Below, piece after piece: positions 1 to 64,000 of a stretch of DNA of 64,000 bases. The position numbers and the translations under genes are program-made. Source of the stretch: Hemiscyllium ocellatum (lineage: Eukaryota); the NCBI RefSeq assembly GCF_020745735.1, contig NC_083442.1, positions 8,682,576-8,746,575 on the forward strand, in the 5' to 3' direction. Position 1 is the stretch's first letter; every line of letters begins with the position of its first letter. The notes below the pieces were generated by a model. That model was not told the origin of the DNA, searched no databases, and was given only the letters and a program-made list of their open reading frames with translations.

Positions 1-370
1 AAATTATCTTGGTGTCTGGAATTATTTTAGGCATTGACAGGGTAAACTGGACAAAACCTTTCCCCTTGATGGAGAGATCAATGCCTCAGGAGCACAGGAT
101 GAAGGTAAGGCCATGAGGTTTACAGTGGATCTCGGGGTAAACAAAATCAAATAGAAGGTGGTGTGAGTCTGGAGCTCAGTGCCTATAAGTCATGTAGAGA
201 CTGAGCCCCTCATAGTATGTATGAAGTATTTAGATGCATACTTGCAAAGGCAAGTCACAGAAGGCAATGGATCAAGTGCTGGCACATGAGATTGGAATAG
301 TTAGGTGGCTATTCTTGATAGGTGTGGACTGGATGGACCAAAGGGTCTTTTTCCTGTGCTGATTCTGTGA
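1..370 (+). mobile_element. CR1-type LINE 3' remnant
   Basis: Degenerate CR1 3' end (ggactggatggaccaaagggtcttttt...) matching the better-preserved copy at 4575-5430. Confidence 0.6.
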
Positions 371-443
371 AAACTGTTATAAATAATGCCTTATTCATAT
401 TAATCACAGATGCTCTGTTTATCTCAGTTCCCGCAACACTTAC

Positions 444-749
444 CAGCACATGGCATTTCTTTGCTCATGTGTGACCCACTGTATTGAACTTCACAGTAGA
501 TTTTGCTGGGGCAATTTACCGCTGACCCAGGCAGGGTTAACTGGCTGCTCAGTGTGTAGGTTCCCTTCTTGTTTCTCATTGATCGGTAAGTCTTCAATCC
601 AGTCGTGATCAGCTCCCCACCTTTCTTCCAGGTTACCTTGGTGATGAAAGGGGTATAGTCCATCGCCAAACAACCAAAGACCATAGAATCGGTGTTGTGC
701 TCCCGACAGGAGGAGACCAAGCCATAAAGCGTGGGGGGAGACGGGGTCT
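444..749 (-). CDS. IGHM: Immunoglobulin mu heavy chain constant exon 1 (Cmu1), shark IgM
   Basis: 306-nt exon with acceptor ttctattgtAG (751-750) and donor G|GTAAGT (443-442), phase 1 at both ends. Translates [15 protein letters not shown]...FGCLAMDY...VTWKK...[12 protein letters not shown]...KIYCEV...KEMPCA: a C1-set Ig domain with the shark IgM CH1 signatures SPPTLYGL and NKKGTYTxSSQL. Confidence 0.93.
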
Positions 750-1049
750 CTACAATAGAATGACCAATTGAGCATGTTACTTTCTGTTCATTTGACCTTA
801 TCAAATGTATCCTCATCTGTAAACGTTTGCCAGTATGCTCCCGTTGAAGTTTACAGTATAACTGGAGTTTATTTTTGTTTCCTACTAATTGCTGGTAGGA
901 AACAGGTCCTCTACCTTGACCGTTGCCATAATTTAGGAAGAAGAACATCCTGATCCCACCCCAGTATCTATTTGAAGTGTCAACTGACACTTTCACTGGA
1001 TTGGAAGTGAAGAGCAGAGAGATTTCAGAAAATACAAACCAAGGATATG

Positions 1050-1600
1050 CAGATTCATCGAAATTCTACAGTGTGTGCAAACAGGCCATTTGGCCCAACA
1101 AGTCCACACCCACTCTCTGAAAGATAACGCATCCAGACCCATTCCATACCTTAGATTAGATTAATTAGATTACTTACAGTGTGGAAACAGGGCCTTCGGC
1201 CCAACAAGTCCATACCGACCCACTGAAGTGCAACCCACCCAGACCCATTCCCCTTCATTTACCTCAGCCATTTATCCCTTCACCTAACACAACGGGCAAT
1301 TTAGCATGGTCAACTCATCTAACCTGCACATTTTTGGCTTGTAGGAAGAAACCGGAACACCTGGAGGAAACCCACACAGACACAGGGAGAACACTTAACC
1401 CTGACTAATGCACCTAACCTCCCAATCCCTGAACACAACATGGCCAATTCACCCAGCCTGCACATCTTTGGACCGTGGGAACAAACCCATACAGACACGG
1501 GGAGGAAGTGCAAATTCCACACAGACAGTCACCCGAGGCTGGAATCGAACCCAAGTCCCTAGCACTGTGAGGCAGCAATGCTAACCACGGAACCAGTGTG
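1050..1600 (-). mobile_element. Composite of HE1/V-SINE tRNA-derived SINE fragments
   Basis: gattagatta tail, gtggaaacaggcccttcggcccaacaagtcc, V-domain ggaaaccggaacacctggaggaaacccac and tRNA-like head, all in reverse orientation. Confidence 0.8.
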
Positions 1601-2149
1601 CCCCACTAGGCACAGTGCTGCTGGAAATCAGAAACAAAACAGATATTGCTGGAAATTCCCAACGGAGAGAAATCAGAGTGAATCAGGTCCAGTGAGCCTT
1701 CCTCACTTATCAATGCAAGGCAGAATGTTCTCTCTGGGAAGAAGGTCACTGCAGCAGCAGCACAGGCAGGAGCTGAGCACTGGGACGGGGAGGATGGCTG
1801 TCACAGCTGACCTCACACCAACTGTCTGGAAGTTGAAACTTCTAATTTACAGTTATCTGAATTTCGAGGCCTCTGAAAAATGGAGGACCATTAACGTTCA
1901 GAGACTTTGGAGTGTTACACCTGAGTATTTACGTAAATATGATTTGTGAAATGAACAAATACTCTTTAACTTTAATAACTATCAAACTGACACACAGTTC
2001 ACAACCAAACCTCATCTCTCAGACTAACCACTGCACTTACTCTCTGTCTAGACCTAAACTTCCACTCACATTAACAAACCCTACCCTGCTACACACCCAT
2101 TCATGCCCAGAACAAACAACCCCTATCACAAGAAACACATCCAAGGCAA

Positions 2150-2860
2150 TCCATATTGGTAGTGTAGCTGAGCAGAGAGACCTCAGTGTCCATGTAATAG
2201 ATCCCTAAAAGTTGCCAGCCAGTTTGATAGAGTTGTTAATAAGGCATACTTTGTGTTGGCTTTCATTGATAGAGGGACTGAGTTTCAGAACCACGAGGTT
2301 GGGCTGCAGCTGTACAAAACTCTGGTGTGGCTGCATTTGGAGTATTACGTACTGTTCTAGTCATCAAATTCTCGGGAGAATGTGGAAGCTTTGGAAGAGT
2401 TCAGAGGAGGTTTACCAGGATGTTGCTTGGTATGGCGGGACCGTTTTAGGAGGAAAGGATGAGGTTCTTGAGGCTGTTTTTTTTTGAGAGAAGAAGGTTC
2501 AGAGGTGACTTAATTCAGACATAGAAGATAAACAGAGGGTGGACAGTGAAAGTCTTTTTCCTTGGATGGTGATGGCTAGCAGGAGGGGACATAGCTATAA
2601 ATTGAGGGCTGATAGATAGATAGAGGACAAATGTCACAGCTTGTTTCTTTACTCAGAGAGTAGTAGGGGTGTGGAACGCACTGCCCGCAACAATCGGACA
2701 CTCCCAATTTTAAGGGCATTTTAAAGGTTGTTGGATAAACATATGGATGAAAATGGAATAATGCAGGATAAATAGGCTTCAGATTGGTTCCACACGTCAA
2801 TGCAACATTGAGGGTTGAAGGGCTTGTACTGCACTGTAATAGTCTATGTTCTATATTCCA
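2150..2860 (+). mobile_element. CR1 LINE 3' remnant (RT C-terminus and tail)
   Basis: Degenerate LQLYKTLV.PHLEYC..F.S and FTRML motifs followed by the CR1 3' UTR. Confidence 0.75.
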
Positions 2861-3176
2861 GATGGACATATAATCTCAATTCTTTTCACTTATTTCCACT
2901 CCTGCCGCCTTGCACCTGGCCCATGGTGAATCTGGCCCTGACTGGACCTGGCACTGTAATTTGCACAACCGCTGACAGAACGCCACTACCCGAGGCATGA
3001 CCTCAGCCCTTGGTCACTGACGTCTCATGTTACCCAAGTCAACCTGTGCGCATTGTATCCTAGCTCCCTTCGCATCTGTGCTTTACTATCTGCCATTTTC
3101 CAGACTCCGAGCTTTGCATTTTGACATCACGTCCACCTGTCACTTCATGACAGTGACCTTCCACCCCTGAAACATC

Positions 3177-3309
3177 CTGGCATCCTGCCCATCTCTACAC
3201 CAACCAGCCTGGTCCTCTGCCCACTTCTCCACTAACCAACCTGGCATCCTGCCCATCTCTACACTAACCAGCCTGGCACTCTGACCACCTCTCCACAAAC
3301 CAGCCTGGC
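3177..3309. repeat. 32-bp minisatellite, ~4.2 copies, in the JH-Cmu intron
   Basis: Units start at 3177, 3209, 3241 and 3273; consensus ctggcatcctgcccatctctacactaaccagc. Confidence 0.85.
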
Positions 3310-3549
3310 AAAGACAGACCTCCTGCCTTTCAGCCCAAGCTACCCCTCACCGACCAAGCACAATTTGACCAAATTATCATGTGACCATTACCATTTACCT
3401 TGATGCCACCTTGCCAGACAGAGTGCATGCAAGCTTACCCAGCAGCCAGCCAACACCTCACAGCCTACCAGCCCAAACTCTCCCACATTCCAAATCTAGC
3501 CCCTCACTTGCTCACTACCTTCCAACTTTGAGCCTACTCCACCATAAAG

Positions 3550-4135
3550 TCAGTGAGTCATAAAGTCATGTAGCACAGAAACAGTTCCTTTGGTCCAGCT
3601 CATCCATGTTGACCAGCGTTCCCAAATTAAACTAATTCCACTTGCCTGCCTTTGTCCCATATCCATCCAGACCTATCCAGTTCCTGTAGCTGTTCAAACG
3701 TCTTCTAAATGTTGTACCTATCTCTGCATTTACCAGTTCTTCTGGCAGTTCATTCCAATGTTTTGGACAGTTACAGCATGAAGCCCCAACTCTTGCAATC
3801 AATGCTCTGACCAATGAAGGTACATGTGCCAAACACCTTCAACACACCAGCTACTTGAGACAATGCTTTCAAGAATCTATGAGTCTGAACCCTCAGGGCC
3901 CTGTGTTCAACATCACTACCCAGTGCCCTACCATTAACTCTGCAAGTTGTGATCTGATGTATCTTCTCAAAAAGCAACATGTCGTATTAATTTAAATTAA
4001 ACTCAATCTGCCGCTCCTCAGCCCATTGGCCCAGATGATCAAGATCTCATTGTACGTTTAGATAACTTTCACTGCCGATTATACCACCAATTTTGGCGTT
4101 ACGTGCAAACTTACAAACCATGCCCCATACAATGT
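3550..4135 (-). mobile_element. CR1 LINE 3' remnant
   Basis: Reverse complement of the CR1 RT C-terminus and tail with a (gagtcata)n end. Confidence 0.75.
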
Positions 4136-4574
4136 TTTCATGGCTTTCAACCAATATTATAACTGCCTGCCTTTCTCCCATATATCAGGAGCATTTTCTT
4201 TTAAGGATTGAAGGAATCTATCTCCTTCTTGAAATCATTTAATGTTTTGACCTCAATCAATTTCTGTGGTGGAGAATTCTAAAGGTTCACCATTCTTTTG
4301 TTGAACAGTAAACAATCCTGTTGGAACAAGGATTCTTAGCATAGGTACTGGATGGTCTGAGATAGCAATTGAAGACCAATTGAAAAGCTATCACCATCTG
4401 CTGCAAGTACTGGATTCAGCGGAACCCCCACCATACTGAACAATCAAATTCAGCTACAGTACTGGTTTAATATAAAGTAAATCAGCCTAAGCATAATCTC
4501 ATCAAATATGCTTCGAAAATTATTCATTCTGGATTACTTATAAATGATATTGTTAGAACAGTAAGTCAAAAGCT

Positions 4575-5430
4575 GGGATTTCTTTAGATAGTGAGGAGGG
4601 CTGTTGTCAGCTGCAAAGGGACTTAGGTATGATGCAGAGCTGTGCTGAAGAGTGGCAGATGGAGTTCAAACCTGTCAAGTATGAGATTGGCCATTTTGGA
4701 AGGACAAATAAGAATGCGGAATACAGGGTTAACGGTAGGGTTCTTAGTAAGATGGAGGAGCAGAGGGATCTTGGGGTCTATGTTCATAGCTCTTTGAAAG
4801 TTGCCACTCAGCTGGATAGAGCTTGTAAGAAGGCCTATGGTGTATTAGCGTTCATTAGCAGAGGGATTGAATTCAAGAGTCGTGAGGTGATGTTGCAGCT
4901 ATACAGGACCTTGGTAAGGCCACATTTGGAGTACTGTGTGCAGTTCTGGTCGCCTCATTTTAGGAAAGATGTGGAAACTTTGGAGAGGGTGCAGAGGAGA
5001 TTTACCAGGATGATGCCTGGAATGGAGAATAGGTCATACGAGGATAGGTTGAGTGTGCTAGGCCTTTTCTCATTGGAACAGCGAAGGATGAGGGGTGACT
5101 TGATAGAGGTTTATAAAGATGATCGTGGAATAGATAGTAGATAGAGAGTAGACAGTCAGAGACTTTTTCCCAGGTACAACAGAATGTTACAAGGGGACAT
5201 AAATTTAAGGTGAAAGGTGGAAGGTATGGGGGGGATGTCAGGAGTAGGTTCTTTACCCAGAGAGTGTTGGGGGCATTGAATGCTCTGCCTGTGGGAGTGG
5301 CAGAGTCAGAATCATTGGTGACCTTTAAGCAGCAATTGGATAGGTACATGGATAGGTGCTTAAGCTAGGACAAATGTTCGGCACAACATCGTGGGCCAAA
5401 GGGCCTGTTCTGTGCTGCATTGTTCTATGT
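4575..5430 (+). mobile_element. CR1 (HER1-like) LINE, 5'-truncated
   Basis: ORF 4629-5144 gives ...WQMEF...QLYRTLVRPHLEYCVQFWSPH...LERVQRRFTRM, the CR1 RT C-terminus; tail gggccaaagggcctgttctgtgctgcattgttctatg. Confidence 0.9.
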
Positions 5431-6959
5431 TTCTTTTCTACTTACTCCATTAACCCCATCTAGCGATGCCCAAAAGCTTGTAAACAAATTTTGATCTGGA
5501 AAAAGCTGCTAACCCCCAAAATTCTGTTTGATATCTAAGAGACACAAGTCAGGATAGCGATTGAATAGATTTCACTAGCCTCTGAGTGGAATTCCAACAA
5601 TCACCCAAACATCTCAATCTGCTTTCTTCCACTGAATTAACCTGATAAGAGATGGTATTACATACTCTCTCACAGGTTGTAAGTGAACACAGGCCACGTG
5701 GCACAGAATCAGGGACCCTACTACAAATCACAACAGACCTGAACACAATGAGCTCGACACTATCACGGAGAACACAGCCCACCGGTTTGACAATGCATAA
5801 ACCATGTTAGTTATTAACACCTTCCAACAACCAGAGACTGTTCCAGAATGTTTGTACAATGAAAATAACATTTCAACATTTACCCAAGAATACTTTGACA
5901 GCAGCTCAGATTTGTTCAAATTATATGGGAACTACAGAGGAATAAAACTAGGAATTGCATTGCCATCAATTCACTGTCACTGGATTCCAACCTAGATCTC
6001 CCTTCCTCTTAGTCCTGTGAATGTTGCTGCACCAGATGAGCTATTTAGTTTGAAATAGATTAAAATGTTTTGAAGTGTATTATGACTGTTGCCAGTGACA
6101 TTAAAAGCTGATGATAAATTTTCAAATAATAGGATGCAAAATAATTTCTGCTTCTACATTGTGCACTAAACATGTCCCGGATAACTGAGGCACAAAGAAA
6201 ATATGTAGCATATTTCCCTCTGCCTCGCTCAATCAAATATCCCTTGTTGCCAACAACCAATTTCAAAACTCTTGCAATCTGCCTTTTGTTCCTGAAACGT
6301 TCGTTCTGATTGGTACAACTTAGTCAGGGCTCTCAATTCTGAAGCACCTAATTGAATATTGCACTTCTGATAAAGTGGTTTTGAAGCGCGAGATGAAATT
6401 GAACTGTCTGAGATTCAGGTATCCGAACTGGACAATTTACAAATGGTCAGCACCAGTTGTCAAGTTAGTCAGAGATAGCACTGAAACAAACTGTACAACA
6501 GTGTTGATACTAGCAGACACATCTGCTCAATTCCTCACATCAAGTACATTTCCTGTAATTGAACATTCATCAGAGGAACTAACCAGAGGATTAATGTGAA
6601 CAAGAACGTGTTCACAATGAACATTGATAACTACTGAGTTTTAACTTAATAAGTCATTGTAATTAACAAAATTATTGAGGTGAGATATATCGCCAATTAA
6701 AGCACAGCCCCAGAGGAAATGGATTATTCTCTAAATTATTTTTTACATATTCTTAAAACATTTCTTGAACTGTGGAGATTTTGCATGCACTGTATAAAGC
6801 CAATACAGCATTCAGTTTGGAAATGCATTTCTATTGAAGAAATTAGGGCAAGTTCATTTTCTTGTTAGTTGCTTTTAATGTATGAAAATGTTTAAAAAAG
6901 ATATGAATTGAAAACATGCTTCTGTCTGGAGCTGCCTGCTTTAATGGATGTCTAAGTAA

Positions 6960-7250
6960 ATGTGGGCAGTGCGGTGGCTTAGTGGAGAGCACTGCTGTCT
7001 CATAGATCCAGGTACTCGGGCTTGGTTCCAGCCTCGGTCAACTGGCTGTGTGGAGTTTATACATTCTCCCCTGTGTCTGTGTGGGTTTCCTCACACAATC
7101 CAAAGTTGTGCAGGTGAAGTGGTCATGTTATATTGTCCATAATGTTAGGTGCATTAGTCACCTAATGGGTCTGAGTAGGTTACTCTTCAGAGGATCGGTG
7201 TGGACTTCTTGGGCCAAATGGCCTGATACATACTGCAGGAAATCTAATCT
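6960..7250 (+). mobile_element. HE1/V-SINE, degenerate
   Basis: tRNA-like head, V-domain (tgtgtggagttt...gtgggtttcct) and aatctaatcta tail. Confidence 0.75.
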
Positions 7251-7489
7251 AAATGATTGTCACACTTAACTAATATGAGCAGATTCCTTCCAATTGCTAC
7301 ATTGCAATAAAATCTCAAGTATATTTATTAAAATAAATATTACTCTATTTTCAGTGTTGAATAAACAATGTGCTCTGTTATCCTCTAGTTCATATCTTCT
7401 GCAAATTTATGAACTCTGCATATGTCTGAACACATCGATGTAAAATACATTCTCTGCGTTTGCAGCAAATACTCCCACGGTTTTAAGAG

Positions 7490-7853
7490 TAGATTTCCTA
7501 CAGTATGGAAACAGGCCATTTGGCCCAACAATTCCACACTGACCCTCTAAACAGTAAGTAGCCCACTCAGACCCATTCCCCCTAACTTATATTTACACTT
7601 ATATGTATAAGTGTATACTTATTTGCACCCTAACCTACACATCCTTGAACACTATGGCTGTGCTAACTTGCACAATCACCTGACCTCCACATTTTTTGGT
7701 CTGCGGTAGGAAACCAGGGCGCCCGAAGGAAACCCACACAGACACAAGGAGAATATGCAAACTCTACACAGCCAGTCATGCGAGGGTGGAATTGAATTTG
7801 GGACCCTGGCGCTGTGAGGCAGCAGTGCCAACCACTGAGCCATCATGCTGCCC
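7490..7853 (-). mobile_element. HE1/V-SINE
   Basis: Near full-length reverse-complement copy ending in catcatgctgccc. Confidence 0.8.
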
Positions 7854-9484
7854 TGCGAATTCATGAGTGGATTATTTTAATTAATCCAAAATTTGGCCTT
7901 GGTCACATAATTCACTATAGCAGTTGTTTCCTAAGGAAGGACTCTTCAGTTGATATTTTGTTGTAAAATGTAACTATTTATTTAAAACATATGGATTGGG
8001 AACACCTAAAGCACTGTGCAGATTAAATAATCAGTTAATGTTTTATTTTTATCCTGCAAATCCAGTTTAAATCAGGGACATAACAATTAATTAATTAACT
8101 CAAGTTACTTGTGAAACAATTGTAAATCAAAGCAGTGCAACTGATCTGTTCTTCATAGAATTGAGCAAAATTTTCAAATGATCTTTGCCAATGATCTTTT
8201 CCAGCCAGAAAAACTGTATGTAGTGTACAGCAGAATTGAAAGGTGTTTCTTGATCAATTATAACAGTCATGGCATTTTTGCTCAAGACCAAGAACTATTA
8301 GATCATTATACTTTTGAAATTCTATTTATATTTCTCTATGACTTGTAATCTGTTTAAAGACAGATCTTGTGAATGAACTAGACAGTTGAGTTCTGAATTT
8401 GGATTGTAAAGCATGGATTAGATTAATCCTTAATTATTACTTTTAAGTAAAAATGGCGCCCGAAGGTATCTGCTTTCCTTTCATTTCCAAAACTTTTGTG
8501 ATTTGCCTTCCCCTTAATATTAGGTTTTATGAAATTTCAACTCGCATGCCGATTACATTGAATGAGGAACCTGGAGCAGTTCACTGTCACCAACCATATA
8601 AAAAGTGCAAAAACAATGTGTAGAAACCAGAAACTGTTTCCCAAATATAACAAATTTAGTATTACCCAAGCACACTCCCTCCTCAACAGAGCAAAGATCA
8701 GCAAATCACAACACGGTGTGTTTGCAGCAGAACTAGCTCCGCAAATATTTTCAACAGAATCAAGGATATGATGTAACCTCAGAAAAAAACAGAAATTGAA
8801 ATCTAACAAAACTGCTCAGTATCAAGCAAACTGGTGATTAACTTGAACAGTCATAACAAGAAATAACACGTCAAAACAGCAGCCTTGTTTGTGAGGGGAC
8901 TTAACACTTAAAGCTGTAACGTTTCCAGCAACAGTTCAATTTATTTCCAACCTGAACAGCCTTCCTGATCAGGACAATCTTGTGCAGTGTAAACAGGAGA
9001 GCAATTGAAAGCACATATTGATTAATCATGTCAAGGTCAAAACAAAAGTTCTTGAATGGACAAATATTATCACATTATAATTTTAAGTTAGTTTCAATTA
9101 CGTAATCTGATCAATTCTGCAGTTTCAGATTTTAGTCCCAAATTTTATTTTGAATGAGGCTACTCAAAACAAAACTCATTTAGTTTACAATTAGAACTCA
9201 GATTTTTTTCAAAAGTCAGTGCATTAAAAACTCGTTTCTTCTTCATTTTCCACACTTTCGTGTTTCTGCCTTAAGTTGGTTTTCAGACAGTTACAAACGG
9301 ATGTAATGTTTTCAATCAAACAGAGAAAAATATGTCGAGTTAAACAAATGCAGAAATGATTCATGAAAAACAAAGAACTTCACAAATATCGGTAATGAAA
9401 AGTAATTCAGAGAGACAATCTCCTCACCAGAAAGAAAACACCAATTATAGAAAGCACGAAAAGGCAGATCAATTCCACAAACTG

Positions 9485-9783
9485 AATCAGAATCCAATCA
9501 ACTCAAAACAACAGAATCAAGGAAAATAAAATCAGAATCCAATCAACTCAAAACAACAGATTTAAATGAAGGATAATCAGAATTCAAGTAATTCAATTCA
9601 ACAGAATAAAATAAAACAATTTCAAAAGCCAATCAACGCAATTCAACAAAACCAAGTAAAAACAAAGTCAGAATCCAATCAACACAGTTCAACCGAATCA
9701 ACTAAAGCAAAGCCAAAATCCAATCAACTCAATTCAACAGAATCAAGTAAAACAAACTCAGAATCTAATCAACAGAATGAAAC
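9485..9783. repeat. 45-bp tandem repeat, ~6.6 copies, in the JH-Cmu intron
   Basis: Units at ~9485, 9530, 9575, 9620, 9665, 9710 and 9755; consensus aatcagaatccaatcaactcaattcaacagaatcaagtaaaacaa. Confidence 0.85.
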
Positions 9784-9849
9784 ATAGCACTGCAGGAAAA
9801 TTTTACGACAGTTTGTAACCTGCCGGTCATCAACAAAATTAACGAGAAA

Positions 9850-9939
9850 ATTTTATACTTTACAGAGTAACACATGAGCTGATTCTCAAAATCCCCAACT
9901 GGTGTATCAATAATTATCCACCACGTTTACAAATTAAAT
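9850..9939. repeat. ~90-bp element duplicated on both sides of JH (uninterrupted copy)
   Basis: ttttatactttacagagtaacacatgagctgattctcaaaatccccaactggtgtatcaataattatccaccacgtttacaaattaaat recurs at ~10533-10796, where an insertion splits it. Confidence 0.9.
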
Positions 9940-10311
9940 CATGTTTGGTAATATTTCAAACCTCTTTAAATTCTTAGCTTTTGTTGCTGATAATAAAACT
10001 CACAGTCAGGGTGCCACTGACATTAAACATTATTTATACCTGACTGATTAAGAGACATTAGGTGGTTCAAGTAACCCAGCTACACAGAATTCCCATCTGA
10101 CCCAAAAAAAGAGATACACCAAGCAACTCACTCCATCACCACTATTTTGACTATTTGCAGAGCCTTAACTGAAGTCTATAATCAGTCTGAACAAAAATCA
10201 ATCCGAACCAAACCCAACTCAGCACAGAATCTGAGTTTCATTTAATTCAGAAATTAGTCACATGAATAGAATATTTTTTAAAAAGTCACTAAGAAAGTTC
10301 AAAGTTCTTAC

Positions 10312-10359
10312 CTGAAGTCACTGTCACCATGGTCCCTTGGCCCCAGTAAGCAAGATAGT
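10312..10359 (-). CDS. IGHJ: JH gene segment
   Basis: AC TAT CTT GCT TAC TGG GGC CAA GGG ACC ATG GTG ACA GTG ACT TCA G = YLAYWGQGTMVTVTS with the WGxG motif; donor AG|GTAAGA is phase 1 and matches the Cmu1 acceptor (intron 750-10311). Confidence 0.95.
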
Positions 10360-10398
10360 CACAGTGTTACATTCTCTGGACTGGGTCACACAATAACT
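10360..10398 (+). other. 23-spacer recombination signal sequence of JH
   Basis: CACAGTG (10360-10366), 23-nt spacer (10367-10389), ACAATAACT (10390-10398; 7/9 to ACAAAAACC). Confidence 0.93.
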
Positions 10399-10602
10399 AG
10401 CTCTGCATAAAACAAATAAAAAATCTACCATTATTTTAAATTTTCAGAACCACAGGCAAAATAACGTCACAATAAATCTTCATCACATAATTGTGCTAGT
10501 GAATTCGGATCATTCTCGATAAATTTTAATACTGTTTTATACTTCACAGAGTAACACATGAGCTGATTCTCAAAATCCACAACTGGTGTATCAATAATTA
10601 TC

Positions 10603-10761
10603 GAGTAAAAAGTGAGGTCTGCAGATGCTGGAGATCAGAGCTGAAAATGTATCGCTGGTTAAAGGGTTTCCTGATGAAGGGCTCTGGCCCGAAACGTCGA
10701 ATTTCCTGTTCCTTGGATGCTGCCTGACCTGCTGTGCTTTAACCAGCAACACATTTTCAGC
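10603..10761. mobile_element. 159-bp Penelope-derived insertion in the D-J interval with 14-bp TSD and hammerhead motif
   Basis: Flanked by tatcaataattatc at 10589-10602 and 10762-10775. Internal inverted repeat gctgaaaatgtatcgctggttaaag / ctttaaccagcaacacattttcagc. Same short-element family as the ends of Penelope remnants at 45810-46082 and 49770-51165. Confidence 0.85.
10668..10701 (+). ncRNA. Minimal type-I hammerhead ribozyme motif (Penelope-associated)
   Basis: ttc-CTGATGA-A-GGGC(tctg)GCCC-GAAA-CGTC-gaa: CUGANGA/GAAA core, 4-bp stem II, palindromic ACGU stem III, GUC cleavage triplet, 3-bp stem I. Activity is not shown. Confidence 0.65.
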
Positions 10762-10898
10762 TATCAATAATTATCCACCACGTTTACAAATTAAATAGTG
10801 ATGCTAGCATAAAACCCCACAGAACTAATACTGCAGTGAAAGTTAAGACGGTTGGTAGAAGTAATCACTGACTAGTTTCAAACAATGGAGGCTGAATA

Positions 10899-10926
10899 AG
10901 TTTTTGTATTGATCATAATTGCAGTG
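10899..10926 (-). other. 12-spacer RSS at the 3' side of the fused D (D2-type)
   Basis: Minus strand CACTGCA (10926-10920), ATTATGATCAAT (12 nt), ACAAAAACT (10907-10899; 8/9). The heptamer keeps the essential CAC but is only 4/7 to consensus. Confidence 0.85.
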
Positions 10927-11251
10927 TCACTCCCGTACCCACTGTAGTATCTTGCACAGTAATAGATGGCGGTGTCTTCGATCTTCAGGTTCCCCATGTC
11001 CAACGCGAAAATGTTGTTTAAAGTATCTTTGGACGCAGTAAATCGACCCTTAATCGCTGGTGCATAGCTATTGCTGTTTGATCTATAGTACCAAACCAGC
11101 CACTCCAGACCCTGTCCGGGAACCTGTCGGACCCAGTACATGCCGTAGCTGCTAAGATCGAACCCGCTGGTTTTACAGGTCAGTTTCAGGCTGCCTGCGG
11201 GATGGCCAGTCTCTGCCTCTGGCTGAGTCAAAACAACCTCCGACTGGACAC
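10927..11251 (-). CDS. IGHV: IgM VH exon already fused to D sequence (V-D1-D2)
   Basis: Acceptor ttttcaaAG (11253-11252). Open frame (C)[52 protein letters not shown]...RFTASKD...[17 protein letters not shown]; both Cys and the conserved Trp are intact; no V 23-RSS follows CAR. Confidence 0.93.
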
Positions 11252-11378
11252 CTTTGAAAAGAAAACAAATAAACCATGAGCATTAATACTGATGAAATGA
11301 TGACTGAGTCTGTTACATTCCTGCGGTAAACTAATGTTGAGACAGTAACAAAAAGAGACTTGAACAAAAAACACTCAC

Positions 11379-11427
11379 ATGATAGGAAAGTCAGTAACAA
11401 ACTGAGAAAAAGTGTCGACACAATCAT
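11379..11427 (-). CDS. IGHV: VH leader (signal peptide) exon
   Basis: 49 nt encoding MIVSTLFLSLLLTFLS plus T, donor T|GTGAGT, 127-bp intron; the split codon T|GT gives Cys, then VQS, as in shark VH leaders. Confidence 0.93.
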
Positions 11428-11513
11428 TCCGATAACTTATGGCAAACGGTTCTGTCAAGATCTTTCTAAACAAAGCCGACCCAGGAGTGTTGAATTATGG
11501 TCCAGTGCCCAGG

Positions 11514-11521
11514 ATTTATAT
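11514..11521 (-). promoter_or_regulatory. VH promoter TATA box
   Basis: ATATAAAT on the minus strand, ~87 nt upstream of the leader ATG. Confidence 0.65.
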
Positions 11522-11775
11522 GGCCATCGGAAGGGGCAGGCTTACACCTTCCGCCTGCTGGTTTCCTGCTGGAGATTGAGACTGGACCCTGGTATCAGCT
11601 TGCACAGCCCGAATACATGGGATCATGCCTTTACATGAGGTTATGTTTAAACATGGACATATACACATTTTGGGATATTTGTTTTGCTGGATAGCCTCTT
11701 TGGAAGTAAATTTGAGTAGCTTCAGGTCTGTTTCAGATGATAGTTGCAAATATTTTGTTTAAAAAAACAAAACAA

Positions 11776-12168
11776 ATTCAATTGGAAGTTAGCTCCCTTT
11801 ATTTCTACATTCGAGCTTTTTACCCCTGGACACTGCAAGTCTCTGTCGCATTACAAAATAACCTGTAATCCATACTAAACATTTAAAAATTCAGTTTAGG
11901 CAACTGAATACAGAGCGTGTCCAAAGTGATTATATTTAGAATATTCAATTAGAAGTTAACTCCCTTTAATCCTACATTCAACCACAAGCAGATAAAACTA
12001 AAAAGAACTTCAATAATATTATTAGCCAACAAAATGAGTGACTTTATTTTTGCTGTCACTCAAAGTCTCTCTCACATTACAAAATAAAATATCATTTCTA
12101 ATCTGCGTTTCTAAATTCAATTTCGGCAACCTAATATGGAGCATGGCTGAAGTGATTATGTTCAGAAT
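11776..12168. repeat. Degenerate tandem duplication upstream of the VH promoter
   Basis: 11776-11943 and 11944-12168 share ttcaatt(g/a)gaagtta(g/a)ctcccttta, gtctct..c.cattacaaaata and aagtgatta...agaat; copy 2 has ~55 extra bp. Confidence 0.75.
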
Positions 12169-13317
12169 GTGAGTGTATGTTACTAAACAGTTTGGAGCCG
12201 GAGATTAGAAGCACCTCCTTACATTGCAGAATGTCTCTCCTTGCATCTTTTTATTTCAAATTGCTCCGAACCTAAAATGCATAGTAAAGGAAAGCTGTGT
12301 GCCTGAGAGACAAAAAGTGAGTTGGCAGTGAAACATAACACCTAGGCAAACTTTTGAAAGAGCATCTAATGAACTAGAACAGGACAATCCATAGGTTTTT
12401 TTAAAATCCTCAATATCTAAACCATTGCAGGTAACTGTCTGGGTACATCAGGAGTGTTTGGTTAAATTAGAGAGTACAATAATCATTACCACGAATGTAG
12501 GTCATAAACAGAACATTTCTCTGCTTACTGATAGCTTTGACAGGGGCAGTTAACTCTTAAAAATCAGCAAAAATTCACCCTTAAACTACAGCATTAACCA
12601 TGTATAAAGGGCCCACTCAGTTTTAATGAGATGCATGAATCAGAGAATGTTGCAACAAGTGATGTGAGTTTGAACCAATTCAAGTTTGTTAATTTATTTT
12701 GAGATGATAACAAATGTTACTGCAATGTGGGATTTTGGATCCGTTAACTTCATATTCAGGAGCTTTAAAGATACTCAATAAACAGGCTGAACTAACCAGA
12801 ACGTCAATGTCCTGTTTTCTGATAGTCATACAGTGAATGCTGTATTCAGTGATTTTCCTTTTTAAGGAAGAAATGCCAAGTGAAATGTGTCCATTGTGAG
12901 TAAATGGGAAAATATAGTTTGTTTGGTAGGATTTTACTTTAGTTGATTCATTTTCCCTTTAATCGACCAGATACAATAGTTGGCAGCAATTAAGCTGACT
13001 GCAGAAAAGGTCCTTGAGTTCCCAGTTTCATTTACTGGAAGCAGGTGGTGTTTCTGCAGTGGATCAAAGATATTTTGTCTCACTGTTGACCAGTTGGTGG
13101 AAAGCCAACTGCAAACCATAAACACTGCCTCCACAGAAACAAATCTACTCAGCAACAATGCTGGAGAAAAGTTTATTTTTCAGTTGTGTAACTTGGAGAA
13201 CTAGTCCCTCCTCTCACGGAAGGAAATATTCGCAGAGTCTCAGACACAACCTAAACAACAACAGCTTATTCGAGGAACACTACAGCACTGTTTAATATTG
13301 AGAAAAATTGGTAAATA

Positions 13318-13620
13318 GTCATAGAGTCATGAAGTGATACAGCATGGAAACAGACACTTCAGTCCAACCAGTCCATGCCAGTCATAATCCCATACTAAAC
13401 TAATCCCACCTGTGTGTTCTTGGCCCATATCCTTCCAAACATCTGATATTGATTTACTTATCCAAATGCCTTCTAAAGGCTGTAAGTATCCATCACCAAA
13501 TCATCCCACACACAAACCATTTTCTGTGTAAAAAGTCTCTGATATCTTTTTAAAAATTTTTTCTCCTCTCATTGTAAAAACATGTTCCTTATTGTTGAAA
13601 TCCTCCACCATAGGGAAAAT
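13318..13620 (-). mobile_element. CR1 3' tail fragment
   Basis: gtcatagagtcatg tail followed by reverse-complement CR1 3' sequence. Confidence 0.7.
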
Positions 13621-15759
13621 ACGCCAATGTCTTAGTCAAAAACTGAAAACAATCCCAGTTCCAAACATTTACAAAATATCACTATGGATCTTCCTTGAGT
13701 CCAAAAAAGATTGCCCCCTTTTATCAATGATTTCTAAAATTTACTCGCATATCTGTTGTGAAGGACATTTTCAAATAACTTCGGAAGTGCAAATGGTTCA
13801 CATCAATCGGATTAAAGTAACATTTCGTGTGTTACCCCACACACAGAAAAAACAAGTTTGTTGACACGAATTGCTCTGAGGAAGTCTACGATGGATTCTT
13901 TTATCAGACAAAATCATTTCCAATGTTGTGAGGGCTCGTCCACCTTCTGTGCAATGATCTGAATTTTAAGTTGTGTCTGACTGCAGATGAAACTGGCTGA
14001 TCTGTGTAAAAGTACAGTTTGTCCTTTCACATTGTTAATGTACATTGCTGACTTTAGTTGATAAAGTGACGTTGTCCCAGGCATCGACTGGCACCATTAA
14101 TTTGACCAGTAATTTCCCATCACTAGCCAGAAAGTCAGGTAGAGTTTATTGATATGTGATATTTTTGTAATGAAAGCTTCATACATTTCCAGTATGAATC
14201 ATGTCAATTAGAGCCACTCACCTTTCCACTCATGGCTTTATAAACTTATATGAGGTCACCCCCCCCACCCCCTCCGAAGTCTCATCCTTCAGTGAAAAAC
14301 GTTCCAGTCTATCTGGATTTCCTACGGTGATTCTGTTCCCTCACATTCTGCTGTTAAAGATCCTCCTGCCACCCCAGGTCCACAGAGAGTGTCCCTTGAT
14401 ACTAGTTCAAAGAAATGAAAGGAACTTGTCCCACCATATTGTTCAATTTTATTTGGCTTCAAACATCATAAAAAATAAATGTTCATGTCATTGCTGATTT
14501 TGGGAGAATGCCGTGTACACAATATCTGCTGAAATACCTGCAGTACCATCCTGAATCTGGTTCACAGGTTCATCTGTTGCTCACAAATGCAACCAGACAT
14601 CTGGGAACAGTGAACATCGCCCAACCCCACCCCTCCACCCTTCACCCCCCCCCCCATACTTTGCACTTTGTGAAATCCGTGTTGTCAATAATCAGTTAAA
14701 AGGAAGTTTTTTTAGAACTTTCTTCATTCATGTTGCTGATCTTGGCTGAATAAAGGTATGCTGCTGTCAGCATTTCTGGGGAATATGTCTGCATTTTTTT
14801 TTCATGTCAGTTTACAATGATATTAAGTCAAGAATAGTCAAAACGTCCTGAGAAACAACGTTTAGAAGTGGACTCCTCAGGGCTGCACCAACTGTTTGAA
14901 TATTGAAACAGTTCGGCCCCTACTTTTTCCCCATAAGCCAGAATTTACAGCATTGGTGATCATATCTATGTTGATAATGGATTAGTCCCGACACAATGTT
15001 CCCGAATGTTTACTTCAAGTGCTGTCACCTGCAGAGTTATGGACAACATGCTATAAAGTGGGTGTTGGCTGGACGGCTCTGTTTTCACGTGACACAGGTG
15101 CGATGGGCGAAGTAATCGCTCTCTGTCGTGAAAACTTTCTACTACTCGAAATTCATCTTTCCTATTTTTTCTCGTTCAGAGGCTCTAATTCACATGATTC
15201 ATACTGGAAATATTCCAAGCATTTGTTTCAATGACATCAATAAACTCCACCTGACTCTCCTGCTAGTGATGTGGAAATTAATGGTCTAATTAATGGTGGC
15301 AGACGATGCCTGGGACAACATCACTTTATTCAACTAAAGTCAGCAATATACATTAACAATGTGAAAGGCACAAACTGTACTTTTACCCAGATCAGCCAGT
15401 TTCATCTGCAATCAGACATAAAATTCAGACCATTGCACAGAAGATAGACGAGCCCTCACAACATTGGAAATGATTTTGTTTTATGAAAGAGTCCATCACA
15501 GACTTGTTTGGAGCAACTCATGACAACAAACTTGCTTGATTTTTTTTTGTATGGGGTAACACATGAAACGTTACTGTATTCCAATTGATGTGAACCATTT
15601 GCACTTCAAGTAATTTGAAAACGTCCTTCACAACAGATATGCAAGCAAATTTTAGAAACCATTGATCAAAGGGTCAATTTTTTTTTGACTCAAGGAAGAT
15701 CCATAGTGATATTTTGTAAAACTGAGATTGCTTTAAATTTTTCACTAAGACATTGGCAT
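13621..15759. repeat. Long inverted repeat: arms 13621-14215 and 15181-15759, spacer ~965 bp
   Basis: For example ttacaaaatatcactatggatcttccttgagtc (13670) vs gactcaaggaagatccatagtgatattttgtaa (~15688), and catttccaatgttgtgagggctcgtc (13916) vs gacgagccctcacaacattggaaatg (~15447); colinear over ~590 bp. Confidence 0.9.
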
Positions 15760-16269
15760 ACAGTGCACAACTTCACAATTTACTGTAACATGAAACTCGC
15801 AACCACTGTGAACCAGGAAGGCGATGGTTCAGAATTTAACAAGGACCTCGCAAGGTTCGTGGAACAAACCGACGAGTGATACATAGAATTTAACAAAGGC
15901 ATTTTTGAAATGATTAATTTAGTTAAGAAGAATGTAGAGACACAAATTCACATCTCTGTTTACATTTCAATATGCTATAAGTTACTTTCCTATTATATCC
16001 TAAAATAATTGTGTCTTTGTTCATATTTAATACACTCTATCTTGTTCTGGGGCTAAGGTAGTTTCTTTATTTATTTCACTCAAGACTGTATGCTGTATTT
16101 TTGCCTCAGTATTGACCAAACTCGGTTTGGTGCCAGCTTATATCACTTGAGCTGCTTTTTCAGGAAGTGAATCCCTCCACCTGTTTTGTCAAAATACTCT
16201 GTTCGTGCTTAGATCGAAATAAATGCTGTTAATATCATCCCAAATTCAGGCTCGGTTATCTTGTATTTA

Positions 16270-17345
16270 TTTATTGGAAATGAACAGAGTATGACCACCA
16301 ATATGTTCTTGGTGGAGTGGGAGAGGGAGTTAAAGTGTTCAGCCATGGGGCCGTGGGGTTGTTTGGCACGGGTGACCCAGAGATGTTCTCTGAAATGATC
16401 CACAAGTTAGTGTCCTGTCTCCCTGATGTAGAGGAGACCACATCAGGTGGAACAGACACAGTCGATGACATTTGTTGAAGTACAGATAAATTTCTGTGGG
16501 ATGTGGAAGGATCATTTGGGCCTTGTCGGAGGTGAGGGGGAAGGTGTGGGCGAAGGTTTTGCACTTCCTGTGGTGGCAGGGGAAGGTGACAGGGTGTGGA
16601 GTGGGTGTACCTGACGAGGGAGTCGCAGAGGGAATGGTGTCTCCGGAATGCAGATAGGGGTAGGAAGGAAAATATACCCCGAGTGATGGGGTCTGCTTGC
16701 AAGTGATGGAAGCAGCGGAGGATATGATATATGCGAGGTTGATGCAGTGGAAGATGAGGACCAGTAGGGCTCCCTGTTGCGATTGTAGGGGTGGGGGTTC
16801 AAGGGCATCATCGACCAAGTAGGAGGGGGAAATTGCAGTCTTGGGGCTGTTTTATGGTGGAACTGGTCCTCCTGGGAGCAGATGCAGTGGAGGCTGAGGT
16901 ATTGAGAATAAGGGATGGCATTTTTACAGGAGGTCGGGTGGGAGGAGGTGTAGTCCAGGTAGCTGTGAGAGTCAGTGGGCTTGCAGTAAATGTTTAGTTG
17001 GTCACTGGAGATAGAGGTGGAGAGGTCTAAGAAAGGGAGGGAGGTGTCCGAGATATTCCCTGTGAAGTTTAGGTCAGGGTGGAAGGTTTTAGTGAAGTTG
17101 ATGAATTGTTCAACCTCCTAGTGGTATCATGAAGTGGCGTTGGTACAGTCATCAATATAGCAGTGGTAAAGGTGGGCAATGATACCGGTGTAGCTGTGGA
17201 AGATTGACTGTTCCACACACCTGACGAAGAGTCAGGCATAGCTGGCGTCCATACAGGTGTCCACGGCTACCCCTTTGGTTTGGAGAAAGTGGGAGGATTG
17301 GAACGAAATGGACTTGTGAGTTGAGCAGTTCAGCCAAGCGAATGA
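16270..17345 (-). mobile_element. Penelope-like retroelement remnant (RT and GIY-YIG)
   Basis: FLQTKGVAVDTCMDASYA resembles the Penelope RT motif QxxGxAMGx; DPITRGIF...LSAFRR..SLCDSLVR; CHHRKCKT zinc motif. Confidence 0.8.
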
Positions 17346-18619
17346 GAGTGTGAGTGGAAGGATACTGCTTGGGTTGGCGTGACAGGAAGAAACGGAGGGC
17401 TTCGAGCCTACATCATGGTGTTTGGATGTGTACAGGACCTGGACATTCTGTTCATTCTGGGGCTTATCAACAGCTTGCAGGAACTGCAAGGGCAATGGCT
17501 GGGAACTTGGAGAAACCAATGTTTAAGTCTTCTGCTTGAAGCAAATTTTGACCAGAACATTTAAACACCACAAAGCTCACTGTAGGAAATGCCAGTGCTA
17601 CAACTTTTAATAATATTTGAAACTTTGTTAAAAATAGGGATTTTTAGTCATAGTTTCTGAACGAATCAAAAAAAATTATCTGTTAGAACAAACTCTTTCA
17701 AAGAGAGATGATTTGCAAAGTTTGAAACCATACAGTGCTGTGCTTTATTTGAATTCAATGTCAGCCAGAGTTAGATACAGACATCTCTCCATATATTGAT
17801 TCTGTTAATAGGACACGCCGACATACCTGTCCGTACAAAACCGTATTATTTTTTTAAGTTGGTCAAAATCTAGGAAATAGATCAAACAGAATGTATTCAG
17901 CTGGGGAGGGGATGGATACAGAAGACAGAATCTAAAACTGGGAACATTAAATCTGAAGAGAGAGTAACAAGTAGTACAAGATCAAAGACATGAAAAGGTG
18001 CAGTCGATATGTCTCAGACGTTAGTGAATCGAATGAGCTTGTTAGATGGTCGAGAGACTCGTCCAATGACGTTCTGGAATCAGACTGTGAAACAGAGATT
18101 GAAAGGTCAATTTGCAAATGTCACTTCAATGTGATCACTTCACACTCTGTGTCCTGATATAGGTCACATTGGCAGGTGTTTCCACCAGATTGCGTCCCCG
18201 GGTTTATTTTCTGATCAGGAGTGAGATGTGTGGCTAGCTGCTGCCACATAGAAACAGGAAGTTGTGTGCCAGCTCAGAATGATACACCAGGTGCAGTTCT
18301 GTATTATCAGCACAGTCTTCCTGCCTCTGAGGGTGAACATACACTGATAGTGTCAAGAACAAATGGGCAGATTGCTGTTGGTCTCAACATTGTACTCAAT
18401 TCCATTCCCATTTTCCAGAATGAAACAGAAGAGACACAAGATTATTTCAGCGATAGTAAACTATCTGTCAGAGAGATAAGAAGAGTTATCACCAGGCGAA
18501 AGCAGCTAAAAGACAATATGTAGTTTCGCTCATAAACCTATGTTTAAAAGTAGAATGCTTGAGGGAAGTTAATAAATAAATCTAAGAGACAGCATTGATT
18601 AAAAGTTGAAATTGTAAAG

Positions 18620-19200
18620 TTTAAGCAATAAAATTCAGCACGGCTTCGGTGGAGGTGATATCATATCGGACATGGCTGATACTGTTTTCTGAAGAGGCAA
18701 TGAGATGTGTCATCAAATGTAAACAATGGATGTAATGCTTATTGGCTTCAATCAGATTTTTGACAAGATCTTGCATCTTCAATAAGGTAAGGGTTCATGG
18801 GATCGGGTGCAGTTTGGCAAATGCATCGAATGTTTATTTGGTGGCAGAAGATAATGGTCTTTGTGAAGCCATCATGTGTCCAGTGGCTTGCTATTAGACT
18901 TGGTGCTGGATCCTTTGCTGTTTGCAGTGTATATAAATGATCTAGTCAAGAATGCAGCAATTTTCATCAGTAATTTCAAAGATGAGGTGAAAACATTTGA
19001 TTTTGCCATTAATGAGGAAGAAAGCCAGTGTGACATCGATGTCCTTGTCTGTTGGAGAGAAGAATTGAAAACAGGGGATTATATCCTGAAGTCTGTGAAG
19101 TAAAGCATTTTCAAGACTAACAATTTAAGCGAATATACGATGCATGGTCAGAATCTACAAAATACAAAAGATAAGCGATCTTCTGTTGTGCATATCCACA
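18620..19200 (+). mobile_element. CR1 RT remnant
   Basis: SSG...LVLDPLLFAVYINDL...ISNFKDEVK, degenerate CR1 RT motifs. Confidence 0.7.
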
Positions 19201-19269
19201 ACATGGAGTGGGGGGGGGTTATAGTCTGGAGATATTGTGGCTAGACTATTCATTCAGGAAACTGGGGTC

Positions 19270-20960
19270 TGAGCCCGCAGTGCTGCCACATCAAGTCTTG
19301 AATTATGGTTGATAATTTAACAACTCATTGGAGGAATAAACTCCACAGATATTCCCTTGCTCTGCTTTGGAGAGCACAACACATCAGTGCAAAAGTTAAG
19401 GCTGAAGCATTCACAGCAATCTTCAGCCAGAAATGCCAACTGGATGATCCATCTTGGCATCTTCCAGTGATCACCAATATTCCAGACACCTGTCTTCAGG
19501 GAATTCGCTTCTCTCCATGTGATATCAAGACACTGTTGGGCAGGGGACACTGGTTACTGCAAATGCTATGCAGCCTGACAAAATTCTGGCAGTAATACTG
19601 ATGACTTGTGCGGTACAGCTACAACACTGGCATGGACAATGTGGAAAATAGGCCATGCATGTCCTGTGCACAGAAAATTGGTCAAACCACCCTGACAAAG
19701 TACTGCCCCATCAGTCCCTGCTCAATCATGAGTTAGTTGTAGGAAGGTTCTATTAACAGTGCTCTCAAGCAGCACTAGCTCAGCAATAACCTGCTCGGTG
19801 ACATAAAATGTGGGTTACACAAGGCCTACTCAGCTCATGATTGAATTACAGACTTGATTTAAACATGGACAAAGAACTGAATTCCAGAAATGAGGGGAGT
19901 GTGACAGCCCTTCACATTAAGGTCACATTCGACAAAGTGCGATATTATAGAGTCCTTGCAAAACTGGATTCAATAGGTATCAGATGACAAACTCCCTGCT
20001 GCCTGCAGTCAGACCTCACACATTGGAAGATGGTTCTGCTTGTGAGAGGTCAGTCGCCTCAGCCAAAGCAAATCTCTGTTGGAGTTCTGAAAGAAAGTGT
20101 CCTCGGCCCAATCATCTTCAGCTGCTTCAGCAATGACCTTTCTTCCATCATAAGGTCATAAGTGAAATCTGTAATAATCTAGCACTTTTTTGTGACTCCT
20201 CAGTCCACATTCAAACGCAACAAAATCTGGACAATATCCAGACTTGAGCTGACAAGTGGCAAATGGCATTCACACCACAAAACTGCAAGACAATCTAACC
20301 AAAACCCCTTGGCATTCAATAGTGTTACCATCACTGAATCCCTCACCATCAACATACTGGGTTTCATTGTTCATTAGAAATTGAGCTGGACACTCCATAT
20401 AAATTGTTGTAAGAGCAGGCCAGAGGCTAGGAATACTGCTGCGAGTAACTCACCCTCCTGACTCGCAAAGCCAATTGACTGTCTAAGAGACAGAAGTCAG
20501 GAGGGTAAATAGCACAGCTCGCACCTTGACTGGATAGGAGCAGCTTCAACTGCACTCAAGAAGCTTGGCATTGTCCAGGACAAAGCATCCCACTTGATCA
20601 GCAGCACATCCACAAGCGTCCATTGCCTCCAAATATGATGCTTAGTACCTGGCGTATGCACTAACTAAAAAACTGCACTGCAGTAACTTAGCCACTTCCT
20701 TAGACAGTACCTTCCCACTACCACTTGCACCTCGAAGGACAAGAGCAGCAGATACATGGGAACAGCACCACTGTAAGCTCCTCTCTAAACCACTCAGCAT
20801 CCTGACATGGAAATATATCATTGATCCTTTACTGTAACTGGGTCAAAATCTGGAATTCTCTTCCTCAGGGTATTTTGGAACATGTTATTTCAGAAAGGCA
20901 GCTTACTGCCATCTGCTGAAGGACACCTACAGACAACTAAAAGCAACCACCGTGTTCTAT
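19270..20960 (+). mobile_element. Non-LTR retrotransposon (CR1/L2 group) remnant
   Basis: KAEAF..IFSQKCQ.DDPS and YCPISL-like RT motifs; same family as 39175-40650. Confidence 0.7.
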
Positions 20961-21289
20961 GAGTCAATTAAAAAAAATCATTGAAGCGAACATGACAGTT
21001 TGAGAAAAGTGTTTGAGGAGACATTATGAGTATTTAAGAAGCAATCAAAGTTTTGGTGTAAAGTTCCAGAATCAATCTCTACCATGGTAGCTTCAATTAA
21101 TGAAAGAGTATGAAATGAAAATGCTGGAGTAATGAGCGATATTCACAGACCTACCGAAGGTTTGAAGCATGTTACATGGTTCAGTATTGTCCTTCACAGG
21201 AGGATGTGTGACCTTCTTACCTGGCCTGCCCTACCCGTTCAACAATGGTCCTTTCCTGTGCCGAACCTGACTAAGAAACCAATCAGGAG

Positions 21290-21490
21290 AAAGCGAGGAC
21301 TGCAGGGGCTGGAGATCAGAGTTTAGAGTGTACTGCTGGAAAAGCACAGGTCAGGCAGCATCTGAGGAACAGGAAAATCAACATTCCAGGCACAACCCCT
21401 TCATCAGGTATCCTAATGAAGGCCTTGTGCCCAAAATGTCAATTATCCTGCTCCTCGGATGCCGCCTGACCTGCTGTACTTTACCAGCTC
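21290..21490. mobile_element. Palindromic Penelope-derived short element with two head-to-head degenerate hammerheads
   Basis: Arms 21335-21408 and 21412-21488 are reverse complements around a central tat. Confidence 0.75.
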
Positions 21491-21994
21491 TACAGTCTCG
21501 ACGGAGAAGCCATTTGGTTATAATAAAGCTTCTTAAGAAAGATCAACCACAATTAACCGAGCAAGATGGCCGGCCTTCAAAAAGGGTAGCTGATGACCAC
21601 CTTCTTGGATATGTGACTAACATTTTCATAATTCATGAAGAATTCAAAGAATGCAAATTACGGTGAGTCAGGCTCTTCAGACAGAGTCCGATATACATTT
21701 TAGATTGAAGATTGGATGCAAAGTCTCCTGTGATGTTGCTGTGAACAGCAAGAGAGTTCTTGCCAATATTGCACTCCAATATTTGTTCATAATGGAAAGT
21801 GTCAGATTTATTGCATTTCTGTTTGTGACCGCTTTCTGTGCATTCCCAACTTTAGGATTACAGAGGTGATATCATGAGACCAGTATTCCCGAACTCCAGT
21901 TTGGTGTTGAATGGATGGGGTTTGGAATATCATCGTTTGCCCAGGGTGAAATTTGAATATAAAGAAATCCTGGAATCAGAAAGAAAGCCAAATG

Positions 21995-22195
21995 GTGACC
22001 ATGTAGCCCGAGTCAATGGAAAAACACAAGAACAGCTGGTTCACGAATGACAAGTCTTTTGTCATCTTTACATGGTCTGGCCGACATGAGATTCCAGACC
22101 CACTGGGAAGTAATTGACTGTGTTCTGTAGTTGCTTTAGCAAGTTATTCAATGGGCAATTGGGGATAGGGACTCATTGCTGACCCTAGTCAGAAA
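21995..22195 (+). mobile_element. Degenerate Deu-domain SINE (SacSINE1-like) fragment
   Basis: aatggtgaccatg...ctggttcac.aatg...tggtctggcc.acatg.gattccagacccac resembles the recalled DeuSINE core; not aligned. Confidence 0.45.
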
Positions 22196-22977
22196 GTAAC
22201 AGCGTAATGAAATCTCGCAACACCTAGATCAATTACAGGTAATTGTTGTGGCAGTTCCTGATGTCATTTCAAGCATTTCACGTGAATATTCTAAAACGCA
22301 CTTTGAGTGATGTTGCACCATCTAAACGGACTAAAATATAACTCAGTGGGTCATTCAGAGTAGATCCACTTCAACATTGAAGTTTAATTGCAGAATTTTC
22401 AAAACGGAATTGTTAACGTAAATAAAAGTTTTAAATTGTGTTTATCTTCCAGAAATAAATGAAATCTGTTGCAATTCGTCTTCATAAATTTGTATTCACT
22501 TCTGCAAATGGTCAACATTCTTAAAATAAACTTGTTTCGATTTGAAACTAACCAATAAATCATTTTTTTCATCTGGTTATGCTGTTATCATCACTTCCTT
22601 GAAGCCAATTAAGCATTTATGTAAATGAACACAGAAATAGAATTTTAAGAGTAGATTACAGAACAACAAAACCCCAACTTCTATTTCCCCACAAGCACAG
22701 CACATGAATTTTGAAAAACATGCAAATAACCCAATGGATTCCAATGCTAATTGGTGTTAGGACTTTTTAATATATAAGTTGTATGATTTATGAATGACAG
22801 AGGTATCAATTGTCATGTTTAGTCAAAAAAACTATAATTAAAAGAGATACATTGGCACAGCTAATATTTCTGTCTCTCTTTTTCTCTCTTCCCCTCCTGC
22901 CTTCTCCCCTTTTTTCTTGCTATCTGATGCCTTGTTTTGCCTCTCCACAATCGGACAATGTTTTCCTCAATAACATG

Positions 22978-23125
22978 AAGCTGAAAATGTGTTGCTGGAA
23001 AAGCGCAGCAGGTCAGGCAGCATCCAAGGAGCAGGAGAATCGACGTTTCGGGCATGAACCCTTCTTCAGGATATTACACATTTTCAGCTCTGATCTTTCC
23101 AGCATCTGCATTCCTCACTATCTCC
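22978..23125 (-). mobile_element. Penelope-derived short element with hammerhead core
   Basis: Minus strand atc-CTGAAGA-A-GGGT(tcat)GCCC-GAAA-CGTC-gat (23037-23073); inverted ends gctgaaaatgtgt / acacattttcagc. Confidence 0.75.
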
Positions 23126-24099
23126 TCACCAACATATCCTCTCAGCCAAATTCATCCATTTCTTTAGAGAGATTGGAGTCAGTAGAGCAAGATTTTCTCA
23201 AAGATCTGTCTGAGTATTGAGTGATCTGGAAATGCTTGAGAAGAATGAGGCTGCAAGACTTCATTCTGTTAGTGTTTTCATTGTATCTCAGCAGTATTGT
23301 TCTTGGCTGAGGAATGTTTAATGGTTCAGTGTAATGCATATTTAGTCTATAATTAACCTTTACTGCACATCTCACGGAATGTTTAATATTTGTAGAGGTC
23401 GATTTATTCTGTATCGACTCTGTGTTGTACCTACCTTGGGAGAGTTTTTTTTTAAAGGAATCCTGAATGCAGCTCTACACTGTGTCCAAAACAAAATGTA
23501 TTTGACATGTTTGCATTGGACAGCACAATATAGAGAGAGATTTATCCAGCACATTACATGAGCTGTACAATCACAGAAAACATTTGTTGTAGCCGTGTAA
23601 AGGGGCTTGAACTCCTATCCACTTTCTGATTTTGAAATGCTTGATACCAGAATAAAAAGGGAACAACACTATGCATCGAAACTTTGTTATACAAGTAGAT
23701 TATCATCTACAGGCACATATGCATCATTTCTGAACAACCCTTGCAGTGTTTAATGGATGAGTGCTGAGAGAGCTTTAATATGCAATGTGTGTCTACTCCA
23801 TGCAGCACATGCCAACAGTGTGTTGATATGTAGTTTAAATGTAGTTTTGATCTGTCTTTAACCTTTTCTGTGACAGTCGTGGTTGTGTTTGACAAATATT
23901 CAACAGAACTGGAGGACCATAAATGTAGTCACTACATTAGAGGCAGAATGCAAGCCATCAAACAGGGAGAAAGATGATCCCTGTCTTTTTTCATGATGAG
24001 GAGGGATTGAAGCAGCTGGGCTTCAAACATGAAATGGGGGTTAATTTAACTGAGCTGAAAATTTAACTGAGGCCTATATAATTCTGAAAAGACTAACTT

Positions 24100-27000
24100 A
24101 GAGCAAATGTCAATGATAGGGAACCAGAAGCAGCCTGTTCAGCCAATGGAGTTTGGTCTTCCAAACAATCACATCATAGCTGAACTGATAATCCTCACCT
24201 CCACTTTCCAGCATTTTAACTGTAAGCATTGATTCAATTACCAAATCAAAACCTGTCCATTTCAGCCTTCAAAGTATGAATGACCCAACCTCAATAGTCT
24301 TCTATGGTAGAGAATTCCACAGATTCACTACATTCTGAGAGACAAAATTCTCTTCTGCCTGAAATTTGTGATCTCTAATTCAGGGATTCTACTCCCTGGT
24401 CTGAAACTCTCCCACGAGGGGAAACAACATTTCTGCATTTACACCATCAAGTTTCCAGAAAATAATAGATGTTTCAGAATGTCAGTCCTGAATCTTCTAT
24501 GTTCTAATGTGTATAGGCCCAAACGACTCAATCTCTACTGTCAAGACAGCCCCTCCATCCTCAGGATCAGTCGACTGAACCTCATGTGGATTGTCTCACA
24601 TTCCAGTGTACCTTTTCTTTATTTGAGCGCCAAGAACAGTTCACAGTATTCCAGCTGAGGTAAGAATAGAGCTTCTTTTCAGTTTTAACAAACATTATAA
24701 TCATACAGACATCCAGCACAGAAACAGACCTCTCCATCCAACTGCACTCACCAGATATCCCAATCTGACTGAGTACCATTTGCCAAACATTTGGCCCATC
24801 TTCCTCTGAATGTTACCTGTTCAAACACCGATCCAGGTGCCTTTTAAATGCAGTAATTGAACCTGCCTCCACCACTACCGCTGGCAGCTTTTTCCATTCA
24901 CTCACGCGAAAAGGTTACCCCTCAGGTTCTTTTCAAACGTTTCTCCTCTCACTTTAATCCGCTGTCCTCTAGTTTTGGACTCTCCCACTTGAGGAAAAAG
25001 GCCTTGGCCATTCACCATATCAATGCCCTGCATGATTTTATAGGTCTTGTTCAGGCCACTCCTTAACCTCCTTTCCTCTCACTGCAGGGAAAAGAAAAGC
25101 CCCAGCATATTCAGCCTCACCTTATACCTTAAACACTCCAGTTCCAGCATCATTCTTGGAAATCTTTTCTACATCTTCTCAAGTTTCGCAAAATCCCTGA
25201 TAGAAATGGTCAGCCAGATTTGTCTGTAATAATTCTAAACATGGCCTCATAAATATTCTGTACAGTTGAGACATGGCATCTCGACTCCTACGCTTAATGT
25301 TCTGACCAATGAAGGAAAGCGTGCCAAACACCTCCTTCCCCACCCTGTATACCTGCAACTCCACTTTAAGGAATGATGCATCTGCACCCTTTGGTTTCTT
25401 TGCTCAGCAACACTCCCCAAGGCCCAGCCATTAATTGTATAAGTCCTGCCCTGGTTTGCCTTACAAAAATGCAACACCTCACATTTATTTAATGAAGCAT
25501 GGGTTCATGAATGGCCAGTTATGTTTAACTGATTTATTGGAATTCTTTGAGGTCATAATGACCGTGGTAGACAATGGGGAACTGGTGAACGTGGTGTATC
25601 TGGATTTCCAAAAGGCATTCAGCAAGGTGCTGCACAAAAGGCTGCTGCATAAGATAAAGATGCACAGTGTTACAGGCAATGCATTAGCATGGAGAGAAGA
25701 TTGGTTAACTAACAGAATGCAAAACATGTTTTTCTGGTTGGCAATCAGTGGCTAGTGGTGTGATTCAGGGATCAGTGTTGAGACTGGCAATTGTTTACAA
25801 TTGTTGGGACTGCAATTGTTTACAATTCAGGTAGATTGCTTAGAGTTAGAGACCAAGTGTAGTGTGTTCGCAGAAGACACTTAAATGACTGATAGAGCAA
25901 ACTGTGCAGAAGGATATAGACAGGCTAAGTGAGTGGGCAAGGGTCTGGCAGATGGAGTATAATGTTAGTAAACATTAGGTCATCCATTTTGGTAGGAATA
26001 ATAGCAAAGTGGACTATTATAAAATGGTGAAAAATTACAGAATGCTGCTGTGCAGGGGGACCTGGGTGTTCTTGTGCATGAAACACAAAAGTGGGGTTTG
26101 CAAGCACAGTAGCTAATTAGGAAGACAAATGGAATAGTGTCCTTCACTGGCAGTGGATAGAGTTTAAAATTAGGACTTTCTGCTGCAGCTGTATAGGGCG
26201 CTGGTGTGGCCACGCCTGGAGTACTCTGTACATTTTTCATCACCTTACATGAGATGGCAGTGGGGTGGGGTTTACTGAGGAGGTTAACCATGTTGATTCT
26301 GGAAATGAGGCGGTTGGCTTATGAGGAGAGATTGAGCAGATTGGGATTATACTCATTGGAATTCAGAAGAATGGGGGAGGGGGATTGTAAAATTATAAAT
26401 GGGATAGGTAAGACAGAAGCAGGGAGGCTGCTTCCACTGGTAGATGAAATTAGAACTACAGGGCATAGCCTCAAAATAAGGGCAGCAGATTTCAGACTGT
26501 GTTGAGGATGAACATCTTCACCCAAAGGGTTGTGAATCTGTGGAATTCCCTGCCCAGTGAAGCAGCTGAGGCTAAGCTGTTGAATGTTTTAAAGGTGAAA
26601 ATAGATTTATGAACAATCAAGGAATGAAGGGGTATAGTGAGCGGGTGGGTATGTGGAGCCACAGTCCATTGAAAGATGATCCATGATGTTATTGAAAAGC
26701 AGAACAGACTCATGGGGTTAGATGTCCTTCTCCTGATCGTATTTCTTATGTTTGGATGTTGCTATGTTCTAACAGGCCTCCAATCTGAAAAGTAATGCTC
26801 TCTGACTACTAAATCAAAACTGAAAGAACTGTGGATGCTGTGTATCAGAAACAAAAATAGAAACTGCTGGAAATGCTCAGAAGGTCTGGCAGCATCTCTG
26901 GAGAGAAAGGCTCACCAGTTTATGGTTCCCTGGCTTTTCCATACAGCTTTCTTCAATAATGCTGCCACAATAGTCGCTCTCCAGTCTTCTGGCATCTCAC

Positions 27001-28490
27001 CTATGATCATCAATGATACAAATATCTCAGCAAGGGGTCCAGGAATTTCTTCCCTAACTTCCCACAAAGCTCTGGGAAATACCTAATCAGGTCTTTGGGA
27101 TTTATTTCCATTCTTCTGCTTTAAGACCTCCAACGCCTCCTCTTCTATAAGATGAACTCTTTTAAAGATCTTATTATTTATTTCCCAAGTTCCTTAGCTT
27201 CCATGCTCCTGTCTACTGTAAATATTGATGCAAAATATTTCCTTCGTGTCTCAGCCATCTCGTGTGTTTCCACACATAGAAAGCCATGTTGATCTTTAAG
27301 GGGCTGAATTCTCTCCTTAGTTATTCTTTTAACCTTAACATAATTTTAGAATCTTTTTGGATTCTCCTTAATTCTATTTGCCAATGCAATTTCATGTCCC
27401 CCTTTTGTCCTCATGATTTCCTGTTTAAGTATACTTCTACTGCCCTTATACCCTTCTCAGGATTCACTCGATCCCAGCATATCTGATGTATGTCCCGTTC
27501 ATTTTCTGGACAGGAGTATCAATTTTCCATGTCATTGAGCTTTACCCATGCCTTTCCCTTCACACAAATGGGAACATACCATCACTGAACTCTCACTGTC
27601 TCATTCCTAAAGGCCTCCCACTTGTCAACCGCCCCTTTACCTGTGAATAGCCTCCCCCAACCAACTTCTCAAAGTCTAATACCATCAAAATTGGCCACAC
27701 TCCAATTTGGAAGATTCATTTTTTAATCAATTCTATCCTTTCTCGTCATTATTATAAAACCAATATAATTATGATCACTTTCTCTGAAGTGTGCCCCTAT
27801 GGACACCTCAGTCACTTGCCATGCCTTGGTTCCCAACAGAAGGTCAAGTATTGCACACTGTCTAGTAGGTGCATCCACTGATTGAATAACAAAGTTTTTT
27901 GGTACACACTTAACCAATTTCTCCCCATTCCAAGATCTTAACACTATCCCAAACTCTGTTTGAGATGTTAAAATTCCCTACCATCGTTCTTTTTTCTTAC
28001 CGATAGCTGAGACCTCCTTTCATATTCGCTTGTGAATTTCCTACTGACAATTAGGAATCCTATTTTACAACCACCTCTTTCTTATTTTTAAGTTTCATCC
28101 ATATAACTTCACTGGGCAGTCTCCAAGGAATATCCTCTCTACATCCAGCCATAATGTTCTGACTAACCAAAAGCACCACTCCTCCTCCTCTCTTGCTTCC
28201 CTGCCCATACATTCTATCATATTTATATCCTGGAACATTAAGCTGCCAGTCCTGTTCATCCCTGAGCCACATTTCTGTAATGGTAATGATATCCTTGTCC
28301 CACATTCCCATGCATGCCCTGTATTCATCTGTCTCACATGTCAGGCCTCTTGCATCGAAGTAAATGCAGCTTAACAGACTTACCTTGCTCTTACCAAACT
28401 GTTATCTGCCTTGACTCTTAGAATTGCTCGCCTCACCTCACCTCAAATGTCTCTTTTCTCACTATCTTGTTGGTTACCACCACCTCCCTT
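24100..28490. mobile_element. Cluster of CR1 remnants in alternating orientation (~24100-25500 minus, ~25480-26760 plus, ~26915-28490 minus)
   Basis: HGF..G..CLT.LLEFFE...VYLDFQKAF.KV.H.RLL.K (plus); APE-domain D.I.ITE.WL..EQDW.LN.PGY and LDLLLG (minus). Confidence 0.8.
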
Positions 28491-28499
28491 ACTAGTTTT

Positions 28500-28740
28500 A
28501 AACTGTTAAAAATCACACAACACCAGGTTATAGTCCAACAGGTTTAATTGGAAGCACACTAGGTTTCGGAGCGACACTCCTTCATCAGGTGATTGTGGAG
28601 GGCTCGATTGTAACACAGAATTTATAGCAAAAATTTGCAGTGTGATGTAATTGAAATTATACATTGAAAAATTGATTGTCTGTTAAGCCTTTCATCTGTT
28701 AGAATACAGTGATAGTTTCACTTCTTTCATGTGTAAAACC
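28500..28740 (-). mobile_element. Second Penelope-type short family with hammerhead-like core
   Basis: Minus strand CTGATGA-A-GGAG(tgtcg)CTCC-GAAA-CCTA at 28555-28592; related copy at 51972-52062. Confidence 0.6.
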
Positions 28741-28978
28741 TTTAGCATATTTCTAGCAAATTTCTCCACAAGAATATTGGTCCCCATCCAATTCAGGTCC
28801 CTCTTATATAGGTCATTTTTGTCTCTGAAGAGATCCCAATGATTGAAAAATGGGAATCCTAGCCCCTGCAGCAGCTCCTCATTTGCTGCTCTATCTGACT
28901 CTTCCTACTCTCAATATTTCATTAGTTTTTAAACAAATCGCAACATGATATCTGCCATCCTTACTGACAGTTGAAATT

Positions 28979-29273
28979 GGGTGGCACGGTGGCACAGTGG
29001 TCAGCACTGCTGCCTCACAGCGCAAGAGACGCAGGTTCAATTCCCACCTCAGGAACTATCTGAGGGGAATTTGTACACTGTCTGCGTGGGTTTCCTCTGG
29101 GTGCTTTGGTTTCCTCCCACAGTCCAAATGTGCAGGTTAGGTGAATTGGCCATGCTAAATTGCCCATAATGTTAGGTGAAGGGGGAATTGGTCTGGGTAG
29201 GTTGCTCTTCGGAGGGTTGTGTGGACTTGTTGCGCCGAAGGGCCTGTTTCCACACTGTAAGTAATCTAATCTA
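28979..29273 (+). mobile_element. HE1/V-SINE
   Basis: tRNA head gtggcacggtggcacagtggtcagcactg, V-domain and aatctaatcta tail. Confidence 0.85.
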
Positions 29274-29279
29274 AAAGCT

Positions 29280-32200
29280 AACTTTTTGTGGTTCGGACAT
29301 GCGGACTCCTTGTAGATGTCAGAATTCAATCTCTATGTCAATAATATTCAGCCTCTTTATCTTGCCTGTTAAAATGCATAACTTCCCTGTTTATGTCTGT
29401 TCTTCGAAAACTTTTTTTGTGCCATACTCACCACTTGCCTCCTCTCCAATTTTTATGTCATTTGCAAACTTGCCTACAATATATTCACTTTCCTCATCTA
29501 AGTCATCAAAATATTTTGTAAATTTTTGTGTCCCCAGAACTGATTTATGTGGTACTCCACAGATTGACATCCTGTAAAATAAAACCCTTAATCAAACTTT
29601 TCGGATTGGGATTTCAAAATTCCTCTCTCCACAATACTGCCAAAGCCACGGGCTCCTATCTTATTCAGTAATCTTATGCATGGTTGCTATCAAACACCTA
29701 CAGAAAATCAAAACGTATTACAATCACTATTTCCTCTATTTTCTCAAAAAAATTCAATACATTTATCAGGCAACATTTCCATTTTGTAAAGCCATTCTCA
29801 GTGTTCTGCTGTAAAATCTTTTTTTATAGACTCCCCCCACCTTTTCAATAAAGGATGTTAAACTAAGTAATCTCAGTCAATCTTTTTTGTGCCTTGACTT
29901 TTTTTTGAGTGAAGGAGTTGGTTGAAGAATCTACGATCAGCCCTCACTTCCACCTGCTGGAGAAGCACTGTCATTGCATCTACTGTGAAAATCTCAACAA
30001 AATGTATTTGATGCTCATCTACTGAGATAGCAATTCCACAAATGTTCTAGATCATCACCTTCTGCTGTCGGTCCCAAATTTTACAAAGCAACTCATTAAA
30101 AGTCGACAAGGCTTAATTAGCATCAAACCAAGATCAATATTGGAACAAAGATATCTCAATTGCTGGTCACATATTTTTATTCGTTTCTTTTTAGGACATT
30201 AGCTTCGACAATGTGGAGTCTGTATGGGGGAGTTGTGTCATACACAGACCCCCAGACTGCAGTGATCATGCTGGAATAGTAATAAACAGGAAATTAGCCA
30301 GGCATGTGAGATGGAGACATTGGTGATCATGGGTGATTTTAATCTGCATCTAGGTTGGACAAATCAAATTAGCCACAATATCTAAGAGGAGGAATTCCTG
30401 GAGTACAAATGGGATGGCTTTCTTAACTAACATGTGGATGAACCATCTAGAAAGCAGGCCATCTTAGACTGGGTGCTGTGTAATGAGAAGGGAATCATTG
30501 TCAATCTAACTGCATGAGACTCCTTGGGATGAGTGACTATGACATGATGGAACTTTATTATCAAGATGGAGAGTGAGGCAGTTGATTTGGAGACTATGGT
30601 GTTGAATCATATTAATGGAAACTATGAGGATATATAAGGCTTGAGTTGGCATTGATAGATTAGTGAAAGTTGCTTAAAGGTGAGACAGTAAATAGACAAT
30701 GGCGAATATTCAAGGAAATCATGGGGGAACTGCAACAACTATTTATCCAATTGAAGGAAGAAGCATAGAGATTGGACAAGAAAAATAGTAGGTCTGAAGT
30801 TTGACAGCAGTTTCAAATTCAGCAAAGAAGAGCCAAGGGATTTATTAAGATGGGGAAAACACAGTACAAAAGGAAGCTTGCAGGAAATATGAAGACTGAG
30901 ACAACAAGGTGAAGAGAAAGAGATTGGTGAAGACAAATGTACATCCCCTGCAGATGGAAATGGGGAAATATGTAACAAAGGACAAAGAAACAGCTGAGCA
31001 ACTGAACCCACACTTCAGTTCTGTCTTCAAAAGTTGTACAGGAGGTTGGTGAGACTGCAGTTGGAGATTTGTGTTCAGTTTTGGTCACCTTGCTCGAGGA
31101 AGGATGCTATTAAATTGGAAAGACTGCAGAAGGAATTTATCAGGATGTTGCTAGGACTCAATGATCTGAGTTATAAGGAGAGGCTGAACCAGCTAGAACT
31201 TTTTTCTTCACAGTCTAGGAGACTGAGAGGGGATCTTAGAGAAGTGTACAAAATCATGAGAGACATGCACTCAGTCTTTTTAGCCAGGGTCAAGGAATTG
31301 AGGAGTAAATGTCATTAGTTTAAGGTTAGAGGGGAAAAGTAAAAAGGGAACCTGAGGGGCAATTTGTTTACACAGAAGCTGGTACGTATACGGAATGAGC
31401 TGCCAGCGGAAGTGGTTCAGATGGGTACATTAACAACATTTAAAGGCATCTTGACAAATACGTGGATAGGATGTGGACCAAGTGAAGGGAAATGAGGTTA
31501 GCATGGGTGGACATTTTGGTCGGTATGGACAGGCCAAACGACCTGACTCTGTACTGTAGGACTCTCTGACTCGAAGATACAAATCAAGTACCAGAAATCC
31601 TGGAGAATGCAAGATTTAGTGAGAGGGAAGAACTGAGGGAAGTCAATAATAGTAGAGAATTGGTGTTGGGAAATTGAGGGGATTGAACCCGATAAATCCT
31701 CAGGGCCTGATAAATCTACATCCCAGAGTACTTAAGGAAGTGGTTCTAGAAATAGTAGCTGCTTTGGTTATCAGGATTCTCCAGATTTTGGTACAGTCCC
31801 TGCAGATTGGAGGGCAGCTACTGCCACTCCAACATTCAGAAAGAGAGGTACAGAGAAACCAGGCAATTATAGGCCAGTAAGCTACGATCGGTAGTGGGGA
31901 TAATTCTCTAATCCTTTATCAAGTACTTTATGGCAGAGCATTGAGAAAGTCGTGGCAGGATCAAACAGAGCCAGCATGGATTTATGGAGGGGAAATCATG
32001 CTTGATAAATCTATTGGAATTCTGTGAAGATGTAACTGTCAGAGTTGACAAAGGGGAACTAATCAATATAGTATATTTGAGCTTTCAGAAAGTGTTTGAC
32101 AACGTCTCACTTAAGACATCACTGTACAGGATTAAAGCACATGGGATTGGAGTAAGTGAACGGAGATAGAAAACTGATCGGCAGAGAGGAAACAGAGTAG

Positions 32201-33230
32201 GGCTTAAGGGGTCCGTTTCAAATTGGCAGCCAGTAACTAGTGGGTTGCCGCAAGGACCCCAGCTATTAACAATATATATTAATGATTTGGATGAAGGAAT
32301 AAAATGTAATATCTCAAGGTTTGCGGCTATACCAAGTTGGGTGGGAGGGTGAACTGTGACGAAGATGCAGAGATCCTATGGCATGATCTGGACAGATTGG
32401 GTGAGCAGGCAAATCAATGGCAGACGCAGTTTATTTTGGATAAATGTCAGGTTATTCATTTTGGAAACAAAATCAAGGTGGTGGATTACTACCTGACTAG
32501 CTGCAAATTGGGAGAGGGGAGTTTGCTGCAGGGCCTACATATCCTTGTGCACCAGTCACTGAAGGTAAGCATGCAGGTGCAGCAGGCAGTAAAGCAGGCA
32601 AATGCATATTGGCCTTCATTGTGAGATGTTTCAAGTACAGGAGAAGGGATGTGCTGTTACAGTGGTACAGAGCTTTGGTGAGGCCACACCTCAAACACCG
32701 TGTGCAGTTTTGGTCTCCTTTTCTGAGGAAGGATGCGCTTGCTCTGGAGGGAGTACAGTGAAGATTTACCTGACTGATTCAGAGAATGGTGGAACTAACG
32801 TATGAGGATAAGTTGTCTAGTTAGGATTGTTTTAGCTGGAGTTTAAATGAATGGGAGGGGATCTCATTCTAACAGGACAAGAAAGGGTAGATACAGGGAG
32901 GATGGTCCTGATGTGTTGGGTGTGTCCAGAATCAGGGAACACTGTCTGAAAATTCGGGGTGGATCATTTAGGATGGAGATGAGGAGACATTTCCTCACCC
33001 TGTGTGATGAGCCAGTGGAATTCACTACCACAGGAATTAGTTGATGCCAAAGCATTGAATGTATTGAAGACAGGGCTAGATGTAGCATTTAGGGGAAATG
33101 GGATCAAAGGTAGTGATGAGTAAATAGGATGAGGCTATTGAGCTAGATGAAAAGCCATGATCATGATGAATGGCAGAGCAGGCTCAAAGGGCTGAATGGC
33201 CTCCTCCTGCTCCTATCTTCAATGTTTAAG
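29280..33230. mobile_element. CR1 remnant cluster (minus 29280-29900; plus 30200-33230)
   Basis: GDFN...LDWVLCN (APE), GPD.LHPRVLKEV, GKSCL.NLLEF and CR1 3' tails. Confidence 0.8.
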
Positions 33231-33451
33231 AGGATATTGCCCTGAGAAAACCATGGACATTATTAGTGCTTTCCCATTTACCTCAAAATATCACTCATCA
33301 CCCCACCCGAAAAATAATGTGGAGACATAACCTCTCAAATGTCAATGACACAGCTCCTCCCAAGAGTCAAGATGTGATGGTTGCAGTGCAGCTTTGTTCA
33401 TTCTTAACACACACTCACAGACACAGACACAGACAGGCAGACACCCACAGT

Positions 33452-33763
33452 GGGCGGCACGGTGGCACAGTGGTCAGCACTGCTGCTTCACAGCACTGGA
33501 GATCCGGGTTCAATTCCTGACTCAGGCGACTGACTGTGTGGAGTTTGCACATTCTCCCTGTGTCTGCGTGGGTTTCCTCCGGGTGCTTCGGTTTCCTCCC
33601 ACAGTCCAAAGATGTGCAGGTTAGGTGAATTGGCCAGGGTAAATTGCCTGTAGTGTTAGGTAAAGGGGTAAATGTAGGGGTATGGGTGGGTTGTGCTTCG
33701 GCCGGTCGGTGTGGACTTGTTGGGCCGGAGGGCCTGTTTCTACACTGTAAGTAATCTAATCTA
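33452..33763 (+). mobile_element. HE1/V-SINE, full length
   Basis: gggcggcacggtggcacagtgg...gtaatctaatcta, close to consensus. Confidence 0.9.
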
Positions 33764-33789
33764 AACAAGATGTCATTTTGTTCTGTGAT

Positions 33790-34055
33790 TGTGAGTGTGT
33801 GTGTCTGTATGCGTGCGCACGCATGAGTGTCTGAGTGTATGTGCATGTGTATTTGTGTGCGCGTGTCTGTATTTCTCTGTGTGTGTGCACATGTGCATTT
33901 GTGTGTGCGTGCCTGTGTGTCTGTGTATATCCATGGCTGTGTATAGCTGTAAGTGTGTGTGAGTGTCTGTGTGTGTGTGTCTGTGGGTGTCTGCGTGTCT
34001 GTGTGTGTGCGTGCGTGTGTGCGCGCGCGCACGTGGATGTACATTTCTGTGTCTG
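33790..34055. repeat. (TG)n-rich compound microsatellite
   Basis: Interrupted gtgtgt/gcgtgt runs. Confidence 0.9.
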
Positions 34056-36516
34056 TGGCCGTGTGATGCACATCATATTTCCTTGAAACTACTTTCTTTG
34101 TCAGAGGTCACCAGCATGCTCCAGTTGCTGGAAGGTGCTCTAATGCATTTCAGATTGCGTACCTCCATGCAATGCAATGTTCCTGCTTGATGAAGAGACT
34201 AATTCATAACAGACAGTTTTAACCACCAATTTCTCACCAACAATTACACAGTGTCATTATGAGTTATTGCTTTTAGTTTTAGCGTCTAAGGTGATGTCTG
34301 ATCACCCTGATAGCTCATATCAAACCAATGGAAATATTCCCATTCATTTCTCTCAGCCAATAGGGACTCTCTCCATGTATAGTCGATATTCAGGGCTGTC
34401 ATATCATTCTTCAGCATTCCTGAAGCGGACCCTATGGTCCATCACTAGCTGCCTGGCTGTAGGAATCTTACCATGTAGGAAGTAAATTCACAAGTCACAT
34501 GCTTCCATTCTGTTCACATGTCCAAGACACACTTGTTGGATGATTTAGGGACTCTCCATTTGAGAGGACACATAATTCAAGAATTTGTCATGTCACCTCC
34601 AAATGTCAGCATTCCAACTGGGATACCCTCACCCACATCTCAATTCAACCCAACAACCTCTGCATGTCTCCATACAACAGCCTTTTCACTCCTCCCTCTG
34701 CATGTTCCAGAACCACAAAACTCATTGTAAGTGCATCTGTACCTCTCAGATCACTTCAGAACAGACAACCAAGGGAAAAGGAGAAAATGAGAACTGCAGC
34801 TCAGAGTCAAAAAGTGTGGTGCTGGAAAAGCACTGCGGGTCAGGCAGCGAATCCAAGGGGTAGAAGAGTCAACGTTTGGGGCATAAGCGTTTCATGGAGT
34901 GTCCTGCCCGAAACATCAACTTTTCGGTCAGAAGTAAAGATTATTGTTGTGATAAGGTCTGCTGTTGGAATTGGGCAGTAAAAATCAATAACTTCGTTGT
35001 CATTCTAATAGAATCCAATAATTCAACATTCTTGTGGATGGATTATCTCATGTTCTAAATAAAATACAATGAAGATTATTGTTATGTGAATAATGAAAGA
35101 ATTGGAGAATATTAACAGATTGATAACAAGGTCACAAAGCCCCCAGTTGACACAGTAGAAGAAAAAGAGTATAGTTAAGAAAATTAAAGCAGAAATATCA
35201 GAGATCATATTAGATTGAATGGCTGAGACAAAACAAGAACAGATGACAAACAAATGGATATTTTTAGTTCAGAGAAATTGACTTAGCTACAACAGAAAGA
35301 TGAAAAACTGAAGCAATATATTGAAAAGCATACACAGAAGAAGAACCTGAATATATTCCGAAATGTTACTAACTTTAAATGATGTCTTATGAGGAAAGGG
35401 AGACCATGGCATATTCAGGCAGATGGGAAAGTGGCAGAAATTCATTACCGGGCTCATAGAAAAGAGGTGTGGCAGGTCATGAGCTACCAGGGGTCATTTT
35501 GGAAAAATAAAACTCACCAAAATACAAGAACATTTTTACTGGCCTAGACTGCATTAATGTAGAGTTGAAATTTGCCAGAAATGCCATACCTGTCATGCAA
35601 CTGGAAAGCCTCAAGCAGGAATAAAACCAGCAGCCCTTTCATACACATCCCTACAATTGAGGAAACTTTTACAAGGGGCTTAATTGATTGAGTAGGACCC
35701 CTACATAAAACAAAAAGTGGGAATCGGGATTTGTTAACAATAATAATTGAGTCCATTAGATTTGCAGAGGCCATTCCATTTGTGCAATACCACTGCTAGA
35801 AGGATTGTAGAGAAGTTATCCCAATGTTTAACTCAATAAAGACTACCCACAGAAATACATTCAGTTCAAGGGCCAAATTTTACATCAAATTTATGCATGG
35901 AAGTTATGGGTAGCTTAGGAAAAAACAATTCAATTCTACTATTTCCTAACAAGGATGGCAGGGAGTGTTAGAAAGGTGGCATGAAATTTTAAGACTATTA
36001 GCGAGTTTAGAGATGACCATATGGAGGGCGTATTGTCAAGACAATCCAAACAACTGGATAAAGGAATTCCATTTGTACATCTTGCCAATAGGGATGCACT
36101 AAATGAACCTACCATATTCAGTCCCTTTGAATGAGTTTTGGGGCATGAGCTGAGAGGATCACTGGAATTAAATAAGGAGCAAGTAGTGAGTCAGAGTTCA
36201 GCTACCACAAATTTGAACTGTGTGTCAAATTTTAGACAATGATTAAATTGAGCGGGGAAGTTGGCTAGATGGCATTTAAAAGTAGCACAGTATGTCATGA
36301 AGCAGGAAGCAGACAAAAGATCGAAAATTTGCAATTTTGTGAACAGAGATAAAGTGTTAGTGTTCCTTCCAGTAGGAGGTGAACCTTTAAAAGCAAGATT
36401 TAGTGGAACTTAGCAATGTGAAAGGAAGTTGAGTGAGGTGAATTATTTGAGAAGGACTGCAGATAGAAAGAAATCTCAGACTGTCATGTGAATATGCTCA
36501 AAAGGTATTTTGATAG

Positions 36517-37124
36517 TGTGACAATGCTGTTCCTTTAACAAGATTAGGTTGTCATTCATTTTTTTTCCTTCTGGAGGACATAAAAACACAGGTTCGGAAA
36601 AGTCTGAGTTTGGAAGGGATTTAGGGCCGATTTCACAACAGCTAACAGATACTCAGGCAGAATGCTTTCACACTTAAAAAACAAACACTTGCGTAATGAA
36701 AGGGGAGCGGTCAGTTCTCCCAGCTCAGCTTTTCTCGGGTTTGTTTTTTTTTAAAGCATTTGTGTGAAGAAAGGTTGCTGGACCCAAAGAAGCAGGTCCA
36801 GGCTGGTAATCTCTCTCAGCCTTCTATCCTGTGATAACTTGTGTTTGATTTGACCTTTTGTGCCAAGGGGTGTTTATGGGGATGTTGCAAGTACCTTGGA
36901 ACAGATAAACTGTTAGGTTTTCGGATAGGATAAGTTATTCAGTATTCTGTTCTTTGTGTTTCATTCAGTAATCTTGTAAATAAATCCTTTTGGTTTAAAA
37001 TGAGGTGTTTTGGCCAGCTGATTCTCTCCTTGAATATCCACTGTGCACCTCAAAACAACTCGCAAAGTTAGGGTCTGGGTTACCTTCTTGAAATGTTTTG
37101 AGGGGTCTGGCCTGGTCCATAACA
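36517..37124. mobile_element. Solo LTR inserted at the integrase C-terminus
   Basis: TGTGAC...CCATAACA termini; removing it plus 4 bp restores YFD(R/Q)EGK; flanking 4-mers atag/atca have diverged. Confidence 0.65.
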
Positions 37125-37733
37125 ATCAAGAAGGAAAGTAAAAGGAGAATGTGTTACTGAATAAAACACGAGTGACAAAAAGAGTTCAGAGGATTCTGAA
37201 TTGGACTTTCCTCAAATTAAAATGGACAATGAGGACGTTCTCAAAATTTGGTCTAAATTATTGAGTTATCTTCCCCAGGAAATCAAAATGACATGAAAGA
37301 GTTATTACTATTGCATGGTGAGATATGTGGGAATAAGCTGGGAAGTACAAATGATATAGATATAGGAAATGCTGTTCCAATTAAGTGATATCCTTATAGA
37401 GTTACGCCAAAGAAAGTTGGTATAGGTTCAAAGACAGCTTGAACGCATGTTCCAAAACAACAGCATTAAAGTGAGTTGTAGCAACTGGAGCTCAGTCATA
37501 GTAATGGTGCCACAGCCAGACGATTGTGTGCAGACTGCAAATTTAATGCAGTTACAGAGTCTGATTCATATCCGATTCCACATTGAGAAAACTGTATTGA
37601 AAAGCTAGAACAACCAACTTATATTTGTAATTTAGACTTGCTCAGAGGATACTGGTAGATACCTTTATCAGAAGGAGTGAAGACAATTTCGGCTTTTGTC
37701 ACAATGAATGGACAATACCAACTTAAAGTCATA

Positions 37734-38690
37734 GAGTCATAGAGATGTACAGCATGAAAACTGACCCTTCTGTCCAACCCATCCATACTAACCAGATATC
37801 CCAACCCAAACTAGTCCCAGCTGACAGCGCCCGGCCCATAACCCTCCAAACCCTTCCTATTTATATACTCATCCAGATGCCTTTTAAATGTTGCAATTAT
37901 ACCAATCTCCACCACTTCCTCTGGCAGCTCATTCCATACACGTACTACCCTCTGTGTGAAAAGGTTGCCCCTTAGGTCTCGTTTGTATCTTTCCCCTCTC
38001 ACCTTCAAACCTATGCCCTCTAGTTCTGGACTCCCCGATCCCAGGGAAAAGACTTTGTCTATTTATCCTATCAATGCCCCTCATGATTTTGTAAACCTCT
38101 ATAACGTCATCCCTCAACCACGAAGCTCCAGAAAAACAGCCTCAGCCTGTTCAGCCTTTCCCCATAGCTCAAATCCTCCAATCCTGGCAACATCCTTGTA
38201 AATCTTTTCTGAATATTTTCAAGTTTCACAACATCTTTCTGATAGGAAGGAGACCAGAATTGTACACAATATTCCAACAGTGGCCTAACCATTGTCCTGT
38301 ACAGCCGCAACATAACTTCCCAAATCCTGTACTCAATACTCTGACCAATAAAAGAAAGCATACCAAACACCTTTTTCATGATCCTATCTACCTGTTACTC
38401 CACTTTCAAGGAGCTGTGAACCTGCACTCCAAAGTCTCTTTGTTCAGTAACACTCCCTTGGACCTTATCATTAAGTGTACAAGTCCTGCTAAGATTTGCT
38501 TTCCCAGAATGCAGCACCTCGCATTTATCTGAATTAAACTCCATCTGCCACATCTCAGCGCATTGGTCCATCTGGTCAAGATCCTATTGTAATCTGAGGT
38601 AACCCTCTTCGCTGTCCACTATACCTCCAAATTTGGTGTCATCTGCAAACTAACTAACTGTACCTCTTATGCTCGCATCTGAATCATTGA
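37734..38690 (-). mobile_element. CR1 insertion splitting the Gypsy RT
   Basis: RT motif aaagtcat|gc is interrupted; insert has a catagagt tail and LRLYRTMVRPLLEYCVQFWSP on the minus strand. Confidence 0.85.
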
Positions 38691-39174
38691 AGTCATGCAA
38701 TTTGGTTTGGAAAATGCGGCAGCCACATTTGAAAGACTAACCAATAAAGTAATTTCTGGGTTATCCAATTGTATGGTGTACATCGACAACCTTGTGATCT
38801 TTTAGTCACACATGGAAGGAACATGTGCAGCATTTATTGGAACTATTTTACTGACTTTGGGAGACAGGCTGGTGATAAACCTGGCTAAGTGTGGATTCGC
38901 CAAAGTCCGAGTCATGTCCCTGGCCAAGTTGTCAGGCATGGATAGATGGCCCCGACCATAACATTGACAAAGACAGGAGGACTATGATTCCTGGGAGTGA
39001 ATGGGTTTACCAGAAGTTTGCACCAAATTGTAGCAATGTGGTTGCTCCACTGACTGACTAATTGAAGAATTGCCGGATATTTTAGTGGACAGTAGAAGGT
39101 CAGGAGGCATTTGACAACCTGAAAGCTGTGTTAGCCATTGCCCCAGTGTTAGCTATGCCTAATTACACAAAACT

Positions 39175-40650
39175 ACTCAGCTCCTGACCTCATTAGAGCC
39201 TTGATCCACATACGGACAAAACAGCTGAATGCTTGAGGTAAGGGGAGAGTGACAGTCCTTAGCATCAAGGCTACATTCGATTGAATGTGGCTTCAAGGAG
39301 CCCTAGGAAAACTGGAATCAATGCATATTGGTTGCAAACTCTCCGACGGTTGGAGTCATACCTGACAATAGGAAGATGGTTGTGGTTGTTAGAGGTTAGT
39401 CACCTCAGGTCCAAGAGTCTCTTAGGTGAGTGTCCTCACCCCAACCATCTTCAATTGCTTCATCAATGCCCTTCCCCTCCATCAGAAAGGGGGATGTTCG
39501 CTGATGATTGCACTATGTTCAGCGCCATTCACGACTACTCAGATACTGGTGTCGTCCATATTCAAATGCTACAAGATTTAGACAATATCCAGGTATGGGC
39601 TGACAAATGGCAAGTAACATTGGTGCCACACAAATGCCAGGCTATTACCATAAAAAAAGACAATCCAACCACCGCCCCTTGGCATTCAATGGTATTACCA
39701 TCACTGAATCCCATAATATCAACATCCTGGGGGTAATCATTGACCAGAAACTCAACTGCACTTACCACAAACACAGCTACAAGAGCAGGTCAGAAGCTAG
39801 AAATACTGCAGCGAGTAATACTGCAGCCAGTCCACCATCTACAATGCACAAGTCGGAAGTGTGATGGAATACTCCCAACTTGCCTGGATGGGTGCAGCCC
39901 CATCAACACTCAAGAAGCTTGACACCATCCAGGACAAAGCAGCCCACTTGATTGGCACCACATCCACAAGCGTCTACTTCCTCCACCACACATACTCAGT
40001 GCACACTGCTGTTGCTACTATCTACAAGATGCACTGCAGAAATTTTCAAAAGATCCTCAGACAGCACCTTCCAAACTCACAACCACTTCCATCTAGAAGG
40101 ACAAGGGCATCAGATATATGGGAACTCCACCACCTCCAGTTCCCTTCCAAGTCAGTGACACAGTGGTCAGCACTGCTGCCTCACAGCGCCAGAGACCCTG
40201 GTTCAATTCCCGTCTCAGGCAACTGTGTGTGGAGTTTGCACATTCCCCCCATGTCTGTTTGGGTTTCCTCCGGGTGCTCCGGTTTCCTCCAACAGTCCAA
40301 AAACGTGCAGGTTAGGTGAATTGGCCATGCTAAATTGCCCGTAGTGTTAGGTGAAGGGGTAAATGTAGAGGAATGGGTCAGGGTGGGTTGCTCTTCAGAG
40401 GGTTGGTGTGGACTTGTTGGGCCGAAGGGCCTGTTTCCACACTAAGGAATCTAATCTAAAAAAAAGTCATGCACTATCCTGACTTGGAAATATATCGCCT
40501 TCACTTTTGCTGGGTCAAAGTCCTGGAATTCCCTCCCTAATGGCATTGGGAGTTAACAGCAGGTGGACCACAGCAGTTCAAGAAGGCAGCTCATCACCAC
40601 CTTCTCAAGGGCAATAAATGCTGGCCAGCTAGCGACACCCACAACCCATA
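39175..40650 (+). mobile_element. CR1/L2-group LINE 3' part with nested V-SINE
   Basis: MFADDCTMF...WADKWQVT RT motifs; SINE at 40155-40463 is flanked by a 6-bp TSD aagtca. Confidence 0.8.
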
Positions 40651-40785
40651 AAATGAATAAAAGAAAACAGTTCATTGTATGTGTGAGAAAGAGAGAGAGA
40701 GAGAGAGAGAGAGACCATGCACACATATGTGTGTGTATGTGTGTGTCAAGTGGTCAGGGAGAATGGGGGGTGGTGGGTGTGGTGG

Positions 40786-41330
40786 TGTGAGGATGCTGTC
40801 ACTTTAACAAGGTTATTTTGTCCTGTTTTTTTTGAAGAGAGGTTGTAAAGGCAGAGGTGCCAAAAAGAGTCTAGAATGCCTTCAGATTTTTCTTAAAAAC
40901 AGTTTAACAATAGAAAAGGAGTGGCCAGTTCTCCAGTTCAGGTTCTTCTAGTTTTGGTTAAGCTGCAGCAATATGAAGATGTTTTGAGTATCAGAAGGTT
41001 GCAAGCTTCAGTAAATTATTCCAAACTGACCACTCGGACATTTCTCTGGATGTTGTTTCCTCCTGCTTATAAGAATACGAGTTTGAATTTACCTTTTTAC
41101 TGAGGGATGTGTTCATGAGGTGTTACAACATTGGAACAGGATATGAGTAAGTTACTGTATCAAGTAGTCGGTTATGTTTTCCAATCATTGTTATTCCAAT
41201 TGCAACTTTCTTTTGTTTGTGTTTCAACCGTAGTGTTTAAATAAATTCTGTTTGGTTAAAGCTGAATGGTGTAACCAGTTGCATCATACCTAGAACATTC
41301 ATGTCACATCTGCCTTTAAACAAAGAAAAC
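40786..41330. mobile_element. LTR fragment related to 36517-37124
   Basis: Starts tgtgaggatgctgtcactttaacaag vs tgtgacaatgctgttcctttaacaag; truncated by CR1. Confidence 0.5.
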
Positions 41331-44130
41331 CTTATTTACCCTAACTGTGCCCCTCATGATTTTACAAACCTTTATAAGGTCACCCCTCAGCTACCAACGC
41401 TCCAAGGAAACCAGCCACAGCTTCTTCGGTCTCTCCTTGTCGCTCAAACCCTCCAACCCTGGCAACATCCTTGTAAATCTATTCCGAACCCTTTCAAGTT
41501 TCGCAACAGCCTTCCTTTAGGAGGGAGACCAGCATTGCATGCAATATTCCAAAGGTGGTCTAACCAGTGCCCTGTATAGCCGCAACATGACCTCCTAACT
41601 CCTATACTCAATGCTCTGACCAATAAATGCAAGCATACTCAATCCCTCTTCACTATCCTGTCTTCCTGAGACTCCACTTCCAAGGAACTGTAAACCTGCA
41701 CTCCAAGGTCTCTGATCAACAACATTCCCCAGGACCATACCATGAAGTGCGTAAGTCCAACCCTGCTTTGCGTTTCCAAAATGCAGCACCTTGCATTTAT
41801 CTAAACTGAACTCCATCGACCAACCTTTGGTCCATCTGATCAAGATCCTGTTGTACTCTGCGGTAACCTTCTTCGCTGTCCACCACACCTACAATTTTGG
41901 TATCTTCTGCAAATTTGTTGCATATACCTTCTATGTTCACATCCAAATCTTACATATAAATGATAAAAAGCAGCAAACCCAGCACCGATCCTTGTGGCAC
42001 TCCACTGGACACAGACCTCCAGTCTGAAAAACACCCTCCACCATCACCCTCTGTCTTCTGCCTTCAAGCCAGTTCTGCATCCAAGTGGCTAGTTTTCCCT
42101 GTATACCATGAAATCTAACCTTGCTAACCAGTCTCCCATGAGTAACTTTGTTGAATGCCATACTTAGGTTCATATAAATCACATCCATTGCTCTGCCTCA
42201 CTCATTCTCTTCGTTACTTATTCAAGAAACTCAATCAAGTTTGTGAGACATGATTTGCCACGCATAAAGCAATGCTGACTATCCCTAATCAGTCTTCGCC
42301 TTTCCAAATACATGTATATCCTGCCCCTCAGGATTCCCTCCAACTGCAACATGCCCACCAATCATGTCAGGCTCACTGGGCTATAGTTCTCTGGCTTTCC
42401 ATACCACCTTTCTTAAACAGTGGCACCATGTTAGCCAACCTGCTGTCTTCCAGCATCTCACCTGTGACTATCGATGATACAAATATCTCAGCAATGGGCC
42501 CAGCAATCACTTCCCGAGCTTCCTCCAGAGTTCCAAGGGTACACCGTGTCAGGTCCTGAGGATTTAAGACATCCAGCACCTCCTGCTCTGTAATCTGGAC
42601 ATTTTTGAAGATGTCACTATCTATTTCCCCACATTCTATATCTTCCATGTCCTTCTCCAAAGTAAACATTGATGCAAATATTCCTTTAGTATCTGCCCCA
42701 TCTCTTGCGGTTCGACACATTGGCTGCCTTGCTGATCCTTGAAGGGCCCTATTGTCTCCTTAGTTACCCCTTTATCCTTAATGTATTTGGAGAATCATTT
42801 TGGATTCTCCTTAACCCCGTTTTTGCCTTCTTGATTTCCCTGTTAAGTATACTCCTACTTCCTTTATACTCTAAGGATTCACTCGATCTATTCTGTCTAT
42901 ACCTGTAATATGCTTCCTTCTTTTTCTTGACCAAACCTTCAACTTCTCTAGGTATCCAGCATTCCTCACATCTACCAGCCTTGCCTTTCACCCCAACAGG
43001 GTGAAACCCCACACTATCTCATTATCTCATTTTTGAAGGCTTCTCATTTTCCAGCCATCACTTTACCTGCAAACATCCGCACCCAATTACCTTTTCAAAG
43101 TTTTTGCCTAACACTGACAAAATTGTCCTTTATCCAATTTAGAATTTTAACAGTTAGATCCTGGCTATCCTTTTCCATCACTATTTTAAAACGAATAGAA
43201 TTATGGTTGCCGGCCCCAAAGTGCTCCCCCACTGAAAGCTCACTCACCTGCCCTGCCTTATTTCCCAAGAGTAGGTCAAGTTTTGCACCTTCTGTAGGAG
43301 ATACATCCACATACTGAATCAGAAATTTTTCTTGTACACACTTAACAAATTCCTCTCTATCTAAACCCTTAACACTATGCCAGTCCCAGTCTACAGTTAG
43401 AAATTTAAAATCCCCTAACATAACCACCCTATTATTCTTACAGATAACTGAGATCTCCTAACAAATTTGTTTCTCAATTTCCTGCTGACTATGTGGAGCT
43501 CTATAGTACAATCCCAAAAAGGTAATAATCCTCTTATTTCTTACTTCCACCCAAATGACTTCCCGGATGTATCCCAGGAATATCCTCCCTCAGTACAGCT
43601 GTAATGCTATCTCTTAACAAAAATGGCACACCGGCTCCTGTCTTGCTTCCCTTTCTATCCTTCCTGTTGCATTTGTATCCGGGAACATTAAACTACCCAT
43701 CCCTGAGCCATGATTCTGTAATTGCTCTGATATCCCAGTCCCATGTTCCTAACCATGCCCTGAGTTCATCTGCCTTCCCTGTTAGGCCTCTTGCATTGAA
43801 GTAAATGCAGGTTGACTTATCAGTCCTACCTTGTTCGCTGCTTTGTCCCGGCCTGCCCTGACTCTTCCCAACTGTACCAGTCTCAGATTAATCTCTTTCA
43901 TCACTATCCCCCGGGTCCTACCACCACCCTCCCCTCCCCCACCCCCACCACCTCCCCAACTTGGTACTTTCAATCCTCCCAAGCAGCTGCAGCAATCTCC
44001 CTGCCAGTATATTAGTCCCCTTCCAATTCAGGTGCAATACATCCTTCTTGTATAGGTCACTTCGACCAGAGAAGAGCTTCCAATTATCTAAAATGTGAAT
44101 CCTTCTCCCATACACCAGCTCCACAGCTAC
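41330..44130 (-). mobile_element. Long CR1 remnant (APE endonuclease and RT)
   Basis: ORF 43095-43427 GDF....DWD...LDLLLGN...NHNSI.F; DVIYMNLSMAFNKVTHGRL.SK RT motif. Confidence 0.85.
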
Positions 44131-44935
44131 ACGTTCATCTTGGACACTGCCCTTCCTCCCCTTCCTGGACCTCTCCATCTCCATCAACAGCGACCGACTC
44201 AACACTGACATTTTCTACAAACCCACCTGCTCCCACAGCTAAACAAAGACAGAACCCCCTGGTCTTCACCTTCCATCCCACCAACCTCCAGATACATTTC
44301 ATCATCCTCTGCCATTTCCGCCCTACAATGGACCCGAGAACCAGAGATATATTTCCCTCCACATGCTTGTCTGCTTTCTGTAAAGATCATTTCCTCCACA
44401 ACTCCCTTGTCAGGTCCACACCCCACCAACCCACCAACGCACCAACCCACCCTCCCCTCTCGGCACCTTACTCTGCCACTGTAGGAATAGCAATACCTGT
44501 CCCACAATTCCCTCTCACTTCCGTCAAATGCCCCGAAGTAGCTTTGCACATCCATCAGAGCTTTAGCTGCACTTCCACACGTCATTTACTGTATCAGTTG
44601 CTCCCCATGCAGTCACCTCTACATCAGGGATACAGGATGCCTACTTACTGAGCGCTTCAGAGAACATCTCCAGGACACCCGGACCAACCAACCCCCCTCC
44701 CCCGCCCCCCCCAAACGTGTGGCTGAAAACCTCACCTCCCCCTCTCATTCTGCTGAGGACATGCAGGTCCTGGGCCTCCTCTATCATGAGGTCAGTGCCG
44801 GTTTGGAAGGTTGGGGCTGGGTTTGGGAGGAGAGGAGAAGTGAGGAAACTGGTGAAATCCACATTGATAGCGTGTGTTTGCAGTGTCCCAAGGCAGAATG
44901 TGAGGCGTTCTTTCTCCAGGCCTTGGGTGGTTAGG
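44130..44935 (+). mobile_element. Penelope-like remnant
   Basis: DPRTRDIFPSTCLSAFCKDHFL.NSLVRS, homologous to ORF 50418-50978. Confidence 0.8.
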
Positions 44936-45240
44936 GTCTCACCAGCTATTCATTAAGATACTGAAACTTGACTGTCCTCCAGTCCATTTCTGGAGTTCTT
45001 ACTCTCTGAACCTTTAACCTTCAGGAGGGCTGGCGGTGAAATGCCACAGTGGGGGTGAACCCTTCAAAAAGAATCTAACTTGCATCAGAGATGTTAAAAT
45101 GGCTCAAGGTATCTAATACAAAGCTAATTTATTTGACTTTTAACCAAAATATCAAACCTGTCTCACACAGATTAATTAACCTGAGCAGAAACAGACTCAG
45201 TGAACATGGCTTGGGCCTGGATGTGGTGAACAGCACAATC

Positions 45241-46190
45241 TCATTGCTGTAGTTCCTTATGAACACGTTGGTGTCTCAGCAGGTTGAATGAATGAGCAAA
45301 CCCTTCTTTCACACGGAGCAGGTGAATAGCCTCTCCTTGGTGTGAACTCACTGATGTTTGATGTCAGATGATTGAGTGAATCTGGTCCTACAGTGAGAGC
45401 ACCAGAAAGGTTTCTCATCATTGTGAACATGTTGATGTGACATCAGTTCCCTGGAACTTTTAAAGCACTTCCCACAGTCTGGACATTTAAAAGGCCTGGT
45501 CTCAGTGTGAATTCACTGGCCTCCCAGTAGGGCAGAAGAGTGAGCAAGTCGCTCCCTAAACACAGTGCAACGAAATGATCTCACCCCTGTGTGAACTCAC
45601 CGGGGTTTCTGAACATAAGATAAGGTACCGAATGCCTTCTCACTCAGCTCAGGGGAACAGTCTGAGGTTGCTGATATATCTGCAGCTGGAGAACTGAATG
45701 AATGCCTTGCCACAGTCAGAGCAGGTTCTCAGCCTCTACACAGTGTGATCTCACTGGTGTGTAGTGAGTTGAAATGATTGTCTGAAATTAATGCCGCAGA
45801 GAGAGCACTTGAATGGTCTGTCCTCCAGGGAGGTCCCCACCCCCTCTCTGGCCTATCATCCTCGCCTTGTCCTCCTTCCAACTATCGCATTCCCAATGCC
45901 CCCCTCCCCCAAGTCCCTCCTCCCAACCTTTTATCTTCGCTTACTTGGCACACCTTCCTCAGTCCTGAAGAAGGGCTTATGCCCGAAACGTCGATTCTCC
46001 TGCTCCTTGGATGCTGCCTGACCTGCTGTGCTTTTCCAGCAACACATTTTCAGCTCTGATCTGCAGTCCTCACTTTCTCCTAGTTGATTTTCTCCTTCCA
46101 AGTTCAGATTCCAACAATATTCCGATCATTAAAAAAAAATCAATCTTTCAGATTCTGTTTCCTGACCACTGACTGTCCCCTTCACATACT
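45241..46190 (-). pseudogene. C2H2 zinc-finger gene (tandem TGEKP-type), disrupted
   Basis: Minus strand [40 protein letters not shown]...HQ*VHTKERLFTCSV*KKGF...LLRHQRVHK; internal stops; Penelope insert at ~45810-46082; acceptor ggtttcacAG at 46192-46191. Confidence 0.75.
45961..45996 (+). ncRNA. Minimal hammerhead ribozyme motif at a Penelope end
   Basis: agtc-CTGAAGA-A-GGGC(ttat)GCCC-GAAA-CGTC-gatt with a 4-bp stem I. Confidence 0.65.
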
Positions 46191-46299
46191 CTGTGAAACC
46201 AATTAAAGAGAAGGAAAGGGAGTGATAGAAGACCACAATCTGACTGAATGGTCATCCCTGAGACCAGGCAGCAGAATGAAGTTCTAGGATATTCCTGAA

Positions 46300-46640
46300 G
46301 AGGGCGGTCGATGTCAACACCAGTGCGCAGGCGCTGAGCTGCACAAGGTGGAGCATGCGCATGTTGACTGAAGGCCCTTTTGCCTCCACCGGGGAATGGC
46401 GGAAAGGGGGTGATCCCGGAGAAATATTGGAGCCAGCGGTGGGGGAGGTGGTGCGATCCGTCTCGTTAATATCCGGTAAAGGCCCCGCGTACCGAATAAG
46501 AATTAGCAACTCCCGCGATTTCAGCCTTGAGTCTAATTCACGGAACAGGGCCAAGGCTGTGGCGGCCATGTTGTTTGGGGCGAGACGCATGCGCCGTTAT
46601 CCTGGTGACGTACAGTGAGTGGGCGGGGTCTCCTGTCCCA
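46300..46640. promoter_or_regulatory. CpG-rich, probably bidirectional promoter
   Basis: High CpG density; NRF1-like TGCGCAGGCGC (46324), GCATGCGCATG (46353) and ACGCATGCGC (46585); YY1-like GGCGGCCATGTT (46561); CRE-like TGACGTA (46606); GC box (46620); donor GTGAGT (46615). Confidence 0.6.
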
Positions 46641-46939
46641 GTGACAGATGGTAGAGATGGAGATGGAGATGAGGATAAGGGGGAGGAGCTGACCCAGGGA
46701 GGAGGGAGATCCTGGGGGGAGGGGGAACTGAGGGACTGACCCTGGGAGGAGGGAGATCCTGGGGAGAAGGTGATGTGGGACTGAGGGACTGACCCAGGGC
46801 GGAGGGAGACTGACATTCACAGCTCTGGGGGGAGGGGGAGGGGGAAACAGGACAGGGGCAAATAATTCACCAATACTGGAAATGGTCTGAACCTCTCTCC
46901 TGTACTGACAGTGATCACTCTTATAAACTTCTTTTACAG

Positions 46940-49050
46940 GGGATCAGGAGAGGGCTAGAGAAAGGAAACTCAAAACAAACTAAAAACAGTCAAAATCTGA
47001 TACAACACAATTAATCAGGAACTGATTGCTATCGGTCTTTGAACGAGGAAGGAGAAGTGTTACAACCAGATGCACAGCCTAGATAAAGCTTTGCACCATT
47101 CGCAGCAGACAGGAACTAGCCTTCATAGAGTTACAAACTTTGAGTTACAGAGATCTACAGCACAGAAAATGGTCCTTCAGCACACTGAGTTTGTGCCAGT
47201 CAAAAACAACCACCTAACTATTCTAATCCCTTTTTCCAGCACTTGGCCCATAGCCTAGTATGCCCTGGTACTGGAAGGATACATCTAAACACATTGCTAT
47301 GACACGACAATGGGCCCTTCTGCAATTTAAAACAAACTCACAGAAAAACTCACCTCGCCTTGTAATCTGTTAAAGTACGAGTGACAGAGGACTCCCGATT
47401 TCCACTATTTAAAGAAAAATATCAATTTTATTCTTTAACTCTTAAAAGTGGACATTAAACAGCAACTACTGTATTTACAACTCTAAACATCTTCCCTCTT
47501 AAAGGTCTGATTTCTATGTCCAACTCTACAACAATATACTGATCCAATAAACTCCTAATTAAAATTTGCAGCATCTTAATTTTCAAAACCAGACAGTGGC
47601 TGTCGTCTCTGGTGTCGATCATCCACTGTTTATGGATCTCCCTGGTCGTCTTCGGACTTCTGCAAAGATGAAAAAGGTATCTTTGATCAAGAGTGTTTTG
47701 GATGGCAGTCAAAATGCTGGCTTTTTATATCCCAAATATCACAGGTTCTAAGTTGTCAAAACAGTAAAATTCAAATTTGCTTGGTTTAGTATGCTGGGGC
47801 ATAATTTAACTGATTGGTTAAACTCAGTAGTCAAACTGAGATATCTAGTTTGCTGCCAAATGTTACATATTTTCAATTTTCCAGTACACTCAGAGACTGC
47901 TAGTCAATCACACGACAGTTGCTCTCACTCCCAAAGTAGCTTTCACTCTCCCTTAAAGGTACAGTAGATGCCTTCAACTTCATAACAACATCTTAAATAT
48001 TTGGAGGTTTTCTCCTTCTGTCACACTTTCAGACAGTGAGTCACTGCTTCCCACCACCCTGCGGCTATGTTTATGTGTGGGCAAGGCTTGAACTGGTCAC
48101 TTAACCTGGAGACAAACAACAACAGTACCACAGGGAAATCATGTAAACATGGGGATTGTGGAGAGGCATTCAAATACTCATTCCTGCTGGAAATTCATCC
48201 ACAGAATCATACTGGAGAGAAGCCATTCTCCCGCATCCAGTGTGGGAAAGGATTCACTCAGTCAACATCTCTGCTGACACACCAGCTAAACTGTCACAGC
48301 TATTGATCCATCAGCATGTTCAAACTGGGGAAAGAACATATTTAATTTTTTTAAAAATCTGCCATGTGTGTGAGAAAGGATTCATTAATACCTTCTGACC
48401 CATCAGTGAATTCAAACTGTGTCGAGCTGAAAAATGTGTTGCTGGAAAAGCGCAGCAGGTCAGGCAGCATCCAACGAGCAGGAGAATCGAGTTTCGGGCA
48501 TAAGCCCTTCTTCAGAAATGAGGAGGGTGTGCCAAGCAGGTTAAGATAAAAGGTAGCGAGGAGGGACTTGGGGGGAGGGGTGTTGGGAATGCGATAGGTG
48601 GAAGAAGGTTAAGGTGAGGGTGATAGGCTGGAGAGGGGGTGTGGGCGGAGCGGTCGGGAAGAAGATTGCAGGTCAATAAGGCGGGGCTGAGTCCGAGGAT
48701 TGGGTCTGAGATAAGGTGGGGGGAGGGGAAATGAGAAAGCTAGAGAAATTTGCATTCATCCCTTGTGGTTGGAGGGTTCCTAGGCAGAATATGAGGCGCT
48801 CTTCCTCCAGGCGTCGTGTTGCCATGGTCTGGCGATGGAAGAGTGGGAGGAAGAGTTAAAGTGTTTAGCCACGTAGTGTTCACATTATGTCGAGGCCATT
48901 CGCCTACCCTGTATCAGAGAAAGGATTCACAACTTCATCCAACTTTCTGACACATCAGCAGATTCACATCTGAGAGTGACCTCTTCAACCTGTGCAAGTG
49001 GATTTAGTCAGCTCACACACCAGCAAGTCCACATGGGACTGCAGAGGATG
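46940..49050 (+). pseudogene. C2H2 zinc-finger gene, disrupted by nested insertions
   Basis: Acceptor ttcttttacAG (46938-46939); 48067-48306 gives ...CGEAF...LEIH..HTGEKPF...CGKGFTQSTSLLTHQ; further degenerate fingers at 48880-49050; split by CR1/LTR (47110-48060) and Penelope (48420-48870). Confidence 0.7.
47295..47987. mobile_element. Solo LTR (693 bp) with 4-bp TSD
   Basis: TGCTATGA...TCATAACA termini flanked by ACAT at 47291-47294 and 47988-47991. Confidence 0.85.
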
Positions 49051-49769
49051 GAATATTCCATAATTCCTATTGCTCGTGACATCCAGCACTGAATCAGGTA
49101 TGTTCTTTCGGACAGTTAGGGTTTGTTTCTGCTGATGTTACTTCCATATCACTAGAGTAGAGTTGAATATTCTTGTCATTGTAGCTGACTGTGTTCTTCA
49201 GGGTAGAGTGTCCCTTTAAAGACAGCTATCTAAGACCATTTTACCAAATTAAAAAAAAACTCAGCAAATTATTTTACAACTAATATTGAATTTCTGCTTC
49301 AAATGGAACTTGCTCCCTGGTAAACGAAATGAAATTTGATGTCTGAAAGGTTACCTTGGGATTGAAATCTCCAGTAAGAAAGTGTTGATGAATCCTTGCT
49401 GACAATTCTTACTGACTTTAACATTCCACACAGTGGCTCATCTTTTCCAATTGGGAAGAATATGAAGAGAAATCAAAGTTTACATCAGACCCAAGGATAT
49501 TGGTGGCGCTGATTGTGAGGCTGGTACAATTCAGACAAGATTGAGATTGGTTTCAGTTACTGTGGGGCTTGTTTATATCAAACGGGGAGATTGGTGTGAG
49601 TGACTGTGGAATTGGTTTATATCAGACAGGAGGAGGTTGGTGTCAGTGATTGTGGAGTTGGTTTAGATCAGACTGGGTGAAAGCCTTTTTCCTTCATTAC
49701 TCAGACCTATGAGTATAGTATTTGAGACATCATGCTGAGATTGTGCAGGCCTCTTCTGCAATACTGTAG

Positions 49770-51165
49770 GTAAAAACAATGACTGCAGATGCTGGAAACC
49801 AGATTCTGGATTAATGGTGCTGGAAAAGCAGAGCAGTTTAGGCAGCATCCGAGGAGCAGTAAAATTGACGTTTCGGGCAAAAGCCCTTCATCAGGAATAC
49901 TGGCAGAGTGCCTGAAAGGTGGAAAGATAAATGAGAGGAGGGTGGGGGTGGGGAGAAAGTAGCATAGCGTACAGTAGGTGAGTGGGGGAAGGGAAGAAGG
50001 TGATAGGTCAGGGAGGAAGGTGGGGGAAGGTAGCAAAGAGTACAATGTGTGGATAGGGGTGGGATGAAGGTGATAGGTCAGGGAGGAAGGTAGAGTGGAT
50101 AGGTGGTAAAGAAAATAGGCAGGTAGGACAAGTCATGGGGACAGTGCTGAGCTGGAAGTTTGGAACTGGGGTGAGGTGGGGGAAGGGGAAATGAGGAAAC
50201 TGTTGAAGTCCAAATTGATGCCCTGGGGTTGAAGTGTTCCGAGGCTGAAGATGAGGCATTCTTCCTCCAGGTGTTGGGTGGTGAGGGAGCGGCGGTGAAG
50301 GAGGCCCAGGACCTCCATGTCCTCAGCAGAGTGGGAGGAGGTGTTGAAATGTTGGGCCACAAGGGCGGTGTGGTTGATTGGTGTCGGTGTCCCAGAGATG
50401 TTCCCTAAAGCACTCTGCTAGGAGGCGTTCAGTCTCCCCAATGTAGAGGAGACTGCATCGGGAGCAATGGATACAATAAATGATATTGGTGGCTTTGCAG
50501 GTAAAACTTTGATGGATGTGGAAGGCTCCTTAGGGCCTTGGATGGAGGTGAGGGAGGAGGTGTGGGCGGAGGTTTTGCAATTCCTGCGGTGGCAGGGGAA
50601 GGTGCCAGGAAGGGAGTGTGGATTGTTGTGGGGTGTGGACCTGACCAGGTAGTCACGGAGGGAACGGTCTTTGTGGAAGGCGGAAAGGGGTGGGGAGAGA
50701 AATATATCCCTGGTGGTGGGGTCCGTTTGGAGGTGGCGAAAATGTTGACGGATGATTTGATTTATGCGAAGGTTGGTAGGGTGGAAGGTGAGCACCAGGG
50801 GCGTTCTACCCTTGTTACGGTTGGAGGGTTGGGGTCTGAGGGCGGAGATGTGGGACGTGGACGAGATGCATTGGAAGGCATCTTTAACCATGTGGGAAGG
50901 GAAATTGCGGTCTCTGAAGAAGGAGGCCATCTGGTGTGTTCTGTGGTTGAACTGGTCCTCCTGGAGTAGATACGGCATAGGAATTGGGAATACAGGATGG
51001 CATTTTTGCAGGAGGTAGGGTGGGAAGAGGCGTAATCTAGGTAGCTGTGGGAGTCAGTGGGTTTGTAAAAAATGTCGGTGTCAAGTCAGTCGTCATTAAT
51101 GGAGATGGAGTGGTCCAGGAAGGAGAGGGAGGTGTCAGAGATGGTCCAAGTAAATTTAAGGTCAG
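49770..51165 (-). mobile_element. Penelope-like element 3' half with GIY-YIG region and hammerhead-bearing terminus
   Basis: ORF 50418-50978 RTPLVLTFHP...QTDPTTRDIF...FPCHRRNCKT; core CTGATGA-A-GGGC(tttt)GCCC-GAAA-CGTC on the minus strand at 49865-49898. Confidence 0.85.
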
Positions 51166-51199
51166 GGTGCAAGTTCTGGAATACTGTTCTGATCTCCCT

Positions 51200-53480
51200 G
51201 TTATAGGAAGGATATTGTTAAACTGGAGAGTGTTCAGAAAATATTTACAAGGATGTTGCCAGGACTGGAGGGTTTGAGTTATATGGAAAGGAGCTTGGAG
51301 GTTGAGGGGTGACCTTACAGAGGTTTATAAAATCATAAGGGGCATATATAAGGTGAATTCAGATGTCTTTTCCCTGGGGTGATGGACTTCAAGACTAGGG
51401 GGCACATTTTTAAAGTGAGGGGAGAAAGCTTTAAAGGGGACATAAGGGCCATCTTTTTTTACACAGAGAGTGCTCCGTGTGTGGAATGACCTTCCAGAGG
51501 AATTAATGAATGAGGGTACAATTCCAATGTTTAAAAGATATTTGGATAAACAGAAAACGATTGGAGGGATATGGGCCAGGAGTAAGTGGTGGGACCAGTT
51601 TTGTTTGGGATTATGGTTAGCATGGACTTGTGGGACCAAAGGGTTTGTTTCCATGCTGTGTGACTTAATGATTCACATTCCCCTTAAGCCTCCTGCCGCT
51701 TACCTTAAATATCTGCACTGCCTTCCAGTCTTTACAACATATGTCTTAATTGATCCCTCCATCAAGGGGAAAACTTCCTTACTGTCTACCCAATCAACAC
51801 CTCTCATTATTTTATACATCTCAATGATGTCATAGAGTTATAGACGTGTACAGCACAGAAATAGATCCTTCGGCCCAACTCGTCCATGCCAACCAGATAT
51901 CCTAAATTAATCTAGTCTCATTTACCATTACTCGGCCCATTTCCCTCTAATCCCTTCCTATTCATATACCAAGTTAAGAAACACCAGGTTATAGACCAAC
52001 AGGTTTATTTGGAACTGCTAGTTTTCGGAGCGATGCTCTTTTATTCGGTGGTTGTGGAGTGTTCATCTACTCATCCAGATGCCTTATATGTGTTACAAGC
52101 CTCGTATTAGCCTCCACTTCCTCTTGAATACATGCATCACCCTTTGCTTGAAAATACCTCACCCTAGGTCCCTTGTAAGTCTTTGTTCTCTCACCCTAAG
52201 CCTATGCCCTTTATGTTCTGGATTCCCCCATCCCAGGAAGAAGACGTTGTCTATTTACCCTATCCATGCCCCCATGATTTTGTCAACCTCTATAAGGTCA
52301 CTCCTCAGCCTCTGACGCTCCAGGGAAAACAGCTCGAACCTATTCAGCCAGTTCCTATAGTTCAAACCCTCCAACCCTGGTAAAAGCCTTGAAAATCTTC
52401 TCTGAACCCTTTCAAATTTCCATAGGAATCAGAGCAGGACTGCACACAATACTCCAAAGGTGGCCTAACCAATGTCCTGTACAGCCATAACATGACCTCC
52501 ACACTCCTTTACTCAATGCTCTGACCAATAGGGAAAGCAAACCTAACACCAATCTACCTGCAACTCCCCTCACGATCTCTTTGGTCTAAGGAAAATGACC
52601 AATCTTTCCAAGCTCTCTTCATAACTAAAACTCTCCAGTTCAGGCAACATCCTTGCAAGTCTCTTCTCCACCCTCTTGAGTGCTAACATATCCCTCTATA
52701 ATGTGGATTCCAGAAATGCAGACAACAAGCTAGCTGTCCCCTAGCCAATATTTTAGACGGTTCCAACATAACCTCCCAGCTCAAACGCTGTGTTCAACAA
52801 GAAAAGGCAAGTTTATCAACTGTCCCGGTGCTTAAGTGACTGGTGGACAGGCACATCAAGGTCTCTCTGATCTTCAGTGCTTCCCAGGGCCCTATCGTTC
52901 ATCATGCATTCCCTTGCCATGTTTATCCTCTTGTGATCTAAGCCTATCTTCCTCACTATTTGCCATCACACTTGTTTTCATATCATCCATGAACACACTG
53001 ATCAATCCTCCTACTTTCAAGTGAAAATTATTTCTATAAGCCCAGAAACAGCAAGGACCCAATACTGCTCCCTGCAGGATCCCACTGGGCACAAGCTTCC
53101 AGTTACAGAAGCACATTTCAACCCCTATCACCCTCTGCTTCCGAGCACTTAGCCCATTGTGGATCCAATTTGCCAAATTGCCTTGAAACCCATGGGCTCT
53201 TGTTTTTGCCATCAGTCTCCCATGGATCTTATCAATAGCTCCATTGAAGTCCAAGTAGACTACACCATCTGGTCATCTCTTTGAAAAATTCAATCAAATT
53301 GGTCGGACATTACCTTCCCTTAATAAAACCGTACCTACTGTTCTTGATTAATCCCTGCCTGCTCCAAGGGCAGATTAATTCTGTCTTTAAGTATTGGTTT
53401 CGTTAGTTTCCCCACTGTTAGACTGATTGGCCTGTAGTTTCCTGGCTTCTCCTTCCTCCCTTCTTGAAGAACTTGTCACG
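51200..53480. mobile_element. CR1 remnants (plus 51200-51660; minus 51830-53480) with a nested Penelope-type short insert at 51972-52062
   Basis: CR1 tails and the GILQGAVLGP...FMDD RT motif. Confidence 0.75.
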
Positions 53481-54074
53481 TTGGCTGTTTTTAAGTTATG
53501 CAAAAGTGAGGACTGCAGATGCTGGAGGTCAGATTCTAGATTAGAGTGGTGCTGGAAAAGCACAGCAGGTCGGGCAGCATCCAAGGAGCAGGAAAATCAA
53601 TGTTTCGGCAAAAGTCCTTCATCAGGAATGAATTTTTAAATTATGTTTGCAGCCAAGTGTTAGGCCTCTTGCACAGCTTGGGGAAGGTAGAAAAGGACAG
53701 AGGTAGCATCTTTACCTCTGAGCTAGGAGATCCAGGTTCAGGTCCTACCTGGTCCAGAGGAATTTCGTACCATCACTGAACAGGTTAGTTGAGATACTAT
53801 CTTCAAGGTGTGTTTGATCTACCTGGAATTGTTTTCTTCTCTCCTGAAATGACTTAGTTAATCCTGAATAGAAATTCCAACAATATCTCTGCACCTGAAT
53901 GGCACTATATATTCTCAATCTAATGTCACTTGTTTCTTTCATCGCAACCTCTCTCTCTCGAGAGAGAGAGAGAGCTTCCCAGTAGTCACTTTACCCCACA
54001 TAAGGGAGTTTTGCAGCTTTTAAAAACTTACACTTTTGTGTCTTTACCAGTTTTTGAAATCAAGGCCCAACCAA

Positions 54075-54480
54075 CCTGAAACAGTAGCAGGAATTTATCT
54101 TCTTGGGTAACGCAATATGACCTTGCACACACTGATGTACAGGCATGGTTGAGGTTTTGATGGAGAGATGATTTCTCCCAGGACTGAACCCTGATCTCCA
54201 ATGATGACTGCTCCAGGGAGACAGACAGCACCTGCAAATAACTTGTTGGATCTTCCTGTGCAACACCTCTTGCATCGACAGTATTGGGCTGTTTGGGTGC
54301 CTGCTTTTCTGAAGCTTCTCCAAGCAACAAGTGACCATAGATTGACAACAGTTTTCCCCCAATCCACATGGTGGACACATGGTGATGTAATTTCTCACTG
54401 TTTAAAAAGATCAGAATCTTCTAAAATGGGGTATGGCCTCCATCTTACGACACCAGCGTCCCTTGGAGGCCTACGGAAAT
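54075..54480 (-). mobile_element. Tx1/L1-clade LINE ORF2 C-terminal remnant
   Basis: Minus strand CPPCGLGE..C..MVTC zinc-knuckle-like segment with degenerate downstream motifs. Confidence 0.5.
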
Positions 54481-57400
54481 GATCAGGGAAGTGTACCTGT
54501 ACCTTTCTACCTTCCCAGAGCCACCCCTAAGATTGGGCCCAGGGCCCAGTATATTATTTGAGTCTCTGGATTGATCATAGGCTGAATGGCCTGCTTCCAC
54601 ATTCTATCAGGTTCACACTGACCCTCGGAAGAGCATCCCAACAACCCAACCCCCACCACCCCCGACTCTACCCGGAGGCAGACACGGGGAGAATGTGCAA
54701 ACTCCACACAGACAGTCGCCCGAGGTTGGGATCAAACCCGGATGGGGTGAGGCAACATTGCTAACCATTGAGCCCCGGTCACAATCCCTCCATCTCCACC
54801 CCATTGATGACCGTTTATTTTTATTCTCAGCGAGTATCTGACTGTCTTGCATTTATTTAAGACAAATTAGGGACAGGGGCAATGCGCCCACAAGTTCATG
54901 ATGCTTAATCCCCCTCTAAAATATTAAATTTTTTAAAAAATACTTTATTAATAAAAACATCTTTATGTACAAACATAGTCACTAAATTTCGTTTCTGGAC
55001 AGTCTTTCTGAAGGAATTTTCCTGCAGAAATCACTGGATTGAAAGGTGAACTCCCTCTGTCCCTTTATCTCTCTCCCTCTCTCCCTTCACAAATACAGCT
55101 GGACATGCTTAGCTTCTTCAGCAATCTCTGTATTGATGTTTCAGGTCTCCAGCGTGTCCGTACAGGTTGATTATTGTGTTGAATTCTCAAGCTTGTTCTG
55201 TTAAAGAGATTGAATTCCTCTGCCTTAAAGAGGTTTGGTTACCACAGCTAACTGGTTTGTCATGCCAACATAGTTGGCTCAATCTCTATCATGTCTGAAA
55301 TTACCATGAAGGTCCCAGCTTCTCAACCTCGCCCCTCACCTGAGGTGTGTAACCCACCAGTCTTCTCTCTCTCTGACAAGACAGCAGCTCTCGGGTCCTC
55401 CTGGTCTACAGTAACTTCCACTTTAAAGGGACATTCCAGTAAGAGAGCTCTCTGCGTGATTCAGGTCAAAATCCTGGGGTTCCCTCCTTAACATCAATGT
55501 GGGACATCCAAGGCCTGCAGCAGAATACAGCTCACCCCCACCACCCCGGCAACTATTACATGGCGGGGTAATTATCTGCAAGTGAAATTTGAAAGTTACT
55601 TTTATTACAAGGTCACAGTGGATGGTCACAAAGACTGTTTCTTTACCCCTGTTTAAATCAGTGTAATGGAGAATGAAAGGATGGGTTGAAAATGACAGTG
55701 ATAGCATTTCGTAGGTTGGTGTTTATTTGAGGTTGCATGAGTCTATGAATGTTTGAGCAAGGGCCATGCAGGTAGCTGCTAGAGGAAGTGGTGGGGGCTG
55801 GGACAATTGCAACATTTAAAAGGCATCTGGATGGGTATATGATTAGGAAGGGTTTAGAGGAATATGGGCCAAGTGCTAGCAAATGGAACTAAATTAGATT
55901 AGAATATCTGGTTGGCATGAATAAGTTGGACCGAAGGGTCTGTTTCCATGCTGTGCATCTCTCTGAATAGACTATTGCAGAGAGTTTCAGACAGAGCTTG
56001 GATTGTGTGTCTCTCATGCCTTCTCAGAACCTGCAAACGCAATGTCTCCACATTTCCACAAAACACTAAGAAATAGAAAAAAGAGGGAGGGTACTGAGGG
56101 AGCGCCGCACTGTTGGAGGCTCAGTACTGAGGGAAACTGCACTGTCGGATTGTCAATACTGAAGGATTGCTGCAGTGTCAGAGGGTCAGTACTGAGGGAA
56201 AGCTGCAATGTTGGAGGGTAAGTCCTGATGGATTGCTGCACTATCAGGGGGTCAAGAATGAGAGAGCGCTGCACTGTTAGAGGGTCAATACTGAGGGAGT
56301 GCTGTATTGTTAGAGGGTCAGTAACGAGGAGGTGCTGCACTGTTAGAGGGTCAATACTGAAGGAGCGCTGCACTGTCAGAGGGTCAATATTGAGAGAGTG
56401 CCACCCCCATCGGAGGGTCAATACTCAGGGAGCATTACACAATCAGACGGCCAGAACTGAGGGATTGACACACTGTCAGAGGGTCAGTACTGAGGAAATG
56501 CTCACTCTCGGAGGGTCAGTTAGGAGGGAGTGCCGCATTGTTGGTCGGTCAGTGCTGAGGGAATGGTGCACTGTCGGAGCAACAGCACTGTGAGAGTTCA
56601 GTACCGAGGGAGTGTCACACTCTCAAAGGTTCAGTCCTCAGGGAATGCCACACTGTCAGAGGGTCTGTACTGAGGGAGCTCTACACTATCAGAGGGTAAG
56701 TAATGGGGGAGCGCTACACTGTCCAAGGGTCAGTGCTGAGGGTGCACTAAACTGTCAAAGAATCAAGACTGAAGGAATGCTACAATGTCAGAGGGTCAGT
56801 AAGGAGGGAGTGATGCACTGTCGGAGCATTAGTATCAATTGAGAGTTAGTACTGAGCGAGTGCCACACTGTCAAAGGGTTAGTACTGAGGGTGCGCTGCA
56901 TTGTCAGAGGGTCAATACTGAGGGTGTGCTGTATTGCCAGAGGGTCAGTACTGAGGGTTTGCCGAACAGCTGGATGAAGACTACTGAGGGAATGCCACAT
57001 TGACGGAGGTTCAGAACTGAGGGAGTATTGCACTATCAGAGGGTCACTATTTAGGGTGTATTGATCTGTGAGAGGGTCAGTCCTGAGGGAGCATCACACT
57101 GTCAGTGGGTAACTACTGAGGGATTGCGGCACTGTCAGTGGTTCAATACCGAGGGAGTGCTGCATTGTCACAAGGTCAGTATTGAGTGAGTGCTGTACTG
57201 TCACAGGGTCAGTCCTCGGGGAGTGTCCCACTGTCAGAGAGTCTGTACTGATGGAGTGCTGCACTGTCAGAGGATCAGTCCTGAGGGCGTGCTACACTGT
57301 CAGAGGGTCAGTACAAAACGAGCACTGCACTGTTGGAGGGTCATTACTGAGGGAGCACAACACTGTCGGAGTGTCAGTACTGAGGGAGTGCTATACTGTC

Positions 57401-60400
57401 AGGGGTCAGTACTGTGGGAGAGCCTCATTGTCAGAGGGTCTGTACTGAGGGAGCTCTGCATTGTCAGAGGAAAGTATTGAGTGAATACCATCTTGTCAGA
57501 GGTTCTGTAGTGAGGAAGTGCTGCATTGTCAGAGGGTCAGTACTGCAGGAGTGCAACACTGTCAAATAGTCAGTACTGAGGGAGTGCTGCACTGTCGTGT
57601 GCAGGAGTGAGGGAGTGCCACACTGTCAGTATATATAGAGTGCTGCACTGTCAGTGGATCAGTACTGTGTTTGTGCTGTACTGTTGGAGGGTCAGTCCTG
57701 TGGGTGCGTCGGAAGGTCAGTATGGAGGGAGTGCCGCACTGTCAGAGTTTCATTACATGTACATAGCTGCACTCTCAGACAGTCACTACAGATGGAGTAG
57801 TGATCTGTCAGAGGGGCAGCACTGGGCGAGTGTCGCATAGTCAGACAGTCAGTAATGAGGGAGTGCTGCACTGTCAGAGGGTCAGTAATGAGGGAATGCT
57901 GCACTGTTGCTTGGTCAGCACTGAGGGAAAGCCATACTGTCAGAAGGTCAGTACAGTAGGAGTGCTGCATTCTCTGAGGGTCAGTAGTGAGGGAGTGCCA
58001 CACTGTCAGTGTGTCAGCACAGATGGAGTGCTGCACTGTTAGAGGGTCAGTACTGAGGGAGCTCTGCTCTGTCAGAGGGGCCGTGCCGAGGGAGAGTCGC
58101 ACGGTCAGAGGGTCAGTATGCAGTGAGCGCTCCACTGTCGGAAGGTCATTACTGAGGGAGCGCCACTCTGTGGAGAGTGACTACTAAGTTAATGTTGCAT
58201 TGTCGGAGGATCAGTATTGAGGGAAAGCTGCACTATCAGAGGATCAGTACTGGGGGAGCGCAACACTGCCGGAGCATCAGTACTGAGGGAGTGCTGCACT
58301 GTCGTAGCGTCAGTACTGAGGGAGTGCTGCAATGTCAGGGGGTCATACTGTGGGAACACTGTATTGTCAGAGGATCAGTATTGAGGGAATGCCACCCTTT
58401 CAGAGAGTCTGTACTGAGGAAGTGCTGCACTGTCATGGGTGCAGGACTGAGGGATTGCCGCAGTGTCAGAGCGTCAGCGTAGAGGAAGTGCTGCATTGTC
58501 AGAGAGTCAGTACTGAGGGAGTGCTGCAATGTCAGGGGGTCATACTGTGGGAACACTGTATTGTCAGAGGATCAGTATTGAGGGAATGCCACCCTTTCAG
58601 AGAGTCTGTACTGAGGAAGTGCTGCACTGTCATGGGTGCAGGACTGAGGGATTGCCGCAGTGTCAGAGCGTCAGCGTAGAGGAAGTGCTGCATTGTCAGA
58701 GAGTCAGGACTGAGGGAGTGCTGCACAGTCATGGAGTTAATACTGAGCTATTGCCACACTGTCAGAGGGATGGTCAGTACTGAGGGAATGCTGCATTGCC
58801 AGAGGGTCAGTATTGAGGGAGCGCGACAATGTTAGAGTGTCAGTACTGAAGGAGAGCCACACTGTGAGAGTGTCAGTACTGCGGAATTGCTGCACTGTGA
58901 GGGGGTTAGTACTGAGAGAGTGTCACGCTGTGAGAGGGTCATTATTGAAGGAGCGCCACACTGTGTGAGCGTCAGTACTGACTCTCTGACAGTGCAGCAC
59001 TCCCTCAGTACTGTCTTTCCAAAAGTGTGGCACTCCCTCAGCACTGAGTGTATGGTGATCTGTCTGAGTGTCAGTACTGAGAGAGTGCTGCACTGTCAGA
59101 GGGTCAGTACCACACTGTCACTGACTTTCCAAAATCCGGCACTCCCTCCGTACTGATCCTCCGACAGATTGCCATACACTCAGTGCCATGGGAGTGCCAC
59201 ACGTTTAGAAAGACAGTACTGAGGGAGTGCTGCACTGTCAGAGGGTCAGTACTGAGAGAGTGCTACATTGTCAGAGGGTCAATACTGAGGGAGTACTGCA
59301 CTGTCAGAGAGTTAGTACTGAGGGAGTTCTGCACTGACAAAGGGTCAGTACTGAGGGCGTGCTGCACTGTTTGTCAGTCAGTGCTGTGGGAATGGTGCAC
59401 CGTTGGAATGACAGCACTGTCAGCATTCAGTACTGAGGGAGTGTCGCACTGTCAAAGGTTCAGTCATGAGGGAATGCCACACTGTCAGAGGGTCTGTATT
59501 GAGGGAGCGCTGGACTGTTGGAGGGTCAGTACTGAGGGAGTGCTGCATTGTCGAAGGGTCAGTACTGATGGAGCACTCCACTGTCAGAGGGTCAGTACTG
59601 AGGGAGCGCTATACTGTCAGAGAGTCAGTATGGAGCGAGTGCTGCACTGTCAGAGGGTCAGTCAGTACTGAGGAGGGAGTGCTGCATTGTCAGAGGGTCA
59701 ATACTGAAGGAGCACGACACTGTCAGAGGTTCACTACTGAGGGAACGCTGCACTGTCAATGGGTCAGTATGAGGGAGTGCTGTGCTGTCAGAGGGTCAGT
59801 ACTGACAGAGTGCTGCATTGTCAGAGGGTCAGTGCTGAGCGAGTGTTGCACTGCCAGATGGTCAGTACTGAGGGAGTGTTTCATTGTCAGAGGATCAGTA
59901 CTGAGGGAGTGCTACACTGTCAGCAAGTCAGTACTGAGGGAGTGTTTCATTGTCCAGAGGGTCAGTTCTAAGGGAGTGCTGAACTGGCAGTACTGAAGGT
60001 TTGCTGCACTGCCGGAGGGAGAGAATGCCGCTGTGTGGGAGATTCAGAACTGAGACAATACGGCATTATTGGAAGGTCAGTCGTGAGGCAGCTCTGCACA
60101 GTCAGAGGGTCTTTCCTGAGTGAGTGATGACCTGTCATCGAGTCAGTAATGAGACAGTGCTACAATATCAGAGGGTCAGCACTGAGGGAGGTTCAGACAG
60201 TCAGAGCGTTTTTTCTGAGTGAGTTCTGCAGTGTCAGCGGATCAGTACTGAGGATGTGCTGCTGTGTCAGATTGTCAGTACTGAGGGAGTGCCGCGCTGT
60301 CAGAGGGTCAGTGCTGATGGAGCACTCCACTGTCACGGGGTCTGTACTGAGGGAGCGCTATACTGTCAGAGAGTCATTAAGGAGCGAGTGCTGCACTGTC

Positions 60401-60609
60401 TGAGGGTCAGTCAGTACTGAGGGAGTGCTGCATTGTCAGAGGGTCAATACTGAATGAGCACGACACTGTCAGAGGTTCACTACTGAGGGAGCGTTGCACT
60501 GTCAATGGGTCAGTATGAGGGAGTGCTGCATTGTCAGAGGGTCAGTACTGAGGGAGCACAACACTGTTAGAGGATCATAACTGAGACAGCGCTACAGTGT
60601 GAATGGGTT

Positions 60610-60917
60610 TGATTAGATTAGATTACTTACAGTGTGGAAACAGGCCCTTCGGCCCAACCAGTCCACACCGACCCGCCGAAGCGCAACCCACCCATTCCCC
60701 TACATTTACCTCTTATCTAACACTATGGGCAATTTAGTATGGCCAATTCACCTGACCTGCACATCTTTGGACTGTGGGAGGAAACCGGAGTACCCGGAGG
60801 AAACCCACGCAGACACGGGGAAAATGTGCAAACTCCACACAGTCAGTCGCCTGAGTCGGGAATTGAACCCGGGTCTCTGGTGCTGTGAGGCAGCAGTGCT
60901 AACCACTGTGCCACCGT
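60610..60917 (-). mobile_element. HE1/V-SINE inserted in the satellite
   Basis: Near-consensus reverse-complement copy with a gattagattagatta tail. Confidence 0.9.
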
Positions 60918-63269
60918 GGTATGGAGGAAGTGCTGCACTGTCAATGGATCAGTGCTGAGGGCGCGCTGCACTGTCAGATGGTCAGTACTGAGGGAGTGCT
61001 TCACTGTCAGAGGTTCAGTACCGAGAGAGTACTGCGCTGTCTGAGAGTTAGTATTGAGTGAGGGCCGCATTGTCAGAGGGTCAGTACTGAAGGAGTGCTG
61101 CACTGTCGGAGGTTAAGCACTGAGGGAACGCTACACTGTCAGTGCGTCAGTACTGAGGGAATGCTGCACTGTCAGAGGGTCTGTAATGGGGGAGCGATAC
61201 ACTGTCAGAGGGACAGTACTGAAGTAGTGCTGCGCTGTTCGTCAGTCAGTGCTAAGGGAATGACGCAGTGTCGGAGGTTCAGTACTAAGGGAATGCTGAA
61301 CTGTCAGAGGGTCAGAAATGAGTGAGTGCTGTATTGTCAAAGGATCAGTACTGAGGGAGTGCCACATTGTCAGATGGTCAGAACTGAGGGAGTGCACACT
61401 GACAGAGGCCAGTGCAGAGGGAGTGCTGCACTTTTAGACTGTCATAGAGCAGGAGTGCCGCACTGTCAGAGGGTCAGGACAGAGGGAGTGCAACACTCTC
61501 AGACAACCAGTACAGAGGGGATGCTGCACTGTCGGAAGGTCAGTACTGAGGGTATGCCACACTGTCGGAGGGTCAGTACTGAGAGAGTGCCACACTGTCA
61601 TCAGGTTTGTACTGAGGGATTGCTGCATTGTCAGAGGATCAGTACTGAAGGAGCGATACACTGTCAAAGGGGCAGTACAGAGGGAGTGCTGAACTGTCAG
61701 ATGGTCAGTACTGAGGGAGTGCTATACTGTCAGAGGTTCAGTACCGAGAGAGTACTGCACAGTCTGAGAATTAGTACTGAGCGAGGGCCGCATTGTCAGA
61801 GGGTCAGTACTGAAGGAGTGCTGCACTGTTTGTCAGTCAGTGCAAAGGGAATGACAGTGTCGGAGGTTCAGTACTGAGGGAGCGCTACACTGTCAATACG
61901 TCAGTACTGAGGGAGTGCTGCACTCAGATGGTCAATACTGAGGGAGTGTTGCACTGGCAGAGGGTCAGTACTGACGGAGTGCTGCACTGTCAGAGAGTTA
62001 GTACTGAGCAAGTGCTGCACTGACAAACAGTCAGTACTGAGGGAGTGCTGCACTGTTTGTCAGTCAATGCTGTGGGAATGACACACCGTCGAAGTGACAG
62101 CACTGTCAGAGGTCAGTACCGAGGGAGTGTCGCACTGTCAAAGGTTCAGTCATGACGGAATGCCACACTGTCAGAGGGTCTGTATTGAGGGAGCGCTGGA
62201 CTGTTGGAGGGTCAGTACTGAGGGAGTGCTACACTGTCAGAGGGTCAGTACTGATGGAGTGTTGCACTGTCAGAGTGTCTTTACTGAGTGAGTGCTGAAC
62301 TGTCATCGAGTCAGTATTGAGACAGTGCTGCAATGTCAGAGGGTCAGTACTGAGGGAGGTTCGCACAGTCAGAGCGTTTTTTTTCTGAGTGAGTTCTGCA
62401 GTGTCAGAGTGTCAGTACTAAGGGAGTGTCGTGCTGTCAGAGGGTCAGTTCTGATGGAGCATTCCACTGTCAGAGGGTCTGTACTGAGGGAGTGCTGCGC
62501 TGTCAATGGGTTAGTATGAGGGAGTGCTGTGCTGTCAGACGATCAGTACTGAGGGAGTGCTGCATTGTCAGAGGGTCAGTATTGAGAGCGCTACACTGTC
62601 AATGGGTCAGTATGGAGGAAGTACTGCACTGTCAATGGATCACTGCTGAGGGCGTGCTGCACTATCAGAGGGTCAGCAATGATTGAGTGCTCTATTGTCA
62701 AAAGGTCAGTACTGAGGGAGTGCCGCAATGTCAGAGGATCAGTACTGAGAGAGTGCCACACTGTCAGAGGGTCAGTACAGAGGGAGTGCCACACTGTCGG
62801 AGGATCAGTAGTGAAACATTGCCACACTGTCAGAGGGTTAATAATCAGAGAGCACCACATGATCAGTTGATCAGTACTGAGGGATCGCTGTGCTGTTGGA
62901 AGGTCAATACTGAGGGAGTGCTGCGCTGTCAGAGGGTCTGTACTGAGGAAGCGCTAGCACTGTCAGAGAGTCAGTACAAACGGAGTACTGCACTGTCAGA
63001 GAGCTCGTACTGATCAAGTGCTACACTGTCAGAGGGTCTGTACTGAGGTAGTGCTGCACCATCAGAGAATGAGTACTGAGAGAGCTCCACACTGTCATCA
63101 GGTCTGTACTGAGGGAGTGCTGCATTGTCAGAGGATCAGTACTGAGGGAGCGACTCACTGTCAAAGGGCCAGTCCAGAGAGAGTGCTGAACTGTCAGATG
63201 GTCAGTACTGAGGGAGTGCTATACTGTCAGAGGTTCAGTACCGAGAGAGTACTGCACTGTCTGAGAGTT

Positions 63270-63535
63270 TTAGATTAGATTACTTGTCGGCCCAACATGT
63301 CCACATACCCCTACATTTACCCCTTACCTAACACTACATGCAATTTAGCATGGCCAATTCACCTGACCCGCTCATCTTTGGACTGTGGGAGGAAACCGGA
63401 GCACCTGGAGGAAACCCACGCAGACACGGGGAGAACGTGCAAACACCACACAGTCTTTCGCCTGAGTCAGGAATTGAACCCGGGTCTCAGGCGCTGTGAG
63501 GCAGCAGTGCTAACCACCGTGCCACCGTGCCGCCC
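63270..63535 (-). mobile_element. HE1/V-SINE inserted in the satellite
   Basis: Ends ccgtgccgccc; agtt on both flanks; an empty-site paralog lies at ~61765. Confidence 0.9.
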
Positions 63536-64000
63536 AGTTAGTACTGAGCGAGGACCACATTGTCAGAGGGTCAGTAATGAAGGCATGCTGCACTGTTTGT
63601 CGGTCTGTGCAAAGGGAATGACGCAGTGTCGTTGGTTCATACTGAGGGAGTGCTACACTGTGAGTACGTCAGTACTGAGGGAGTGCTGCACTGCATGAGG
63701 TTCAGTACTCAGGGAAAGCCGCACTGTCAGAAGGTCAGCACCGAGGAAGTTCTGCAATATCAGGGGGTCTTTACTGAGTGAGTACTGCAATATCAATGGG
63801 TCAGTACTGAGGAACGCTGCAATGTCAAGAGGGTCAGTATTGACGGAGTGCTGCGCTGTCAGAGGGTCAGTGCTGCAGGAGTATTCCACTGTCATAATGT
63901 CTGTACTGAGGGAGCACTATAGTGTGAGAATGTCAGTACTGAGGGAGTGCTGCACTGTCAGAGGGTCAATATTTAGAAAGTGCTGCACTATCTGTGTGTC

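Follow-up and report, generated by a model that had tools for sequence, protein, structure and literature searches.

The 64,000-nt stretch of Hemiscyllium ocellatum DNA analyzed here, hereafter the window, carries on its reverse strand an IgM heavy-chain minilocus of the cluster type, belonging to a hemiscylliid (bamboo/epaulette type) shark or close relative; the features of the minilocus are collected in Table 1. Leader, splice sites, TATA element, both V cysteines and J had been called intact in an earlier note on this DNA, and all of them can be read directly in the sequence. Chiloscyllium punctatum protein P0001 has the identical leader. The V exon translates as VQS/EVVLTQ...MYWVRQ...DTAIYYCAR, with both cysteines and the Trp present and SYGMY as CDR1, and it matches the Pfam V-set domain at 1.5e-15. 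At the amino acid level, the VH is 91% identical to C. punctatum chiPu_0018445, the best match, and 76% identical to the horn shark IgM VH HV01_HETFR; the V matches that follow chiPu_0018445 are other bamboo shark, catshark, whale shark, and horn shark VH sequences. About 120 bp further upstream of the TATA-like element lies an octamer-like sequence, ATGTAAAG, which agrees with ATGCAAAT at six of eight positions.

The CH1-type exon matches the C1-set domain (1.4e-11) and shares 63% identity with the CH1 in a Mustelus asterias VDJ-CH1 model. The earlier note was right in calling Cmu1 intact, but the exon is located 9.6 kb downstream of J, outside the coordinates given in that note. A protein search with Cmu1, run with a length filter that excluded full-length mu chains, returned a lone match, a shark-like fragment filed under Salmonella. 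Within the window, the constant exons consist of this CH1-type exon alone; Cmu2-4 and the secretory tail and transmembrane exons would fall beyond the window start. The isotype is probably mu rather than IgW, as judged from the VH family and the cluster layout. Six-frame ORF and RSS scans of the 64-kb window revealed no further Ig cluster or split paralog beyond this one, and an Rfam scan of positions 9500-12000 with E values up to 0.01 gave no match.

Table 1. Features of the IgM minilocus, in the order of the gene strand (positions are those of the window)
Feature	Position	Strand	Remarks
TATA-like element, CCATATAAATCC	11512..11523	-	~90 bp 5' of ATG; invariant across four aligned related clusters; putative promoter element
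Leader exon 1 (MIVSTLFLSLLLTFLS + 1 nt)	11379..11427	-	ATG at 11427; GT donor 11378-11377
Leader intron	11252..11378	-	127 bp, GT...AG
VH exon to ...YYCA(R)	10951..11251	-	3' end 3-4 nt shorter than TGTGCAAGAGAC of the split relatives
D1, complete (ATACTACAGTGGGT)	10937..10950	-	joined to V without RSS
D2 remnant (ACGGGAGTGA)	10927..10936	-	joined to D1, first 5 nt missing; abuts D2-type 3' RSS
D2 3' 12-RSS	10899..10926	-	CACTGCA, 12-nt spacer, ACAAAAACT
D2-J interval	10399..10898	-	500 bp RSS to RSS; would be deleted by the final recombination
Target-site duplications of the repeat insert	10589-10602 and 10762-10775		14 bp each
Dispersed-repeat insert in the D2-J interval	10603-10761		159 bp
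JH 23-RSS	10360..10398	-	nonamer AGTTATTGT (7/9), 23-nt spacer, perfect heptamer CACTGTG (gene strand)
JH (..YLAYWGQGTMVTVTS)	10312..10359	-	phase-1 GT donor 10311-10310; WGxG-type J within ~1-2 kb of V
CH1-type (Cmu1-like) exon	444..749	-	306 nt, phase 1-1; intact AG and GT splice sites

Behind the V end, TGTGCAAG, 24 nt of D sequence are fused in frame, free of stops and reading YYSGYGS. To interpret this stretch, four loci of C. punctatum (L001 to L004) from GCA_003427335.1, an assembly built from liver DNA (PMC7471279), were used as the comparison set. They hold five clusters, of which two are split (L001 and L004) and three are VDD-J (L003, together with L002+ and L002-, a head-to-head pair in L002). 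In both split clusters the V segment ends in TGTGCAAGAGAC and is followed by a 23-RSS. D1 of L001 sits between a 12-RSS and a 23-RSS, and the D2 of that cluster is truncated; D2 of L004, ATATAACTGGGGTGA, lies between two 12-RSSs, the 3' one composed of CACTGCA, 12 nt, and ACAAAAACC, and the L004 cluster is a pseudogene. In L002+, L002-, and L003, V is fused to D sequence, followed by a 12-RSS of the window type and by J. The V frames of L002+ and L003 are open; L002- contains stops and has decayed to a pseudogene. A literature search found no published account of these three VDD-J clusters, nor any of joined IgM clusters in bamboo sharks, the latter a weak negative, with many subscription papers outside the coverage of the search.

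The window and L001 are collinear over more than 20 kb at 91 to 95% identity, save exactly the V-D-D region. There, D1 of the window is identical at 14 of 14 positions to the RSS-flanked split D1 of L001 (10912-10925), and the D2 remnant matches both the last 10 nt of the split L004 D2 and the D2 part of L003 at 8 of 10 positions. These footprints, together with direct reading, confirmed that the VH frame passes from YYCAR straight into YYSGYGS, and they bear out the description of the locus as a fused V-D1-D2 with D2-J still open. The 12-RSS behind the D2 remnant is identical to the D2 3' RSS of split L004 at 27 of 28 positions. Its heptamer, CACTGCA, which is also found in L002+, L003, and L004, agrees with the consensus at four of seven positions; the CAC of the heptamer and eight of nine nonamer positions are kept. 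Among the clusters compared with a CACTGCA 12-RSS, the split one, L004, is a pseudogene, and split L001 is without that RSS.

A lenient RSS scan of positions 10300-11000 recovered the 12-RSS and the J 23-RSS only, with no V 23-RSS, D1 signal, or D2 5' signal, in agreement with the earlier claim that the V 23-RSS and the V-D and D-D spacers are gone. The two remaining signals are both kept in deletional orientation. The 12-RSS followed by a 23-RSS-flanked JH had been described in the earlier note and both elements are present, but their spacing is 500 bp instead of ~550 bp and includes the dispersed repeat, an insert absent in L001, L002, and L004.

By comparison with the split clusters, two pieces of DNA are missing from the window: one lies between the V heptamer and the 5' heptamer of D1 and measures 428 bp in L001; the other lies between the 3' heptamer of D1 and the 5' heptamer of D2 and measures 356 bp in L004. 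The coding ends have lost 3-4 nt at V, 0 and 0 at the two ends of D1, and 5 nt at the 5' end of D2, and no N nucleotides are needed to account for the junctions. What has been lost is exactly two RSS-bounded spacers, the trace that two deletional joins made by RAG should leave. The full 14-nt match of D1 to a split counterpart in a relative, and the RSSs found precisely at the borders of the lost DNA, rule out chance. When the V-D1 and D1-D2 spacers of L001 and L004 were BLASTed against the whole 64-kb window, only chance matches of 11-24 nt were obtained; the spacers were thus found nowhere else in the 64 kb, and there is no sign of reinsertion. The RAG-type joining of V, D1, and D2 put forward in the earlier note is therefore supported by the RSS-bounded missing intervals and by the small coding-end losses. 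We propose that two RAG-type deletional joins would have occurred in the germ line of an ancestor, V to D1 and D1 to D2, the outcome being a D2 3' 12-RSS that faces the J 23-RSS across 500 bp.

An alternative history would involve a single D, either because V was joined straight to D2, for which the V 23-RSS and the D2 5' 12-RSS are a legal 12/23 pair, or because the cluster had one D, the remainder being N nucleotides in each case. The first 14 nt past V, however, are the exact full-length D1 of the nearest relative (14/14), by which both versions are excluded, and we assign them a negligible probability. A processed, cDNA-derived retrocopy was ruled out as well: the unit still has its leader intron, its promoter, and collinear flanks of more than 20 kb. 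The joined ends share no repeat, which rules out misassembly by repeat collapse.

A fused V-D1-D2 may also be formed somatically. Among the two-step intermediates of nurse shark thymocytes, VDD-J is the most frequent, and it is found in B cells too (PMC2435157), and the assembly could have caught such an intermediate from a lymphocyte or thymocyte clone while the true germline locus is split V-D1-D2-J. Yet somatic shark junctions are typically trimmed, carry N/P additions, and are each unique (PMC2435157), whereas the window junction needs no N nucleotides. Moreover, the junction of one rare clone is unlikely to become the assembly consensus, and the layout recurs at three loci of the liver-derived relative assembly, one of them an old pseudogene. 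On these grounds, a somatic clone is a very improbable source, and the join is presumably germline in the H. ocellatum animal. The presence of VDD-J at L002+, L002-, and L003 in liver-derived GCA_003427335.1 further indicates that the layout is inherited in the lineage. The ATG-to-stop ORF across the joint had no exact match in public assemblies, including Logan. We consider the VDD-J structure and its RAG-type, inherited origin, taken together, to be very likely.

The relationship of this join to those of C. punctatum was addressed with a maximum-likelihood tree based on 2.4 kb of sequence, comprising the promoter-to-V region, the distal D-J interval, J, and the J-C intron, with the junction excluded. 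Split L001 comes out as the sister of the window (100/98), and split L004 is next (93/90); the L002 pair (98/97) and L003 fall outside the group of window, L001, and L004. In AU tests, a clade uniting all joined clusters was rejected (p 0.011), and so was a grouping of the window with the L002 pair (p 0.002). With an earlier tree, built on 1.5 kb, the AU test had not rejected one common origin of the joined clusters (p 0.07); the question was resolved by adding 0.9 kb of the J-C intron to that alignment. The AU hypotheses were formulated with this earlier tree already in view, and the topology could be obscured by gene conversion among clusters.

The nearest relative of the window cluster is a split one, which makes its join a derived state. 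V(D)J joining is irreversible, and a joined cluster never reverts to a split one. Given this and the tree placement, the window's join would be a separate event, younger than its ~6.7% divergence from L001. The four VDD junctions (window, L002+, L002-, and L003) differ in length and in the V and D1 nucleotides kept. An origin of the window's VDD join independent of the VDD-J joins of C. punctatum is thus supported.

No new RAG event would be required here if the junction had been copied from an older VDD-J paralog through gene conversion or unequal crossing-over. The IgM clusters are multicopy and alike, gene conversion among shark Ig-superfamily domains is on record (PMC12227049), the lineage has other VDD-J clusters, and the comparison covers one cluster of this genome. 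Against this, D2 and the proximal D2-J interval are 90.8% identical to split L004, with flanks at about 91%, and are less like the L002 and L003 types (about 85% and 78%). In addition, D1 matches that of the sister cluster L001 throughout, and the window junction is unlike all three known VDD-J junctions. Such a copied junction is therefore improbable, and a germline RAG-joined VDD-J IgM minilocus is the best explanation of the whole, to which we give a probability of about 0.8.

If the cluster is used, RAG in a B-cell precursor would pair the D2 3' 12-RSS with the J 23-RSS, as allowed by the 12/23 rule. As the two signals converge across 500 bp, a single deletional join permitted by the rule would complete the VDDJ exon; this final step would delete the interval with its repeat insert and leave one coding joint. 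Two nucleotides follow the last full D2 codon and two precede the first full J codon. A flush D2-J joint would consequently be out of frame, and with ordinary end processing about one joint in three would be in frame. Transcription would proceed from the conserved V promoter, J would be spliced to Cmu1, and the heavy chains would carry a largely fixed CDR3 start, AR-YYSGYG, with diversity at the D2-J joint only. The description of this locus as one step from function holds insofar as one 12/23-legal join is left, but the constant exons past Cmu1 lie beyond the window.

Whether such a cluster contributes antibody is a separate matter. The join could be germline and inherited and the cluster nonetheless an unused relic, disabled by a weak 12-RSS or by defective downstream exons or regulation. 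The heptamer of the 12-RSS, with its four consensus positions, is compatible with this, as are the constant exons past Cmu1 that the window does not reach. Two of the five related C. punctatum clusters are pseudogenes (VDD-J L002- and split L004), and these, together with the truncated D2 of L001, indicate that decay is common in this cluster family; furthermore, Lee et al. relate that no expression was detected for the joined heavy-chain genes of horn shark (PMC2193156). Against a relic, leader, splice sites, V, J, and Cmu1 are all open and canonical in the window, and the TATA region is invariant across the four related clusters. The heptamer CAC and the eight of nine nonamer positions that are kept are those most important for cleavage, and the whole 12-RSS is conserved between clusters that are 15-20% different elsewhere. 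The V-exon dN/dS is 0.43 for the window versus L001 and 0.23 for L002+ versus L003, and values below 1 may hint at continued use. On balance, an unused relic is a serious but unlikely alternative, and we put actual use of this VDD-J locus for antibody at somewhat better than even odds.

Joined Ig heavy-chain clusters have been known as a class in sharks since the 1980s, the horn shark being the first. According to reviews, shark Ig clusters can be germline joined either partly (VD-J, VD-DJ) or fully (VDJ) via germ-cell RAG (PMC4279169, PMC5192425, PMC6795676), and it is to this activity that germline-joined VD, VDD, and VDJ heavy-chain genes have been ascribed (PMC2193156, PMC4279169). VD- and VDD-joined horn shark heavy-chain genes are explicitly mentioned by Lee et al. 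(PMC2193156), where expression of joined horn shark heavy-chain genes is stated not to have been detected. The VD-J, VDD-J, and VDJ clusters of Heterodontus francisci resemble the window cluster in that V and D are fused in inherited DNA and leftover RSSs are kept (PMC2193156, PMC4279169, PMC5192425); a germ-cell RAG origin has likewise been ascribed to them, and a single genome contains both split and joined clusters. The horn shark, however, belongs to another shark order, whereas the relatives here are hemiscylliid, and the junction of the window cluster can be reconstructed with the help of a split sister at about 93-95% identity, which was not possible for the divergent horn shark genes (PMC2193156).

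Comparisons are also available among orectolobiform sharks. Apart from IgM1gj, nurse shark reportedly has no canonical joined IgM (PMC5192425). IgM1gj is VDJ joined, neonatal, and without Cmu2, and it resembles the window cluster in being an orectolobiform joined V with a preset CDR3, for which a role in early life has been proposed (PMC4279169, PMC5192425). Unlike IgM1gj, which is fully joined and needs no recombination, the window cluster still needs a D2-J join, and junctional diversity is thereby kept. The joined NS4 light-chain genes of nurse shark nest among close split genes on the tree, implying several independent germline RAG events, and have kept their regulatory motifs, as is the case here (Lee et al. 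2000, PMC2193156); those genes arose by one-step VJ joins, in contrast to two successive heavy-chain joins with a third open in the window. The somatic VDD-J intermediates of nurse shark have the same arrangement as the window, in which V-D1-D2 is fused while both signals and the D2-J interval are still in place (Malecek et al. 2008, PMC2435157), and such somatic loci can be transcribed (PMC2435157). Their joints, however, are somatic, unique, and N/P diversified, whereas the window junction belongs to an assembly consensus, needs no N nucleotides, and has inherited counterparts in a relative. Those counterparts, L002+, L002-, and L003 of C. punctatum, share the VDD-J layout and, in L002+ and L003, the CACTGCA heptamer 3' of D2, but they have junctions of other sequences and lengths and are placed elsewhere on the tree (AU p 0.011 against one shared origin). 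For bamboo sharks, 37 IgM clusters have been counted in C. plagiosum, and IgNAR with pre-joined D segments has been described (PMC8692893).

The window cluster is accordingly an added case of a known class, VD-J, VDD, and VDJ joined heavy-chain clusters being textbook knowledge for cartilaginous fish (PMC2193156, PMC4279169, PMC5192425). What it adds is the identification of both D footprints, a split sister that represents the state before joining, and a reconstruction at the level of the junction, along with evidence for repeated origins of VDD-J within one shark family; the known picture is unchanged. One may speculate that the weak CACTGCA heptamer is the reason why events in the germ line and in thymocytes (PMC2435157) tend to halt at VDD-J. 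A further-reaching idea, which we offer tentatively and think more likely wrong than right, is that hemiscylliids repeatedly fixed VDD-J through at least two germ-cell RAG events, that these halted at the step dominant in thymocytes, and that the products were selected as a fast, semi-invariant early-life IgM. Under this idea, joints that do not need N nucleotides would point to RAG acting without TdT, the conserved CACTGCA heptamer 3' of D2 would perhaps make D2-to-J the slow step, and the window and its split sister would form a clean before/after pair for heavy-chain germline rearrangement. More broadly, the cluster bears on whether RAG is active in germ cells and reshapes antigen-receptor loci, and on whether pre-assembled receptors form an innate-like early repertoire; the CDR3 signature ARYYSGYG could be used in repertoire studies.

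The D2-J interval of the VDD-J IgM cluster in the window was found to carry an inserted dispersed repeat of 159 bp (10603-10761), flanked by a perfect 14-bp target-site duplication (TSD), TATCAATAATTATC on the plus strand. The insert contains a 26-nt inverted repeat with arms at 10639-10664 and 10737-10762, and its core occurs 8 times within the window. No match to the insert was returned by an Rfam scan at E values up to 0.01, so that a hammerhead assignment found no support at this threshold. The Chiloscyllium punctatum relatives do not carry the insert. The 'empty' form of the same site was detected in the J-Cmu intron, where an 89-bp segment corresponds to 10535-10602 joined to 10762-10796. 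This segment stands in place of ~95 bp that are present in two C. punctatum IgM loci, L001 (the split sister cluster) and L002 (a VDD-J locus). It holds one TSD copy without the repeat; the local copy or patch repair is therefore older than the repeat insertion.

Features of the window and of related C. punctatum IgM loci
Feature	Position	Strand or context	Sequence	Remark
Dispersed-repeat insert with TSDs	10589-10775	minus-strand D2-J interval	window	
89-bp copy of 'empty' D2-J site	9851-9939	J-Cmu intron	window	97-100% identical
Reverse-transcriptase/LINE-like open frames	16270-17120, 25250-26500, 28060-28400, 38100-39900, 41600-43460, 44000-45000, 50400-51100		window	
33-bp satellite	56090-63990		window	~8 kb
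VDD-J IgM cluster, minus copy	1400-3900	minus	L002, BEZZ01001741.1	
VDD-J IgM cluster, plus copy	10800-12500	plus	L002, BEZZ01001741.1	
Truncated D2 of split sister cluster	11283-11310		L001, BEZZ01001580.1	
Complete split V-D1-D2-J cluster, pseudogene	10380-11640		L004, BEZZ01002017.1	

Upstream of the Ig cluster, the window is mostly taken up by many open frames resembling reverse-transcriptase or LINE fragments, with no sign of a further Ig segment or of a TCR segment. The 33-bp satellite shows higher-order periods of 66, 99, and 132 (matches of 64-70%) and, on either strand, produces long open frames that are spurious. In the search with the CH1 exon of the window, a 132-amino-acid 'hypothetical protein' from a 480-bp contig filed under Salmonella enterica was 67% identical to the exon; this entry is almost certainly vertebrate contamination in the bacterial assembly.

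Among the C. punctatum loci, L002 contains two VDD-J IgM clusters arranged head to head with ~7 kb between them. In the copy on the minus strand, the leader and FR1 are interrupted by stops, the D remnant measures 7 nt, and the RSS heptamers are degraded (CACGGCA in the 12-RSS and CAATGTG at J). In L001, an AGCT microhomology marks the point where the shortened D2, ATATAGCTG, passes directly into the distal part of the D2-J interval. The 3' end of D2 is therefore missing, together with its 12-RSS and ~190 bp; the cause is either a germline deletion that cripples the cluster or an error in the short-read assembly. The other split locus, L004, has all of its segments and is a pseudogene: it carries an FR3 frameshift, its V heptamer has changed by mutation to CGCAGCG, and its promoter has an 82-bp deletion relative to the window.
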